Source: Marsupella aquatica (taxonomy: Eukaryota; Plantae; Marchantiophyta). From it: a DNA stretch of 64,000 nt. The stretch covers positions 19,479,869 to 19,543,868 of the forward strand of contig OZ316892.1 in assembly GCA_973895155.1 (NCBI GenBank). Reading direction: 5' to 3'. Positions 1 through 64,000 of the stretch are shown piece by piece; within the stretch, counting starts at the first letter, position 1; every line of letters begins with the position of its first letter. The notes beneath the pieces are model-generated. The model made no database searches. It saw only the letters and a list, made by a program, of their open reading frames with translations, and was not told the origin of the DNA. Both the position numbers and the translations under genes were made by a program.

Positions 1-538
1 CAGGCCTACCCTTCTCATCTCGTGACCACTGAGTTACCTGACCCTTCAGTTTTGTCGATGCATAAGCTGCCCAGTTTACCTTTCTATGAAGCACCCGCTT
101 GGCATAGGCACCTTTGACAAATGTATGAGATAGAATTCCATTAACAGGCTTCTCATACCCGTCCACCACTTGAGACAGTGCTAAAATCTCATCAAGAGGA
201 ATACCCGTGCAAGTACTTAGCTTATAGCCATTCCTTGTTACCTCACCAAAGCATGCACTCAACTGTTCCTCGGTGAGATCTAAAATCTTGTGCGGAGTTT
301 CACCCTCATTGGGGAGACCAAAGTTTGTAGCAAACCAGGCTGCATCCTTGCAGAACTCGGTCGGAGATCAAGTTACATCAGAGCTCTGGCCTTTCACTTT
401 CTTAGCTGCTCTTGGCATTTGAGTTTTGGTGTTTTCCTTCGTGATGCCTGTCTCTGCTTTTGCCAGGACATTGGATACTGGCTGTATCGACTTGACATCC
501 ACCCCTCCATCAACTGTCAATGGAGAAGTGGTATCCAT
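1..538 (-). pseudogene. Interrupted ORF running off the window start; probable transposon-associated accessory protein
   Basis: Manual translation from ATG 538: MDTTSPLTVDGG...KGQSSDVT*SPTEFCKDAAWFATNFGLPNEGETP...NGYKLSTC...RKVNWAAYA..., open to base 1 apart from one in-frame TGA at 368-370. A T-rich AG acceptor lies just upstream (~550). The F-x-LP-x-x-G ... VNWA pattern recalls plant TE accessory ORFs. Not in the supplied ORF track. Confidence 0.5.
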
Positions 539-977
539 CGAACTCTTCCTGAATAAACAAAAAAACTGTGACTAAACACTCAATAAGACCTCTGCCCACA
601 ATATGTAAAGGTATGCCTCACAGGATGGACTAAACTACACGGAACGATAGCCAGGAATATACATAAATTTGAAGTTTGAGCTATATTCTAGCCACGATAA
701 CAAAATTAAGTCTCCTCTGCTTTGCAACTCACAGAGTAGTTTCCACTGAGCAGCAACCAGCTAGTAACGAGCAGTAATCCTCCACAGCAATTAAGTAGCT
801 TGCAATCCGCCAATGCCCAGCAATCAACGATCCCCCAATGTGCATCAATCCACGATCCCCGATGCACAGCAATGACCAATCCCCCAATGCGCAACAATCA
901 GCAACCCGTCAAGCAGCAATCCTCTATCAATTGGCAAATCCGCAATGCGCAAACCCCCATTACCACATACGTTCTGT

Positions 978-1158
978 GGATAGAGCTCCGCCCAGGTGAA
1001 ACTTGAGTGAGAAATGGGCGGATAGAGCTTCGCCCAGGTGAAACTTCAATGAGAAATGGACGGATAGGGCTCCGCCCGAGTGAAACAAACTGTGCAAGTG
1101 AGAAATGGGCGGATAGAGCTCCGCCCAAGTGAAACAAGTGCAAGTGAGAAATGGGCGG
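978..1158. repeat. Tandem repeat, ~4 units of 42-49 bp, each with a small hairpin
   Basis: Unit GGATAGAGCTCCGCCCAGGTGAAAC..AGTGAGAAATGGGC; adjacent units create the stem-loop GGGCGGA-TAGAGC-TCCGCCC. Confidence 0.9.
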
Positions 1159-2060
1159 CCCAAGCTTTCTGTGAGCGGGAAGTTTTGTGGACAGTACAAC
1201 TCTCACGTTGGCCGCACTTCTCTTCTCAAGGGATTCAAATTGGCAGAGAACTTCGCGCATTTGGAGTCCTCATAATGTCCTGGCCCCACCAATGTCGTTA
1301 TTAAGTCTTAAGTATGTTTTGTCTCAAAGTGAGTTCAAAACGTCTTCGGCGGCTCAAGATCCTTGTCATCTCAACCATTCATGTGCCAAGGATTGCGAGG
1401 ACTGCCATCCCAGAATTCCAGTCCTTTTTGCACATTTTGGTACCCCTCAATCATGGTTTCCACCTTTTGCAAGTGATCACACAATGGCCCAAAAACCCCA
1501 CTTATACCTACAAATAAACACTCCAAACAACTTATACCTACAAATGAACACTCTAAACAATGTTTGCTACCGGCCTTACGTCCAACTTTTGTTCTCGGAA
1601 GTTTAATTTGTTTTGCTCACTCTGTTGCAGTGGTGGCCACATACTAACCAAATCACTTCAAATTTTTAGTTCAAAATATCTACCACGGCTTGATCGCACC
1701 TACCTCTCCTACTAGAAGTAAAGCATATAAGACACTAAAATCAACAATCCCCTTGCAAGCAAGGGCACCTATAATTTAGGAAACCTTTGTCAAAATGTGT
1801 GTTAGGTTTATTTCACGCAAAACAAACCCAGCCGAGTGAATTGCGCTGGGATATATTGTCACATATTGACTGATGGCACCATCATCATATATACAGCCTA
1901 AGTCTTCTCGAACTGTCTACAAGCTTCCTTGGCAGCTTCCGTCCAATCCTACGCAGGTTTGTACTAAGCTTCAGCTATTAATCTATTTTAGAGCAGTCCC
2001 CGGGCCTCAGAAGGGGGGGGCTACCCGGTTCCCTGCCCTCTGATGGCTGAGTACGTGAAT

Positions 2061-2516
2061 TCATCTCCCTGAACGCGGAGAGGTCGGCGAAGAGCAGCTA
2101 CACTGGTACTCTTCATCTCCGGCCCCGGAACGCGCAGAGGTCGGCGGACAGCAGCTCTTCCGTTCCTCATCCTCCTCTCTTATCAACTCGGGTATACCTT
2201 CAAAATCTTTTCTCTTTAACCCGCAAGTGCCCTTAAGATCAAAAATGAAGGATGGCAGTCTAACTAGGGCCTCCCAAATGGTCAAGACCTTAGTTCCATT
2301 GAAGTAAAGCTCCTTCACAAAAAACTCGTCACTGATACGTCCATCAATGGGCAAGGTAAGGTCAGTGACACAATGACGCCCCGCGATGCGCCTAATGTGC
2401 CTAGCAAACCTCTGTTCCTGAGCGGCCTTCACCGGGTTGAGGTCCGAATAGCTGTACGCGAATTGGAGACCGCAACGAACAAAAGTTACCCAAAATGCGT
2501 AAGCTGTACCTGCCAT
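2061..2516 (-). CDS. Hypothetical intronless 151-aa protein, head-to-head with the H3 variant
   Basis: Open frame from ATG 2516 (MAGTAYAFWVTF...). Its upstream motif is the mirror copy of the one upstream of H3, at a similar distance (~140 bp). An internal duplication near the C-terminus (PTSARSG / PTSPRSG) keeps the frame. No family recognised. Confidence 0.45.
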   Translation of the reverse strand: MAGTAYAFWVTFVRCGLQFAYSYSDLNPVKAAQEQRFARHIRRIAGRHCVTDLTLPIDGRISDEFFVKELYFNGTKVLTIWEALVRLPSFIFDLKGTCGLKRKDFEGIPELIREEDEERKSCCPPTSARSGAGDEEYQCSCSSPTSPRSGR

Positions 2517-2614
2517 AGTTCTCTGGGGAGATCTGATCGCAATTTTTCTCAGAATTACCAATGAGTCCGCTGAGCAGGGCTGGCCTTCTGGTGTACCTGC
2601 TTTTCACCTCGACT

Positions 2615-3625
2615 GTCAAGCTAGCAGAGCAGTCACGTACTAAGTACTGCAAAGGGATCCACAAGGTTGCGAGGGGGCCTTCAGGATAACAAGGAGTGCC
2701 AAGAGAATTCTTGGGTGTAGTTGATCGAGAGTATAAGGAAGGGTTGGTAGCAGGATAGTCTTAAGTAGGCGCCAAGCAAGGAGTCCCAGTTGATGAATGA
2801 CATATGGTTCTAGCTTGTTGTTCCGATCCTGGTCAGTTGATCATGTTTCAAAAGATAATTTGGTGTCCACTACTTGCGCATGGATAGAGACAAGATCCAT
2901 GGCTTGCCTGTAGACACGTGATCTGCAGACTAGTTGGATGCATGCATGAGAGCTTATATACAAGAGCTAGCTAGTTGCAGCTGACTAGGGACGGGAGTTT
3001 CGATCAGTTGCATGGAGAAAAAGGATAATATGCCAGCATTGATCATAATGTTCCTGAGCTGGTCAGGACTCTAGACAAACAATACAGATCAAGTTTCTTC
3101 TCTGTCAGTCCACAAAGGACCAATACAGGTCTGCAAAGAGGTGATTCCAATTAATTGACTTTCATTTTAGTCTAAGAAAGTCGTCTACCTCTGAATACAA
3201 AGGACTGGATCGGGAATATTACAATCAATGCTGGTCATCCTTCTTCCCCGACTAGTAAAGGCTCCCATCCCTAGTCAGTAGCAACTAGTTCTGGTAACCT
3301 CTGTACGTTTCACTAGTCTGGTCACTTGTCCACAAACTAGCCATGGATGTTCGTCATCTCTATCCGCATGCAAGTGGTGGACACAAACGTTTCTCTGCTA
3401 CATTATCATTGATCGACTGACCACGAACAACAATAAGGATGTCATTGATCATTTAGGGAGTCCAATCCTTGCTTGGCACCTATTTCAGACAATATATCAG
3501 CTTCCAAGTATTGCTCATTATTTCAAACTACACCGAGAACTCCTTCTCAAACGCCTCTTCAAACGCTCTCGCAGGCTAGTGGATCCCTTCTTAGCACTTA
3601 CTACGTAACTGGCCTCAAAGCTTGC
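2615..3625. repeat. ~1-kb imperfect inverted repeat (arms ~450 bp, centre ~3060-3210); possible bidirectional promoter or foldback element
   Basis: Reverse-complement pairs in nested order: AGGCGCCAAGCAAGGA (~2767) / TCCTTGCTTGGCACCT (~3466); TGTCCACTACTTGC (~2863) / GCAAGTGGTGGACA (~3370); GACTAGGGACGGGAG (~2983) / CTCCCATCCCTAGTC (~3262); CCAGCATTGAT (~3033) / ATCAATGCTGG (~3224); CAGTCACGTACTAAGT..AAGGGATCCAC (~2630) / GTGGATCCCTT..ACTTACTACGTAACTG (~3579). Confidence 0.85.
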
Positions 3626-3727
3626 TGTAGTGTGTATGGAAGCTCCTAGTTATACACTCGATCCACGGTGTATATTCATATTTATTTTATTCTTGTTCTC
3701 TCCATCCGGAAGAGAGGCTAGAAACAA

Positions 3728-4058
3728 TGGCCCGTACCAAGCAGACTGCTCGTAAATCTACAGGGCTCGGAAACAGCTTGTCACCAAGGCCCTGCGCATG
3801 AATGCATGCTTTCAACTCAACTTCAGCCAGGCTATATAGGACTGAAGAGGTCTCACCGATACAGGCCTGGAATGGCGGCACTTTGCGAGATCCAGAAATA
3901 CCAAAAGGCACAGATCATCTCATCCGCAAGCTTCCCTTCCAGAGGCTGGTTCGCGAAATAGCTCAGGACTTCAAGACCGACGTTGGCTTCCAGCTAGAGC
4001 CACGCTGTTCTTGCCATTCATTAGGCGTCAGAGGCATATTTGGTTGGTATCTTTGAGG
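3728..4058 (+). pseudogene. H3: Histone H3 variant pseudogene, copy 1 (frameshifted, 3' truncated)
   Basis: ATG GCC CGT ACC AAG CAG ACT GCT CGT AAA TCT ACA GGG = [13 protein letters not shown], later [21 protein letters not shown]. Several small indels. Homology to copy 2 stops at ATCTTTGAGG (~4058). Intronless. Confidence 0.93.
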
Positions 4059-4617
4059 CCCTGGCCCTCACTCCTAATAAATTAAAAGAACCCCGGCCCC
4101 CTGAGATCAAGGCCCCCCTCCACCCCCAATTGCCACTTGTTAGAATTTTTTTCTCTTTTAATATTTTCCTTGTTAGTTAGAAAATTATTTCTGTTTTCAC
4201 TGAATAATTTTAGCCTTTTAATTTGATTCTTATAATGCAATGATAAAATGAATTTTAAATATCCTTAATACATAGTGCGGAGTCAGACCACCAGCTGCGG
4301 ACGATGGCAGAGATTTCATGAGCTGAAACAAGAAGTTGTGGAGATGGCCGCCTAGAGTTAGAATGAACGACCAAAGCGAGAGGGAGAGGCAGCAAAATCG
4401 AGGGAGACACCCCAGACTCCAAATGAGACGGGAGAAGAATCAGGCACGGAACGAGCCCGGCAACGAGCCGGGGTCTGGGTGCAAGAGTAAGCGCGATTGC
4501 AGAGCCAGGCATGAGCGGAGGACAAATGCAGGACAGAGCCCAGGACAGAGCGGGGATGCGTAGCCGAGAAAACCTTGCCCTAAACACGGGAGGTTTGTGG
4601 AAGTGAAAGTGTACTTC

Positions 4618-4706
4618 CGTCATTGGCTTATCCAATTAAGAAATGTACCTTCCAAAAGTTACGGAAAAGTAAGGGGTACATATCTTAATTGGATAAGCAA
4701 ATGACG
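4618..4706. repeat. Foldback: 32-bp stem (2 mismatches), 25-nt loop
   Basis: CGTCATTGGCTTATCCAATTAAGAAATGTACC ... GGTACATATCTTAATTGGATAAGCAAATGACG. Confidence 0.85.
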
Positions 4707-4754
4707 AACCCCCCCAGAGGGAGAATGTGTCAAACTCACTGTTGTCATAAGAAG

Positions 4755-5290
4755 GGGCATAAGAACTTGGGAAACATCTGAAGAAAATGGGCTTCAAATA
4801 ATGTTGCAAGTATACTGTTTTCCTGCAGTACCCTTTGGGCCCTAGCTTGGCTTCTTGCCAGGAATGATATTTAGGGTAAATTTGTCAAGTCCCCCTCCAT
4901 AAGAAATCAAATGTATCCTTATGTGTGACTTTTACCACGTTTGATGTTGACGTTCTTAACTTCTCCTTACACAAAAGACAACCATAGAGGATCAATTTGG
5001 GCTACAAAATAGTGTACATGAGTACTAAATGCCTAATCATGCATATATCATAACCTAGCACAGTAGGGGATTCCCCTACAATAAGCAATATAGTTACTTT
5101 CCTCTTGAAAGTCCCCAAAGGCATATAAGTAATTCTTCTATGTAGCATGTTGCGAAATTTCCATGGTGGCAGCATTATAGGGGTTTCCACTTTAACTCAA
5201 AACTCACTTTAACATTTACTAGTACATCATCAAAGAAGTATGAGAATGCGCTTTCTCATACTTCTTTGATGGGAGAAACCTCAACAAAAT
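4755..5290 (+). repeat. Diverged direct duplication of 39985-40630
   Basis: Shared GGGCATAAGAA.TTGGGAAA.ATCTGAAGAAAATGGGCTT and CCCTTTGGGCCCTAGCTTGGCTTCTTGCCAGGAATGATATTTAGGGTAAATTTGTC, through to TTTCTCATACTTCTTTG.TGGGAGAAA. Confidence 0.9.
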
Positions 5291-6214
5291 GGGAGAATAT
5301 TCCACATGGGAAGGTGGTAGATCCACTGGCCCCCACCATTATTAATAATGGGCTGGACATGAATGGATGAAAGGTGCAAAAAACCTGATTTGAGATTGAT
5401 TTTTATAATTCGTTTAAAAGTATGAAGGGTTGGTTTTATTCAACAGACCCTTTCTAACTAATATAGGCTAATATAAATGTCAACCAAGTACATTAATATG
5501 CTTCAAGAGGTTATGTAATATGGATAGGATAATCTTATGTGGCCACCCTTTATTGGAACTTGTGTATATGAATATAATAATGCCTGCATCTATGATTCAG
5601 AGTAGTTAAGAACTTTGGGGCTGCCCTGGGATTCAAAAATGCCCAAAGTTGAAGTTTAGGGTTAAGGGTCACAAACACAAAATTGTATGTATCCCAAACC
5701 CTCCCAAACACTCCCATCACTTTTGGAACCTTTTAGCACAGTGATGATTTTATAACTTAAAATAAGTTTTCAAGGCTTTCGTAAATGATATAAAATGTGA
5801 AATTATCATATCTCAAAGTTACAAATTTATTTTCCAAAATTAAGTTTTTAAAAATAACAACACAAATTTTTATAGTTTCCCAAAAATAATTAACGGTACT
5901 AGGGAGGGTTACAAAGGCTTGGGGTAGATCAGGCTTGTGGATATCTCCTCCGGCAATCCTTTCAAACCTGGTCTCACCAAATAAACCCAGCCATTTCAGC
6001 AGTCAAAAAAAGTTGATCAAGCCCCTTGATAGAATAAACTAAAATATAGGCGGCCAGTGTGGATGCTACTTATTTCAAGCCAAGAGTTGCATGCATGAGA
6101 AATTCATAACATACACTTGATCCTCTTTGATCATTCAGTAACATATGCATGAACATGAGTGGTACCGCCGAGTACAATATTACTCTAATATTCCAAAACA
6201 GCTGAGATGTAGGC

Positions 6215-8169
6215 GCAATAGAGAAATCAGTCACATTGGAATCAAACAACGCAACAAGACCATTCCATTGCGAGAGAAATTGCTGAGATTGAATTCAAAA
6301 TTGTGCAACAATGAAATTTATTTTTGGGGATTTGATGTTCCTGCACAGTCGATCTAATTGTGTATCCCCATCCTATGACAAATCTCCTGAAGATAGAACA
6401 GAGCTTCCTAATCGTGTTCGACTTAGGCTAAAATCTACAAGGTGCCTACTCGCAATTTGAAGGTCTGAACCCCTTGCGCCATCTCTTTCCGAGGCCGGCC
6501 TCCAAGGAGCAGGTAGCCACCAGAACAATAAACAAAAGCGGCTTCACCTTCTAGCCTTCAAATCTGCAGAGGAACATGTACATTCAGTAAATTCAAAACC
6601 AAATTCAGCAACTTCATTTGCTTCGCTTACAGAAAGCTTCCATTGAAGAAGTAGCAACCAACTCAGAGTCCTGTGGACCGTGCGAGACTAAACGGAGATG
6701 CAATGACGAAGAACAAGCTAGACTTGAAAGCTGAATATCTCCTCCGTACCTGTCATGAATTGCGCGGCTTACTGTCCGGTCTTCTTCACGATGAACGACA
6801 CCACTTGCACCTGCTTCACGTTGTCGAAGCCGATGACGCGGATAAATGAGTTGGGGCATTCCTTCTTGCAGTTGACGACCTCTGACAGGACCTGGCCAGA
6901 GTCCTTGGCTCCGAAAAGGGGCAACTCCACATGCTTCAGTACCTCCCATCATAGTATCCGGGCATCTTACTCGCGGTTTGGGATACGACACCGTTCTTGT
7001 CGAACTCAATCGCGGGGATCCATCCATTTACCAACAGGTAAGCAATCTGCTTCTCGATCTCCTCGTCGGACAGGGGAGGCAAGTAAGAGAGGGTCTCAAA
7101 CTTAGTGTTGGTGTCCGGGTTCACGACCTGCACAATGAAAGGCCAACGTCAATAACCTTCACTCCAAGGAATCCTGTCATCTTCAAATCCGACCTGTTAA
7201 TCTCTCAAGGTTTCCTTGCTCACCTTGAGGAAACCCACCCGTGTAGGACAAGGGACATGAAGACAACTGGCGAACCTTGCGGAATTGACTGAGGTGACCT
7301 CATCCCGACAGACCACATCATTCGGAACAGAACTATACCAATGCAGCGCACAGCATTTGCTCCAAGAGCTTGTAGAACCACTTAACGGAAAACCGAGACA
7401 ACGAGCGACACTAAAAATGTACTAGAGGGACGACTGGCACTAGCTGCGGTACCAGAAATCGACCTACTAAGCCTTTCCACGCAGACGAACACCAACTTCA
7501 CCATTCAGAAAACAACCAACAGAACATGAAGGAAAGCAATGCGCTTCAGAAGAATTCATGCACGACATATACACATCGCCAATCAGTAGACAAACACTCC
7601 AAATTGAAGCAAAGAAGTAAGAAACAGCAGGCGAGCAGCTGAAACTCACATTGAACGCATTGACACGGCTGCCATTACTGACGGTCTTGCTCTTCAGAGA
7701 CGGGGCGATGCGGCTCTTCAAAGCAGGAGCGAGGAGCTGAGCGAGGGCGCTGGTCGAGGTCGAGGCCGTGGTCGCAATGCTGAGGGCAGTGGTGGGCGCT
7801 GCGCAGGCGGCAACAGTCATGGAAGCCATAGGTGCTACTGCGAAGAATAGGTGCGGGCTTTGTCGGAGGGAGGTTTCCGAATGAGAAGAAGAGTCGTGAC
7901 GAAGGGGACTGAAGGAGAGACTACCGTAGTGAATTTCAAGGGCATCTTGGGAATCGCCGAGCTCTGTCCCATCCGCCCCTTGGCATTGTCCTCTTTACTT
8001 ATTTACTGTAACATACGCCCTTTTCGCGGGGTCCCGGCCAATCTTTCCACCCAGTCAGCGTATACCCCCGTTCGCCCAGACCGCCCCCTTCGGAGCCGAC
8101 CGACCCTAACGTATGAGTAGTGTTTCGCAACCACAGACAAGCCCCACAACTCGAATTCGACGGTTGCCA
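6215..8169 (+). repeat. Near-identical ~1.96-kb direct duplication of 45325-47291 (rbcS with flanks)
   Basis: Both begin GCAATAGAGAAATCAGTCAC and end CGAATTCGACGGTTGCCA. Only scattered substitutions and small indels, including across the intron. Confidence 0.97.
6769..7829 (-). pseudogene. rbcS: Rubisco small subunit pseudogene (exons 7650-7829, 6769-7127)
   Basis: Same structure as the intact copy, but TGG>TGA at 6936-6938 in YYDGRYW and a 1-bp deletion near 6927 (exon 2 is 359 vs 360 nt). Confidence 0.95.
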
Positions 8170-9535
8170 AGAGTGCCAAGAGAATTCTTGGGTGTAGTTG
8201 AGATCGAGTATAAGGTAAGAGTTGGTAGCAGGATCGTCTTAATTAGGCGCGGCAATGAGGCCCCAATTGATGAATAACATGGTTCTAGCTTGTCGTTCCT
8301 GGTCAGCAGTCGATCCTGTTTCAAAAGACAATTTTGTGTCCACTACTTGCACATGGATAGAGACAAGATCCATGCCACGGCTTGCCTGTAGACACGTGAC
8401 CAGACTAGTTGGATACATGAGAGCTTATATATATATATACAAGAGCTAGTTGAAACTGATTAGGGATATGCATGGGAGACTTGACTAGGGACGGGAGTCT
8501 CGATTAGTGGCATGGAGAAAAAGATGACATTCCAGCATTGATATATCATAATGTTCCTGGTCAGGACTCTAAATAAACAATACAGATCAAGCTTCTTCTC
8601 TGTCAGTCCACAAAGGACCAATACAGGTCTGCAGATCGAGAGGTGATTCCAATTGGCTTTCAGGTTAGTCTAAGAAACTCCTGTACCTCTGAATACAAAG
8701 GACTGGGTCGAGAATATTATAATCAATGCTGGTCACCCTTCTTCTCCGACTAGTCAAGGTTCCCATCCCTAATCAGTAGCAACTAGATCTGGGAACCTCT
8801 GTCCGTTTCACTAGTCTGGTCACCTGTCCACAAACTAGCCGTGCATGGATCTTCGTCTCTATCCGCATGCAAGTTTCTCTACTACATGATCATTGACGGA
8901 CCATGATCAACAACAACGATGCATGTCATTAATCAATTAGGGAGTGCACTCCTTGCTTGGAGCCTATTAATTTCAGACAATATATCAGCTTCCAAGACTT
9001 GCTCATTGTTACACGAAACTCCTCTCAAACGCCTCATTAGTGTGAAGGCGCTCTCTCAGGCTAGTGGATCCCTTTTTAGCACTTAGTACGTGACTGGCCT
9101 CAAAGCTTGTTGTAGTGTGTACCGAAGCTCCTAGTTACACTCTCCATCCACGGTGTATATTCATTTTATTCGTGTTCTCCCCGTTCGGAAGAGGGGCTAG
9201 ACCCGTACCAAGCAGACTGCTCGTAAATCTACAGGGGGCAATGGGCCTCGAAACAGCTTGTCACCAAAGCCCTGCGCATGAATGCTTCCAACTCAACTCC
9301 AGCCAGGCTAGGACTGAAGAGGTCTCACCTATACAGGCCTGGAACGTACGGTGGCATTCCGCGAGATCGATCAGTAAATACCAGAAGGGCACAGATCTTT
9401 TCATCCGCAAGCTTCCCTTCCAGAGGCTGGTTTGTGAAATAGCTCAGGACTTCAAGACAGACCTTGGCTTCCAGAGCCACGCTGTTCTTGCCATTCATGA
9501 GGCGGCAGAGGCATATTTGGTTAGAATCTTTGAGG
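8170..9535 (+). repeat. Diverged direct duplication of 2694-4058 (inverted-repeat region plus H3)
   Basis: Both start GAGTGCCAAGAGAATTCTTGGGTGTAGTTGA and stay collinear through the H3 sequence, with many substitutions and 2-5-bp indels. Confidence 0.95.
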
Positions 9536-9627
9536 ACACCAACTTGTGTGCAATACACGCAAAGAGGGTGACCATCTTGCCCAAGGACATGCAGTTGGCC
9601 AGGCGCATTAAAGGAGAGCATTGCTAA
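9201..9627 (+). pseudogene. H3: Histone H3.3-like variant pseudogene, copy 2 (start codon deleted, N-terminal frameshifts, intact histone fold)
   Basis: Reconstructed: [143 protein letters not shown] (H87/L90) is the plant H3.3 signature. Confidence 0.95.
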
Positions 9628-11534
9628 ATTAGTGTTCATCTAAGTGCAGAGTTCCCTGGCCCATGATATTATTATATATCCATGCCAGAATTTGTACTGA
9701 ATAGGTCACACCATACATATATATATATCATGCATGACAAGGTTTCATGTAAGTTCTTGAATAAATATTTCCTTATTTATGGTCTATTTGCAACTATCCT
9801 ATACTCTTTTGTATATATGGATGACCTTAAACCCTAATTAAACTGTAGAGACCCATGATGCATTAAAGAAAATATATGCCTGGGCCAATGAGGTCAACAT
9901 CATTTTGACCGGACAAAAGTCAACACTGGCACCTACCAAGGAACCATCGCGGCTATAATTATCTTACTCCTCCTGACACACCAAACACAAATTAACTCAA
10001 TATGATTTTGGAAGACACAGGCAGAAACTTTGATATTTACCCACACAGAGACCTCTGCTTCCCATGACTTTGTGATCGATGTTCAACAAGAAGCCCCATA
10101 TCATTATGAAACCTACCCTGTGAACAGGATCCTTTTTCTTTAACATGAAAATTCTAAGGCTAGTCGCTTTCATTTCTTTATAAACAACAGTAAGTGGTAC
10201 TCTGTCGGGCTCAATTCACGGAAACCCCTAACATGCAATGGATAGATATTGCTTACATATATATATTAAATACATGAAGCTGGACATGAAGGGGGCACTC
10301 CACACAAAAGTACAATCATGAGAAGAGAACACAAATTCAGACTGAGTAAGGACGTGATGCATGTCCATATGGATTACAATATCAAAGCTAGGCAATGCGC
10401 CTATGGCAAGACACATGAACAATTCCCCTTTTTTATAAGGAAAACTTTTAATTCCTTATAATGGCTTTATAACCAATTGACTATGTAAAGTTTCATGAAA
10501 TTACTCTACTAAACACTTGTATCTCTCAACTCAATTAATTCAAGGATACAACTTTTTTTTTAAAAATTGTTTTGATATAGAACTACTTTCAGACCCGCTT
10601 TCAGAGAACAACCAAATGGTTTTATTTAATGCATGGCCCTAGAGCCAAACTACACTCCTTTCTTGGATTTTTATTTCAAATTTTAAAAACCTTTATATAA
10701 GAAATGTTTTGAATCCTACTTGGAGAAAGAGAGAAAGAGTAAGACAAAGTCTTGATATAACTCAGAAAAAAAATTTAAGTGGAAACCAAAGCTTTTATAT
10801 TTTATATTTTTTTATGATACCCAACTTTCAGTCCATACAAAAATGTAGATGCCTGCCTATTATACCAGAGTTGTGTACCTAGCCTGGGGAGCAACACTGA
10901 ACAACAAATTCAGACTAGGGAGATGTCCATATTGCTACAGCTTCAAAGCTCTCCATAATGTTTGAAGAGAACAAAACAAACTAAGTGTTATTGGGCAACT
11001 TGGTTTCACAATAAGGTTCTGAGTGTGAGCATGGCTCATAGAATGTGCCCAGCATAATTATGGAGGATTCTCTCCCCTGGGTTGTGTTGGCTCAAGAATG
11101 CCTCCCCTGAAGCCGGGTTGGTTGTACAAGACTCCTGCCGAAGAGGAAGAGTTCTTTCCAATGAGAAGAACCAAGTTGCCTGCATGGCATCAACTAATCG
11201 ATCCTGAAGGACATTCAGGATAAGGAGCTAGCAAATGCAACGGTTTTCACCGGTTAGCGGGCAGCCCACTTGTAATTCTTCACAGTGTGCAGATTAAAAT
11301 AAAGCAAACCCACTAGGCAGTCCAGTATAGCAATATGCAGCACAGAGACCCGAGACTCAATGCAGCCAGAATTGAAGAACATAATTATATCACCACATGA
11401 ACTATCAACTTGCAAGTTGATTGCTTGAGTAGGTCCACCCATTATTATAATTATTGTCATCGGGCTTGCAAAGAAACTATATAATTGCATAGTGAGAATT
11501 AAAGATACTCATAGACTAATTAAGCTAGTGTAGG

Positions 11535-11812
11535 TATATATTTGGGTGCAAGGTACCCTAAGTAATGTTTATATATATATGATTTTCTCTACATTTGGTT
11601 TAATATGTACTTGTTGAACATAGACGACATTAATTGCAACATTCAACATGTTCAAGTAGTCAAGACATATATTTGGGTGCAAGGTACCCTAAGCGGATGT
11701 GTATATATATGATTTTCTTTACATCTGGTTTAAAGACTTAATTGTTGAACATAGACGCCAATTGCACATCTGGTTTAAAGATTTAATTGTTGAACATAAA
11801 CGCCAATTGCAA
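11535..11812. repeat. Local tandem duplications (~131 bp and ~46 bp)
   Basis: ATATATTTGGGTGCAAGGTACCCTAAG at ~11536 and ~11668; CATCTGGTTTAAAG..TTAATTGTTGAACATA.ACGCCAATTGCA twice in 11722-11812. Confidence 0.8.
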
Positions 11813-12109
11813 TGGTAAGCACATGATACATTGAATGATCAAGTAATCAACATAGAGAGAGCCGAGAGACAAAATCTTGCTACAAACTCTTAATATGTTA
11901 GCACACGCAATAAAGCTGAGGATTGAGATCTTAAAAAACTTACGTAAGAAAACGGGAAGTATGATATACGTCCTTATTGGGAACGATCATGTCATCTTCA
12001 ACCATCCTCCACAACCAAAAAGTCATCTCTTAAACAGAAAAGGGAAATTAAACTTACTAATTATATTGTTCAACAGATTTTATTTCTTGAATCGGCTCCA
12101 TGTTTTTAT

Positions 12110-13251
12110 TCAAAGCTCAATAGGACTCAGCAATTGTAGAGGATTAAAGTAATCTGACAATAAAGTACCATATGCCGTAGGGCACCCTCTAATTGACCAC
12201 ACAACTGGTCTGCTGTTGCTACTGAATCCGCTGCTTTGAACGATATACCATCCTTTGCTTCGGACAACATCTTGTCTCTTCCACCGCACCATTGCAAACA
12301 GTTCATTATTAACTGTTACAATTGAATATGGGTCAAGCTTCACCGAGTCTGTGGGGCCCAGTCCATCATATGCTATCGAAGACCAATGATCCCATGATTT
12401 GTTGTCATTGTTGTAAACATGAAATCCATCGGAGTCGGCTGAATAGAACTTTCCTTGCATCATGAATACGCTTTCAATATTTGAAAATCTATCAACCAGA
12501 TCCATCCTTGGTTCCACCACTCTCCACTCATCCTTGAGTGGATGATAAACCTGCCATGATGATGCCACTCCACTTCGACAGGCCACAAAGAGTTCCTCGC
12601 CCATATGTGTAACTCGAAGGGGGAGTTGCTCATATACCATTGGCTTTATTGGGGACCAGGCATCCACTTTGGGATCATAAAACTCTGATGCACAAGTATA
12701 GGACGTTGGATCCTCTGGGGAAGTACCACCGAATACATACAACTTTCCATCCTTGATACCACACTGGAAGGAGATTCTTGGTTCTAGCAAAGCTGCACAC
12801 TCCTTCCAGTGCATATCCCCAACTGCCACATCCAAACATGCACTCTTTGGTAGCTCCGGTTATTTGTGCTCATCCCTCCCAAAGCATATAATTTACCCTC
12901 CAATGCAATGAACTTGGGGGACCGAAATACAGCCCCGAATACAGCATCTGGGACTTGAGGAATTTTGTATAGACTTTCTTCACTAGGGGAATAAAGATAA
13001 ATCCCGTCGTGTCCTTGAGAAAAACTAGTGCCAATCCGAAGGACTATACAAGTTTCTAGTGAATGGCAGCAAACTGTGGCATTATATACAAGTCGACTTT
13101 TAATCACTTGCTGCCAACTTCGACTCAATGAAGACAGTAGGGCAACGTCTCTCCTTGGTAGTTTGGTGGCAATCTCCATCAACATTACGTCATTGGGTAT
13201 CCCTGGAAGAAGTTCTTCCAATAAAGATGGCATGATGTCTTGAGGGTCCAT
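12110..13251 (-). pseudogene. F-box/kelch-repeat protein gene, intronless, with one frameshift
   Basis: F-box motif LLPGIPNDVMLMEIATKLP...LSRSWQQVI; kelch motifs GKLYALGG and GKLYVFGG...EFYDPKVDAW. ORFs 12784-13251 and 12110-12835 join if one T is restored in the T-run at ~12835 (RVHV/LDVAVG). Could also be a homopolymer sequencing error. Confidence 0.85.
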
Positions 13252-16200
13252 AAGATTTATTCGACTTCGAGGTACCTGGAAGCACCAAGCACGAGAACGT
13301 ACAGTCTCCGTATTAATAGTCAGATCTATACCATCCTCTAGATCTCCTTATTTACCGAAAGCAGATTTCTTTCCTGCAATGAAATTTCTTCAACATGCAA
13401 AGATATGTACGTACTAATGGAGCCAGTCCTCTTCATTCTACAAATTCAGACCGCTAAGTATTCTATCCAACAACTAAATTAAAACCGTCAAACTACATGC
13501 ATCTCACTTCACTGGCAGAAGAAATATATACTGATTCAATTAATTGATAATTCACAAGCTAGAAGTAAGAGGAATGTAGGTTTTCAAATGGGTTTGAAGA
13601 AGTACATACAGAGAGTTTGATGAAGATCAAAGAAACCAACAAGAACCTTGTGGTGTGGTGTAGGACCAGAAGCTACGCAGGAACTAGAATTACGGAGATC
13701 GAGATTGTCTATAACAGGACTGTAGAGGAGTAGTCCACCGAAAAAGTGCCAAAACTCCTCCCGAATTAGAATCACAAAGCTAGAGGCGGAGACTGTCTAT
13801 AACAGTCAGGACTGTACTCCAAACAAAAAAGTGGAACTGGAATGCGAGATAAAGTTTCTCAGGAGCACGCAATGAGCTCTCAACTCAAAGTCCAAAGATG
13901 AATACGCAGGATGACTTATTGCAATGGACACATAAGGTGAACATAGAGAGGCAGCTGTGAGATAGAAGAATGAAGTAGAATGGAGGCAGAGTGCTTCTTA
14001 TAATGTACCCTGGCGCGCAGCAGCTGAAGTGCATGAGATATTAATGATGAAAGGGATGTGGCATTGACAATAGACAAGTTTCTAGTCTCCCCAAAAAAGT
14101 TTGACAGACCGAGGACTTGCTTGATGAAATAGTACTGACTAAAGACACGTTTCTCAGACTGAGCCAGAGTCCAACGAAGTGGTGCAACTTGGTGTCACTG
14201 ACTAAGCACTTACCTACATCTTCAATTGCTATTTCCCGACATAGTTTACAACCTACATTTGTTTGGGGAATAAATCTAGTTTGCATAATTAAGAGACAAT
14301 TCTGAAGATTTTGACTGGACCACCAGAAGTTATAATATTAAGTCCTATCAAATTTGAAAACGCTTAGAGATTGCGTTGTGTTCGCTGTTTAATTAAGGCA
14401 GCAACATGTTTCCCTGAGCCCCCCTTTCCTGTAGCAGGAGTCTACAGAGTTAGAGAGCTTAAAGCGGTGCTTTGCTCCAATTAATTAATTAATGTACAAT
14501 AAAATGGGAGAACAGCTGGGCATTCCAATTTTAGAATTTTTGGAGTAAGGAGTATGCATGAATGATGTAAAGGTGGACTCTGCTCCGAGATGTTGAGTTT
14601 GTATTATCAATTTCCGATGCCTTGGCCTTCTTTTCATTGGAAGATGGGTTAAAAATGGTTGTGGTTTGTGTCACTTAGAATTGTAAGTTGCATTGTTTGA
14701 CATGAGCACCCTCCAATATTGTTACTAGCTTCCAAAATTTCAGAAGCTAGTCATTAGGTGAGCTTGCTAAACATACCCCTCATGTAATGACTTCACCTAT
14801 TCTTCCAGCGGATGCCTTTCTGAGACATTATATATATGATCGAGCAGGATTTAAGGCAACAGGTGCGACCACAACACCTAGCTTCTTTGATAATTTTCTC
14901 TCTCAAAATGATATCGTGCGTTTTTGCTTTTACTGTTGTTTTGTTTAAGCTCTTTCTTAAACATGTCTCAGAACATTGGGTCGATCCAGTGCTTTTTCCT
15001 CTCCCAGAATGTCTTGTGCCTTTGCTTTTATTGCAGCTATCATTGTTGCGCTCATTTGATCTAAAACATGCCCCAGATTATTGAGTCGCAGTTCTGAGAT
15101 TCGTTCTCTCGAGCAAATTAGTTGGATTTTCTGCCTCTCTACGACATTTGGATCGATGTGTGATTGAGCTTGTTCCCCAAGCTTTGTGGAGTCCCCATTT
15201 TCAGGTACGTCCCATAGGCTCTGGTATAAGTTTTGCTGAATTGTAACGTGCTATCAGTAGGTTGGTGTGGCAAAAGTTGAGCACTAGACGAGATCCAAGG
15301 AGGATTCGGAATTGACAATTCCCTCACGTACTTCATTTGAAGAGATGGTTTCGAAAATGTGATGGTTGCACGTAGAAGCAATTACCCAGGAAGGCCTGAG
15401 TATGGTCGAGCTCTCTACTGCCCACCCGAATAACAGGTTTTACTGGCGAACTTGTTCAAGCAAATTTGGGAAGACACATATCTTTCTCTACCGCCAACCC
15501 GAACAAATAGTGTTGTACTCGATCGATCACGATAAAGTTAGCTAAGGCAAATATTTTCCCTAGCCTCACTTGTTTTCTTTATTAATAATTAATCATTCTT
15601 GGCTCAATGCTCACGTGTAATTGTGGTGGCGTGTTCTCATACCAATAGTGTTGTCTTGTCAACTAAGGTTGGCATTGAAGAAGCCTTCTCACTGGTTGGG
15701 TTGTTGTGGAACTGGTTGTGGAAGTGTGTCAGTTAGTAAATGTACTTATCGTTGCAGCTGGGTGTTGTTGGGGAAGGTTGGCAGTAAACGTTGCTGTAGT
15801 TGCATGCAGCTGGGTATTCTTAGACCGAGGTGACACAATGATCGACTAGAATGAATGCAAGTGGTGGAGGAAAATAACAAATGGTGAGGTGAATATGCAC
15901 AATGACTAGATTGAATGCAATTGGCTGGGCGGGAACTATCATTAATTTGAAAAACATTGTTTGGTTAGAGAGGCTACCGCAAGTTTCTTTGTGCATTTAA
16001 TGCTCAAAAAAGACAATTAACACTCACCTAATTTGATAACATGATAAGCATAGCTAAGAATCATTTCTGTACTATTTTCATTACATTAAATTAAAAATAA
16101 TTAGCATATATTTGATACTAAAACACGGTGAATCTTAATCATAAAGAACTTGCGGCTAAACCTGGGGATGATGAAATGGATAACAAATACTCAGGGCCAA

Positions 16201-18480
16201 ACTCTCACTTCAAAGCTAGCGGAAAATATTAATACTCGCAGTGTACATTTAGTTGCTCATGATGGTGTTCCTTCTTCGATGCCACCATATTGACACACTA
16301 GGACACTAGAAGTAATGCAACTTTCTTCTCAGTTTGCACAGATCGAAAATTTGAGAACATCAACTCTTTATGTCCGTACAGTGTACTTCAGAGGTCTCAG
16401 AAAGAGATGGGTATCACCCATTACTCGGCGAGGTAGACAAATCTATTTCTGAGTATTCATGGTCTGCTTACCTGAACAATGGTTTACTGTATACCATGTG
16501 GAAACGCTCCTATGTAATCACTCTCTAAAAAAGGAATAGTAAACTATTGACATGCAACGAGCACTAAATCATGTGATGACAAGTGACATTTTTAAAATTG
16601 TTACCCTTTACTTCCTTGCTACTTCTAAGTACTTCCCTACAATAAATAAAACCGCACATATGATGTCAACATTTGTGGAAGTGACCCACAGGGCAACAAG
16701 GCAAAAAGTTTTATTGCTCACATGTTTAATATCAGTTTCGTCCACCTAAACTATCAGAACACCAATATACTCTTCACAAAATTAGTGACTAATCTGATCA
16801 TGTATGTATGAATGGAGACAACAAATTTAAAAGACTCAAGAGTGATGAAGACTTTCTTTCAGACTGAGTGTATATATTTTAGTTCTGAGCTATCTAGCTT
16901 TATTATATAGGTGATTGAAATGGATCCAATTGGACAATAAATCTAGAGTGGAAGGACTGAATGGGGCCAGCTTTTCCGTTTATTTCTACCGTTGAATAAT
17001 ATATATTGTTCAGACAAATTTTTGTGCTGAATAAGTATCTGCACCCTCTAGGACAGACGTTCATCTTTCGAGTGATGGGCTGAGAAGGTTAACCATGGTT
17101 TGAGAGCGTGATACCAGCAGATATAAAGTAATTAATATCTCACACATAGACATAGCTCAGGAGCCCATTGCACTGTGAGCTGGTTGTAACGAGTTTGACA
17201 GTAGTACTCAAACTCATACTTTGAACCCAAACAGCTGCGTAGGTTTGAGGCAGGATTGCAAGGTTTTAGGCGAGAATTCCTCCTCCAAATACATGGAAGA
17301 TCAGTCTAGGTTTTGTTCTACTTTATCCAATCTGTTGAAAGCAGCGCGCCGGATCGAGGTGCACACAACACTATCAAATTTCTAGAGACTGGGCGCGTCC
17401 TTCCACCCCTGGCCCCGCTTATAAAATAAACAAAACATACTTCCAATGGGTATAAAATATCAATTTTAAAATAATATTATAACATGGGTTCTAACCAACA
17501 AGGTACATATATACCTCCAATGTTGATTAAAATAAATGAAGTTTTTTTTTAATGTGACTGTCCCAAAGTTGTTCAATTGTAGGGCCATGAAAATACCCAA
17601 TGACTCGCGTCACCCCATTGATTGGACACGTGTTCAACACGTACCAGTGGATTAGGGTGTACTGGATTTGGGGGAATAGTGACCAAAGAGTGTCATGTTC
17701 CCCCTCGCCCCTCCTACTTTGTAAGAGCCATCCGTGGAAGATACCCTAGATTGGAGGACCAGGATTATATGTGAGTGGGTCCAAGGGGCTGGCAAGACAA
17801 GGGGAGACAGTGCTAGTCAGGAGACGGGGACTCTAGCAGGCAAGATCTACAGGAGGGGTCTCCTGAGAGGTCCCAGCTGGGGCCCCACTTTTTCACTTTC
17901 TTTCGGGCTTTCTTGTGAGTTCTTCATCTTTTGCAAAGCTTGCGAGATCTTGGGCCAGGGTTTGGGCGAAAGTGTTTGACGTTGGGGCCAGGGTTTGGGC
18001 AAAACTGTTTGACATTGGGCTTTCTCAACAATCTGGGCAGACTGCGAGCTGGGGCCGGAGTTGGGTCAGGATTGCAAGCTGGGCAGGGATCTAGGGTGAG
18101 TAATTTTTATAGCAAATGAAAGGTATTTTAAATTCCAACATATGTCTGATTATAATAACATAGGCAGGTTTTATAAAGGACTGAAAATTCTTTTTAGAAC
18201 AAACAGTGTAAATTTTAATGTTCCTCCAAAATATATCCCTTGGGGGCCTTCAGTTACATGTATGTTTCATTACATTTCCTTTAGTGAGGGCCCAGGCTCT
18301 TCCACCAAACCTAAAATCTATTGTCTTTACTTACCCAATTGATCTTCAAATTAATTAAGCAATTAATTATCAAGATGCACATGCACATCCATATCACCAA
18401 AAAAATTCTTATATGTAATAGTATCACTACATAGACGTAGCAACAAAATACCAAAATGCAGGGAATTCACTAGTAGAAAA

Positions 18481-19200
18481 CAATGTATTTTATGACCGAA
18501 ACAATGACTATTAATCAGGTCTTTTTAACAAAACAATGACGCAATTGTTCTCGTCTTTCCAGACACGTCACAACGGACATTTTGGTCACGGTCCTTTTGG
18601 ACAAATGACGCTAAAAACATGTGGTCATTTCATACTATCCTAAATGACCATTTTTATGATATGGTCATAAATGTTGAACGGTCCAAAATGACGACACAAA
18701 TCACCATCGACGGTCAATTGTCGTTGACCGTCGATGGTCCCCGTACCCAATCACACAACGACACGTGGCAATAAAAAAACAAATAACATTGGTCATTTTG
18801 GACTTGTCCAAACTGACGTACATTATATAACAAATCAAATAGTGACACGTGGTTCAAAGAGGATTCACCATTTGGCAATATATTTGGGTCATTTTGGACG
18901 TGTCCAAAATGACTATAGTATAAACAAGTCATATTGAGACACGTGGTTCAATTGGGAGAAGACACGTAAAGATACACATTAGTCATTAATGACATGTCTT
19001 GAATGACATAAAGTGAGTCATAGTGGACTTGTTTATAATGACCATGAGAAAGGTCATTGTATATGTCATTCTTTGAATCATTTAGTCTATGTCTTTAATG
19101 ACCAGAGTTGAGTCATATTGGTCACAAAGATAGTTGTGAATAATGACCATTACATCAGTCATTCTAGCCAGTCATTTAGTCATTCAAGCCAGTCATTCAG
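18481..19200. repeat. Left subterminal region with dense ATGAC/GTCAT motifs (putative TnpA-binding sites)
   Basis: Many AATGAC/GTCATT copies in both orientations, mirrored at ~34800-35750. Confidence 0.8.
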
Positions 19201-19551
19201 ACGAAGTATTCAATGATTTGGAGAAATTCAAATTTAAGTGATCATGATAGATAAAACTTGATGTCAATCAAAAATCATACATTACAAAGCCATTCAATAG
19301 AGTTGCTAAATGAAAACTTAAAGAAACATTCGATATATATCACAAATCCAATTGATATTCATACAAGATACCTTCATAAGTCTCACGGTAAATATTGAAC
19401 TCAATGCAAATTTATGAAACAAAATTACATTGACATCAATAATATTAGATTGTCAATTGTTACAACCTGACATACCAATCACTCTGCATGTTTATAGAAA
19501 AACAGAGTTGTCATTCTATCATGTCTATTGTTTCTTGATAGAGTGCTATTT

Positions 19552-22388
19552 CTATTGCTTCTTAAGCAATCTAGAGTTCCATAGGGCATTCATCCCTTTC
19601 ACATCAGATAATTTAGACTGGTTCTCCCCTGAATTGGCAAATGGCAATGCCACATCTACAAACACTTCAATCACACGCACTCGCAAGAAAGGGCTTTCAA
19701 AATCTGCACAATGAAACTTATCTTCTCCTGGCAGCCCTGTCACCTCACCTTTTGCCACTATCATGGAATTGTCCACAACGCTCTTCATCTTCACCAAATC
19801 TCCTCTTGCAAACTGTGAACAACACATTTTGTTAAAAATGCAATAAACAGAAATTGAAAGATAGAAGAACACTCAAATCAAACACACATTTACCTTTGCA
19901 ACGGGGTTAGGAGACTGCATTGGTTTCTTCTGTGCAGGTGATGCATTTGCTGAGGATCCTTTCTTCCTTTTCTTCTTTCCCTTTCTAGTTGATGGAGTGT
20001 CATCCTGTTCACTTGGAATGGGAGTTTCTTTTGGCAACTCAGATGATTCTGGGGTTACATCTGGTGTCAACTGAGTCGACTTATCCTCTGGCAACTGAAA
20101 GGCATCTGAAATGGCTTCTTTGGGCAACTTAGATGGCAAAAGGTTCACTTCCAATTCAGTTTGCTTTAGAGTACTGTTAGCTGTGTCAGTTGGTCTTCCC
20201 TGCGACACAGGAGGCTCCCCTAAAGATGCTGTCATAAAACACACACAAAAGAAATGCATAAACAAACATGTATACACCAGCAACATATAATCACACTAAA
20301 AACATGCAAGAACATTATAAACATGCAATGACATATACACATCACAATAATTACATTGAATGGACAGTGTATACATGATAGAGAATTTTACCTTCATTAT
20401 CGCCTGAAAAAGTAAGAGATCGCTTTCTACTACCTTGTTTGGTAGTTGTAGTCAACTTACTGTGACTAGGCACAACTATTGGAACTTGTGCATTACTGGG
20501 GTGATGTGCCATCCACGTAGTCATCATGTTTGTCAACTCCCTCACAGTGCCTTTCAACTCAGCGACATCCAATTTCACAGCCCCAATGGTAGTGATCTCT
20601 TCTTTTGAATGTGGGGTCTGTAAATGAACCACAAACCAACACAACAGTCTCACTGTCAAACTTACAAACGACACAACACTGGCTCTGTCAAATGGAGAAT
20701 GATGTACAAATCAAATTGGTATGACAATACTCACAGCTGATCCATGTCTGTTTCCTTGCCCCAGTAAGCTAGCACTTTTACCCTCCCCACTTGCCAATGA
20801 TGGGCTCACCTTTGCTCCCACAAAACTACCAGTCTGACCTTCTGCACTTGCCAATGATGGGCTCATTGTCACCTTTGGCAATGAACCCTGACTACCATGG
20901 TTTTCTTTCAGGTCAGATATACCTGGGCTTGATCCCCTCTTCTGCTTCTGTTCAAACACACAATGAATGAGAAATCACAGAGTTTGTTTTCATCAAGATT
21001 CACAAACAAGACAGAATTGATAGTGAAAATGATAGACAATTTACCATTCTCTTTGCTGCTGCAGCATGCCCTCCCCTTCCAAAGTGAGAGGTATCTTGCA
21101 CTCGTGCTCTTTTATCAGTCATCTGTTTACTCAAAGATATCAATGCTGGACTGGTAAAATGAGATACCAAAGCTGCCCATTTCTTTGGATCAACACCAGA
21201 TGGCCCAGGTTTGGTTGGATCCTCATTGCAAACTTTCTTCCAATAAACATGCATTTTATGGCGCTCTCTCTTCAATATGCCACGACAATGACTCTGGAAT
21301 TTGGTGTTAATAAATTCCCCACCCACATACTCCCACTCAGCTGCCATGTTATTCCACACTGTGGTTGTATGAACTTGTGGATGATCAGTCCATTTTGGCT
21401 TTGATACATCAAAGACTCTGAGTACGTTGCCATGAAGTTCCTCCAACCAGTATTGTTTGTTGCCATCAGAATCATCAATATCATTGTCATAAATCTGCAT
21501 TTCACAGACAATGTCAGATCATAACTCTGGAATTTATGCAGAGTCCAGGTTTTATACACACAACAACAGAGAGGATCAGATTTGTCTAAATCTACAAACA
21601 AGTACAATACTCACTTTAATGTGTTTGGGCACCTCTCCGCAATCCCTTCGTTGTTTGGCAGTATTATCAAACTGCTTCTTAGCATGCCTTCGTTCCCTGC
21701 GCATCTCAGAGGCCCCTCCTGCAATGCACACACATGCATTCAATCAAAAAATATGTACATGATTGAAAAGTTGAGCAAATGTACTTGCATATGCATGACG
21801 AGCAGATTGTGTATTACCTGAAGATCCTCTGGAATGTAGTACATCAGATTGACCTGATCTGCCTTCAGATGCTGATGGAACCACTAAACAAACACACAAC
21901 ACCAAAGCACTTCAATTAATTTCATTTCCAAGTAGAATATCAACTTCCAAACACACCTGAAAAGTAGAACAGTACAATCCACTCACTTTCATATAAGAGT
22001 CCAGTGTCTGGGTCTTTCCAACATCTCACTAGCCCACCTCCACCAGGCCCAGTCTTCTTAGGACCACAATTTTGTTTCTGTACCTACATCATGGACAACG
22101 TAAGCATATCAACATATAATTTGAAAAAGGGACAAGGATCCCTTCCTATTAGGATGATGAAGTTCAAGCATTACCTGTTGTGCACTCTCTGGTTCTGACC
22201 CACCAATGTCAGAATCCTCAGTGTCATACTCAGAAGGAGAACCATAGCCATCATCACCAAACTCTGCCATGTTCACCTTGGTAACTTCTGATAGTCTAGA
22301 GCTCCTCCTCTTTGGCAATGTTTCAGTTGAAGTACCTTTCACCAAAGCAGGCTTTCCTCTCTCTCGTTGTACATGTGTGGTTGGGCCT
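19552..22388 (-). CDS. TnpA-like (Ptta/En/Spm plus C-terminal Tnp1-like domain) multi-exon gene; start not determined
   Basis: Exon ~21045-21497 has PSGVDPKKWAALVSHFTS...S...KR.....HFGRGG (Transposase_24-like). The last exon ~19552-19812 has VAKGEV...RVRVIEV..DVALPF...LSDVKGMNALW (Transposase_23-like). Low-complexity exons with GT-AG borders lie in between; exon limits are approximate. Confidence 0.75.
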
Positions 22389-22817
22389 CTAAGGAACAAA
22401 GCAATCATCAACATACACCAATGCAGATCAAACATACATGCAAAATGAATCTACAACACCGTAACACTAGTACTTATGTACAGGATCCATACTAGTATGA
22501 GACCAATCTGGAATATGAAAACAGAACATGAACCTGACAACTCCATCTACTGAATCAAATTTGCAATAGACATATCAACACACACATCAGCTTGCAGTCT
22601 GGCCCCAGTCCTAGATCACGCATAATTCTGACATTATGCTCTATGTTCCGATTTCGGGCCTCCTCATAAGGATTCACAGAATGTGACAACCCTTGCAATC
22701 TTCCTTTCACAGGCTGCATTCACCAACTGCACAAATGGGTAAACCATTAGTCTGATTTCATAAATAGTCCATACATGTAGTCCATCTATGGACTTCACAC
22801 ACCTAGCTAAAACCTAT

Positions 22818-25800
22818 TCACTGCTTAGGCCTGCCCTTTCTTGCAGATCCCTCTGCATCTCTGCCTCGTTTGGGACCAGTACTTGGTCCTGGATTTTCTC
22901 TGGACCTACAGGCCTTAGCCAATTCGATGTGTAATTTGGCATTGTTTTCCATTGTAGCATGGAAATCAACGTCTGTGTAATCACCTAACACCCTTGTGGA
23001 CCTGGATTCTTTGTGGAGGATTGTTCTCCATGCTATCCCCTTCTCATTGGGGTGGAAGAAAACCTGCTCCACTTGCTTTGGGAAAACGTAATCCATTTTC
23101 TTGGACACACCCAGTTCTCTATGGAAATTCACCTGCCAAAGACCAGACTTGGTATACCTCATACTGGCAGAGGATTTAGGAGTCCATGATGGATCTGCCC
23201 ATTTCCCTTTGAAAAGAATCACCTCTTTCCTCAAGCTGCCATAATTCAGTACCAAGATATCTGTCAAGGCCCCTACATACTGTACAGATTCTTCTATGGT
23301 TGCACCAGACCTGTCCACTCGCTTCTCAGTGAATGTAGAAGCCATCCCAGAATCAAAAGTGCTGAAAGCACCAGAATCACAATCACTCAAACACCCCAAG
23401 GATGGAATAGTCCTCCAATGGTGCCCATAGGCTCTACATGCCCTATACAGACGTGCCTTCAAACTAGGTGGTGTGGAGTATGCAGATAGTAATGACCGCT
23501 CAGACTCTTTCTCAAAATTATGGGTATTGACTAATGTTTGAAACCATTCCCTGAAAGGTGGCAATTCTTGGCAGTCTACGGGAAATTCCACTGGTTTTCT
23601 TCGATTGGCAGGCTTCCTCATCCACTCCTTCCGGAAATCCACTCTTCGTTTGGTAACAGTCTCATTGGTAGCATCATATATCCTGCATGGCAACAACAAC
23701 ACTGAAGACATTAGTGCACGATCCACCATGAATATACAAACACAATGGGGCAACATAATTATGATCCATATGCCTAAGGATAGGAGAGTTTCTAGGGTTT
23801 ATGTACCTGTACCATGGAGCCACTGTCTCTTCATTCTCTAATATATAATGATGCATGGCCATCATTTCAGACCAATCCAAAGTTATCGCCTTTGCAGCCC
23901 CTTCCAAAACAATGCCTGCAACGCCAGCATCCTCCTCCAACTCCCAGGTTCGTTTTCCCTCTCCCTTTGCATCAATCATGTATTCAAAAAGAAATCCCAA
24001 AGACTCATCTAATACATAGCCTTCAGCCATAGAAGCCTCTGGACGTGCCTTGTTTCGTACATAACCCTTCAATACCTTCAGGTTCCTCTCTATTGGGTAC
24101 ATCCATCTGCCTGTAACTGGGCCACACAAGTCTAATTCCTCCACTAGGTGAATCATTAAATGGGTCATGACATCAAAGAAGCTTGGTGGAAAATGGATTT
24201 CCAAAATGCAGAGAGTGAATGCAACATCCATCATCAAATTCTCATACATTGAAGGGTCCCACACCTTCGTACAGATCTGGCGATAGATATTGCTCACCCC
24301 AGCTATGGCCAAGCGAACCCCTTCATCAAGTAATCCCATTGTTGCCAGAGGGAGAATCTGTTGCATGAGTTGGTGGAAATCATGTGATTTCAACCCAGAG
24401 AGTTTCTTGGATTTTGTAACACACTTTGCCAAAGAACTTGAAAAACTAGTGGGCCCTTTCAAGGTCAATAAAACCTCCAAGAACCTTGTTCTTTCCTTCT
24501 TGCTCAGGCAATATGGGGCTGGGGGCATCAACAATTTGTCATCCTTACGCTTGGGAGCTGGATTGGGTACAAGCCATAGGTGTTGGCGCACCTGTAAGAG
24601 CTTCATGTCTTCTCTCACAGAAGGAGTGTCCTTGGTCCCAATGATAGTGTGCACAATGTTGTGTGCAAGATTCTTCTCACAGTGCATGGGATCTAGACAA
24701 TGGTTAATGAGTAGTTTCTGCAGTGGACACACAATTCAGAAATTAGGGCATTGAATACAACTTTTGGCATCACTGGGCAGTAGTTTGTGCAGTGGACACA
24801 ATTCAGAAATTAGTGCATTTAATACAACAATTACAAAATCTGGGCTACAGGAAGTATATGAAGAGAATATATTTCAAAGTCATATGAAGAGATTGCAGAA
24901 ATTCATTGTAGTAGTATGGAGTCTTACATTCCAATAGGGCAACTTGTACAGACCAGTAGCCCTCTTCACTCCATGCACCTTTATGGGGCATTTCTCATCC
25001 TCAACCTTGGTTCCTCCCTTCTTCAAATATTCTGTTGTCTCGTCTCCCCACTTCTTTCTATCAGAGCTTGTCATTCTACACGGTGCAGGTCGACTCTCAA
25101 TTGCACCATCAAAGTATTGTGCACTATCTGGTCTACGAAAAAGATGCCTTGCTGCTAACCATCGACGGTGGCCACTGTACTCTAATTTCTGCAAGTGCTT
25201 AGAACCACGTGCCACACATTCTGGCCCACAGATGACACATCCTTTGTATCCAGAGTGTTGTTGTCCAGATATTAAACCATATGCAGGGTAATCATTGATT
25301 GTCCACAATAGCACAGCCCTAAGGTTGAAGTGTTGAGACAATCCTGGGCGTGGCAATTTGTCAAAGCAGGGCACTCCTTTCTTCCACAACAGCTCCAACT
25401 CCTCATAGAATGGGCCCAATATTATGTCTAGTTGTTCCTCTGTTACTGAATCAGGTCCTGGAATCAACATAGCTAGCATGACAAAGAACTTCTTGGTGGT
25501 AAGCCAAGGAGGTAAATTGTAATTCAACAACAGTATTGGCCAGGTAGACCAAGCTGTGGAATTATTCCCAAAGGGATTCACCCCATCAAGTGCCAACCCA
25601 AATCGCACATTCCTTGGTTCAGCTGCAAATTCCCGATCAATATTTGTATCCACATGCTTCCAAGCCTTTGAATCTGCTGCGTGCCAAACCATGTTGTCTG
25701 TGCTTCTATTCTCATGATGCCAAGTCATGAGTTTAGATGTACCAGCAGTGGCATACAATCTCTTCAACCTGGGAATTATAGGGAAATACCACACTACCTT

Positions 25801-26787
25801 CCTTGCCTGTAATGAATTCCCCACTCTCTTCATCTTGGGCTGCTGACACACTGAACAGTTTTCTAACTTGGCATTCTCACCCCTAAAGAGCATACAACCT
25901 TTCTCACAGACAGGGATTCTCTCATAATCCAAGCCAAGCTTTCTCAATAGCTGCTTTGCAGCATATAAGTTCTTGGGCAGATTATGCTCTGTAGGCATAC
26001 CATGCTCCCCCATCAAAGACAACAATGCATTCACTCCTTTGTTTGAGAATCCATGGCCATGACAGATGTTCAGCAGAAGCAACATGAATGACACAACATC
26101 TATTTTGCTGCCTGGGAACAAAGGTTGCATTGCTGCATCTAAAGATAACTGTGCAGGATCAGTCTCCACAGGAGTTTTGGAGGTTTCAAGGGGGTTTACA
26201 GGATGGGCACCTCCTTCACTCTCATCATCCCCAAGTACAAAATCCAAGTCAAAACGGTCCTGATCATCTAGCTCATGCTCAGGGGATTCTTCACTGGTTC
26301 TCAGCAACGTTTCTTCCAGTAGAGCCCTGATATGTTCTTCGACATCTATAGTTCGATGTTCTTGAACATCCACAGTTGGATACTCTGGAACATCTACAAA
26401 TAAATGTTCTTCAACATCTACAGTTGGCTGTTGTGCACAGGTTGCCTGCTGAAGGTTTGCTACCCTCAATGCCTCAGGGCCATGTTGTGACATGTAGTCA
26501 GCACCCCACTCTTCATCAGAAGAGTCCTGTCCCTCTCCCACCCACACTCGACATGCAGGGTACCGACCATGTTTAATAAGGTGCAGTCTAGCAGTATTCC
26601 GATTAGTCCTATAATTCCCTTTGCAGTTCACACAAGGGCAGTACATCTTATGGTCCCCACTCTTGTGGCAGGCCTTCTGTTCTCAAACCCACAAAGCATC
26701 ATCACGATGTTGTACTCTAGCTGGATGGAAGAGCAGCAACTTTGGAGTTCTACCCACACCTAACGTATTCTGTGGCAATTGTGCCAT
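22818..26787 (-). CDS. TnpD-like CACTA transposase, 3 exons (24928-26787, 23807-24717, 22818-23682), with in-frame TGA at codon 35
   Basis: Motifs YCPCVNC, RNVRFGLALDGVNPF...STWP...NYNLPPW, LRAVLLWTINDYPAYG, LDPMHCEKN, GLKSHDFH, FPPSFFDVMTHLMIHL...GPV..RWMYPIER, NKARPEASMAEGY, YVFPKQVEQVFF. GT-AG joins keep the frame (3636 nt). Stop at 26683-26685; next in-frame ATG is 26646. Confidence 0.93.
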
Positions 26788-27383
26788 GCTAGCTTGATTG
26801 AAATTGTATTCAAACTATGATTTTCAAACTGAATCAGAGTGACATGCATACAAAATTGGGCCTACCGTCACAGTTGTACAACCGATGCCAACCACAGTCC
26901 AATTGCTCAAACCCACAGAGCCCAGTTTCTCAAATCCACTGTAGTAGGGCACCTTCTCCTTGCATACAAATAGAGCATCACATACAGTGTCATCAGAATG
27001 ATACTATGAACGTAAATCTCTGTGCCTTCATCATTTCCAGTATTTGTTTGCCTATTAGGAATGTGAGCAGACAGGTCTGGAATAAGTAACGTTTGTGACA
27101 CCAATGACAAATTTACAAGTGAAGTTTAGACATCAATATGGAGGAAAGTCACACTCAAAGTACATGCTTGAAAATCAGAATCCTACCCTGGAAAAGATAA
27201 TAAAGTTGATTTCTCAAAATTAATTGCCTCAATCCGCAATGCACTGTCGTAGAGTGTGTATACATGAGGAGTTCATCAAACTGCATATAAATAGTCCACA
27301 TGTTTTAGCACTCTGAAAATTGTTTAAGTCCACGTGAAACCATCAAAAAGCTCTACTCAAGTTTGTGTTCGATCCAGCCTCAA

Positions 27384-28043
27384 TCAAATCCAAGATATGT
27401 GGCTCCTAGCAGGAGTGCCTAGTGTAGGGTCAATGTCATGGTCAGGACAGTAAAACATCCCCTTCTTGGGCTGCCCATGCGCTGAGTGATCCCAAATTGT
27501 TCGATCATGGGCAAATCCCCTCTGCTGGATAAACAGCAGGCAGTCTTTGTGCCATGCCTTAGGACACCTCATGCACTGAACCAAAAAGCCATTAGCCCCA
27601 TCATTGGGCCCCTGTCCACAAGTAAGACAAATATGGAGTCCACATGATGCTGTGCCAGGAACCAAACACTGCCAACAGTAAAACCGGGCACAGAGAGAGT
27701 CTGGACATTTTCTTACCTCTTCACCAATTTTTCCAGACACATGGCACTTAAAGCAAGAATGTTCCTCATTCTTGCAATCAACACAAAGCCATTCTCCAAC
27801 ATGGCCATCAGCGAGGGATATAGTTGGGCATAGCCATTGCTGACCCAAAGGACAGGAAACATTCTTATGGAAATGTCGGTGGCAAGGCCCATCACAAACA
27901 ATGAGATCCCCTCCCTCATCACAAATCGCACATACATGTGGACTATTCTGGTTAATCTCAATGTCTGAATATAAGGACAATTGAGGTGCTTGAGAGGATT
28001 CACCTCTGCAACGATTCATGGCCTTCTGCTTATTGCGAGCCAT
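27384..28043 (-). CDS. Transposon-borne EDM2-like triple PHD-finger protein (219 aa)
   Basis: VCAICDEGGDLIVCDGPCHRHFH...WLCVDCKNEEHSCFKC...C....CARFY...CGLHICLTC...CMRCPKAWHKDCL...RTIWD...FYCPDHDIDPTLGTPARSHI matches the order and spacing of the EDM2 PHD region as recalled, including its C-terminal YC..H.ID..L.TP.R.H motif. Uninterrupted ORF, with a splice acceptor (GTGCAG) a few nt upstream of the ATG. Confidence 0.85.
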   Translation of the reverse strand: MARNKQKAMNRCRGESSQAPQLSLYSDIEINQNSPHVCAICDEGGDLIVCDGPCHRHFHKNVSCPLGQQWLCPTISLADGHVGEWLCVDCKNEEHSCFKCHVSGKIGEEVRKCPDSLCARFYCWQCLVPGTASCGLHICLTCGQGPNDGANGFLVQCMRCPKAWHKDCLLFIQQRGFAHDRTIWDHSAHGQPKKGMFYCPDHDIDPTLGTPARSHISWI

Positions 28044-30329
28044 GGTCCTGCACACTCAGACCCTACATCAGATTGTGAAACAAGAAGGAATAACAGGGTG
28101 CAGTATGACACAAAAGAATGAGGGTGCAGCATAAAATATGACATGTAACCACAAGGGTGCAACATAAACCAATGTTTTATAGATGGCAAAGCATTTAGGA
28201 CTGAGCAACGCAAATAACCTTGGCCTAGATGATTGGAAGCAATCACAAATATTGCAACCTGTATGCCTTTGCTTGCTGTACAGCAGTGCTCACTCACCCT
28301 GCCTTTTTAAAATCTGTAAGGGCAACACAGAACAAATAGCAATTGAGTTTCAGCAAAGCATTCATTTGGCTCTCAAGTTTTAAAATGGACAGAGCAAACA
28401 CAACAATGTGCACAACAAAGCACAGAGAGCAACAAAACTCAAGCAAACTGGGACTCAGGCAAGAGATACGAATTTTAGCAGCGAAATCAAATCAAGATTC
28501 GGACCTGTGAGTTCAACATGCAGTGCTCACTCACCCTGCCCTTTTTTAAATCTGTAAAAATCAAGTTTTATTGTGTGCCTTCTACATCTTAAGCTGCTGC
28601 ACACATCTGTTACAGAACCATAAGTTGCTTTACTCTCAACAAGCTGCTGGTCCACCCACTTTTTCAAAAGCTGCACCGTACTCTATCTTCGTGCACAAAT
28701 GACTATACCGGGCTGCTGTCAGAGACCCTTACGAAGAATTTAAAATTGACCAAGCTGATTTTAGTTTAGTTTCGTCCAGTTTGCAGACCAAAGGAAATCA
28801 TGTGGCTGTATTCATGGAGTTGTATTCATTGCTGTGTATGGATGTTGTGTGAACATCAGACAGTTAGCTGTAAATTACCATAGTTGAAGAGCAAGGCTTG
28901 TACAAAAGCCACTAAGGATTTCTCTGAGGTGGCACAGCAGTTGGCAAACCACACACGAAACTCTGAAACTTTTTGGCGACAAAATTCTACAGAGTCGCTG
29001 CTGGAATCAAGTGAGGATTCACCATACATGCCTGCACTTCTCTTCAGTAAAAAAAAGAGAAAAGAAAAGGGCTATGATACAGAGGGATGTCAAAAGAAGA
29101 GTAAGGAAACCAATTCATTGAGGAACATAGACAGACTAAGGAAAACATCATACAATGGAAAACTAAGGACTACATTGTAATAATAAGAGATCAAGCTCAC
29201 CTTGCACCACAAAGATTGTCAGACGACAACAAGACAACAAACTGAACTGAACATAGCAGACAAATCCAACAAGTAGCAATCAGAAATCAACAGCAGACAG
29301 ACAAAGGACAACTTGGTCAGAACTCGGGCACTTGATTCAGTTGTGGTAAATAGCCGTTCAGGTTCTGGACAAGCAAGAGCAATATGTGAGCAAACTCCAG
29401 AAAAATCATCTCTTGAGATTGAGGAGAAAGGCATTTCCCAGCCAGCTTACTTATGTCTTGAAAAATGTATCGGACATCGTGGACGCTGGGCCTCAGCTGC
29501 TGGCCGCAAGGGAAGATTTTGCCAAAACAAACAATAAAGCTCGAAGATAGTTAAATTTCTTAGGTCTTTCTAAATGGGGACTGAATTAGCAATTAGAACC
29601 AGTAAACCCTGATCTTGGGCAGGCAGAGAGAGAAGAGTCCGCGCCTAATACTTATGTCTACCCGAATTTTACTGGGACATATGAGCATTGGGATGCCATT
29701 GCAAAGCAGAATTTTGTAGCAGTGGAAGGAATCAACATAGATAGCAGTGGAAGGTCGCAGTGGAGCTAGCATGGTACAGGGAAGGAAATGCAGACATTGT
29801 GCGAGAAAGTGCAATGGCTAGTTCTATGGGATTTCCTTCTCCAATCCATGACAGTGCCGACGACACGCACAACTGCTACAATCAGTGCGCGTCCAGGATG
29901 CTCCATCGCATCACGTCAGGGAACTCAACATTCTAGACATTCGAAAACTGCATTCACATTTCTCTGCAAAGGGAACTCAACATTGTAGACATTCAAAAAC
30001 TGGTGCAAAACTCAGGCACTTAGAGAGAGAGGGACAGAGAGAGAGCGAGAAAGAGAGAGCAAATAGTCTCTTAGCAATCGGAGCTTCTCTGTCATTGCCA
30101 TAAGCATACTAGCAGACACTAAGCAACAGAACAAGAAGGCAACATTGGATTCATGGACTGACAGCACATTGGTAGCACATTGGCAAAAGCAAAGCAAAAA
30201 TGCAGAATGAACAAATGGCCAGAAGGGGAAGAAGCGCAAAATTGCACAACTGACCTTCTCGCACCTCAGCCCAAACTCGCTCCCACAGATATAAGTTCTC
30301 GCAGCTCCTTGATGGAACCTCCTGTAGGT

Positions 30330-30601
30330 TCTCGCCGATTGCAACTCCTCACCCACAGCTTCTTGCCGATTGTAGCTTGCTGCTGATTGCAACTCGTCGC
30401 TGATTTGCAGCTCGTCCTCCGCTCCTCACCCGCAGCTTATCGCCGATTGTAGGTCGTCCTCCACTCCTCGCCCGCAGCTTATCGCCGATTGTAGGTCGTC
30501 CTCCGCTCCTCACCCGCAGCTTATCGCCGATTGCAGCTCATCCTCCGCTCCTCACCCGCAGCTTATCGCCGATTGCAGCTCATCCTCCGCTCCTCACCCG
30601 C
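30330..30601. repeat. GC/CpG-rich 42-bp tandem repeat (~5 good units plus degenerate ones) inside the CACTA
   Basis: Unit TCCTCCGCTCCTCACCCGCAGCTTATCGCCGATTG(T/C)AG(G/C)TC(G/A); CGCCGATT recurs at 30441, 30483, 30525, 30567. Confidence 0.95.
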
Positions 30602-31171
30602 AACAATGACAAATGTAAAGAAGCTATTGCCTTGACCCTGCAATCGGGCACTCCAAAGCCCGAATGTCCTCCAAAGCGCAGGGTCCTCCAAAGAAGCTCC
30701 CAAGTCCTACCGAGGTGCTCCGCCGACCGCGCGCAACAAGCTCAAAAACAATTGTAGCCTGAATGGCTTCGGGTCGGAGCTCCTCCTCTAAACCTTGCAA
30801 ATGGTCACTAAAACAATGCCACGTCCAACGCTTCACTCAAAAAATGCCTCACCCAATGCTTGCCCGAACAATGCCTCGCCCAACGCTTCGAAGGGTGTCG
30901 AAGCTTGGTGGAATGGAGCACAACGCTGCGCAACCCTAAGCCCTTGCAATGTGCACACAAAGGCATGCCAAGAAATGAGCACATCGAGCGTTGCCCTCTT
31001 GATGTTTTTTCAGGAAAAAGGGCTCCTGTTGGTACGCAAGAACACTTAGCGGGAAAAACCTAATGCTGGACCCCAAAACCCCGTAAAGGTAAGGTATTCT
31101 GTTGGATGGGGATGGTGGATATTGTGGGTCATTAATTAGGGTTATATTCTGACAATATCTCTCACATGTCT

Positions 31172-31357
31172 GGACCCCCCATAAGGCCCTAGGGAAGTTG
31201 AGACTAGGTTAATAACAATGTAAACCCCCCCCCCATAAGGCCCTAGGGAAATACCGACTATAGAGGTTAATAACAAGGTCCGGACGCCCCCATAAGGCCC
31301 TAAGTAGGGAAGGCAAGGTTAATAACTCATAATGTCACGACCCCCCCCATAAGGTCA
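31172..31357. repeat. Four degenerate ~55-60-bp repeats with C-runs
   Basis: C(n)ATAAGGCCCTAGGGAA...GGTTAATAAC repeated. Confidence 0.8.
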
Positions 31358-32269
31358 TGGCTGTTTGTGTAGGTGCCAACAAGAATGTTAAGGACCAATG
31401 TTATATATAAAAAATGATGCTAGCGATATAAAAGGTCCGATATATGCCCGCGATATAAACCCATAACCCGCATGCATGAACACCATTTTGGACTACCTTA
31501 TTGTCTCACCATATGATAGTGATACTCATCCAAATATTAGCATTTAATAGCTCTCCACTCCTGACTCAATTGAGAGAAACCCTCATTCATGACTCAAGCA
31601 CAATTATAGGGTCCCTTACATGCTACATGACCACTACATATGAGGCTATGTTGTGTAAGAGTTTTTGAGAGCATTACACCAAAGCATTAATAAGTGAGCC
31701 TTCCCATGACTATATGACCTCCAATATGCCAACATTAATGGCTTCCAATATGACAGCGTGAGTGACCCCACGTTTAGTCCTCAGATTGAAGCACCATTTA
31801 ATTCACAAATGACCCAATGAACTCCCTTGTACCTCCAAAGAGAACCCCCCAATAGCCTTTGTAAAGACCACATTTCCATTTGGTACTTCTGACCTCTAGT
31901 ATGACAACCAAGATTACCCTAATTTGAGGTGTTTCCATTAATGACACACCATGAGGGACCTCTCTAATGACCACATATGCAGTCAATTGCTCCAAATGAC
32001 CTCTAACTAACTACCAAAATGACCCTTATTGTAGTCATTGACATTAATGACACACATTATGTGAAAATGACCCAATGAAGAGTATACTACCTCTCGGAGT
32101 GCCCCTTTACAATTCCTTTGGAATTTAATAGAATATATCCAAAATCCAAATATCGGCACAAACATGACATAGTTATATAGAAGGACATAGTCTTCCACTA
32201 GTATTGCACTATATACCTCTTGGAGAGACAAAAACAATTTTTGTATGCATGCCTTAGGATGGTATGCAT

Positions 32270-34790
32270 GCATGGTGACACTTTTGGCAAATCACTCCAA
32301 AGTTGTATGACTTGGGAGTGATTTCCCCAAGGTTGCATCATCCCTTAAGTAATTGCAAAAACATGGCTCCAAAGTGCTCATGGTGCAACTAGTGGTTGGA
32401 GAATAGTACGGTGGGTATAGTACCCCGCACCTTGTGGAGAGGTTGCCACCTTCATGTAGAGCCCCATGGCACACTAGGGCCACCTTAAGCTCCTAGACCT
32501 AAAAGGGTCATTTCTGATGGTACGTAATGACACCATGAGGGACCTCTATAATGACCCCATATGGAGTCATTTGGCACAAATGACTTCCAAAAGGACTGCC
32601 AAAATGACCCTTACTGCAGTCTTTGGCATTAATGACACACTATTCCTCCAAAATGACCCAATGAAGATTACAACACCTACTCACAATGCCCCGACACTAT
32701 TCATATGCAAAATGGAGTATTCCCCATCCAAACACCGGCACAAACATGACACAATTACATCACAAGATGACAACCTTCCATTGGTGTTGCGCTACTTCTT
32801 GGAGAGACAAAAAATGGCTCCATTTGCGCTTGGATACGGTGGTATGCATCCATGGTGACACTTTTGGCAAATCACTCCAAAGTTGTATGACTTGGGAGTG
32901 ATTTCCCCAAGGTGCATCATGCCTTAAGTAAATGCAAAAACATGTGTCCAAAGTGTTCATGGCACAACTAGTGGTTGGACGATGATGAGTATAGTGTCCC
33001 GCACCTAGTGGAGGGGGTTCTCACCTCTATGTGGGGCCCCATGGCACTCTAGGGCCCACCTCCAGCCCCTAGCCCCAAACTGGTCATTTGTGCTTCTGCT
33101 TAATGATTGCACAAGGGACCCCTCAAATGACCACAAATCCAGTCATTAGACTGATATGACTTTCCATATGACAGTTTTAATGACCCTACTTTTAGTCATT
33201 GATATTTATGACGGGCCATTGCTCACATATGACCCAATAAAGGCCCTAGTACCTCCAACTAAAGCCAGTTTTAGATTCCTTGCAAGATTGGAATATTCCT
33301 CTTCCCTATAGCCGCACCCACACCATACTGAGAAGCACGACTCCCCTGCCCATTCCATTGGTGCAGCACCACCTCTTGGAGAACCCAAAAACAACTTTTA
33401 TTTGCCTTTGTATGTGATGGTGTGCATGCATGGCAACACTTTTGGCAAATCACTCCAAAGTCGTACGACTTGGGAGTGATTTCCCCAAAGGTGCATCGTG
33501 CCTTAAGGAAACCCAAAAACATGTGTCCAAAGTGTTTATGTCGCAACTAGTGGTTGGACAATGATGAGTATAGTGTCCCGCACGCAGTGGAGGGGTTCTC
33601 ACCTCTATGTGGGGCCACATGGCACTCTAGGGCCCACCTCCAGCCCCTAGCCCCAAACTGGTCATTTGTGCTTTTCCTTAATGACTGCATAAGGGACCCC
33701 TCAAATGACCACAAATCCAGTCATTAGACTGATATGACTTTCCATATGACAGTTTTAATGACCCTGCTTTTAGTCATTGATATTTATGACGGGCCATTGC
33801 TCACATATGACCCAATAAAGGCCCTAGTACCTCCAACTAAAGCCAGTTTTAGATTCCTTGCAAGATTGGAATATTCCTCTTCCCTATAGCCGCACCCACA
33901 CCATACTGAGAAGCACGACTCCCCTGCCCATTCCATTGGTGCAGCACCACCTCTTGGAGAACCCAAAAACAACTTTTATTTGCCTTTGTATGTGATGGTG
34001 TGCATGCATGGCAACACTTTTGGCAAATCACTCCAAAGTCGTACGACTTGGGAGTGATTTCCCCAAAGGTGCATCGTGCCTTAAGGAAACCCAAAAACAT
34101 GTGTCCAAAGTGTTTATGTCGCAACTAGTGGTTGGACAATGATGAGTATAGTGTCCCGCACGCAGTGGAGGGGTTCTCACCTCTATGTGGGGCCCATGGC
34201 ACTCTAGGGCCCACCTCAAGCCCCTAGCCCCAAAATGGTCATTTGTGCTTTTCCTTAATGACTACATAAGGGACCCCTCAAATGACCACAAATCCAGTCA
34301 TTAGACTGATATGACTCTCCCTATGACAATTTTAATGACCCAACTTTTAGTCATTGGCATTTATGACGGGCCATTGCTCACATATGACCCAATAAAGGCC
34401 CTAGTACCTCCAAAGAGAGCCAGCTTTAGATTCCTTGCAAGGTTGGAATATTCCTCTTCCCTAAATCTGCACCCACACCATACCCTAAAAGCATGACTCC
34501 CCTGCCCATTCCATTGGGGCAGCACTACCTCTTGGAGAACCAAAAAACAACTTTTATTTGCCTTTGGATGTGATTGTATGCATGCATTTATTTGCAAATT
34601 AAAATATTCCCCGTCTAAACACCGGCACAAACATGACACAATTACAACAAAGCATGACAACCTTCCATTGGTATTGCCCTACTTCTTGGAGAGACAAAAA
34701 GGTTTCATTTGCCCCATGGATACGATAGTATGCGCGCATCTATATATGATGACACTTCTGGAAAATCACTCCAAAGGTGTATGACTCTAC
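32270..34790. repeat. ~578-bp tandem array inside the CACTA (4+ units, degenerate extension to ~31700)
   Basis: AAATCACTCCAAAG at 32289, 32869, 33447, 34025 and ~34763; identical spurious ORFs at 33206/33784 and 33271/33849. Confidence 0.95.
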
Positions 34791-34864
34791 AATTATGATA
34801 GGTGTCTGGAATGACTATTGAGTATTTTAATCTTCATATCTCTTGGGTTCTTTAATGACTCTAT

Positions 34865-35375
34865 AAGTAGTCATTTATGTAATAAGTCCATAATGACTGT
34901 ATGTTATTGTAAACATTGATATATGCTGATTTTTAGATTAACCCTATATTTAGTCATTTATGCAACAAGTCCATAAGGACAGTATGTTGTTGAAAACACC
35001 GATATATCCTAATTTCAAGATTGACTGTGGAGTTAGTCATTTATGAGAGAAGTCCATAATGACGGTATGTTCTTGTAAACACTGATATGTCCTAATTTCA
35101 AGATTGACCCTAGAGTTAGTCATTTATGGCAGAAGTCCATAATGACAATATGTTGTTGTAAACACTGATATATTCTCATTTTCAGATTGACCCTAAATTT
35201 TGTCATTTATGAGAGAAGTCCATAATGACGGTATGTTCTTGTAAACACTAATATGTCCTAATTTCAAGATTGACCCTAGAGTTAGTCATTTATGGCATAA
35301 GTCCATAATGACAATATGTTGTTGTAAACACTGATATATTCTCATTTTCAGATTGACCCTAAATTTTGTCATTTA
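34865..35375. repeat. 83-bp subterminal tandem repeat x6, with alternating variants (166-bp higher-order unit)
   Basis: AGTCCATAA at 34885, 34968, 35051, 35134, 35217, 35300; units 3/5 and 4/6 are near-identical. Confidence 0.93.
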
Positions 35376-35979
35376 ACACCGTTGGTTAAAATGACGATAA
35401 TACATTTTTTGTCATTTATCACCGTTGTCCAAAATGATGCAAATAGATTTTTGGTCATTTCAGTCATTGTCCAGAGTGACTATAATGTTGCTAAACACTG
35501 ATTTATCATTGTTGTTATTAATTGTGTCATTTAAGACATGTGTCTAAATTGACCATTTAGGGAAATTGGGTCATTTTGGTCGCATCAGTCATTATAGACA
35601 TTATACAAAATGACGAAAAAATTAACATTTTGTCATTTCAGTCTATTGGTCATTGTGGACAGTCATTCCCCCGTCATTCTTTTTGTGTCATTAAAACTTT
35701 TGGTCATTTATTCATCTCTGTCATTGGGTGATTGGTCATAAAGGGCCCTATTTTCTTCTAGTGAAGTTGCCCAGAAAGAATCTCAGTCCCAAAGTATATA
35801 ATGGCACATCTAGCTGTGATCAATTGCTAGCTAGTGAGTTTGTGACATTCTGTGTAACACTAGAAAATTGAAAACACTGCTAGGCTATTGGGGTTCATTC
35901 CCAGAGCCCTTGGGAAATCAGAGAGAAGTGGAAATTAAACCCTTGTCGTTACATACTGTTCACTCGATCTTTCCTGACC

Positions 35980-36250
35980 CTACAATGGTGAAAAGCAGTA
36001 CGCAAAGCTAAAGGCAGCCAATACTATCATGATGGGAAGAACCACTGGGAAGAACCATTGCTGCTTAGTAGCGTTTTCTGCCCCCTCTTTGGGAGTGTCG
36101 TCATGCACTATCCCAAAAGTACTCTTGATCTCTTCAACACTCTTGCCATTGATGAGGTCGGCAGCCCTCTGGCACACCAAGTCGAGCAGAGGCCTCAAAT
36201 TCATGTAGTTTCCTGCCTACAAGGAGCAACGAGAAATTTTTATTCGACAT

Positions 36251-36303
<53 letters not shown>

Positions 36304-36740
36304 GTGTTATTCAACAGTTCACTAATAAAATACTGGGAGGTCGATCATAGGCAACAGATCCTTTGGATTAATTCTGCATGCACGGAATTGACCCAGATAG
36401 CTTAGAAATTAGTGCCTAAATGAACAAATAAGGTACAGTAGCTAGAGGATGTCAAACTTACATGGATGAGACCCAAAAGGGTTGGATGATCAACCTTGAC
36501 AAAAGCAGCATCCCAATGCTTTATTTCATCGTCGGTAGCAGAATTAGATTGCAGATGATATGTGCAATACTGGATCACCTTGATCAGTATCGTGCTGGGA
36601 ACATTCGGCAAGCAAATGATGTACTCGTCAGTGATCTCCACTGTCTCCATGACTAGTTTTGCGTCTTGCAGCACCACCAGGTCTACTTCAAATTTAACAT
36701 GGTCAGATGACCACAGCTGCACCTTTCTCTGGCTTGACAT
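35980..36740 (-). CDS. SKP1: SKP1-like protein (171 aa; exons 36462-36740, 35980-36216) with a hydrophobic C-terminal extension
   Basis: KVQLWSSDHVKFEVD, ICLPNVPSTILIKVIQYCTYH, WDAAFVKVDHPTLLGLIH|AGNYMNLRPLLDLVCQRAADLINGKSVEEIKSTFGI. The phase-0 GT-AG intron is at the usual plant SKP1 position. Confidence 0.93.
36255..36300. repeat. (AG)23 microsatellite in the SKP1-like intron
   Basis: Read directly from the sequence. Confidence 0.98.
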
Positions 36741-38615
36741 CTTGGTTCGTCTGGTGGTTGTGTCTGTATGTGAGCTTTCTCTCGGATAGAGTTGAGTTAC
36801 CTCTCTAGCCAGAATCTGTTTCGTGCTGGTCAGAAGAATTGCCAACGATCCACTTTCCCTGTTCAAAGATTTCCTCAGCTAGAGACTGCAAATGTATGTT
36901 GTAATGCTTGGCTAAACAGCTGCAATGTACAGTTGTCAGCATAAGGTATACACATCAATCTTTACTTCTTGAGATTCTGAGATGCATGTTCTACATGGCA
37001 CGATATAAGGTCACAATACGTACTTCTATCAACTGGTACGTCCAAAAACTAAGAAAATAGAAAAACATCACATACTGAGCTAGTGCAGCACGGGGAGAGA
37101 CCGGGTAGAGAGGACACCTGATGACAATTAAAGCGAAAAACCAACAGACTTAGCTTGATTCTCTGAAGGTGCCCGTTCTGTCGGTTACTTAGAAGACTCT
37201 CAACAAACGTTAATGTTCCCAACCTTTATAGGTTAAAGCGAAGCTTTTGTAGTCTTTAGTCAGCTAGGTATACTTAGATCTTTCTCATAAATGATTAAAG
37301 GCATTCAAGCTAGGTTGTTAGTCAGGTGCGTATTGATCAATGGTCATAAGTGAACAGAAAGCCAGTTGGACCCGGGGATGGATCCCGGGATAGGCAACTC
37401 TAGCTTGTATGATAGAAAAGGCCAGGGTCCAACCTCTTCAAGGAAATACACCTAACCGGCTGTCTACTGTGACATCTTCCCTCAGTCTTAGTTGTTACTG
37501 GACAGTGTCTAGTCTTGTTACTGGACAGTCTGTGTTAATTAAGGCATTCTGGCTTTTCACTTCTGGTGAAGCAAAAGCTCAGAACAAATTCGTTTGTCAC
37601 GGCTAAGTAGTCCTAAACACTTATCTCCAGATTGAAGGAGATATAAGCTATATATAATGTGCATACTGGCATGTTTGAAGTTGAAAAACTTGATCAAAAC
37701 CAAATTAAATGGCTTATTTTTTACAAGTGTACACAACCAAACCAGCCAGCATTATGAGATTTTTGTTAAATTTCTAAAAATATTCTTATAAAAATTACAA
37801 TAAGGATTTTTTTTAATCTTATGGGGCAGAAAACAAAACCAAAGTATATATAGATACGACTCAGAAAATTCAAAAAATGGGAAACCCAGGCTTTTTAAAC
37901 ATTCTTTTTTATTACAGCCCCCTGGCCCCCACTTTTAGGTAATAACTGTTCTACATGAGAACAATTCATTTACAACTAACCAACCTGCATCTCCTATTGT
38001 AAATATGACATATAAGGAACGGGACAAGTATTGTACTGTATTGAGTAATCAGTTTGTGTTAGATTTTCCACAGGGGGTCCCTAATAGGTAATGACACACA
38101 TCATCATATTAGTGGGTCAGGTATGTGTCAACACTTAATTGATACATATGACACATACTATATCCACTTTTATATATGGAGTATTTATTCAGTAATGATG
38201 GGTCTGTGGGTTTAATTCAGGGTCTGGCTTTACCATAGGGTTTATTGGGAGGTTTGGGGTTTGAGCCATTGGGACTTTGCAAGTGTAAATACAATGGGGC
38301 CAAACTTTGGCCAGTTGATCCAAGGGAGAGCACGTCTAGGCCCAACAGTGATTGATCCATGGTCTGCAAGCAGGTGATCTTCACCCTCAGGTGTGTTGCA
38401 AGGTGTTTCAATTCGCTTTGGGTCAAAGTCAGTTTGACCCAAAACCCCACCCAAACTGCTAGCTCCCATTTTGCCCCCTCATTTGGCTTCTGGTAGTTTT
38501 AGTGGTAGCTCTTTGTCTGTCTTGCTTGGTCCTCATTGGTCTGTCTTGCTTGGTCCTCGGGGTTCAACATTTCTCTCTCTAATTATGGTGCATGTTCCAA
38601 TGAAACATAATTAGA

Positions 38616-38810
38616 CTAGCTCAATACCCGTGTGTTACACAAAAAATGTTGTGTCAGCCAAGATTTAGTTGTTGAGAAAAAAGATATCGTGTCAGCCAAG
38701 TTAGAGAAAATGTTGTGTTGGCCAAGAGGTCTTTGAGAAAAAGATGTCAGAATGATATTGTTGAGAAAGAAGATGTCATGTGAGCCAAGATGTTGTTGAG
38801 AACATTCCGT
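38616..38810 (-). mobile_element. Helitron-like 3' end with short internal repeats (5' end not defined)
   Basis: Minus strand reads GTGTAACACAC-GGGTATTGAG-CTAG|T (hairpin, then CTRR), preceded by ACAACATCTT-type repeats. A related copy is at 51530-51987. Confidence 0.55.
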
Positions 38811-39984
38811 CTTGAAATAGTATTTCTTTGGGCATGCATTCTTTGTGATGTCAAGTTAGCATTTTTGTTACCAAGAGCAAGAAAACTATGTACTTGGATA
38901 GAAATGTGTATGCATGAATAGCAAAAATTATCGACCTCATTTCTAGGAAATTTTGAAAATACAAATGTTTCACTCAAAGTCGATGTACTTGGTATGGTAT
39001 GGACTAAAGGTTTCGGATATTAAAAGAAAGAACAAAATTTCGGAAGTGAAATTTTATAGTTAAATGAGTAAAACACTCATGTTTTTTGTAAGCTCCCAGT
39101 AGTGTCATGGTTACTTGGCATAAATTTGTTAAGTTGCCAAATGAATGTTTTATATGCAAGTCCAATTATATCAAAATTAACAAACTAGAATACTCTTTCA
39201 CCGAGGCTGGCCCGGACTAATATTACAAAATCATGTTGGCCAGATAACTTTGGAGATTTCTGATTGAAATCCTCTGACGAAGAGCTTTTCCACACCTGCT
39301 CACATTGCTTCTCGCAGGGGAGACTGATCTCGTTCTGGGGAGGAACAGAATCATCCATTAATTGCATTGTGCCTCGTCAACACCAAAGTCAAGGTCGCCA
39401 ATGAAATTAACACGAGTTCAATAGCATCTCAGAATTTATTTCTATCCATCATCAAAGTAGAAATCAGGGTTCTTTTGATTTGGCCGGGGCTTTCACTCCA
39501 TAGATAGCAGTCACAAATTACTGCCTCCATCGCCAACTAACTTATTCATTGGCACTTGTTGACTGGAAATTTTCATTTCTCTAGTGTTTTTCTTCGCATG
39601 ACTTAATATTCCAAAGAAAGCAAGAAGATTAAAGTCACTGGCTGTATTGCTGGGAAAAGACACACGTCCCTTCTTCGGATAGCCCGCCTGACGAGGCCAA
39701 CGCGAGATGACAAAAGTAGCCCAAGGTTGAGGAATTTAGAACATTCAAAAGAGGCTATTACTGATTTGGAATAATTCCTTGTGTGCTGTTTCCATTTGTG
39801 ATATGCCGCGTCTGTTGCTCTCACTGTTGCTTCAGTGAAGTGAATCAACCTTGGCCAGTCTGCGTGACCTCTGCACATAAAGTCAAACAGCTGTTTGGAA
39901 CTCTGCACATAAAGTCATACAGCTGTTTGGAACAGCTTGCTGCAGTCTAGCCATCTCAAACACATTAGTATTGGAACTATGAAC

Positions 39985-40739
39985 GGGCATAAGAATTTGG
40001 GAAAGATCTGAAGAAAATGGGCTTTAATTAATGTTGCAAGTATCTTGACTGTTTTCCTGCAGTGCCCTTTGGGCCCTAGCTTGGCTTCTTGCCAGGAATG
40101 ATATTTAGGGTAAATTTGTCACGTCCCCCTCCATAAGAAATCAAATTTATCCTTCCTTGTGTGTGACTTTTACCAAGTTTGATGTTGATGTTCTTAACTT
40201 CTCCTTACAAAAAGGACAACCATTAATAGAGGATGTCTATTCTTCCTCATTGGTAATATGGGGGTACTACCAATTCTCATGGGAGACTTACCTACAAACA
40301 CTTAAAGACAGTGCACGTAAAGCTTTAACCAGAGCATCAATTTGGGCTACAAAATAGTGTACATGAGTATTAAATGCTTACTGATGCATATATCATTACC
40401 TAGGACAGTGGGGGATTCCCCTACAGTAAGCAATATGGTTTTCTCTTAAAAGTCTTCAAAGGCACATCAGGAATTCTCTTACGCAGCATCTTGGGAATTT
40501 TCCATGGTGGAAGCAATATAAGGGTTTTCACTGCAACTCAAAACTAGGAACTCCTATCTTCAAAAATGGGAATGCGTGCAATTGTACCACTGCACTTTCT
40601 CATACTTCTTTGGTGGGAGAAATCTGATTAAAATGGGACCGTGTTATATATTGGAGTATTTACAGCAATGTAAACCGCTTGTTTTACTTTGTAATATTAG
40701 TAAACTTTAAATATTTCAAGACAGCTGAGATGTAGGCGC
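39985..40739 (+). repeat. Paralog of 4755-5290 and of 6198-6216
   Basis: See 4755-5290. In addition ACAGCTGAGATGTAGGCGC occurs at both ~6198 and ~40721. Confidence 0.85.
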
Positions 40740-41245
40740 TAGCTATAAATATTGAATCCCATATTTCACAAGCTGCGTTTTAGTAAACTTCTTGTACTGT
40801 GACTAACTCATGCATGTACATCTTTTCAGCTTCTTTGACATGGATTGGATTCGTCAGGGACGGACTTTTAACATTTGGCCCAGAGGACCGTCCCATGGAC
40901 TTGTCTATACTGAATTTTGTTGAAGTTAGTGCTAAGGAAAGTACCTAAACACAAAGGCAGCCTCACCAATGCGATACTCAGCCAGGCAAGGTCGAGCCAA
41001 CACATTTGTTTATGATCTGAATTAATAATACAGTCTACAACACTGATTACCATGCCATTTTAATGGATAGTTCTGCAAGAAAACCATGCAGCTAAATTGG
41101 TAGCTCTTAGTCCAATCAGTTGATTCAAAATAGAAACTGTACGTGAAACTTGGCTGATCGAACGATGCTGTAAGTAGTAACTACGGGCAGCAATAAGGTG
41201 CTAGCTAGAGGTTTGTCAAGCTTTCCAAACTAGGCTACTCCTGTC

Positions 41246-41803
41246 TCATATCTTGTCCCTGCAGTAAGGACACTGGTCATGGTTTGTGAGCCAAGGGGTA
41301 AGACACGGAGGATGGTACATGTGACCACAATGGAGTCTGATTAGAATCTGCTCTTGGAGAAAATCATCATGACATATAGAGCATTGTCCTTGCTCCATCT
41401 TATGATCACTTCTCCCTTCTTGTAAGGAAGAGTCTACTACGTGTCTGGGCAAAGCATCCATCTCGGCTTTGCTGAGCCCCTTTGAATTAGCCGTATAGGG
41501 AGCAGAAGCAAAAGACAATCGGCATGTCCTCCTATTGTGTCCTGTTTCTCCACAGATCCTGCACGTTGGACTGCTCCTTGCAGAAGGATGGAGACCGTGG
41601 GGCCACAAAGTTGGGCATGTCCTCCTATTATGCCCAGACAGTCCACAGTACCTGCATGTTGCAACCCTCCTCACCACAAGAGAACCCACCAAGATATTGC
41701 CCCCAAGTTCCAATGGCGCCTCCTCCTCCAGGTAGTCTCTCATACTGGGCAGGTCAGCTTCCCCAATGACTCTCCACCTGTAATGCTCGATTCCAAATCT
41801 CAT
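41246..41803 (-). CDS. Intronless RING-H2 E3 ligase-like protein with two CCHC zinc knuckles (185 aa)
   Basis: CRYCGLSGHNRRTC and CRICGETGHNRRTC; GLSKAEMDALP linker; CSICHDDF...LHCGHMYHPPCLTPWLTNHDQCPYCR. Confidence 0.88.
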   Translation of the reverse strand: MRFGIEHYRWRVIGEADLPSMRDYLEEEAPLELGGNILVGSLVVRRVATCRYCGLSGHNRRTCPTLWPHGLHPSARSSPTCRICGETGHNRRTCRLSFASAPYTANSKGLSKAEMDALPRHVVDSSLQEGRSDHKMEQGQCSICHDDFLQEQILIRLHCGHMYHPPCLTPWLTNHDQCPYCRDKI

Positions 41804-44800
41804 GTTGATTCAGATGAGCATAACCTAGGACCAGATACCTAATTAGATACCTACGTGTAGTCTCTCCCCTACTACCGAGAAATAACAGCAGCGCCTGATC
41901 CCAGGACCGGAGAATCCCTAAAGAGATTTCTCCCTTTTCTTAAGTCCTTGCACAACTTAGCCAAGCTCAGAACACCTAGCCGAAACCACCAACGAAATGT
42001 GCTTGCTAGTAAATCGAAATCTGAAGCCCAACCCTTTGGTTCTCAAGGGTCTCAATCGTTTCCAAGATGGCTAGCTCTAGGTAGATGCTTGCAACACAAA
42101 CGCAGCTAACAAAAAGTCCAGGCCGGAAACCGGAAGCGCCGTAAGAGCCATCGAGGGACAGAAAGGATACAAACTAAGGAACAACATGAGAGGAAGGATG
42201 TTGCTTAAATACTGGGTGGAGCTGATTGTGATTCGGCAGCTAGTTATAAGTGAGTTGCTAGTCAGTTAGGGCTCTAGAGAAACAATCCTTCCTTCCTGGC
42301 CTTCCTTGTTACTTTGGTACACAACTACAAGTATGAGGTGACCCAGGAAACGACACAGAAGGTGCCACCGTGATATATATGCGTATAAATGTTTCGATGT
42401 TAGCCTTAGTCCAAACATATACATCGAAATTTTAGAGCAGGTCCCTTGTTCACCAGGCTTTGTCTGGTTTAACATTCTCAATAAGGATGACAAAAGCAAC
42501 CCACTTTGGCACGAAATCCAGCAAAGGTGACTGATCGACCGGGTCTAATTTCTCAATGACTGATGACAAACAGTACTAACCCACGTTGGAAGAAAATCCA
42601 GCAAAGGGTGACAGACCACGTACAGACCATCAAAGGCGACCCAAGCACCCTTTTCCACTCAACTTTGCATGGCCTAATACGCTCAATGACTACTGACACA
42701 TGTAACCTACTTTGGCAGAGACTTGGGAGAAAATCCAGAGGAATTGACAATCCATCCTTTTGTCCCGCATAGGACAATACTGGTATTCTCCTCAGACTTC
42801 CAGCTTGATTTTTCACCAATTCTAAGCATATAAATCATTACCCATCTTCCAATGAGAAGAAGTCCAGGGAACATGATAATTAAGACAAATCGAACTGCTC
42901 GGACAAATGCCAACCTAGACATGATTCGTACCCCTTACTCCAAAAATTCTAAACTTACAATGCCCAGCTGTTTTCCGTTTGAGCTGTACATTCGAGCCAA
43001 GCAGCGTCTGATTCTGTAAACTCCTGCTATAGGATCGAGGGGGACTTGGCTCAATGAGTGATCTAAACTTGTTGCTGCCCTAATTGTACCTAACACAAGG
43101 CCATCTTCAAGCATTCTAAAATTTGACAATAATATTCTAGCTATCAATACTCAATTAATTGTTCTAATTTTGTGACCCAGTCAAAAATTTTAACCAATAA
43201 TTGTATTTTGTTATATAGAAACTTAACTCTTTACCCGAAGGAATGAAGGTTGTAAGCTATAGCGGGCTGTAGGTAAGTGTTCCGTACCTCCTTGAACCAG
43301 CTTGTTTAACTCTAGCTATACGTGCGAGTTGAAACCCGTGTGTCTCTAGTCAGTACCTGCCATATAGTGCATCCTTCAAGTCATCAGTCTGTCTACAGTA
43401 GCTCTTTTCGGGAGACTAGAAGTCTTGTGTGTTGTCAATGCCACATCCCTTCAATCATCGATCGATCTGTCTATATTCCATGTACTTCAGCTGCTGCCAG
43501 GGAAGGTAGTTGATGCAAGCTCTGACAGTTGAACGCCCGTATTCATTAATTGCTCATATACCCCCAGCTGCCCGAGAGACGTACTTATCTTATATAAGAT
43601 GACTTATGCCTTCTGCCTTTCCCTTCTCTATTTCCCTAGTTTGGATTCTTCTTTATGATGGGTTGCCATCTCTTAGACTAGATGACAGGTCCTAAAACAC
43701 AAAATAGCTGGTTTTTTGTTCACAAGCGACTCGCAGTAAGGCTCATGAATCCATGATCCTCACAACACAGTGGAAACGTAGCGATTTTCATGTGGAGACT
43801 GTCACATTTAAGCATTCTCTGGGGTATTTTACAGCCTTGTGGACTTCTGGGAACTAGAGAGAGCTCTTGTAACCTACCCTTAAGTAGCATGTCATCCTCA
43901 CTCATCCTGAATAATTGTTTTACCACATTCCACCTCCATGGATTACAACATTGGCCGCCAGAATTTGAGAACTGTCTACAGTCGATTTCCACGCGCGATC
44001 TCCCTCACACTCCAATAGGAGTTCTAAAGAACCTCGGATTTCCTCAAGTACCTCTTTGTCCTTTCTCGGCCTTGACGTAGACTAATTTGAATTTTCAAAT
44101 CTTGACTATTCTTGGTAATGATTATGAAGACCGGCTTTAACGTACTTTTTATCACTGACCATTGTATCCTTAATGAGTCTTTTTCCTAATTCAAAATTGT
44201 TTGGCACGCTCCCAACTGGATGAGGAGTAAATCTAACCTTGACTTCCACTTTCCAGAAATTAATTCTAGCCATTCGATGTAACACCTTTGTGAATGAATG
44301 ACCGAAACACTTGTGATGAAGAAAGGATGAAACCTTTACGAGGAAGAAAATGCCTCCCAAAATCTTGCTTTCCACCACTGCAAAGTACACTACAAAGCAT
44401 CTGCGATAAGTATAATGTTTGGGAGTGACCGATTCCAGGCCATGTGGAAACGGCATTGCCGAGAAGACTTTAGTTATTTAGTTACATCGATGTGGACAGT
44501 AAGGCTGGGCATTCAATTCTACTGTACAGTCACCTGACTAGTTACCTGAAGTTAAGAAACAGCGCACTAAAGGAAACCAGAGCAGCCTGATGGAAATCCA
44601 ATGTTTATGGGTTGTTTTGCCATTCGCTGATGTCTTAAGTGGGTTCATGATCTGGAATCTTGAGAGGCGACTTGTTTGGCTGAGCTTTGCGGATTCTGCA
44701 TTTAAGCCAGTCCTTGTTCGAGAGACGGCCCCTTCGGAGGCCGCCATGCTCTGAAGAACTGTTGAATTCGATGCAGCTGCACGCAGCACGTGACCTGGAC

Positions 44801-45878
44801 TATTTCCCCGTTTGATCGCTGCCGAGGCCTCTGTCCACACTAGCGTGTTCAGTAGACCAGGGACAGAGTGACCGTTTGGCCTCAACCATATTCCATGCCG
44901 CTGTTGCACAGTACGTCCAAAAAGTAAATTGGTCTGCTACAAAAATGTATACACCGTGTAATCAGTCGAGCATATAGTAGAGATCAGTTGGAACCGGGAG
45001 CAAACAATTCCAAAACAATTAATGGGTCCGATTTCTTTAAAACACTCACAACACGCCAAAAATTTATCTGCAACGCGAATCCAGGTTCATTGTTCGCACT
45101 GCTTACTCCGTGAAGTTCACCGACGATTTAAATTTGTCACTGACTGTTTGCTACAACGCATGTTTCTCTACTTTCCATTTAGTGAACTTCTTGAATGTTA
45201 TAGTTTGTGCGCAAACTCCGCTCATGGAATTGCTAAACTACGACCTGGTGATGGAGAACTACATGACAAGAAACCAGGTCCCGGGTTTTACGCGACGAAG
45301 TGTTCTGCCCTCCATTGCTCGGGTGCAATAGAGAAATCAGTCACACTGGAATCAAACAACGCAACAAGAGCATTCCATTGCGAGAGAAATTGCTGAGATT
45401 GAATTCAAAATTGTGCAACAATGAAATTTATTTTTGGGGATTTGATGTTCCTGCACAGTCGATCTAATTGTGTATCCCCATCCTATGACAAATCTCCTGA
45501 AGATAGAACAGAGCTTCCTAATCGTGTTCGACTTAGGCTAAAATCTACAAGGTGCCTACTCGCAAATTGAAGGTCCGAACCCCTTGCGCCATCTCTTTCC
45601 GAGGCCGGCCTCCAAGGAGCAGGTAGCCACCAGAACAATAAACAAAAGCCGCTTCACCTTCTAGCCTTCAAATCTGCAGAGGAACATGTACATTCAGTAA
45701 ATTCAAAACCAAATTCAGCAACTTCATTTGCTTCGCTTACAGAAAGCTTCCACTGAAGAAGTAGCAACCAACTCAGAGTCCTGTGGACCGTGCGAGACTA
45801 AACGGAGATGCAATGACGAAGAACAAGCTAGACTTGAACGCTGAATATCTCCTCCGTACCTGTCATGAATTGCGCGGC

Positions 45879-46940
45879 TTACTGTCCGGGCTTCTTCACG
45901 ATGAACGACACCACTTGCACCTGCTTCACGTTGTCGAAGCCGATGACGCGGATAAATGAGTTGGGGTATTCCTTCTTGCAGTTGACGACCTCTGACAGGA
46001 CCTGGCCAGAGTCCTTGGCTCCGAAAAGGGGCAACTTCCACATGCTCCAGTACCTACCATCATAGTATCCGGGCATCTTACTCGCGGTTTGGGATACGAC
46101 ACCGTTCTTGTCGAACTCAATCGCGGGGATCCATCCATTTACCAACAGGTAAGCAATCTGCTTCTCGATCTCCTCGTCGGACAGGGGAGGTAAGTAAGAG
46201 AGGGTCTCAAACTTAGTGTTGGTGTCCGGGTTCACGACCTGCACAATGAAAGGCCAACGTCAATAACCTTCACTCCAAGGAGAACTATCATCTTCAAATC
46301 CGACCTGTTAATCTCTCAACGTTTCCTTGCTCACCTTGAGGAAACCCACCCGTGTAGGACAAGGGACATGAAGACAACTGGCGAACCTTGCGGAATTGAC
46401 TGAGGTGACCTCATCCCGACAGACCACATCATTCGGAACAGAACTATACCAATGCAGCGCACAGCATTTGCTCCAAGAGCTTGTAGAACCACTTAACGGA
46501 AAACTGAGACAACGAGCGACACTAAAAATGTACTAGAGGGACGACTGGCACTAGCTGCGGTACCAGAAATCGACCTACTCAGCCTTTCCACGCAGACGAA
46601 CACCAACTTCACCATTCGGAAAACAACCAATAGAACATGAAGGAAAGCAATGCGCTTCAGAAGAATTCATGCACGACATATACACATCGCCAATCAGTAG
46701 ACAAACACTCCAAATTGAAGCAAAGAAGTAAGAAACAGCAGGCGAGCAGCTGAAACTCACATTGAATGCATTGACACGGCTGCCATTACTGACGGTCTTG
46801 CTCTTCAGAGACGGGGCGATGCGGCTCTTCAAAGCGGGAGCGAGGAGCTGAGCGCGGGCGCTGGTCGAGGTCGAGGCCGTGGACGCAATGCTGAGGGCAG
46901 TGGTGGGCGCTGCGCAGGCGGCACCAGTCAAGGAAGCCAT
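45879..46940 (-). CDS. rbcS: Rubisco small subunit precursor, divergent (exons 46761-46940, 45879-46238; 179 aa)
   Basis: Ala/Ser/Thr-rich transit peptide ending SNGSRVNA; [37 protein letters not shown]; a single GTGAGT...GTGCAG phase-0 intron; frame intact. Confidence 0.97.
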
Positions 46941-48261
46941 AGGTGCTGCGAAGAATAGGTGCGGGCTTTTTCGGAGGGAGGTTTCCGAATGAGAAGAAGA
47001 GTCGTGACGAAGGGGACTGAAGGAGAGACTACCGTAGTGAATTTCAAGGGCATCTTTGGGAATCGCCGAGCTCTGTCCCATCCGCCCCTTGGCAATCGCC
47101 AATTGTCCTCTTTACTCATGTACTGTACCATACGCCCCTTTCGCGGGGTCCCGGCGAATCTTTCCACCCAGTCAGTCAGCGTATACCCCCGTCCGCCCCA
47201 GACCGCCCCCTTCGGAGCCGACCGACCCTAACGTATGAGTAGTGTTTCGCAACCACAGACAAGCCCCACAACTCGAATTCGACGGTTGCCACATGGACCC
47301 GACGGTGCCCTGTCCGATCTTGATCGTGTCAGCATATCGGTGTTTAGTTTTTTGTACTCCTGAGTACTGACGGAAGTTCCAACCACAGTCATGATAGGGC
47401 TTCGACAAGTGGCATCAACTACCGAATTGGCCATCTCATTTCTCATAACCATGTGTACGACAGACCATGGACTGAGGAGGTTAAGAGGTTAAGAGGTTGG
47501 TTAGCCTGAGGAGGTTACACCCTATACAGTTGCTCTCGACGAGGCCATATATTACTGCATTTCTGCCTCGGTTTCACCAGGAAACTGAGTTTTTGTAAAT
47601 TAAGTACGGAACCAAATTTAGGGATGATGTGTATGGATTTCTGAAGGCCTCTCTATACCCATTATGTCATGCCCAGAAAGTCTGGCCCATTAACTTTGTT
47701 TCATACTGTATTTATGTAGCATAAGGATTGCCTGGGTTTGGGGTTCTAGACTGAATCATGTTACTAAATTGCTCAGAAAAGCTTCCGGCCTGCTGTTGGT
47801 CATTTGTTATGATTTCTGGTCATAGGATTATGGCCTAGTTACCCTCTGCCCAGAGAGTGCTTATCCTAAGTATATACAACCCCGAGCTGGGCTGGCCAAT
47901 GGTTGCCCAAACTCTTATAATCCAAAGCCAGGCCAGTCAGCGGGTTGCTGCTGATAATGGTGAAAAAAACTGCAAAGAACAACTATGCTCAAGGTTTGCA
48001 CATGGGTGAATTCTCAAAGGGGAGATACTTAAAACACAACTGCATGTATATAAGGTTCAAGTGTCCAAGATTTCTCCCTTTTTCCATAATCCACTCACTT
48101 CTTTTCTCTAAAGGGCCAGTATGTCATACAAAAGGTTGTTGTGGCATTCCTTTGTAGGAAGTCGATAAGAGCAGGAGAGTCGCTAACTCCAGGCAAAAAG
48201 CTCATGTAGACTTTTTAAGGTTTAGAGGTGTTACTGAGGAGTGGGTCAACATATGCAGTTA

Positions 48262-48617
48262 TGCACATCAGTGTTTCTTTTTTTTGCCTTGAAAACCAAA
48301 AGCAGGCCCATCCAACAGAGGATAGACGTCCTGCTTTGGAGCATGCATTTTGATGTACAGCAGCCACAAGGGGACAATACCCAGGGATCCGACAGGGACC
48401 GAGACCAGGAGGGAGAGAGGATTAAACCAGAACCCAAAGTGGGCAACCAGGACTGAGAAGATAATCAATACTCCCACCACTACACCCCACCCACCCACAC
48501 ACACATACCCTCCACACCCCTTATGTGTGGAGGGAGGATTGAACCTGGGACCTCTTGGTTCTAGGCTCATCCTCTGGCCAACTGACCAAAGCCAGTTGGT
48601 TTGCACATCAGTGTTTC
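48262..48617 (-). mobile_element. tRNA-derived SINE (48278-48601) with 16-bp TSD and A8 tail
   Basis: TGCACATCAGTGTTTC at 48262-48277 and 48602-48617. On the minus strand: A-box-like TGGTCAGTTGG (48578-48588), B-box GGTTCAATCC (48536-48545), and a poly(A) abutting the 3' TSD. Confidence 0.85.
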
Positions 48618-50208
48618 GCTTTAGAAAGGTGTCTGTTTGTTGTTGGCCAATCACGGCCTCTTTCTTTTTGTTGATAGCCAATCAGGACCCACGGACCGTC
48701 AGACTTCTCGAGAGCACTTGTGAGATGGATGTTTGAAAAGATTCTACAGTCATTGGAAGTAGAGTAGGATACAAACTACCTGTTTAGTTTGGAATAGTAT
48801 CTCAACCAATTCGACTTCCCCATTCCTAGGAAATGGAGTACAAGACTACAAGCAACCACAATTTGCACTTCTCCAAAGTATTTAATGCAATGGTATTTTT
48901 GCTTGCCACTTTCAGACTCCAGATTCAATTGTATTAATTTTTGTTTAGTCGCAGGGGGTACAGTTTCATTGTAATATGAGTCCCCTGTTTTATGGTCGAA
49001 GGTTGGACCCTTTGTTCCGGACTGATGCGTTGGCATATTCTTACTACAACAACAAAAAAAGATTAATGTACTACAACAACAACAAAAAGAAGTGGGATTT
49101 GCCCGAAGTTAGCCATCTTTGGACTAGAGTGAATACATATGTCAATAATGAAGAAGATGTCAAGAATAATGATTGGAATGCACATGCAGTTGCCCTGGTG
49201 AGAGAATATGTTGGTGACAAGTCTTAGGTCCAAGGAAAGTGTGTGTTGTTGGCTAGTCTAGCCATAGTGAGTTAAGTTGTGATCATGTTTGCCAGCCAAA
49301 AGTCAACTAAGGGTCAGTTTAAAAAACAAGTGTTTTTTTTTGTCTTGAAAGGAAATGAGGAAGAAAACTTAGAGCATCTCCAACATTGCTTACTATATAC
49401 ATTAAATACATCATAAAGTGTTGTCTCTTTTAGGGGGGCTTTACAAGAACTTGGGGGCAGCAATTCCTTTTTTCCTAAGTGAGAGATGCAATCCCAGCCA
49501 TTCATATGTGGGAACTGGCCACACTTCACTTTACATGAACTTGGGGGCACAATCAACCAAAAGCATTACCCAACCTAGTCATCTATCAATGGGTCCCTTT
49601 TTCTGCTGATGTGTGCAAGCTTTTTTGTCAAAAACTTAGACCTCCTCTTGAGGTGGTCTAACAGTTAGATATTGCTCTAGCTAGTCTTGTGACTCATGAG
49701 CTAACCACAGTTAGTCTAACTTGGGTTAGGACTTAGCTAATGTTAGCGGTAGTGCTGTTGTGTATATAGCCAAGGTTGATGCCAGACCCTGGGTGGAACT
49801 TAGGCTCATTGTTACAAAGCTAGTTGAGAGATAGGGAGAGCTTGTGCTGTGGATGCTTGGTATGGCCGGTCAGCCTAGAGTGCAGTAAAGCTCTTGTGTG
49901 TTCCCGTGGACGTAGCCTCATGTGGAGGTGAACCACGTATCTCTGTGTGTCGACTATTGTGCGTTGGATGGTTCATGGGCTTGCAGTTGCGAATGTCATC
50001 TATGCTTAACACTAACAACCTGGAGCAAACGGCCGCTTATTTTCAGGGAATTGCATTGATAAATTCCAAACCTGACACATTTTGGCTCACACATTTTAAC
50101 TTTTGTGTAAGGAAATGGCCATCAGCTTTGCTTTGGATGGAGAGACACAAAACAGCCCCCATCGTCTTGTAAAGGCCCCCTTGTGGGCGTCACTATGCCC
50201 TCACAAAC

Positions 50209-50480
50209 GCTAGCCCCCCTAGAGGACATTCCTGTCCCACTTGCTGATTTGGTTAGGACATTGGATGTGAACCATTAGCTTTTGTCACATATTCCAATGT
50301 AGACACCAGTCATTGAGTTTGCACTCATGTAGTGTTTGACACTTTTCTCTTTTTATTTGTCTTTTCTAGGTTTATACTTGCTTTTCTTTTTTCTGGTTAT
50401 ATAGGTGTTTGTTCACTTTGGAACTCGTTTATTTTCCTTTCATTGTACTTTGTTTTTCCCCGAATTATACATTTGGAGGT
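50209..50480 (+). repeat. Dispersed repeat, diverged copy at 54721-54990
   Basis: GCTAGCCCCCCTA.AGGACATTCCTGTCCCACTTGCTGATT...CCATTAGCT.TTGTCACAT.TCCAAT...TTGAGTT.GCACTCATGT at both sites. Confidence 0.85.
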
Positions 50481-51529
50481 GTTCTTGGCTCCTTAGTATC
50501 AAAAACTATAACACAACTAGCCCCCATGACCCATTCCTTGAAAGTAAATAGATATGAATAAAAATCTTGCACAAAAATTTAATATGCTATTTTGGTTAGT
50601 CTTTGCTCCATCCTTGTTTTTTTCCATACGCATTTCAGTTTTGTCTATATTTAGAGTCAGTGTCACTTTTGTCGATCATTTTGACCTTATTGAACCTTAT
50701 TATTCCTTTCAAGGACTAAGGGTCTAGATTCTTCACACTAGACCTAGGCTCTTAAGAATAGGCTTCTATTGGCACTTTTATAGTAAGATCTTACGCTTTT
50801 TTATGCACTGGTCGCATTCAAAGGCTTCTCTTAGTTTACCTTTTTTATGTATACAAAGTGCTCATCCCTCTACTATCCATGTTATACTATGCTTCTCCCT
50901 CTACCATCCATGCTATATCATGCATGCTACACCATGCAGGGCTCTTCCTTCCACCATCCATGCAATACTATGCTCCTCTCTCTAGCATCCATGTTGTATA
51001 ATCCATGCATACAGGTCGGGATACAGGTGCTACATAATAACAAGAGTTTAATTGCAAATATTATATAGTTAATAAAGTAGTGCACAATCAAATCAATGAG
51101 GGGAACGAGGAGGCCACTGATAAATAGAGGGAACCAGAAGAAAGGGGGAAGGGGGCAAAGAGAGGGATTGGTTGTGGTGGGGTGTTAAGCTTTAAAAGGA
51201 AAAAAAATTATAAATCAATAAATCAATCATTCTCTCTTTGTTATACTTTGGTGGTCAATGACGCCTCTCTTTTCTTGGTTTTTAGAGGTTTCCTTTTGCT
51301 CACTTCTTTTAGTTCCTCTTTCTTGGTTTTTAGGGGTAACTTTCCTTTTGCTCACTTCTTTTGCGTTTGGTTTTGTCCACTTGGGACCTCTCTTGTTTAT
51401 TCTTTTGTACTCTGTTTGGCCCCTTTTCTGTAAAAAGTATGTATATATTCTTTTGAGTCATGATGTGTTTTATTCAATGAATGTTTTATTCAATGCAATG
51501 AGATCTTTCTAATAAACAAAATCTTTTAT

Positions 51530-51987
51530 TCAAGCTATCTTTTGCACCCTGATAAACTTTCTCACCTACATCTTTACCACAACAAGGGGCACAACATCAT
51601 CTATTATGCATTGACATCTTTTGACAAACAATATCTTTTAGTAAATTATAAATCACATGTTTTGCGCAACGATATAATTTACTTTATGACATATTTTATG
51701 CAACAACGTCTTTTACTTAATGGCATCTTTTGCGCAATATATAACATCTTTACTTAACAACATCTTTTGAGAAACCACATATTTCCTTAACAATATCTTT
51801 TACTTAACAACATCTGTTACTTTAACAACATATTTTGTGCAATGACATATTTTATTAACAACATCTTTTGGGCAACCACATATTTTATTTAATGACACCT
51901 TTTGCGTAATGACATCTTTTCATTAAGGACTTCATTCTTTATATAATGCAACAACAGGTTCTGTGCAACGCACTGGGATTGAACTTG
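51530..51987 (+). mobile_element. Helitron-like 3' region with ACAACATCTTTT minisatellite
   Basis: Repeats of (C)AACATCTTTT(A/G), then GTGCAACGCAC-TGGGATTGAA-CTTG|T; an inverted relative of 38616-38810. Confidence 0.5.
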
Positions 51988-54720
51988 TACTGTATATAGC
52001 AAAGATTGTACATCAAAAAGCAAGCACAATGGTTACTGAGTTTGTTTTGGTACCTCCTGACTTAGGCACCTTGGATACTAATCATTAGGTCTTGGAACCC
52101 AGGAATGAATTTTTATTCAATCAAGGCACTACACAACAGCTCATATAAAAATCCACTAACTGAAAAACCCCAATAAGCTAACAAGTGAATAGCATTACAG
52201 TCGGGATTACAGTAAGGACAAGTGAATTGCATTACGGTATTAAACCTTTGGAGTAAGTTGCATATATGCATACACAAGGGTACATTTGTTTATGGAACCG
52301 TCAAACAATTCCATTTTTTGAACTGATGGCCAAATCTTGGTCCCGCATATGTTGTATTGTGTAAGCGGACTACAATGAGAGAAGGACAGGATCACATATT
52401 ATAGTAAGTTTTTAGGGCCTGGGTACATAGAGACAGATTTATTCAAAATAGCCCCATTCCATTGCGTAATTGTTGCTGTGGTCGGATTGTACGTAATAGC
52501 AAAAGTGTTGGGATAGGAAGAATGTTGTTGCCAAAGTGTCATTAATGCAGAGAGTTTGTCATTGTGAAAAGTGTTTTCCTTTTGGAAATGTTGTTACTGC
52601 ACAAATCTGTGTTGTCAAATGGATCCAATTGTTGTAAAGTACCGTTGATTGTATGCATATACGTCGCTACACAACATTTGTCACTTATCATACACATCCA
52701 ATCATGGCACGCATCAAATTCCCTTGGGAATCACCTAGTGTAAAGCCCATAAAATACATGAGAAGACCATACTCAAATTTTGAAAGAAATAATAAAATTA
52801 AAAAATTAAAAACAGCTTGTACCTCTTATTAGAAAATACCTTGTTCAATGTAATATTTTTGCCAGAATCAGATTTTTAAATGCCTATAGTAAAATCTTTT
52901 GATTTTTATAAGTAATTATAGTTCAATAAGAATTAAGAAAGCTTCATTTGTTCCCACCCCATTCTAATAACTCAATGAGTGATTCCTCATGGTCAAAATC
53001 ATACTCAAAATTGATTCAACATCAAAAGATGTTTTGAGCCATCACAAAGGGATACCTATTCCTTGCAGGCAAAGCCCTACCCACTCTTATAGTACACATA
53101 CAGAAGCCCTATTTAAACCTTGATAGCATGAAGTACTACCATACTACTTAAAATGGTGTGACAAACCCGGGGTCCTCACTGTCTTCTTTTCTTCTGACCC
53201 ATCGCGCACAAAAAAGTTAGGGGTTTTTGTAATTCAATTGGGTGGAAGACTTGAAGAATTTTGTTGAAGAAAAATAGGTGTATTTTTTTTAGAATTATAA
53301 GAACTAGGAATTTTCCAAAGGGCTAGGGGTTAAAATAGTATTAAAATCTATTTTTCATAATAAAATTTAGGGTGTTTATTGGGGTGCTTATTACTTGAAA
53401 AAGTTTGCACATGAAATGGGACTTTCCTTTGAATGAGGCCCCTGGGTGATAAATCAAGGGTTGTTCAATGATGCAAACCCTTATGCAAACAAATTGGGTG
53501 AAGACATTCAGTTGAAAAAACTTTGACTACAAAGTCTGGGCCATGTTCTCAGTGAAAGACATTAGAACTTTGATAGCCAGCAGCACCTTGTGGACCATAG
53601 CTGCCCCCACCCAAAAAAAAATTTAAATGGCTATTGCTTCTGTTTTGAGGGGCTATTATTGCCCATAATGATCTCTTAACAGTGTGTTAATATAGTAAGA
53701 GGCAAAAAAAATTGTTATTTTATTACTAGTAGTAAAAGTAGATTGAGATGTTTCATAAGAAAGTTAAGCCTAGATGGATTGGCCCTTTTAACTTTCATCT
53801 CTTACAAAGGTTGAGGAGGGGTTCCCTCCCATTCAGGTTCATTTTCAAGACGCACGGCCCTCACTACCGGATCTTGCAGGTGCATTACCTTCTTTTCAGG
53901 AGCTTTTATCCTTGGACCCTCTCCGTCTTTAATTAGGTTGACCTTGTTGAGCATATGCACACTTTCACCCTCTATAGCATCCTTGCCGAGGCACCTGAAA
54001 TAGACTGAGCTTTGATTATTTCTTTTAGAGGGAAAGGAGTTGGAGGGTGGCTTCAGGCCAATCTGACCATCCCTCATTTGTAAATGTCTTCCTAAGAGTT
54101 CTTGACCACCATTCATCTTAGTCTAGGGCTACCCGCCCTCTTCTTGTAGGTCTACCCACTTCATGCACATGTGGGAAGCCTTGTGATGCCACAAGGGTCC
54201 ATTTTCTTGGATGCAGTTTGGGAGGTGAAACCAAAGTTATTCAAAATGTTGTGAGAAATGCTACAGTTCAGGTTCTCTCTGATCTTTGGTATATGTGTGA
54301 TGGGAGGTGATGCTCAAGCTAGCTACCTGGTCCTCTACCACAACGATTACGAGTTGATCTGACCATGGTCTGTGATATTGGCGTACTTTGGCAAATGTTG
54401 TGGTAGCAAACCCTTTGCGTGGAAACCTCATTGAAATAGCGGCGGCAACCGCATCCCGGGCGGCCTTGACAAAAGGAGACAACATGTGTCGCTCGAGCTT
54501 GATGTGATACCTTCTTCCCCCTTGCAATCTTTGGGTGTCTTCATTATCAGTTTGATGGGCTTCTTTGACAAGGTGCTCGTCAATTCACGGACGTATGGGT
54601 CCCTCTGGACCCCCACTATCCATCTTGACTAAGCACCATTTCAATGGCCTTACGGCGTGCCCAAGCTGGAGCAATTTATTGTCAATCCCTCATAGCGAGC
54701 GCCACTGTGCCTTCGCAGAT

Positions 54721-54990
54721 GCTAGCCCCCCTAAAGGACATTCCTGTCCCACTTGCTGATTAAGTTAGGACATTTGATGTGGCCCATTAGCTCTTGTCAC
54801 ATTTCCAATCATGTGTACACTAGTCCTTGAGTTCGCACTCATGTTGTGTTTGATGCTTTTCCCTTTATCTTCTTCCTATTTAGGATTGCACTTGCTTTCT
54901 TTTTCCTTGTTTGGTGTTTGTCCTCTTCAAACCTCTTTTTCTTTCCTTTCATTGTACTTTGTTTTTTCCTGGTTCATAAATTTTGGTTGA
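54721..54990 (+). repeat. Dispersed repeat, copy of 50209-50480
   Basis: See 50209-50480. Confidence 0.85.
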
Positions 54991-56425
54991 AGTTTACTAC
55001 TATTGAGGAGTTTGTTTTGCCCATCTCCATGGAATGTGACATGCTCCTTCACTTGATTTACATCCAAATTCACACCTCCTGGCTATCTTTGGAAGGAGTT
55101 TTGAGAAGTACTCCAAGATTAGTTTTTCCAGTGTCCTGATAAACTGTAAAATGTTGGTTTTTAACAGATTTGTGCATTTATTAGGACAAATTTTTGGATC
55201 TCTGTTCAAGCCCAAAGTTTTCCGGCATGTACTTTGATGTCCAATCTATTACCTGAAAACTTTCAGATTTTTTGAGATCATTTACTCCATTGCCAATTAT
55301 TAAATATTATTTGCCAAGGGATGCTTCATTTTTGTGAAAGATGCCCAGAGTACTTAGGGCACCAACGTACCACTTAGGGGAAGGGGTCACATTTTAGTTA
55401 AACTTTAAGAAGTGCTATCCAAGCATTTTTTGATGTTTTGAGTCAATCCATCTCAATTTTGGAAATTTATGGGGGGCCTTCATAGCAAACCCCTCGGTCA
55501 ATCCATGCTTAACATTAGTTTTTCATAATGCTCCCATCCAAATATGGACTCTGTACCAGGAATTACAAAGAGAAAACTCACGAAGGCAATGAAGGGTTTG
55601 AAAGGGTCACCAACTGATCACAATCAGGGAAACACTTGGTTCACCAGAATACCCCTCTGGTTCCATTCAATCGTCTGAGGACCTCCTCCCCCTTCCCAGA
55701 TAGAAAGGCAAAGGCTTAGGATGGCTGCGTGGAATCTAGCTGACCGTGTTGAGAATCTCAGAGATGGTAGGCCATCGAAGAAGATCTTTTTACTCCCCCC
55801 AAAAAGAATGGCATGCAAAGGTGTAATGGAATCAAAGCTGTCACCAAATCAGAGGCTACTCAGAGCCTCTCCTTCAATCGCGCCAATTGATCAACCTTGA
55901 AACGCCAGAGGTACTTCAAATCTCTGGAAATCTAGTCAAGTGTACTCTTGAGTCTAAATCTGTACCCCGTCAAACCACTCTAAGTAAATCTTGCCTGGCT
56001 TAACCTCTTGAAAGTGAATGGTCTGTCTGAAACGTCCACAAAAAGAGGTGTAGTAGCGGCTTCCCAATCCTCTGCAAGCAGAGCTCACAATTTTGCAGTT
56101 GTGGGTCTCTCTCTGTCTGTGATATGGACTCCTCCGTAGAGAGTTTCGGGAGTCACTGACGACGTGGGTGTCTGATTCCATTCCGGCACTTCTGTCTTTC
56201 GCTTTGTGAAACAAACGAGAGCAGTGAGGGTTGGACACCTTCTTGATCTCGAGAGGTGGGTACTTCAGTAGTGAAATTGAGGCAGGGAATTGGACAATTA
56301 GGGAGTTGATGAGGCAGTGAATTGATCGGCTGAAGAGGTCGGCGACACTTGCTGTCTGAATCAGCTGTGTGGCTGGCCCAGAGGGGCGGCGAGCAAACTG
56401 AGAAGGTGTAACTGTTGGTGCAAGG

Positions 56426-59400
56426 ATGGCACTCCACGTTTTGTCGTCTGCCTCATTGACTCTACCAGTGCAATTGGCTGCTCCTCCGTTCTGTAAGGGA
56501 AGGCAGCCTCACAATATTGGAATATGTTCGTCCGGCTGGTGTTTCCAGTAAGTTCCTCCTTCACGTTTCCTTGTATTTCTCTCTCTGTGAATAGACACCA
56601 TTTACTCTGGAATTTTGGGCTGATAGATATGCTAATCTTTGGATTGATGATGCCATCAACAATCTGATGTTTTGTGTAGAAAATTACGCAGAGCGAGATG
56701 CTCTGCCACCAGCGAGAAGTCCGGAAATCGGAGTGGCGAGGCTCCCAAAACCACTCTTCCAATTCGTGATTTCTATCAACTTCTTGGCGTTCCTGTCGAG
56801 GCCACTTCAGGGGACATTCGTCAGGCTTATAGGAACCTTCAGAAGCAACATCATCCAGACATTGCCGGAAAGAAGGTCTGTAAATTTTTTCTTACACATG
56901 CACCTTTAGAAGAAACATCATCCAGACATTGCCGGAAAGAATTTCTGCAATTCTTTTCTTATCCATGCACCCAACTTCCCATTGGTGATCTTCGGGTCAC
57001 ATTCCTTTGTTCTTCTCACTCTCTTCTAGGTCTTGCAGTAGTTGCATGCATGTTCTCTGGGATGTATTAAGCTCTGCTTCCAGGCACGTCGTTATGTAAC
57101 TATCCTGTAGTATGAGAACTTAGAGTTTGGGGAATTTTTTCGTACGATTGACTGACTAACTGATTTACTTTAAAAAGATTACGGTATCTTACTTGACATT
57201 GGCAAGACAGTTGAGACTCGAATGGAATGTTTCCCTGGTACGTTACATTTGTCAATGTCGATTTTCTGACGTACGTTAGCATTGTTACCCTGGAGCAGGG
57301 ACATGCAATGACATTGTTATTGAATGAAGCTTATCAGACTCTCATGGATGAGAATCTGAGGACTGCATACAACACGGCTCATTCCTACAAACAGTCCATG
57401 CAGGGAGCAGGCTATAAGACCTTTACCGGTTCCCCATACAGCACGTGGGTTGGTCCTGATCGCCCGCAAGGCGTGTTTGTGGATGAAAACGTCTGTGTCG
57501 GTATGGCTGAAGCTCATTATAACCATTATCCATAACCTAAGGGTTTTGCTTCAATTTCTGTCACTTCTGGCACTTAGTCAGGTTGCACCTTCGGGTACAT
57601 GCCCCGTTCAGGGATCTACAATATTCAGAAGCAGTCCTGTCAGACATGATTATAATTGTTAGGATCTCGTACCATCCAAACTTCTGCTGAGAAATTGAGA
57701 CTTAATAGACGGGTTACGTACTTATAGCTCTTTCCTGCACTAGTAGATTTGGCTTCTCGTAAAACTTAAACTAGGTTGCCCCAGTAAAATATTCTGTCTC
57801 ACGAGAGTATCATTCCAAGCTCATATTCAGTCTTAAGTCTTCTTGCAGGGTGCCGTGAATGTGTTCATGTTGCATCGAAGACCTTCACAATGGATGAAAA
57901 CACAGGTTGCGCTAGGGTGAAAGCACAATGGGCAGATCCTGAGCTTGTGGTGAAAGTAAGTATTTGGAATATTTAGTAGCGAATCTTGGGTACGGTACAA
58001 GTTTCATTTTGAAAGATCCCAAAATTAAGGTTCATAATGGCAATCTGATTCCGAAACTCAGTCTTCTGATCTGTAGATGGCGAGGGAGGTGTGCCCTGTG
58101 AACTGTATCCACTTGGTAGAGCGTGAAGACCTAGCCTTTCTGGAATATCTCATACGCCCACAACTGAAACCAAGCAATGGAATATACGGTGGGGGCTGGG
58201 AACGTCCTCGCAACGTTTTCATGGCTGCGGCCACTCTTAAACGCCAGGCAGAGGAGAAGAAGGCTACAGCTGGTTTGTCTTTCTGTTATAGACTCACAAG
58301 TGTAATGAATCAGAAGAAAAGCTTGCAACTCGCTTGAATGCTGTAAATGTTGTCTAATTTTCCTTTTTTTCTCAGTAAGAGTTGACATCACTAATCACCT
58401 CACCTCTGGAATTTTGGAGAATGGTGAATTTTAAAAATCAAGCTTGAAATCCTCTTCAAGCTCTCGATAAACTCGATTATCTGACTTTTAGTTGTGATGG
58501 CAGCATCTTCAGTAGGTCAGGAAACACCTGCCCAGATGAGGGCTCGTGTAGCAGCAGAGCTTCAGCTCCGCATGGGTCCATTATGGAATCTTTGGTCCTG
58601 GGCAGGTCAGCCCTCTGCAAACGAATGGTGGTTCAAGGACAGTCCTCAGTCCGGGAATGAATGGTCTTGGAAGGGCCTCTTTGGGCGATCGAGCACATCA
58701 GACTTGCTAGTCCTTCCCGTCAGCAAAGAAAACGTCTCCAAGGTGGGTAATCTTTCTTCAGTGTGGGATCAAGATTCTTTCTTGCATTGTGAATCACTAT
58801 ACATTCAAAATGCTCTATTACGTGCCTTGTAGTGGATTGGTGCTCTCTCCACTATGTGGCTGGGTACTGCTTCATTTGAACAGTTTACTAATATCAAAAT
58901 CTGCACCACGAAATCTAGTATTTGAGGTATCGCTGTTCGTTAGAGTCGTTTCATTTCCGTTCACTTCAGCGACTCTCGATGTGAACTCCAAATTCCAGTA
59001 CCCGCAATACAAGTGCCATAACAAGGCTGAAAATCTTTTAATGTGGCACGGTAAGTGTTAAGGTCCAAATGATCTGTCAACCTATTTGATTATGTTTATA
59101 CAAGCAAATTGTGGAAGTATTCCATATTGTTCCCCACTCTCATCCTGTGTGATGTAACATGTACATTCAGACTATTGCAGGCGTTCAGGAGTGGGCGTCT
59201 ACATTTGCATCGTCCAGCGAACTTCCACTGCCAATGCCCTTTCGTACAGACAACCTTCCCAACGGTGTTCAGCTGACTCTCATCAGTGCCAGCAACGGGA
59301 CAATTTCCTCTGTGGGGAGTCTAGTGGTGACAGTTGAAGAAACTTCCGCATCTGAAAAGGTTGCACTGGGAGAGCCCTACGATGCTGAAGCAGATGAGCA

Positions 59401-59548
59401 AGACAAGGAGAGCTACTTTCGAGTGAGGAGAGAGGGCACAACTGGCACTGGAGCCCTGCCAGGGGAGGGTCGCATTGTGAAAGCTCTGAAGGACGCTGTC
59501 TTGGGCCGTGATGCCGCCTACAATGCCTACCGTTTGCATCGCCAGTAG
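56426..59548 (+). CDS. Plastid DnaJ protein with J domain and 4Fe-4S ferredoxin domain (DJC76/DJC77/CDJ3-like), 7 exons
   Basis: Exons 56426-56547, 56680-56875, 57299-57500, 57849-57955, 58077-58272, 58504 (or 58516)-58743, 59171-59548, with GT-AG borders in consistent phase. DFYQLLGV...IRQAYRNLQKQHHPD; FVDENVCVGCRECVHVA; CPVNCIH; QEWASTFASSSELPLPMPF. Confidence 0.93.
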
Positions 59549-61149
59549 AGTCTTCCATCTCGACTCTGAGTTGTTCTCCTACCTACCTTCGAATCCCCTG
59601 TGGCTAGAACCTTTGAATTAAAGGAGAATTTGACTAGAACAGGAGAGTTGATGGGTACCCTAATCTGTCGACATATCACGAGACGACAAGCACTGCAGTC
59701 TCTCGCAGTCACATAGTTTCCTTACCGATCGTGTAATATAAACAGTTTGTTATGTAGCCCTGCTGGAAACTGCTGGGTCATTGGAATCCTAATTTCTAAT
59801 TAGTTCCTAGAAGCCATTTACAACGATACGCAGAAGAGAAAACAGTGGTGAATATTTTACTTTCCACGTTGTCTAGGATGGTAACTTACGTTGGTCTTGA
59901 CGCGGAGATTTGTGGAACGAATCACCCGTGAAGGGTTTGGACATTTCAACAACTTGGAGCCCATTGTCAATGAATCCAAATGATGTGGGTCAATTGCTGG
60001 AGTTAGTTCAAAGTTTTGCTCGCAGAGAGGTATTTTTTTGTGCGATGACCAACAGACCGTATTTGGTTTGTGGTGTGACGATAGACTGATGATCGATGAC
60101 ATGTCTCTCTCATCACTGACTGGAGTAGTCGTCGTTTTTCACAACATTCATTAGTCAGGTCTCAGCCAACTAAATCGAATACCACAAACTGGTTGAAAGT
60201 CTAGACATCATGGTCCCGCTGGATGGAAATGTGTTTGGCGGACTCCTATTCTCCATACAACAAGCGAAGGGTGAGGAAAATGCTGAGAAGTTAAACCGAA
60301 ATTTCTTGACCACGCAGAAACTGATACACATCGTCACACTATTAAACCGTCCTCGAAGAAATAACCCTGGGTTATATACACCGTGCCTTTCTGAAGAGTC
60401 TGACCTTCCAAAAACAGCAAAGAATTACTTCTAGAAATTGGGGTTTCCGAAGTGGAATTTCGAGAGCAGACATGTGTAAGCGCATTCCCTCTCCCATATC
60501 GTGGTTTTCATTTGCTGTGCGAGGTGTGATGAAGACAATTTCTGTAAGTGATGGTTGAAGCGAAGCAGCAGCTACAAGATTTTCCGATAACAAAGGATTG
60601 ACGTATTCGAAAGAGACCGACTTTGCATTGGCACGACATCTCTGCCAGAACTCCTCATCGGTCGATTGACAAGTTGGCCCACAGGTGATTGCGCTATTCT
60701 CGTAATTGAAGAGTGAAGGCAACAGTCCGGATCGACCGACCCCTTGCAGTGATACGTGATTGAAAATGACTTTGTGAGAAATTAGCACGTTTCTATTCGA
60801 GAAAGGCAGCATCTTGGTAAATTTGGTTCCACGAATGTCTCCCAGCGACCAAGAACTGTATTCACCAATACAGGGAGACGAAGGTTTGACGACCGGTGCT
60901 AGGCACGAAGTTGGTGACTAACCGTGTTGTATGCAGACACGGAATATTTGTCAGCATTTACAAATCCAGTACCGTATGTTGTAGGATTTAGGGCTTTACC
61001 CATAGCCTCCCACCGTAATAAGACCTGGACCAAGGATTGAACGGTCTGACTACATAGCTTGAGAATCTTGATCAAACCTCCAAGACTGTAGGAGATGCGG
61101 ATGATGATGCTCCGTAGTGATCGTTGAAATCAGGCTAAGATGGAGGAGA

Positions 61150-61292
61150 AGAGCCAGGAAGATCAGCCAGCGTCCTAAGTCATCAGTCTGAGATAGAGGA
61201 GAGCCAGGAGGATCAGCTCGCATCCCAAGTCATCAGTCAGAGACAGAGGCAAACACCCAGGAGGATCAACCATCATCCCAAATCATCAGTCA
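61150..61292 (+). repeat. Three ~50-58-bp degenerate repeats upstream of the orphan ORF
   Basis: CCAGGA(A/G)GATCA...CC(C/T)AA(G/A)TCATCAGTC three times, followed by TATTTAA at ~61349. Confidence 0.75.
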
Positions 61293-61490
61293 ATGGCGCC
61301 TCCTCTCCTGAAGTTAGCAGCCGGCTGGCATGTTGGTTCTTCTCTTTGTATTTAAGCCGAACATGGAGTGGAGCATCGACATTCCCCTCAGTATTGCGCT
61401 CGACTATATCTTCGGTCGTCGGTCTTTGGCTGAGAGCTTGGCTGAGAACCTTTCACAACGTATAGGATCCAGGCCCCTTCCGCGTTCGTG

Positions 61491-62282
61491 ATGGATGACC
61501 AAGCGAATACTAGCTGCCAGTCACTGGCAAAGTCCTTGTGCTCCACATCTCAACGGAAGGTAACAACTGAACCCAGCTGCAGCTCTGACATAGGCACACT
61601 ACTCCCTTCCGAATTGTCACAATGTCACTCCCACACAAACACACTATCACCCTCACAGTTGTTAAGTTCCAGCTCCGACATAGTCACACTATCAGATCAT
61701 CTTGCTGCGGAGAGGAAGGCTTGGGAACGAAAATTCGCAGAAGAAAGGAATCTTCGTGAAGCAAGGCCAAAGTCCCCGGGCTCTACGTCTCAACGGAAGG
61801 TGGTAACACCTGAAAGCAGCTGCAACTCTGACAAAAGCACACTATCACCTTCCGAATTGTCACAATGCAGCTCCGAATTAGGCACAGTATCACCTTCCGA
61901 ATGGTCACGAGAAGATTCTCATGCACGTTCATACTGTCGGTCGATTTGGATGCCCTGTTGGATGCGCGAAGACCAGTTGGACCCACAGTTGATGATCGAC
62001 GAGCTCAAGGAACACTTCGACGAGGAACTCTCCAAACAGCGCTCTGCATTGGAGGGGGAGAGGAAACTACGTGAAGATCAATTTGCTGCGGAGAGGATTG
62101 CACGGGAACGGGAATTCGCAGAACAAACGAAGGTTCGTGACGCAGAGCTCACAGCCGCAAAAAAGGCCATCGAGGCCGCCAGTTACAGATTGAATCTCGC
62201 TATACTCTCAATTGGCGCTGTCCTCACACTTTTCGTCGTATTACTTGTTCTTATATTCTCAGTTCTCGCCGAGATCTTTTAA
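61491..62282 (+). CDS. Hypothetical coiled-coil protein with internal repeats and a C-terminal transmembrane helix (263 aa)
   Basis: Intact single-exon ORF; duplicated STSQRKV..E.SC.SD..TL.PSELSQC and AAER.A.ER.FAE blocks; ends LAILSIGAVLTLFVVLLVLIFSVLAEIF*. Confidence 0.7.
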   Translation: MDDQANTSCQSLAKSLCSTSQRKVTTEPSCSSDIGTLLPSELSQCHSHTNTLSPSQLLSSSSDIVTLSDHLAAERKAWERKFAEERNLREARPKSPGSTSQRKVVTPESSCNSDKSTLSPSELSQCSSELGTVSPSEWSREDSHARSYCRSIWMPCWMREDQLDPQLMIDELKEHFDEELSKQRSALEGERKLREDQFAAERIAREREFAEQTKVRDAELTAAKKAIEAASYRLNLAILSIGAVLTLFVVLLVLIFSVLAEIF

Positions 62283-62404
62283 GTTGATACCCGGTTTATT
62301 ACTATGTTCGAAATTGTCGCTATAGTCACAGACTGGTTATAATCTAAGTGGCGAATGGCGCTTTACTTGAGAACACTAGTGAGTAGTTTCTGCAGTCATG
62401 ACCT

Positions 62405-62665
62405 GTGACATTTATGAGCTGTGACAAGTCGATGTACGAACCATTGTTGTCAAAGTTTGCATCCAGATCGCCAATCAGTTTGTCTGGAAAGTGACATTTA
62501 TGAGCTGTGACAAGTCGATGTATGAACCAAATATTGTCAAAGTTTGCATCCAGATCGCCAATCAGTTTTGTCAGGAAGGTGACATGTTCAGCTGAGTGTG
62601 ACAAGTCGATATATGAACCAAATATTGTCGAAGTTTGCATCCAGATCGCCAATGAGTTTTGCCTG
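62405..62665. repeat. ~87-bp tandem repeat x3
   Basis: GTGACAT...GTGACAAGTCGAT.TA.GAACCA...TTGTC.AAGTTTGCATCCAGATCGCCAAT at 62405, 62491, 62579. Confidence 0.92.
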
Positions 62666-63236
62666 GAAACATATGGGAAAACTTTAAGAGCTGCAATTTG
62701 CAACGGTAACCACCACCACACCAACTTGTCTTAACCAAGAAGTACCCAACATTCAAAATGACACATCGGTAAATCATAATATAATCACATTACAGCTTAA
62801 GATTACGCCAGTCAGTGATGGCTCGAAACTGAAATTGAAACAAGGTCTCTACACTTTATCAGCGCCTAGATCTCAAACCACTGTTCTACGTCCTATCAAC
62901 TGGTGCATGGATTCAGTGGTAAACTCAAATTAAGCTTGCACGTTTTACTTTAGCAAAATACGCTTAAGCTGACTATTTGCGACTTCTGCTATAGTGATCT
63001 AGTCTACTGAGGAACAAAAACTCGTATGCCTTCAAAATTAGAAACTGGGATTGGATGCTACAAAAGAGCCGGATAAACGAAATGTGGAAGGTAAGAAATT
63101 AATTAACATAATTAACTCTCGTCATCCAAAGACCAACTGCGTGGATACTATGCAAACAAAAGTGTTGGTGTCGTCCTCCTAATCCTCTTAAACAGGCTGT
63201 GGGGAGGAAGTAATTCTTTTGTGGTGAAGTACTTCA

Positions 63237-63974
63237 TCACCAGTATACTTCACCAGCAGACTTCTTGAGAAGGTACTCTTGACATTCCTCTGGACACGGC
63301 CGTTTTTTATCAAGCTCGTTCCAGCAAGAGAGGATATCCTCTCTGAGAGCAGCTTCAATTTCATCACGACTTTGCGTTTTTGTTTCTTCAGCCTTTGCTT
63401 GATTTGCCTTTTTGGTCAGCTTCCTTGTGCTCCTCTTCTGTCGTCTCTCTACACTATCTGTCAGAACACATCTCCAATCGTCTCCGACTCCAGTCTGCTT
63501 CCACTTCATGTAAGATGTCAGACGGGCCATCTTTTCAACTAATTGTTTTAATCGATTGGACCTGTTTCCTTTCTCCTTCACATCTTTCAAGTCGAGCTTC
63601 TCAAGATCGATCGCTTTCCTTTTACCCTTGGGTCGGCCCCTTGATCTACGGAGCGGCTCTGCTGCTTCAACAGTTGGATGGCTGACAGGACTGCCCGCAC
63701 TATCCTGACTAGCTTGGTTAGATGTGGCAAGGTGCCCAACCAAATCCCCGTGGGTAGAGTGGCGGAGACTCCCACCACTGTCATCTTCAGATTCACATTT
63801 GGCGTCGTTATATCGGATGGGAACACTTTGCAAGGGAGTTCCTATCAGCGCTGGAGGGCTCTCGGTTTTGGGCTTTCTTTCACGCTCGTTTTTAGAGTCT
63901 TTGAAGAGAGCAATTCTTCTATGCACACCCGTTTGCTTCTTGACAGGTGGACAATTCCCATAGTAAGCCTTCAA
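63237..63974 (-). CDS. Hypothetical basic protein fragment with an AT-hook-like motif; possibly TE-derived or pseudogenised
   Basis: 245-aa open frame with RRSRGRPKGKRK and a charged helical region; no ATG start seen, and the frame lies at the window edge. Confidence 0.4.
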   Translation of the reverse strand: MKAYYGNCPPVKKQTGVHRRIALFKDSKNERERKPKTESPPALIGTPLQSVPIRYNDAKCESEDDSGGSLRHSTHGDLVGHLATSNQASQDSAGSPVSHPTVEAAEPLRRSRGRPKGKRKAIDLEKLDLKDVKEKGNRSNRLKQLVEKMARLTSYMKWKQTGVGDDWRCVLTDSVERRQKRSTRKLTKKANQAKAEETKTQSRDEIEAALREDILSCWNELDKKRPCPEECQEYLLKKSAGEVYW

Positions 63975-64000
63975 CGATGAATATATGTCTCTGTCTTTTT

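Follow-up and report, generated by a model that had tools for sequence, protein, structure and literature searches.

Two broken copies of an H3-like gene in the liverwort Marsupella aquatica both encode methionine in place of lysine 27, and they appear to be pseudogenes of an intronless, H3.3-derived variant family that is common to Calypogeia. K27M is the H3 change known from childhood brain tumours. The copies lie in the window, the whole 64,000-nucleotide stretch analysed here (contig OZ316892.1, positions 19,479,869 to 19,543,868 of the forward strand), which is plant nuclear DNA with RbcS, F-box-kelch, SKP1 and CACTA transposon open reading frames. The explanation that we prefer, and to which we give about even chances, is a K27-less, H3.3-derived variant: the ancestor of the two copies already carried M27 in an open frame and would have been a functional H3 evading Polycomb methylation. 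Apparently new is the tail-remodelled H3.3-like family, known here with M27 as pseudogenes; K27-evading plant H3-like histones were already known.

Two pseudogenes in one duplicated unit

Copy 1 was traced by sequence alignment on the forward strand from its ATG to about codon 105 (3727–4058), where unrelated sequence interrupts it at 4058. Copy 2 (9202–9627, forward strand) is full-length and intronless, with its stop codon at 9625–9627. The codons for A24-L25-R26-M27-N28 occur twice in the whole window, on the forward strand each time, starting at 3789 in copy 1 (3789–3803) and at 9269 in copy 2 (9269–9283), with the M27 codon itself at 3798–3800 and 9278–9280, respectively. The N28-to-K36 tail segment of copy 2 (9284–9316, forward strand) is four residues longer than in H3.3, and the histone fold (9367–9624, forward strand) follows in a single frame with the H3.3-type H87 and L90. 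Because both copies lie inside one duplicated unit (2694–4058, with its second copy at 8171–9535 on the forward strand; 81% identity over 1445 columns), M27 is a single observation with one origin, not two.

V21, L25, R26, M27 and N28 are encoded in both copies (A21V, A25L, K27M and S28N), and lysine is absent between K23 and K36 in each. Residues K4, K9, K36, Y41 and S86-H87-A88-V89-L90 are retained in both. The fold changes that they have in common are S57G, E59D, R83G, L92I, Q93H and L103I; the fold of copy 2 combines the family markers G57, D59, I103 and M124 with stem or private changes (G83, I92, H93, C72, R102 and L120), and its best PDB match is a plant-type H3.3 with H87/L90. Among the features by which PMC4357034 recognizes plant H3.3, Y41, H87 and L90 are present in the copies, residue 31 is Ala in both instead of Thr, and the coding sequence is continuous instead of containing introns, which places it in the ‘H3-like’ class of that paper.

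Copy 1 has a 10-nt deletion (codons 13–16), three 4-nt insertions, a 1-nt deletion near K56 and a nonsense codon at E94. Copy 2 has an 8-nt deletion that removes the ATG, a 1-nt deletion in R17, a 4-nt insertion after T45 and 4 extra nt after I51, its inserted bases being aligned as 4 + 3 + 1. Each coding gap was polarised against P0003, an intact Calypogeia protein, over all 512 keep/drop combinations. Each of the 9 coding gaps is private to one copy, as are the missing start codon and the nonsense codon, with 0 shared lesions, and the ancestor was therefore open in frame over 108 shared codons, M27 being present in both copies. Both copies are dead, and each died separately after the duplication. 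Over the 310 columns in which their coding parts align there are 20 substitutions (6.5%) and 9 gaps, against 88 substitutions in 968 columns (9.1%) in the upstream flank (Fisher P = 0.16). Changes since the duplication amount to 5.5 synonymous and 14.5 nonsynonymous (ω = 0.83), which is indistinguishable from neutral evolution (P = 0.60). The indel rate in neutral DNA of the duplicated unit is high, at about 0.37 per substitution, and 4 nt is the commonest indel length (8/31 in the flank and 4/9 in the coding part).

The first-pass annotation had placed A21V, A25L, K27M and S28N before the duplication and had called both local copies dead; the codons starting at 3789 and 9269 bear out the one statement, and the private frameshifts, the stop at E94 and the lost ATG the other. 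Its list of retained features (K4, K9, K36 and SHAVL) is correct for those residues, although the fold that it took to be kept has the six common changes given above. K14N, which it reported in copy 2, is seen there, whereas copy 1 is deleted at codons 13–16 and the paralogues described below read K14. The four-residue expansion is likewise present, but not in copy 2 only as had been claimed: copy 1 and the intact proteins P0003 and P0122 have it too.

A degenerate foldback of 1 kb (2617–3624, assigned to neither strand), with arms of about 430 bp at 2617–3064 and 3203–3624, belongs to the duplicated unit and ends some 100 bp before the ATG of copy 1. The arms align with a score of 262, compared with 37 for the best of 30 shuffles, and the element is likely to be a DNA-transposon relic. 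Its counterpart upstream of copy 2 extends from 8171 to about 9109. Contig depth is elevated over the foldback end (9055–9116), to which paralogue contigs join, and several rounds of copying may have carried the foldback element and the H3-like gene along together.

A tail-remodelled family in Calypogeia

Among the best 120 of 7996 hits, the single-domain protein that matches the copy-2 fold most closely is the 140-aa P0003 from Calypogeia fissa (86%), whose cluster contains two further Calypogeia proteins. P0003, P0122 and P0121 (CAM6123591.1, CAM6123593.1 and CAM6084411.1, respectively) are unnamed gene products and intact. Copy 2 carries all 7 of the 7 family markers (the four-residue expansion, L25, R37, G57, D59, I103 and M124); among 244 fetched proteins, 6–7 of the 7 occur only in the three Calypogeia proteins, and the next best has 4. 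A protein tree of 48 rows, comprising 47 fetched proteins (133–148 aa with the H87 motif, others being left out) and copy 2 with X at its breaks, grouped copy 2 with the Calypogeia proteins at 79/88, a weak grouping on a long branch for which the bootstrap had not settled. On these residues, the copies are to be read as derived from an H3.3-derived variant family and not as decayed ordinary H3.3.

The Calypogeia proteins resemble the window copies in L25, R37, G57, D59, I103, M124 and H87/L90, and two of the three, P0003 and P0122, have the same longer tail, collinear without gaps. They differ in keeping K27 and the second lysine and in having S26, S7, V80 and, in the two long forms, D28, whereas the window copies have R26, M27 and N28 and are broken. 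The ARKS motif is thus rewritten in all three Calypogeia proteins (L25 and S26, with D28 in two), and the K27 region is duplicated in two. In P0003 and P0122 the four additional residues are a repeat that gives two K27-like lysines; the repeat is absent in P0121. In the window copies, Met replaces the first of these duplicated lysines and Asn the second. The expansion is present in copy 1 too once its private 4-nt insertions are removed, and its occurrence in intact P0003 and P0122 makes it old and not specific to copy 2. By this comparison, much of the tail remodelling (L25, the four residues and R37) predates M27. We considered and rejected the idea that the expansion had accumulated from the 4-nt micro-duplications common in this genome, as the segment is collinear in the Calypogeia proteins and in the gap-free paralogue contigs. 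No published description of a liverwort or Calypogeia H3 variant like the P0003 family was found in the mostly open literature searched, which included the accessible text of 10.1101/2024.09.22.614159.

Further paralogues in sequencing contigs

Contigs of the four sequencing runs listed as containing this sequence (X1–X4, from two studies, with no RNA run among those listed; X1 may come from the source sample) were aligned to 8900–9800 at 80% likeness, and the paralogue readings cover 40 difference rows out of 154 and 32 pieces out of 142. The depth of run X1 at 9299 (61.4) partitions into 15.3 for copy 2, 18 for copy 1, 11.1 and 17.0 (the last by subtraction), which indicates two further copies, paralogues 3 and 4. 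A piece from run X3 (record 19) spans 9251–9345 with 13 differences and 0 gaps, and one from run X2 (record 12) spans 9331–9503 and is frame-intact; it differs at 17 positions, and its 8 gap letters equal the size of copy 2’s own insertions. Gap-free paralogues read K14, G15, P16 and R17 in loose contig ends of runs X1 and X3, and the loose end of one paralogue reads P38-R39-R40. Paralogue 3 has a nonsense codon at R49, also in a loose end, so that gap-free does not equal alive. Other members show V35 (9314), R83 (9466), L92 (9493), G102 and M120 among the difference rows listed. In the same rows the Asn at the second lysine is unchanged, which makes the loss of lysine at this site a family-level feature.

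For every listed difference row there is a run in which the nearest aligned end is 33 or more letters away; codon 27 is only 29 letters away, so that residue 27 falls outside the paralogue readings. Reading it from tallies per kind of difference was rejected, because differences near aligned ends may go untallied. Other pieces have indels or joints of their own, indicating that several family members have decayed, and paralogue contigs join the end of the same upstream sequence (joints from 9120/9121). The contigs show a family with birth-and-death turnover, several more members of which exist in this genome or in related ones.

Timing of M27 and alternative explanations

The fully readable paralogue letters (74 nt, with 22 synonymous and 52 nonsynonymous sites) show 5–6 synonymous and 3–4 amino-acid differences from the ancestor of copies 1 and 2. 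These give ω = 0.21–0.34 (one-sided P = 0.024–0.095), counted by hand from contig fragments in three zones, two of them loose ends, with codon 27 outside. The stem of copies 1 and 2 is 0.08–0.13 substitutions per site long if rates were equal on both branches; with equal rates again assumed, a fully neutral stem predicts about 10–16 shared indels and 20–33 shared amino-acid changes. The 0 indels and at most 7–8 changes seen are far fewer, and the stem was therefore mostly constrained. At residues conserved in H3.3 and Calypogeia, the stem changes are A21V, K27M, V35L, P38S, R83G, L92I, Q93H and perhaps R52. Of these, V35L, P38S, R83G and L92I are common to copies 1 and 2 and absent from paralogues (rows 9314, 9466 and 9493, and a loose end before 9331), and their presence on the same stem points to a possible relaxed phase, R83 being what we take to be a DNA-contacting arginine. 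A short final neutral phase of 3–7 substitutions would leave no shared indel with probability 0.33–0.08, and a rough two-hypothesis sketch gives 0.44–0.99 for M27 before loss of function, depending on the assumed priors. We consider it probable that M27 arose before the gene died.

The first-pass annotation had proposed a once-functional variant lineage, with an intact paralogue perhaps elsewhere, and had suggested dN/dS as a check. The intact Calypogeia relatives, the open ancestral frame and the synonymous excess in paralogues agree with such a lineage, but the intact relatives keep K27. As to an intact paralogue, no intact M27 member was found in the proteins and JGI contigs searched. The ω of 0.21–0.34 between paralogue and ancestor (74 nt, codon 27 outside) speaks for constraint, with R83G and P38S on the same stem suggesting relaxation.

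A somewhat doubtful alternative is that K27M is a mutation of decay, the parent having kept K27 as the intact Calypogeia relatives do, and one daughter having lost constraint, gained changes and then been duplicated. A single transversion would be enough for it, the paralogues lack four of the changes common to the two copies, R83G among them, and evolution after the duplication was neutral (ω = 0.83). The foldback precedes both copies, and its landing about 100 bp upstream could, for example, have been followed by K27M, A21V, V35L, P38S, R83G, L92I and Q93H, a sequence of events that we hold equally tentatively; paralogue contigs, however, join the end of the same upstream sequence, so the foldback need not have been a disabling insertion. 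Decay is also difficult to reconcile with 0 shared indels or stops at about 0.37 indel per substitution in neutral DNA, with the synonymous excess against paralogues, and with a chance of about 0.25–1.25% for exactly this transversion on a 1–5% neutral branch. The label K27M itself depends on register (M or N), as MAFFT pairs the second lysine of P0003 and P0122 with canonical K27. It is unlikely, in a reading that overlaps the others, that the functional site of the duplicated K27 region is the second, now Asn (K27N-like), with Met in a freely evolving spacer. The canonical spacing to Pro30 and Lys36 belongs to the second site, the window Asn lies 9 residues before K36, and P0121, without the repeat unit, keeps one lysine followed by A-T-P. 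Met is nevertheless residue 27 by N-terminal count and by its T22-K23-A24-x-R26 context, and only the Met site has Arg at −1.

There is a slim chance that R26-M27 would occupy the E(z) active site and inhibit PRC2 in trans, the ancestor or a living paralogue having been selected for this. A living leafy-liverwort paralogue with Arg26-Met27 that competitively inhibits PRC2, which we think quite improbable, would be a histone-borne counterpart of mammalian EZHIP. Its use would be erasure of H3K27me3 at meiosis or gametogenesis, or an embryo’s resistance to Polycomb silencing of the paternal genome; a genome-wide H3K27me3 drop in erasing cells (spore mother cells or sperm precursors), or a countering of embryonic paternal silencing, is a long shot on present sequence. 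Arg at −1 is kept in the copies (Calypogeia has S), and the available text of PMC6513997 describes Arg at −1 as preferred by PRC2, +1 as less critical and Met or Ile as needed, and reports that an H3 tail with a foreign M-bearing EZHIP segment lowers H3K27me3. H3.3K27M reduces H3K27me3 in Arabidopsis (PMC11997104, excerpt). In Marchantia, paternal chromosomes are coated with H3K27me3 (PMC9402228, excerpt) and this methylation has been removed once meiosis ends (10.1101/2023.05.17.541143, excerpt), but histones are absent from sperm (PMC9402228, same excerpt) and, in the text available, a male-germline H3 variant was not found. No intact M27 gene or protein of the copies’ family was found in protein clusters or JGI contigs, both local copies are lost, and P30 is 4 residues out of register. 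A Medicago-type family with M, N, A or H at position 27 further suggests that any non-lysine suffices.

Proposed mechanism and known K27 variants

Under the preferred explanation, that of a K27-less H3.3-derived variant, Polycomb would have been unable to methylate the ancestor because both lysines of the duplicated K27 region had been replaced, by Met and Asn. H87 and L90, which are HIRA-binding residues according to the available text of PMC9797984, would have directed replication-independent (HIRA-type) deposition. Nucleosomes containing a variant without the H3K27 acceptor would then have diluted H3K27me3 wherever it was expressed, like Arabidopsis H3.15, which lacks K27 (PMC9797984, same text), and H3.10, which is immune to K27 methylation (PMC8566409, excerpt). 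The gene was then duplicated together with about 1 kb of upstream DNA, after which the copies died separately. As embryos of liverworts keep the paternal genome silent with H3K27me3, a mark that is gone when meiosis is complete, a K27-less variant of this kind is a concrete candidate for resetting it. A living M27 paralogue that inhibits PRC2, if one exists, would mean that a plant had evolved the cancer mutation for its own use; if only dead copies carry M27, it is a pseudogene curiosity beside an uncharacterised variant family.

Arabidopsis H3.15 (HTR15) and sperm H3.10 (HTR10) resemble the copies, which have no lysine between K23 and K36, in a K27 site that is lost or unmethylatable (PMC9797984 and PMC8566409, excerpts), and the H3.10-like protein P0064 has G15, R37 and D59 as well. 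According to the part of the PMC4357034 table available, H3.10 keeps K27 and H3.15 has H27, whereas the window copies have neither; both Arabidopsis proteins are intact and expressed, and the copies are known here from DNA alone. Orthology of the copies to H3.10 or H3.15 was not found on the 48-row tree, where the H3.10-like P0064 and P0119 form a separate group (97/87). Like the H3.3K27M oncohistone and the EZHIP peptide, the copies combine Met and a preceding Arg (−1), here within an H3.3-type protein, R26-M27 matching the inhibitor sequence (Met or Ile at the lysine and Arg at −1; PMC6513997, excerpt) in a register that depends on the alignment. The oncohistone tail is otherwise canonical, whereas the copies differ at 21, 25, 28 and from 30 onward and have four additional residues; both are broken, where an inhibitor of this type requires an intact, translatable gene.

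M27 occurs in 2 of the 285 tails that match the search motif among 392 fetched proteins (P0042 and P0114), each a single uncharacterised JGI prediction, and natural M27 is therefore not unique to the window copies. Both are full-length predicted H3 proteins with Met 27 and, like the copies, Arg 26. M27 in P0042 has an independent origin, as this protein groups with Medicago P0046 at 99/90. P0005, P0007, P0011, P0018, P0042 and P0046 form a Medicago-type, tail-expanded H3.3-like family with N, A, H or M at position 27; loss of K27 thus recurs in intact tail-expanded plant variants as N, A, H and, in P0042, M. Rice Os02g25910 has K27M according to the text of PMC4357034 and K at 27 according to its supplementary table, as far as these are available; no further paper naming it, and none describing a natural plant K27M for the copies’ family, was found in mostly open literature.

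Searches for an intact M27 member of the copies’ family covered cluster representatives, and such a protein could be hidden behind a canonical representative at the 90% or 50% clustering level. The tail frame of copy 2, searched against proteins of 71–2000 aa, gave 6 candidates, none of which scored. Residues 16–70 of P0003 retrieved no other family member among the best 120 of 7922 hits, and P0003 searched against 50% representatives retrieved none with the family markers among the best 150 of 21287. A degenerate G57/D59 motif matched 17 loci in JGI metagenome contigs, mostly divergent H3s and a few non-histone sequences, with no family tail and no M27, and the ESM Atlas returned generic H3 clusters only.

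Other features of the window

A recent 1.96-kb duplicate with RbcS sequence (6212–8169 and 45322–47291, 97%) borders the copy-2 unit on its left side, at 8171. A CACTA-type element on the reverse strand (21000–28055) contains Transposase_21, DUF4218 and DUF4216 open reading frames, with an adjacent frame encoding NSD-like PHD fingers (27384–28055). Also on the reverse strand are an F-box-kelch gene split across two frames (12110–13347) and a zinc-knuckle and RING open reading frame (41246–41809). Tandem arrays with units of about 580 bp and about 83 bp occupy 31939–35375.

Follow-up and report, generated by a model that had tools for sequence, protein, structure and literature searches.

A three-finger PHD gene under selection in a multicopy CACTA transposon family: a candidate chromatin-acting accessory protein

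Our data show that a CACTA transposon in the window, i.e. the whole 64,000-nucleotide stretch of Marsupella aquatica DNA that was analysed, carries a stand-alone gene for three linked PHD fingers, and that this gene is multicopy family cargo under purifying selection, not debris. With a probability of roughly 45%, we read it as a selected third gene of a multicopy CACTA family, encoding a chromatin-acting accessory protein that probably aids transcription under silencing. A sequence-only reading had placed an intronless ORF of 219 amino acids inside the terminal inverted repeats, on the TnpD strand and just upstream of TnpD, and this is where it lies, about 600 bp before TnpD. That the ORF consists of nothing but three linked PHD-like fingers and ends directly after a C-terminal motif is likewise borne out by translation, Pfam and alignment. 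Its parts, in window coordinates, are the following:

27384..28043, minus strand: stand-alone three-finger PHD ORF, intronless, 219 aa (translation, Pfam, ligand alignment)
28014..28040, minus strand: H3-tail-like N-terminus (residues 2-10), predicted disordered, pLDDT<50 (alignment, AlphaFold)
27774..27932, minus strand: finger 1 (C38-C90), with G45, L47, D51 and W85 of the H3-binding groove present and His36 where the K4-binding Asp is expected (alignment)
27633..27755, minus strand: finger 2 (C97-H137), with a linker some 20 residues below EDM2-like length (alignment)
27438..27629, minus strand: finger 3 (C139-H202), followed by a C-terminal motif common to EDM2-like proteins (Pfam, alignment)

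The minus-strand translation of 28043-27384 is open throughout, with the C-terminal end ...YCPDHDIDPTLGTPARSHISWI*, and ORFs of such length appeared in 0/500 shuffled versions of the surrounding 4.7-kb stretch. Only PHD-type (NSD-type) Pfam families match it: PHD_NSD (E=7e-8) and PHDvar_NSD (E=2e-7) are both past their cut-offs, and PHD and PHD-1st_NSD score below theirs. All 24 of the 24 Cys/His ligand positions of the three fingers can be aligned with those of EDM2-like proteins, a His being exchanged for Cys at one of them; the alignment also places a deletion of about 20 residues in finger 2. The shortened linker and the kept ligands described earlier both stand. AlphaFold predicts a folded three-finger unit (pLDDT 74-76); Foldseek with this model returned PHD-type fingers only, the best match being to PZP domains (E 2e-4), and the best hit of a VIA fold search was the PHDvC5HCH module of NSD2 (Z 6.6, rmsd 2.5, 75 aligned residues). 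A donor-like splice site at 27717 overlaps conserved coding residues and was set aside as probably due to chance.

The element around the ORF spans 17.3 kb between termini at 18468 and 35763, which match at 12/13 terminal bases and at 23/30 positions across the longer arm. Its features are:

18468..18497, plus strand: CACTA terminal inverted repeat, 3' end of the element (terminus match; read depth goes up here in 4/4 runs)
18468..19300, no strand: subterminal repeat zone, AATGAC/GTCATT at 25 per kb, against <1 per kb inside the element and outside (motif count)
19552..22450, minus strand: multi-exon TnpA-like gene, approximate limits, downstream of TnpD (no Pfam match; Atlas lead)
22818..26787, minus strand: TnpD transposase, predicted exons 26787-24928, 24720-23809 and 23681-22818, 1211 codons (Pfam, exon prediction)
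28298..28551, minus strand: two near-identical predicted spliced-leader micro-exons of 16-17 nt, 28551-28535 and 28313-28298 (canonical splice consensus match only)
29468..31468, no strand: CpG-rich stretch, observed/expected 0.62-0.77 versus 0.14-0.34 elsewhere in the element, with a 42-bp tandem array at 30397-30602 (CpG count)
31939..34587, no strand: internal array whose units measure about 578 bp and each contain a near-palindrome of about 52 bp (repeat analysis)
34700..35763, no strand: subterminal repeat zone, 27 per kb, holding an 83-bp array at 34856-35375 (motif count)
35734..35763, minus strand: CACTA terminal inverted repeat, 5' end of the element (terminus match; flanking 3 bp unlike those of the other end)

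CACTA...TAGTG termini with short inverted repeats, a TnpD gene, subterminal repeats and many copies together assign the element to CACTA/EnSpm, although a 3-bp target-site duplication, which also belongs to this class, is absent from the ends of the window copy. The flanks read ATT versus AAG, and this copy is therefore not a clean single insertion; two insertions may have combined in it, or one of its ends may be damaged. TnpD, with a likely ATG at 26787 on the strand of the PHD ORF, matches Transposase_21 (E=4e-65) and DUF4218, and more weakly DUF4216 and Transpos_assoc; in the window copy it is interrupted by a single in-frame stop at codon 35 of 1211 (26685-26683), and this copy is probably not autonomous. 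The TnpA-like gene has no Pfam match (0); Atlas points to Transposase_24, with a score of 0.92 and 32% of the cluster members, as a lead only. At the other end, the CpG-rich stretch likely represents the promoter and first exon, and predicted acceptor sites at 28062 and 28047, which are consensus matches only, lie right upstream of the ATG of the PHD ORF. The flanks of the element hold an F-box Kelch gene (12110-13347, minus strand), a Skp1 POZ fragment (36402-36878, minus) and a zinc-knuckle/RING ORF (41246-41809, minus). An old inverted duplication (14017-14649 and 42840-43497, 64% identity) has one arm on each side of the element, and two 2-kb direct repeats 39 kb apart (6212-8169 and 45322-47291, 97% identical) probably belong to another repeat family.

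Evidence on other copies comes from public contigs of sequencing runs aligned to the element, in which depth is a rough guide and no true copy number. In run X1, one 1.2-kb contig covers 26947-28146, and thus the PHD ORF, at a depth of 701 with 6 differences, next to contigs at 800 for TnpD, 750 for TnpA and about 16 for the flank, i.e. ratios to the flank of 45, 51 and 48 for PHD, TnpD and TnpA, respectively; the 5' part of the element is shallower, with a ratio of 16. The best run may derive from the same source as the window. Depth steps up at the terminal repeat in all four runs compared with the element, and the PHD ORF is also found at depth in X2, X3, X5 and X6 (three organisms, four studies; X6 was compared over the ORF only), whereas X7, which covers 8/29 bins of the ORF, was left out.

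Sequence variation among these copies is strongly skewed towards silent changes. Among the 40 best supported of 58 ORF variants, 23 are synonymous versus 11.3+/-2.7 expected if the same mutation types fell at random places (P about 1e-4). For the main X6 copy, assembled in contigs at a depth of 233-256, 20 of the 22 differences from the window ORF were classed: 12 are synonymous and 8 are replacements (pN/pS 0.19, P=2e-4), and none of the 8 replacements falls on a zinc ligand. What looks like a stop at codon 124 is none, since the two changes behind it lie within one X6 contig and together encode Gln. Damage is seen in some copies of low depth, namely C90Y, a 1-bp gap and gaps at the ORF start. 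CpG depletion in the PHD ORF (0.22) equals that of the transposase exons (0.20-0.25; 0.43 in the nearby F-box gene), which fits long residence in the element. The proposal that the ORF is no decaying captured fragment is therefore upheld, as are two of the checks suggested with it, presence as fixed cargo beyond a single copy and purifying selection: its X1 depth is on a par with that of the transposase, its ligands are conserved, and both the low pN/pS and the synonymous excess indicate purifying selection.

The stand-alone relatives of the ORF are mostly 213-245 aa long, and most share the same terminal H-I-S-W motif. In 17 full-length relatives with a median identity of 46%, Cys or His occupies 403/408 ligand cells; the rows of this alignment are not independent. 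These relatives form one branch both in FastTree (support 99; 23 of 156 rows, with 15 fetched proteins excluded as partial or repeated) and in IQ-TREE (100/100; 17 of 47 chosen rows), where a stem of 1.8 changes per site separates them from EDM2. The transposon clade thus stands apart from host EDM2, as had been anticipated, and the proposed relationship to EDM2 holds as well, with 24 aligned ligand positions and EDM2-like proteins as next-best matches beyond the family (30-36% identity). The best named EDM2-like BLAST matches are from liverworts, but the tree does not group the clade with them. One protein of the first alignment, P0016, fell outside the clade in the tree and was dropped from later alignments. 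Several distant relatives are truncated, and none of the clade members looked up bears a name from an annotated genome; both observations would fit repeats. Ancient capture of the PHD cluster from an EDM2-like host gene is the likely origin.

Linkage to a transposon was observed in the close family. A metagenome scan yielded 15 loci without any transposase match; the sole family member among them, L001, is a 1.9-kb locus with an in-frame stop and no transposase that ends about where the transposase would begin. No family relatives were found among 35 candidates in viral contigs or 41 candidates in prokaryote genomes, and no fusion of the PHD module to a transposase among the fetched homologues (blastp, a homologue search without length limit, and one for longer proteins of 533-2000 aa). 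Short EDM2-like proteins also exist outside the clade. P0030 (Marchantia Mp4g03050, 280 aa), for whose gene id no literature was found, is PHD-only, sits on a long branch and has a similar basic motif upstream of its fingers. The grass proteins P0105 (Eleusine coracana), P0106 and P0129 (320-390 aa) are without the methyltransferase-like part and are possibly an independent short form; P0106 and P0129 start M-A-R-K-K. In another EDM2-like clade (P0022, P0023, P0025, P0171, P0032, P0064), whose named members are liverwort proteins, the chain ends just past the PHD cluster without the C-terminal domain.

Which ligands the fingers might accept can be approached by comparison with EDM2 and with well-studied histone readers. 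EDM2 is described as combining atypical PHD fingers with other domains and as having ASI1 and AIPP1 as partners (PMC7529245, PMC7472560, PMC3632883, PMC10241880), and its domains, as listed in PMC7529245 and from Pfam matches of the homologues, include an N-terminal RFD-like and a C-terminal methyltransferase-like (ELP) domain. The ORF shares the atypical PHD cluster and the post-finger C-terminal motif with EDM2-like proteins (Arabidopsis EDM2; Mp1g03210, Mp2g00350, Mp4g03050). Unlike EDM2, however, it consists of fingers only, lacking both the RFD-like and the ELP domain, and it differs further in its shortened finger 2 linker, its own long-stem clade, its residence in a transposon and its H3-like start. 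Where EDM2-like proteins have an acidic patch ahead of finger 1, the family has a helix of its own and S-P-H: Asp or Glu occurs in 0/27 family members within six positions N-terminal to the first Cys, whereas 125/133 other homologues have an acidic residue at -4 to -2. Aligned to AIRE PHD1, whose H3-contact residues, including the Asp that holds H3K4, are taken from PMC2261226, the family keeps the H3-pairing strand and the R2-holding Asp (G45, L47 and D51 in 26/27 members each; W85 in 24/28 rows). A peptide groove is therefore likely to be retained in the fingers. The K4-holding Asp of AIRE is replaced by His in 24/27 members, and the aromatic-cage Trp is absent from finger 1, with His or Gln at position 57. 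Without the acidic residues and the cage Trp, finger 1 would be neither a textbook K4me0 nor a textbook K4me3 reader. Among solved structures, the ORF is closest in sequence to the NSD2/NSD3 finger cluster, not to a known H3K9me2 reader.

The sequence-only reading overlooked that the ORF begins with M-A-R-N-K, which lines up with the start of histone H3. The H3 residue is the commonest one at 5/9 tail positions (A1 in 17/25 rows, R2 in 24/25, K4 in 22/25, A7 in 16/25 and K9 in 13/25), and the linker that follows is gapped and conserved to at most 36%. Departures from H3 are Pro at position 3 in 9/25 rows and Lys instead of Thr at position 6 in 16/25, and R-P-K is the commonest variant. Counted without an alignment, R-x-K occurs in 22/26 members, as against [AST]-R-x-K at a like distance in 6/113 other homologues. 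M-A-R-N-K falls within the published definition of H3 N-terminal mimics, iM-Z-R-X-K (iM-[AGSCTPV]-R-X-K), for which 48 of 20,996 human proteins are reported (PMC8166343). This strict motif is present in 13/32 family rows, two of which have it at an internal Met, and 7 further rows have two extra residues ahead of it; since some bryophyte-type EDM2 proteins start M-A-R, the motif may in part be inherited. In AlphaFold models of the protein, either complete or lacking its initial Met, residues 1-21/22 stayed below pLDDT 50 and no docking of the tail was seen, a point on which models from 17-25 sequences are uninformative. We consider it possible, at somewhat less than even odds, that the tail is an H3 mimic; the strict motif in 13/32 rows and the extra leading residues in 7 would fit a nuclear-localization or DNA-binding patch as well. 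Like the H3TMs described in PMC8166343, the ORF begins iM-A-R-x-K in a predicted disordered tail, but in contrast to these and to viral histone mimics (PMC6028506) the candidate mimic, proposed from sequence, sits on a PHD protein in a plant transposon. Separately, fourteen contigs of the viral collection (L016-L029) contain histone H3 genes, several of them changed near K18-K27.

Overall, the conservation of the PHD gene suggests that the transposon likely copes with host silencing by means of it. The gene would be expressed via a spliced leader that begins in the CpG-rich 5' region, and the fingers would dock on H3 tails or partner proteins via their A1/R2 groove, which is retained, and would differ from EDM2 in specificity. 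After removal of Met, the H3-like tail could lure host H3K4 writers or readers and thereby bring activating factors to the element or divert silencing ones. The PHD protein would thus be a small chromatin adapter that helps transcription of the element even as host silencing marks are placed on it, and it would complement TnpA. In the account of bioRxiv 10.64898/2026.08.24.746577, Arabidopsis TnpA, the known CACTA-encoded anti-silencer, switches Spm elements on but leaves their H3K9 methylation in place, so that there would be scope for a further factor working on histones. TnpA is a helix-turn-helix DNA binder of transposase origin, whereas the PHD gene, likely of host origin, is carried by the element as a third gene besides the TnpA-like one. 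The more far-reaching version, i.e. that an old plant CACTA lineage turned the histone-reading module of EDM2, the host's heterochromatin read-through factor, into a two-sided anti-silencer with docking PHD fingers and an H3 mimic that baits H3K4 writers or readers, appears rather doubtful to us.

Selection on the PHD gene demonstrates its importance, not its role, and does not separate anti-silencing from targeting. The main rival is thus an insertion-targeting subunit, in which the PHD protein would bind TnpD or TnpA and tether the transposition complex to marked chromatin. The PHD finger of RAG2 tethers RAG1 to histone-marked chromatin. RAG1 is placed in the same transposase clade as CACTA (PMC12730594), and chromatin readers of transposons, e.g. 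the chromodomains of some Gypsy integrases, have been linked with targeted insertion (PMC12477816). Targeting would account equally for the selection and cargo evidence, and the location of the PHD gene, just ahead of TnpD and on its strand, would suit it; however, the 0 transposase fusions among the fetched homologues speak against it, and it leaves the H3-like tail unexplained, so that we regard it as rather unlikely. Less probable still is a cofactor acting apart from histones, with the fingers as a protein- or DNA-binding scaffold of the transposition complex and the basic N-terminus as a nuclear-localization or AT-hook-like patch. The loss of the acidic residues ahead of finger 1, the prevalence of R-P-K among the tail variants and the similar internal basic motif in P0030 (Mp4g03050), outside the clade, are all compatible with such a cofactor, but it would not predict the retained A1/R2 groove residues, a motif placed right after Met in 13/32 rows, H3 residues as the commonest at 5/9 positions or the rarity of [AST]-R-x-K in other homologues (6/113).

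The sequence-only reading had itself favoured a narrower role, i.e. EDM2-like reading of H3K9me2 that either masks the mark or recruits ASI1-AIPP1-EDM2 for full-length transcripts, and this we consider very unlikely. It draws on the EDM2-like nature of the closest homologues outside the family (30-36% identity), on the reported binding of H3K9me2 by the EDM2 fingers and promotion of distal polyadenylation by the ASI1-AIPP1-EDM2 complex (PMC7472560), on the long introns in the element, and on the H3K9 methylation described as staying at active Spm elements. With a stem of 1.8 changes per site, the acidic residues lost and the other EDM2 domains missing, however, the H3K9me2 specificity of EDM2 cannot be taken for granted in the ORF: given the 0/27 acidic residues and the His in place of the K4-binding Asp, the label of an EDM2-type H3K9me2 reader is not supported, and, given the missing RFD-like and methyltransferase-like parts, neither is recruitment of the ASI1-AIPP1-EDM2 pathway. 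That the ORF is a passenger, i.e. a captured host gene kept for host benefit or drifting in the element, is highly improbable in our view, since damaged copies and truncated distant relatives do occur but are outweighed by a pN/pS of 0.19 between element copies, a depth equal to that of the transposase, ligands kept across 46% identity and 0 clade members, among those looked up, named from an annotated genome.

A chromatin-acting accessory protein would place the family among transposons with related cargo. VANC of the VANDAL (MuDR) elements is, like the PHD gene, a DNA-transposon accessory gene from a host chromatin regulator (MAIN-like, PMC13547354), and VANDAL elements are described as having, like our CACTA element, tandem repeats in their non-coding parts; VANC differs in superfamily and fold, and is reported to bind DNA motifs and to cause methylation loss at VANDAL elements (PMC5735166). 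Host-type chromatin modules kept by transposons, as the PHD ORF is, are also known from TET/JBP in fungal EnSpm and other elements and SET in HarbingerS (PMC12730594) and from chromo and Tudor domains in Gypsy elements (PMC12477816), but these are other domains in other lineages, and no PHD or EDM2 module is named in the relevant parts of these sources. The term 'PHD' has 0 occurrences in the main texts of PMC13547354, PMC13317346, PMC12730594, PMC12477816 and bioRxiv 10.64898/2026.08.24.746577; the 962 Repbase Spm proteins surveyed in the last of these could include PHD or EDM2 cargo. In the openly accessible literature searched we found no report of PHD or EDM2 cargo in CACTA elements, in line with the earlier remark that no description of such cargo was known. 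Transposon-borne chromatin factors are thus a known kind, of which an EDM2-derived PHD gene in CACTA elements is, as far as this literature goes, a new variety.

The known plant transposon anti-silencers, VANC and TnpA, act via DNA motifs, and the PHD gene would be a second, histone-based route. If this is true, a transposon would be re-using a host factor whose very purpose is coping with transposons, and if the two-sided version also holds, histone mimicry, known from viruses, would be used by a plant DNA transposon. If the PHD protein directs insertion instead, it would be a separable targeting subunit of a cut-and-paste transposon and would inform our understanding of insertion bias.
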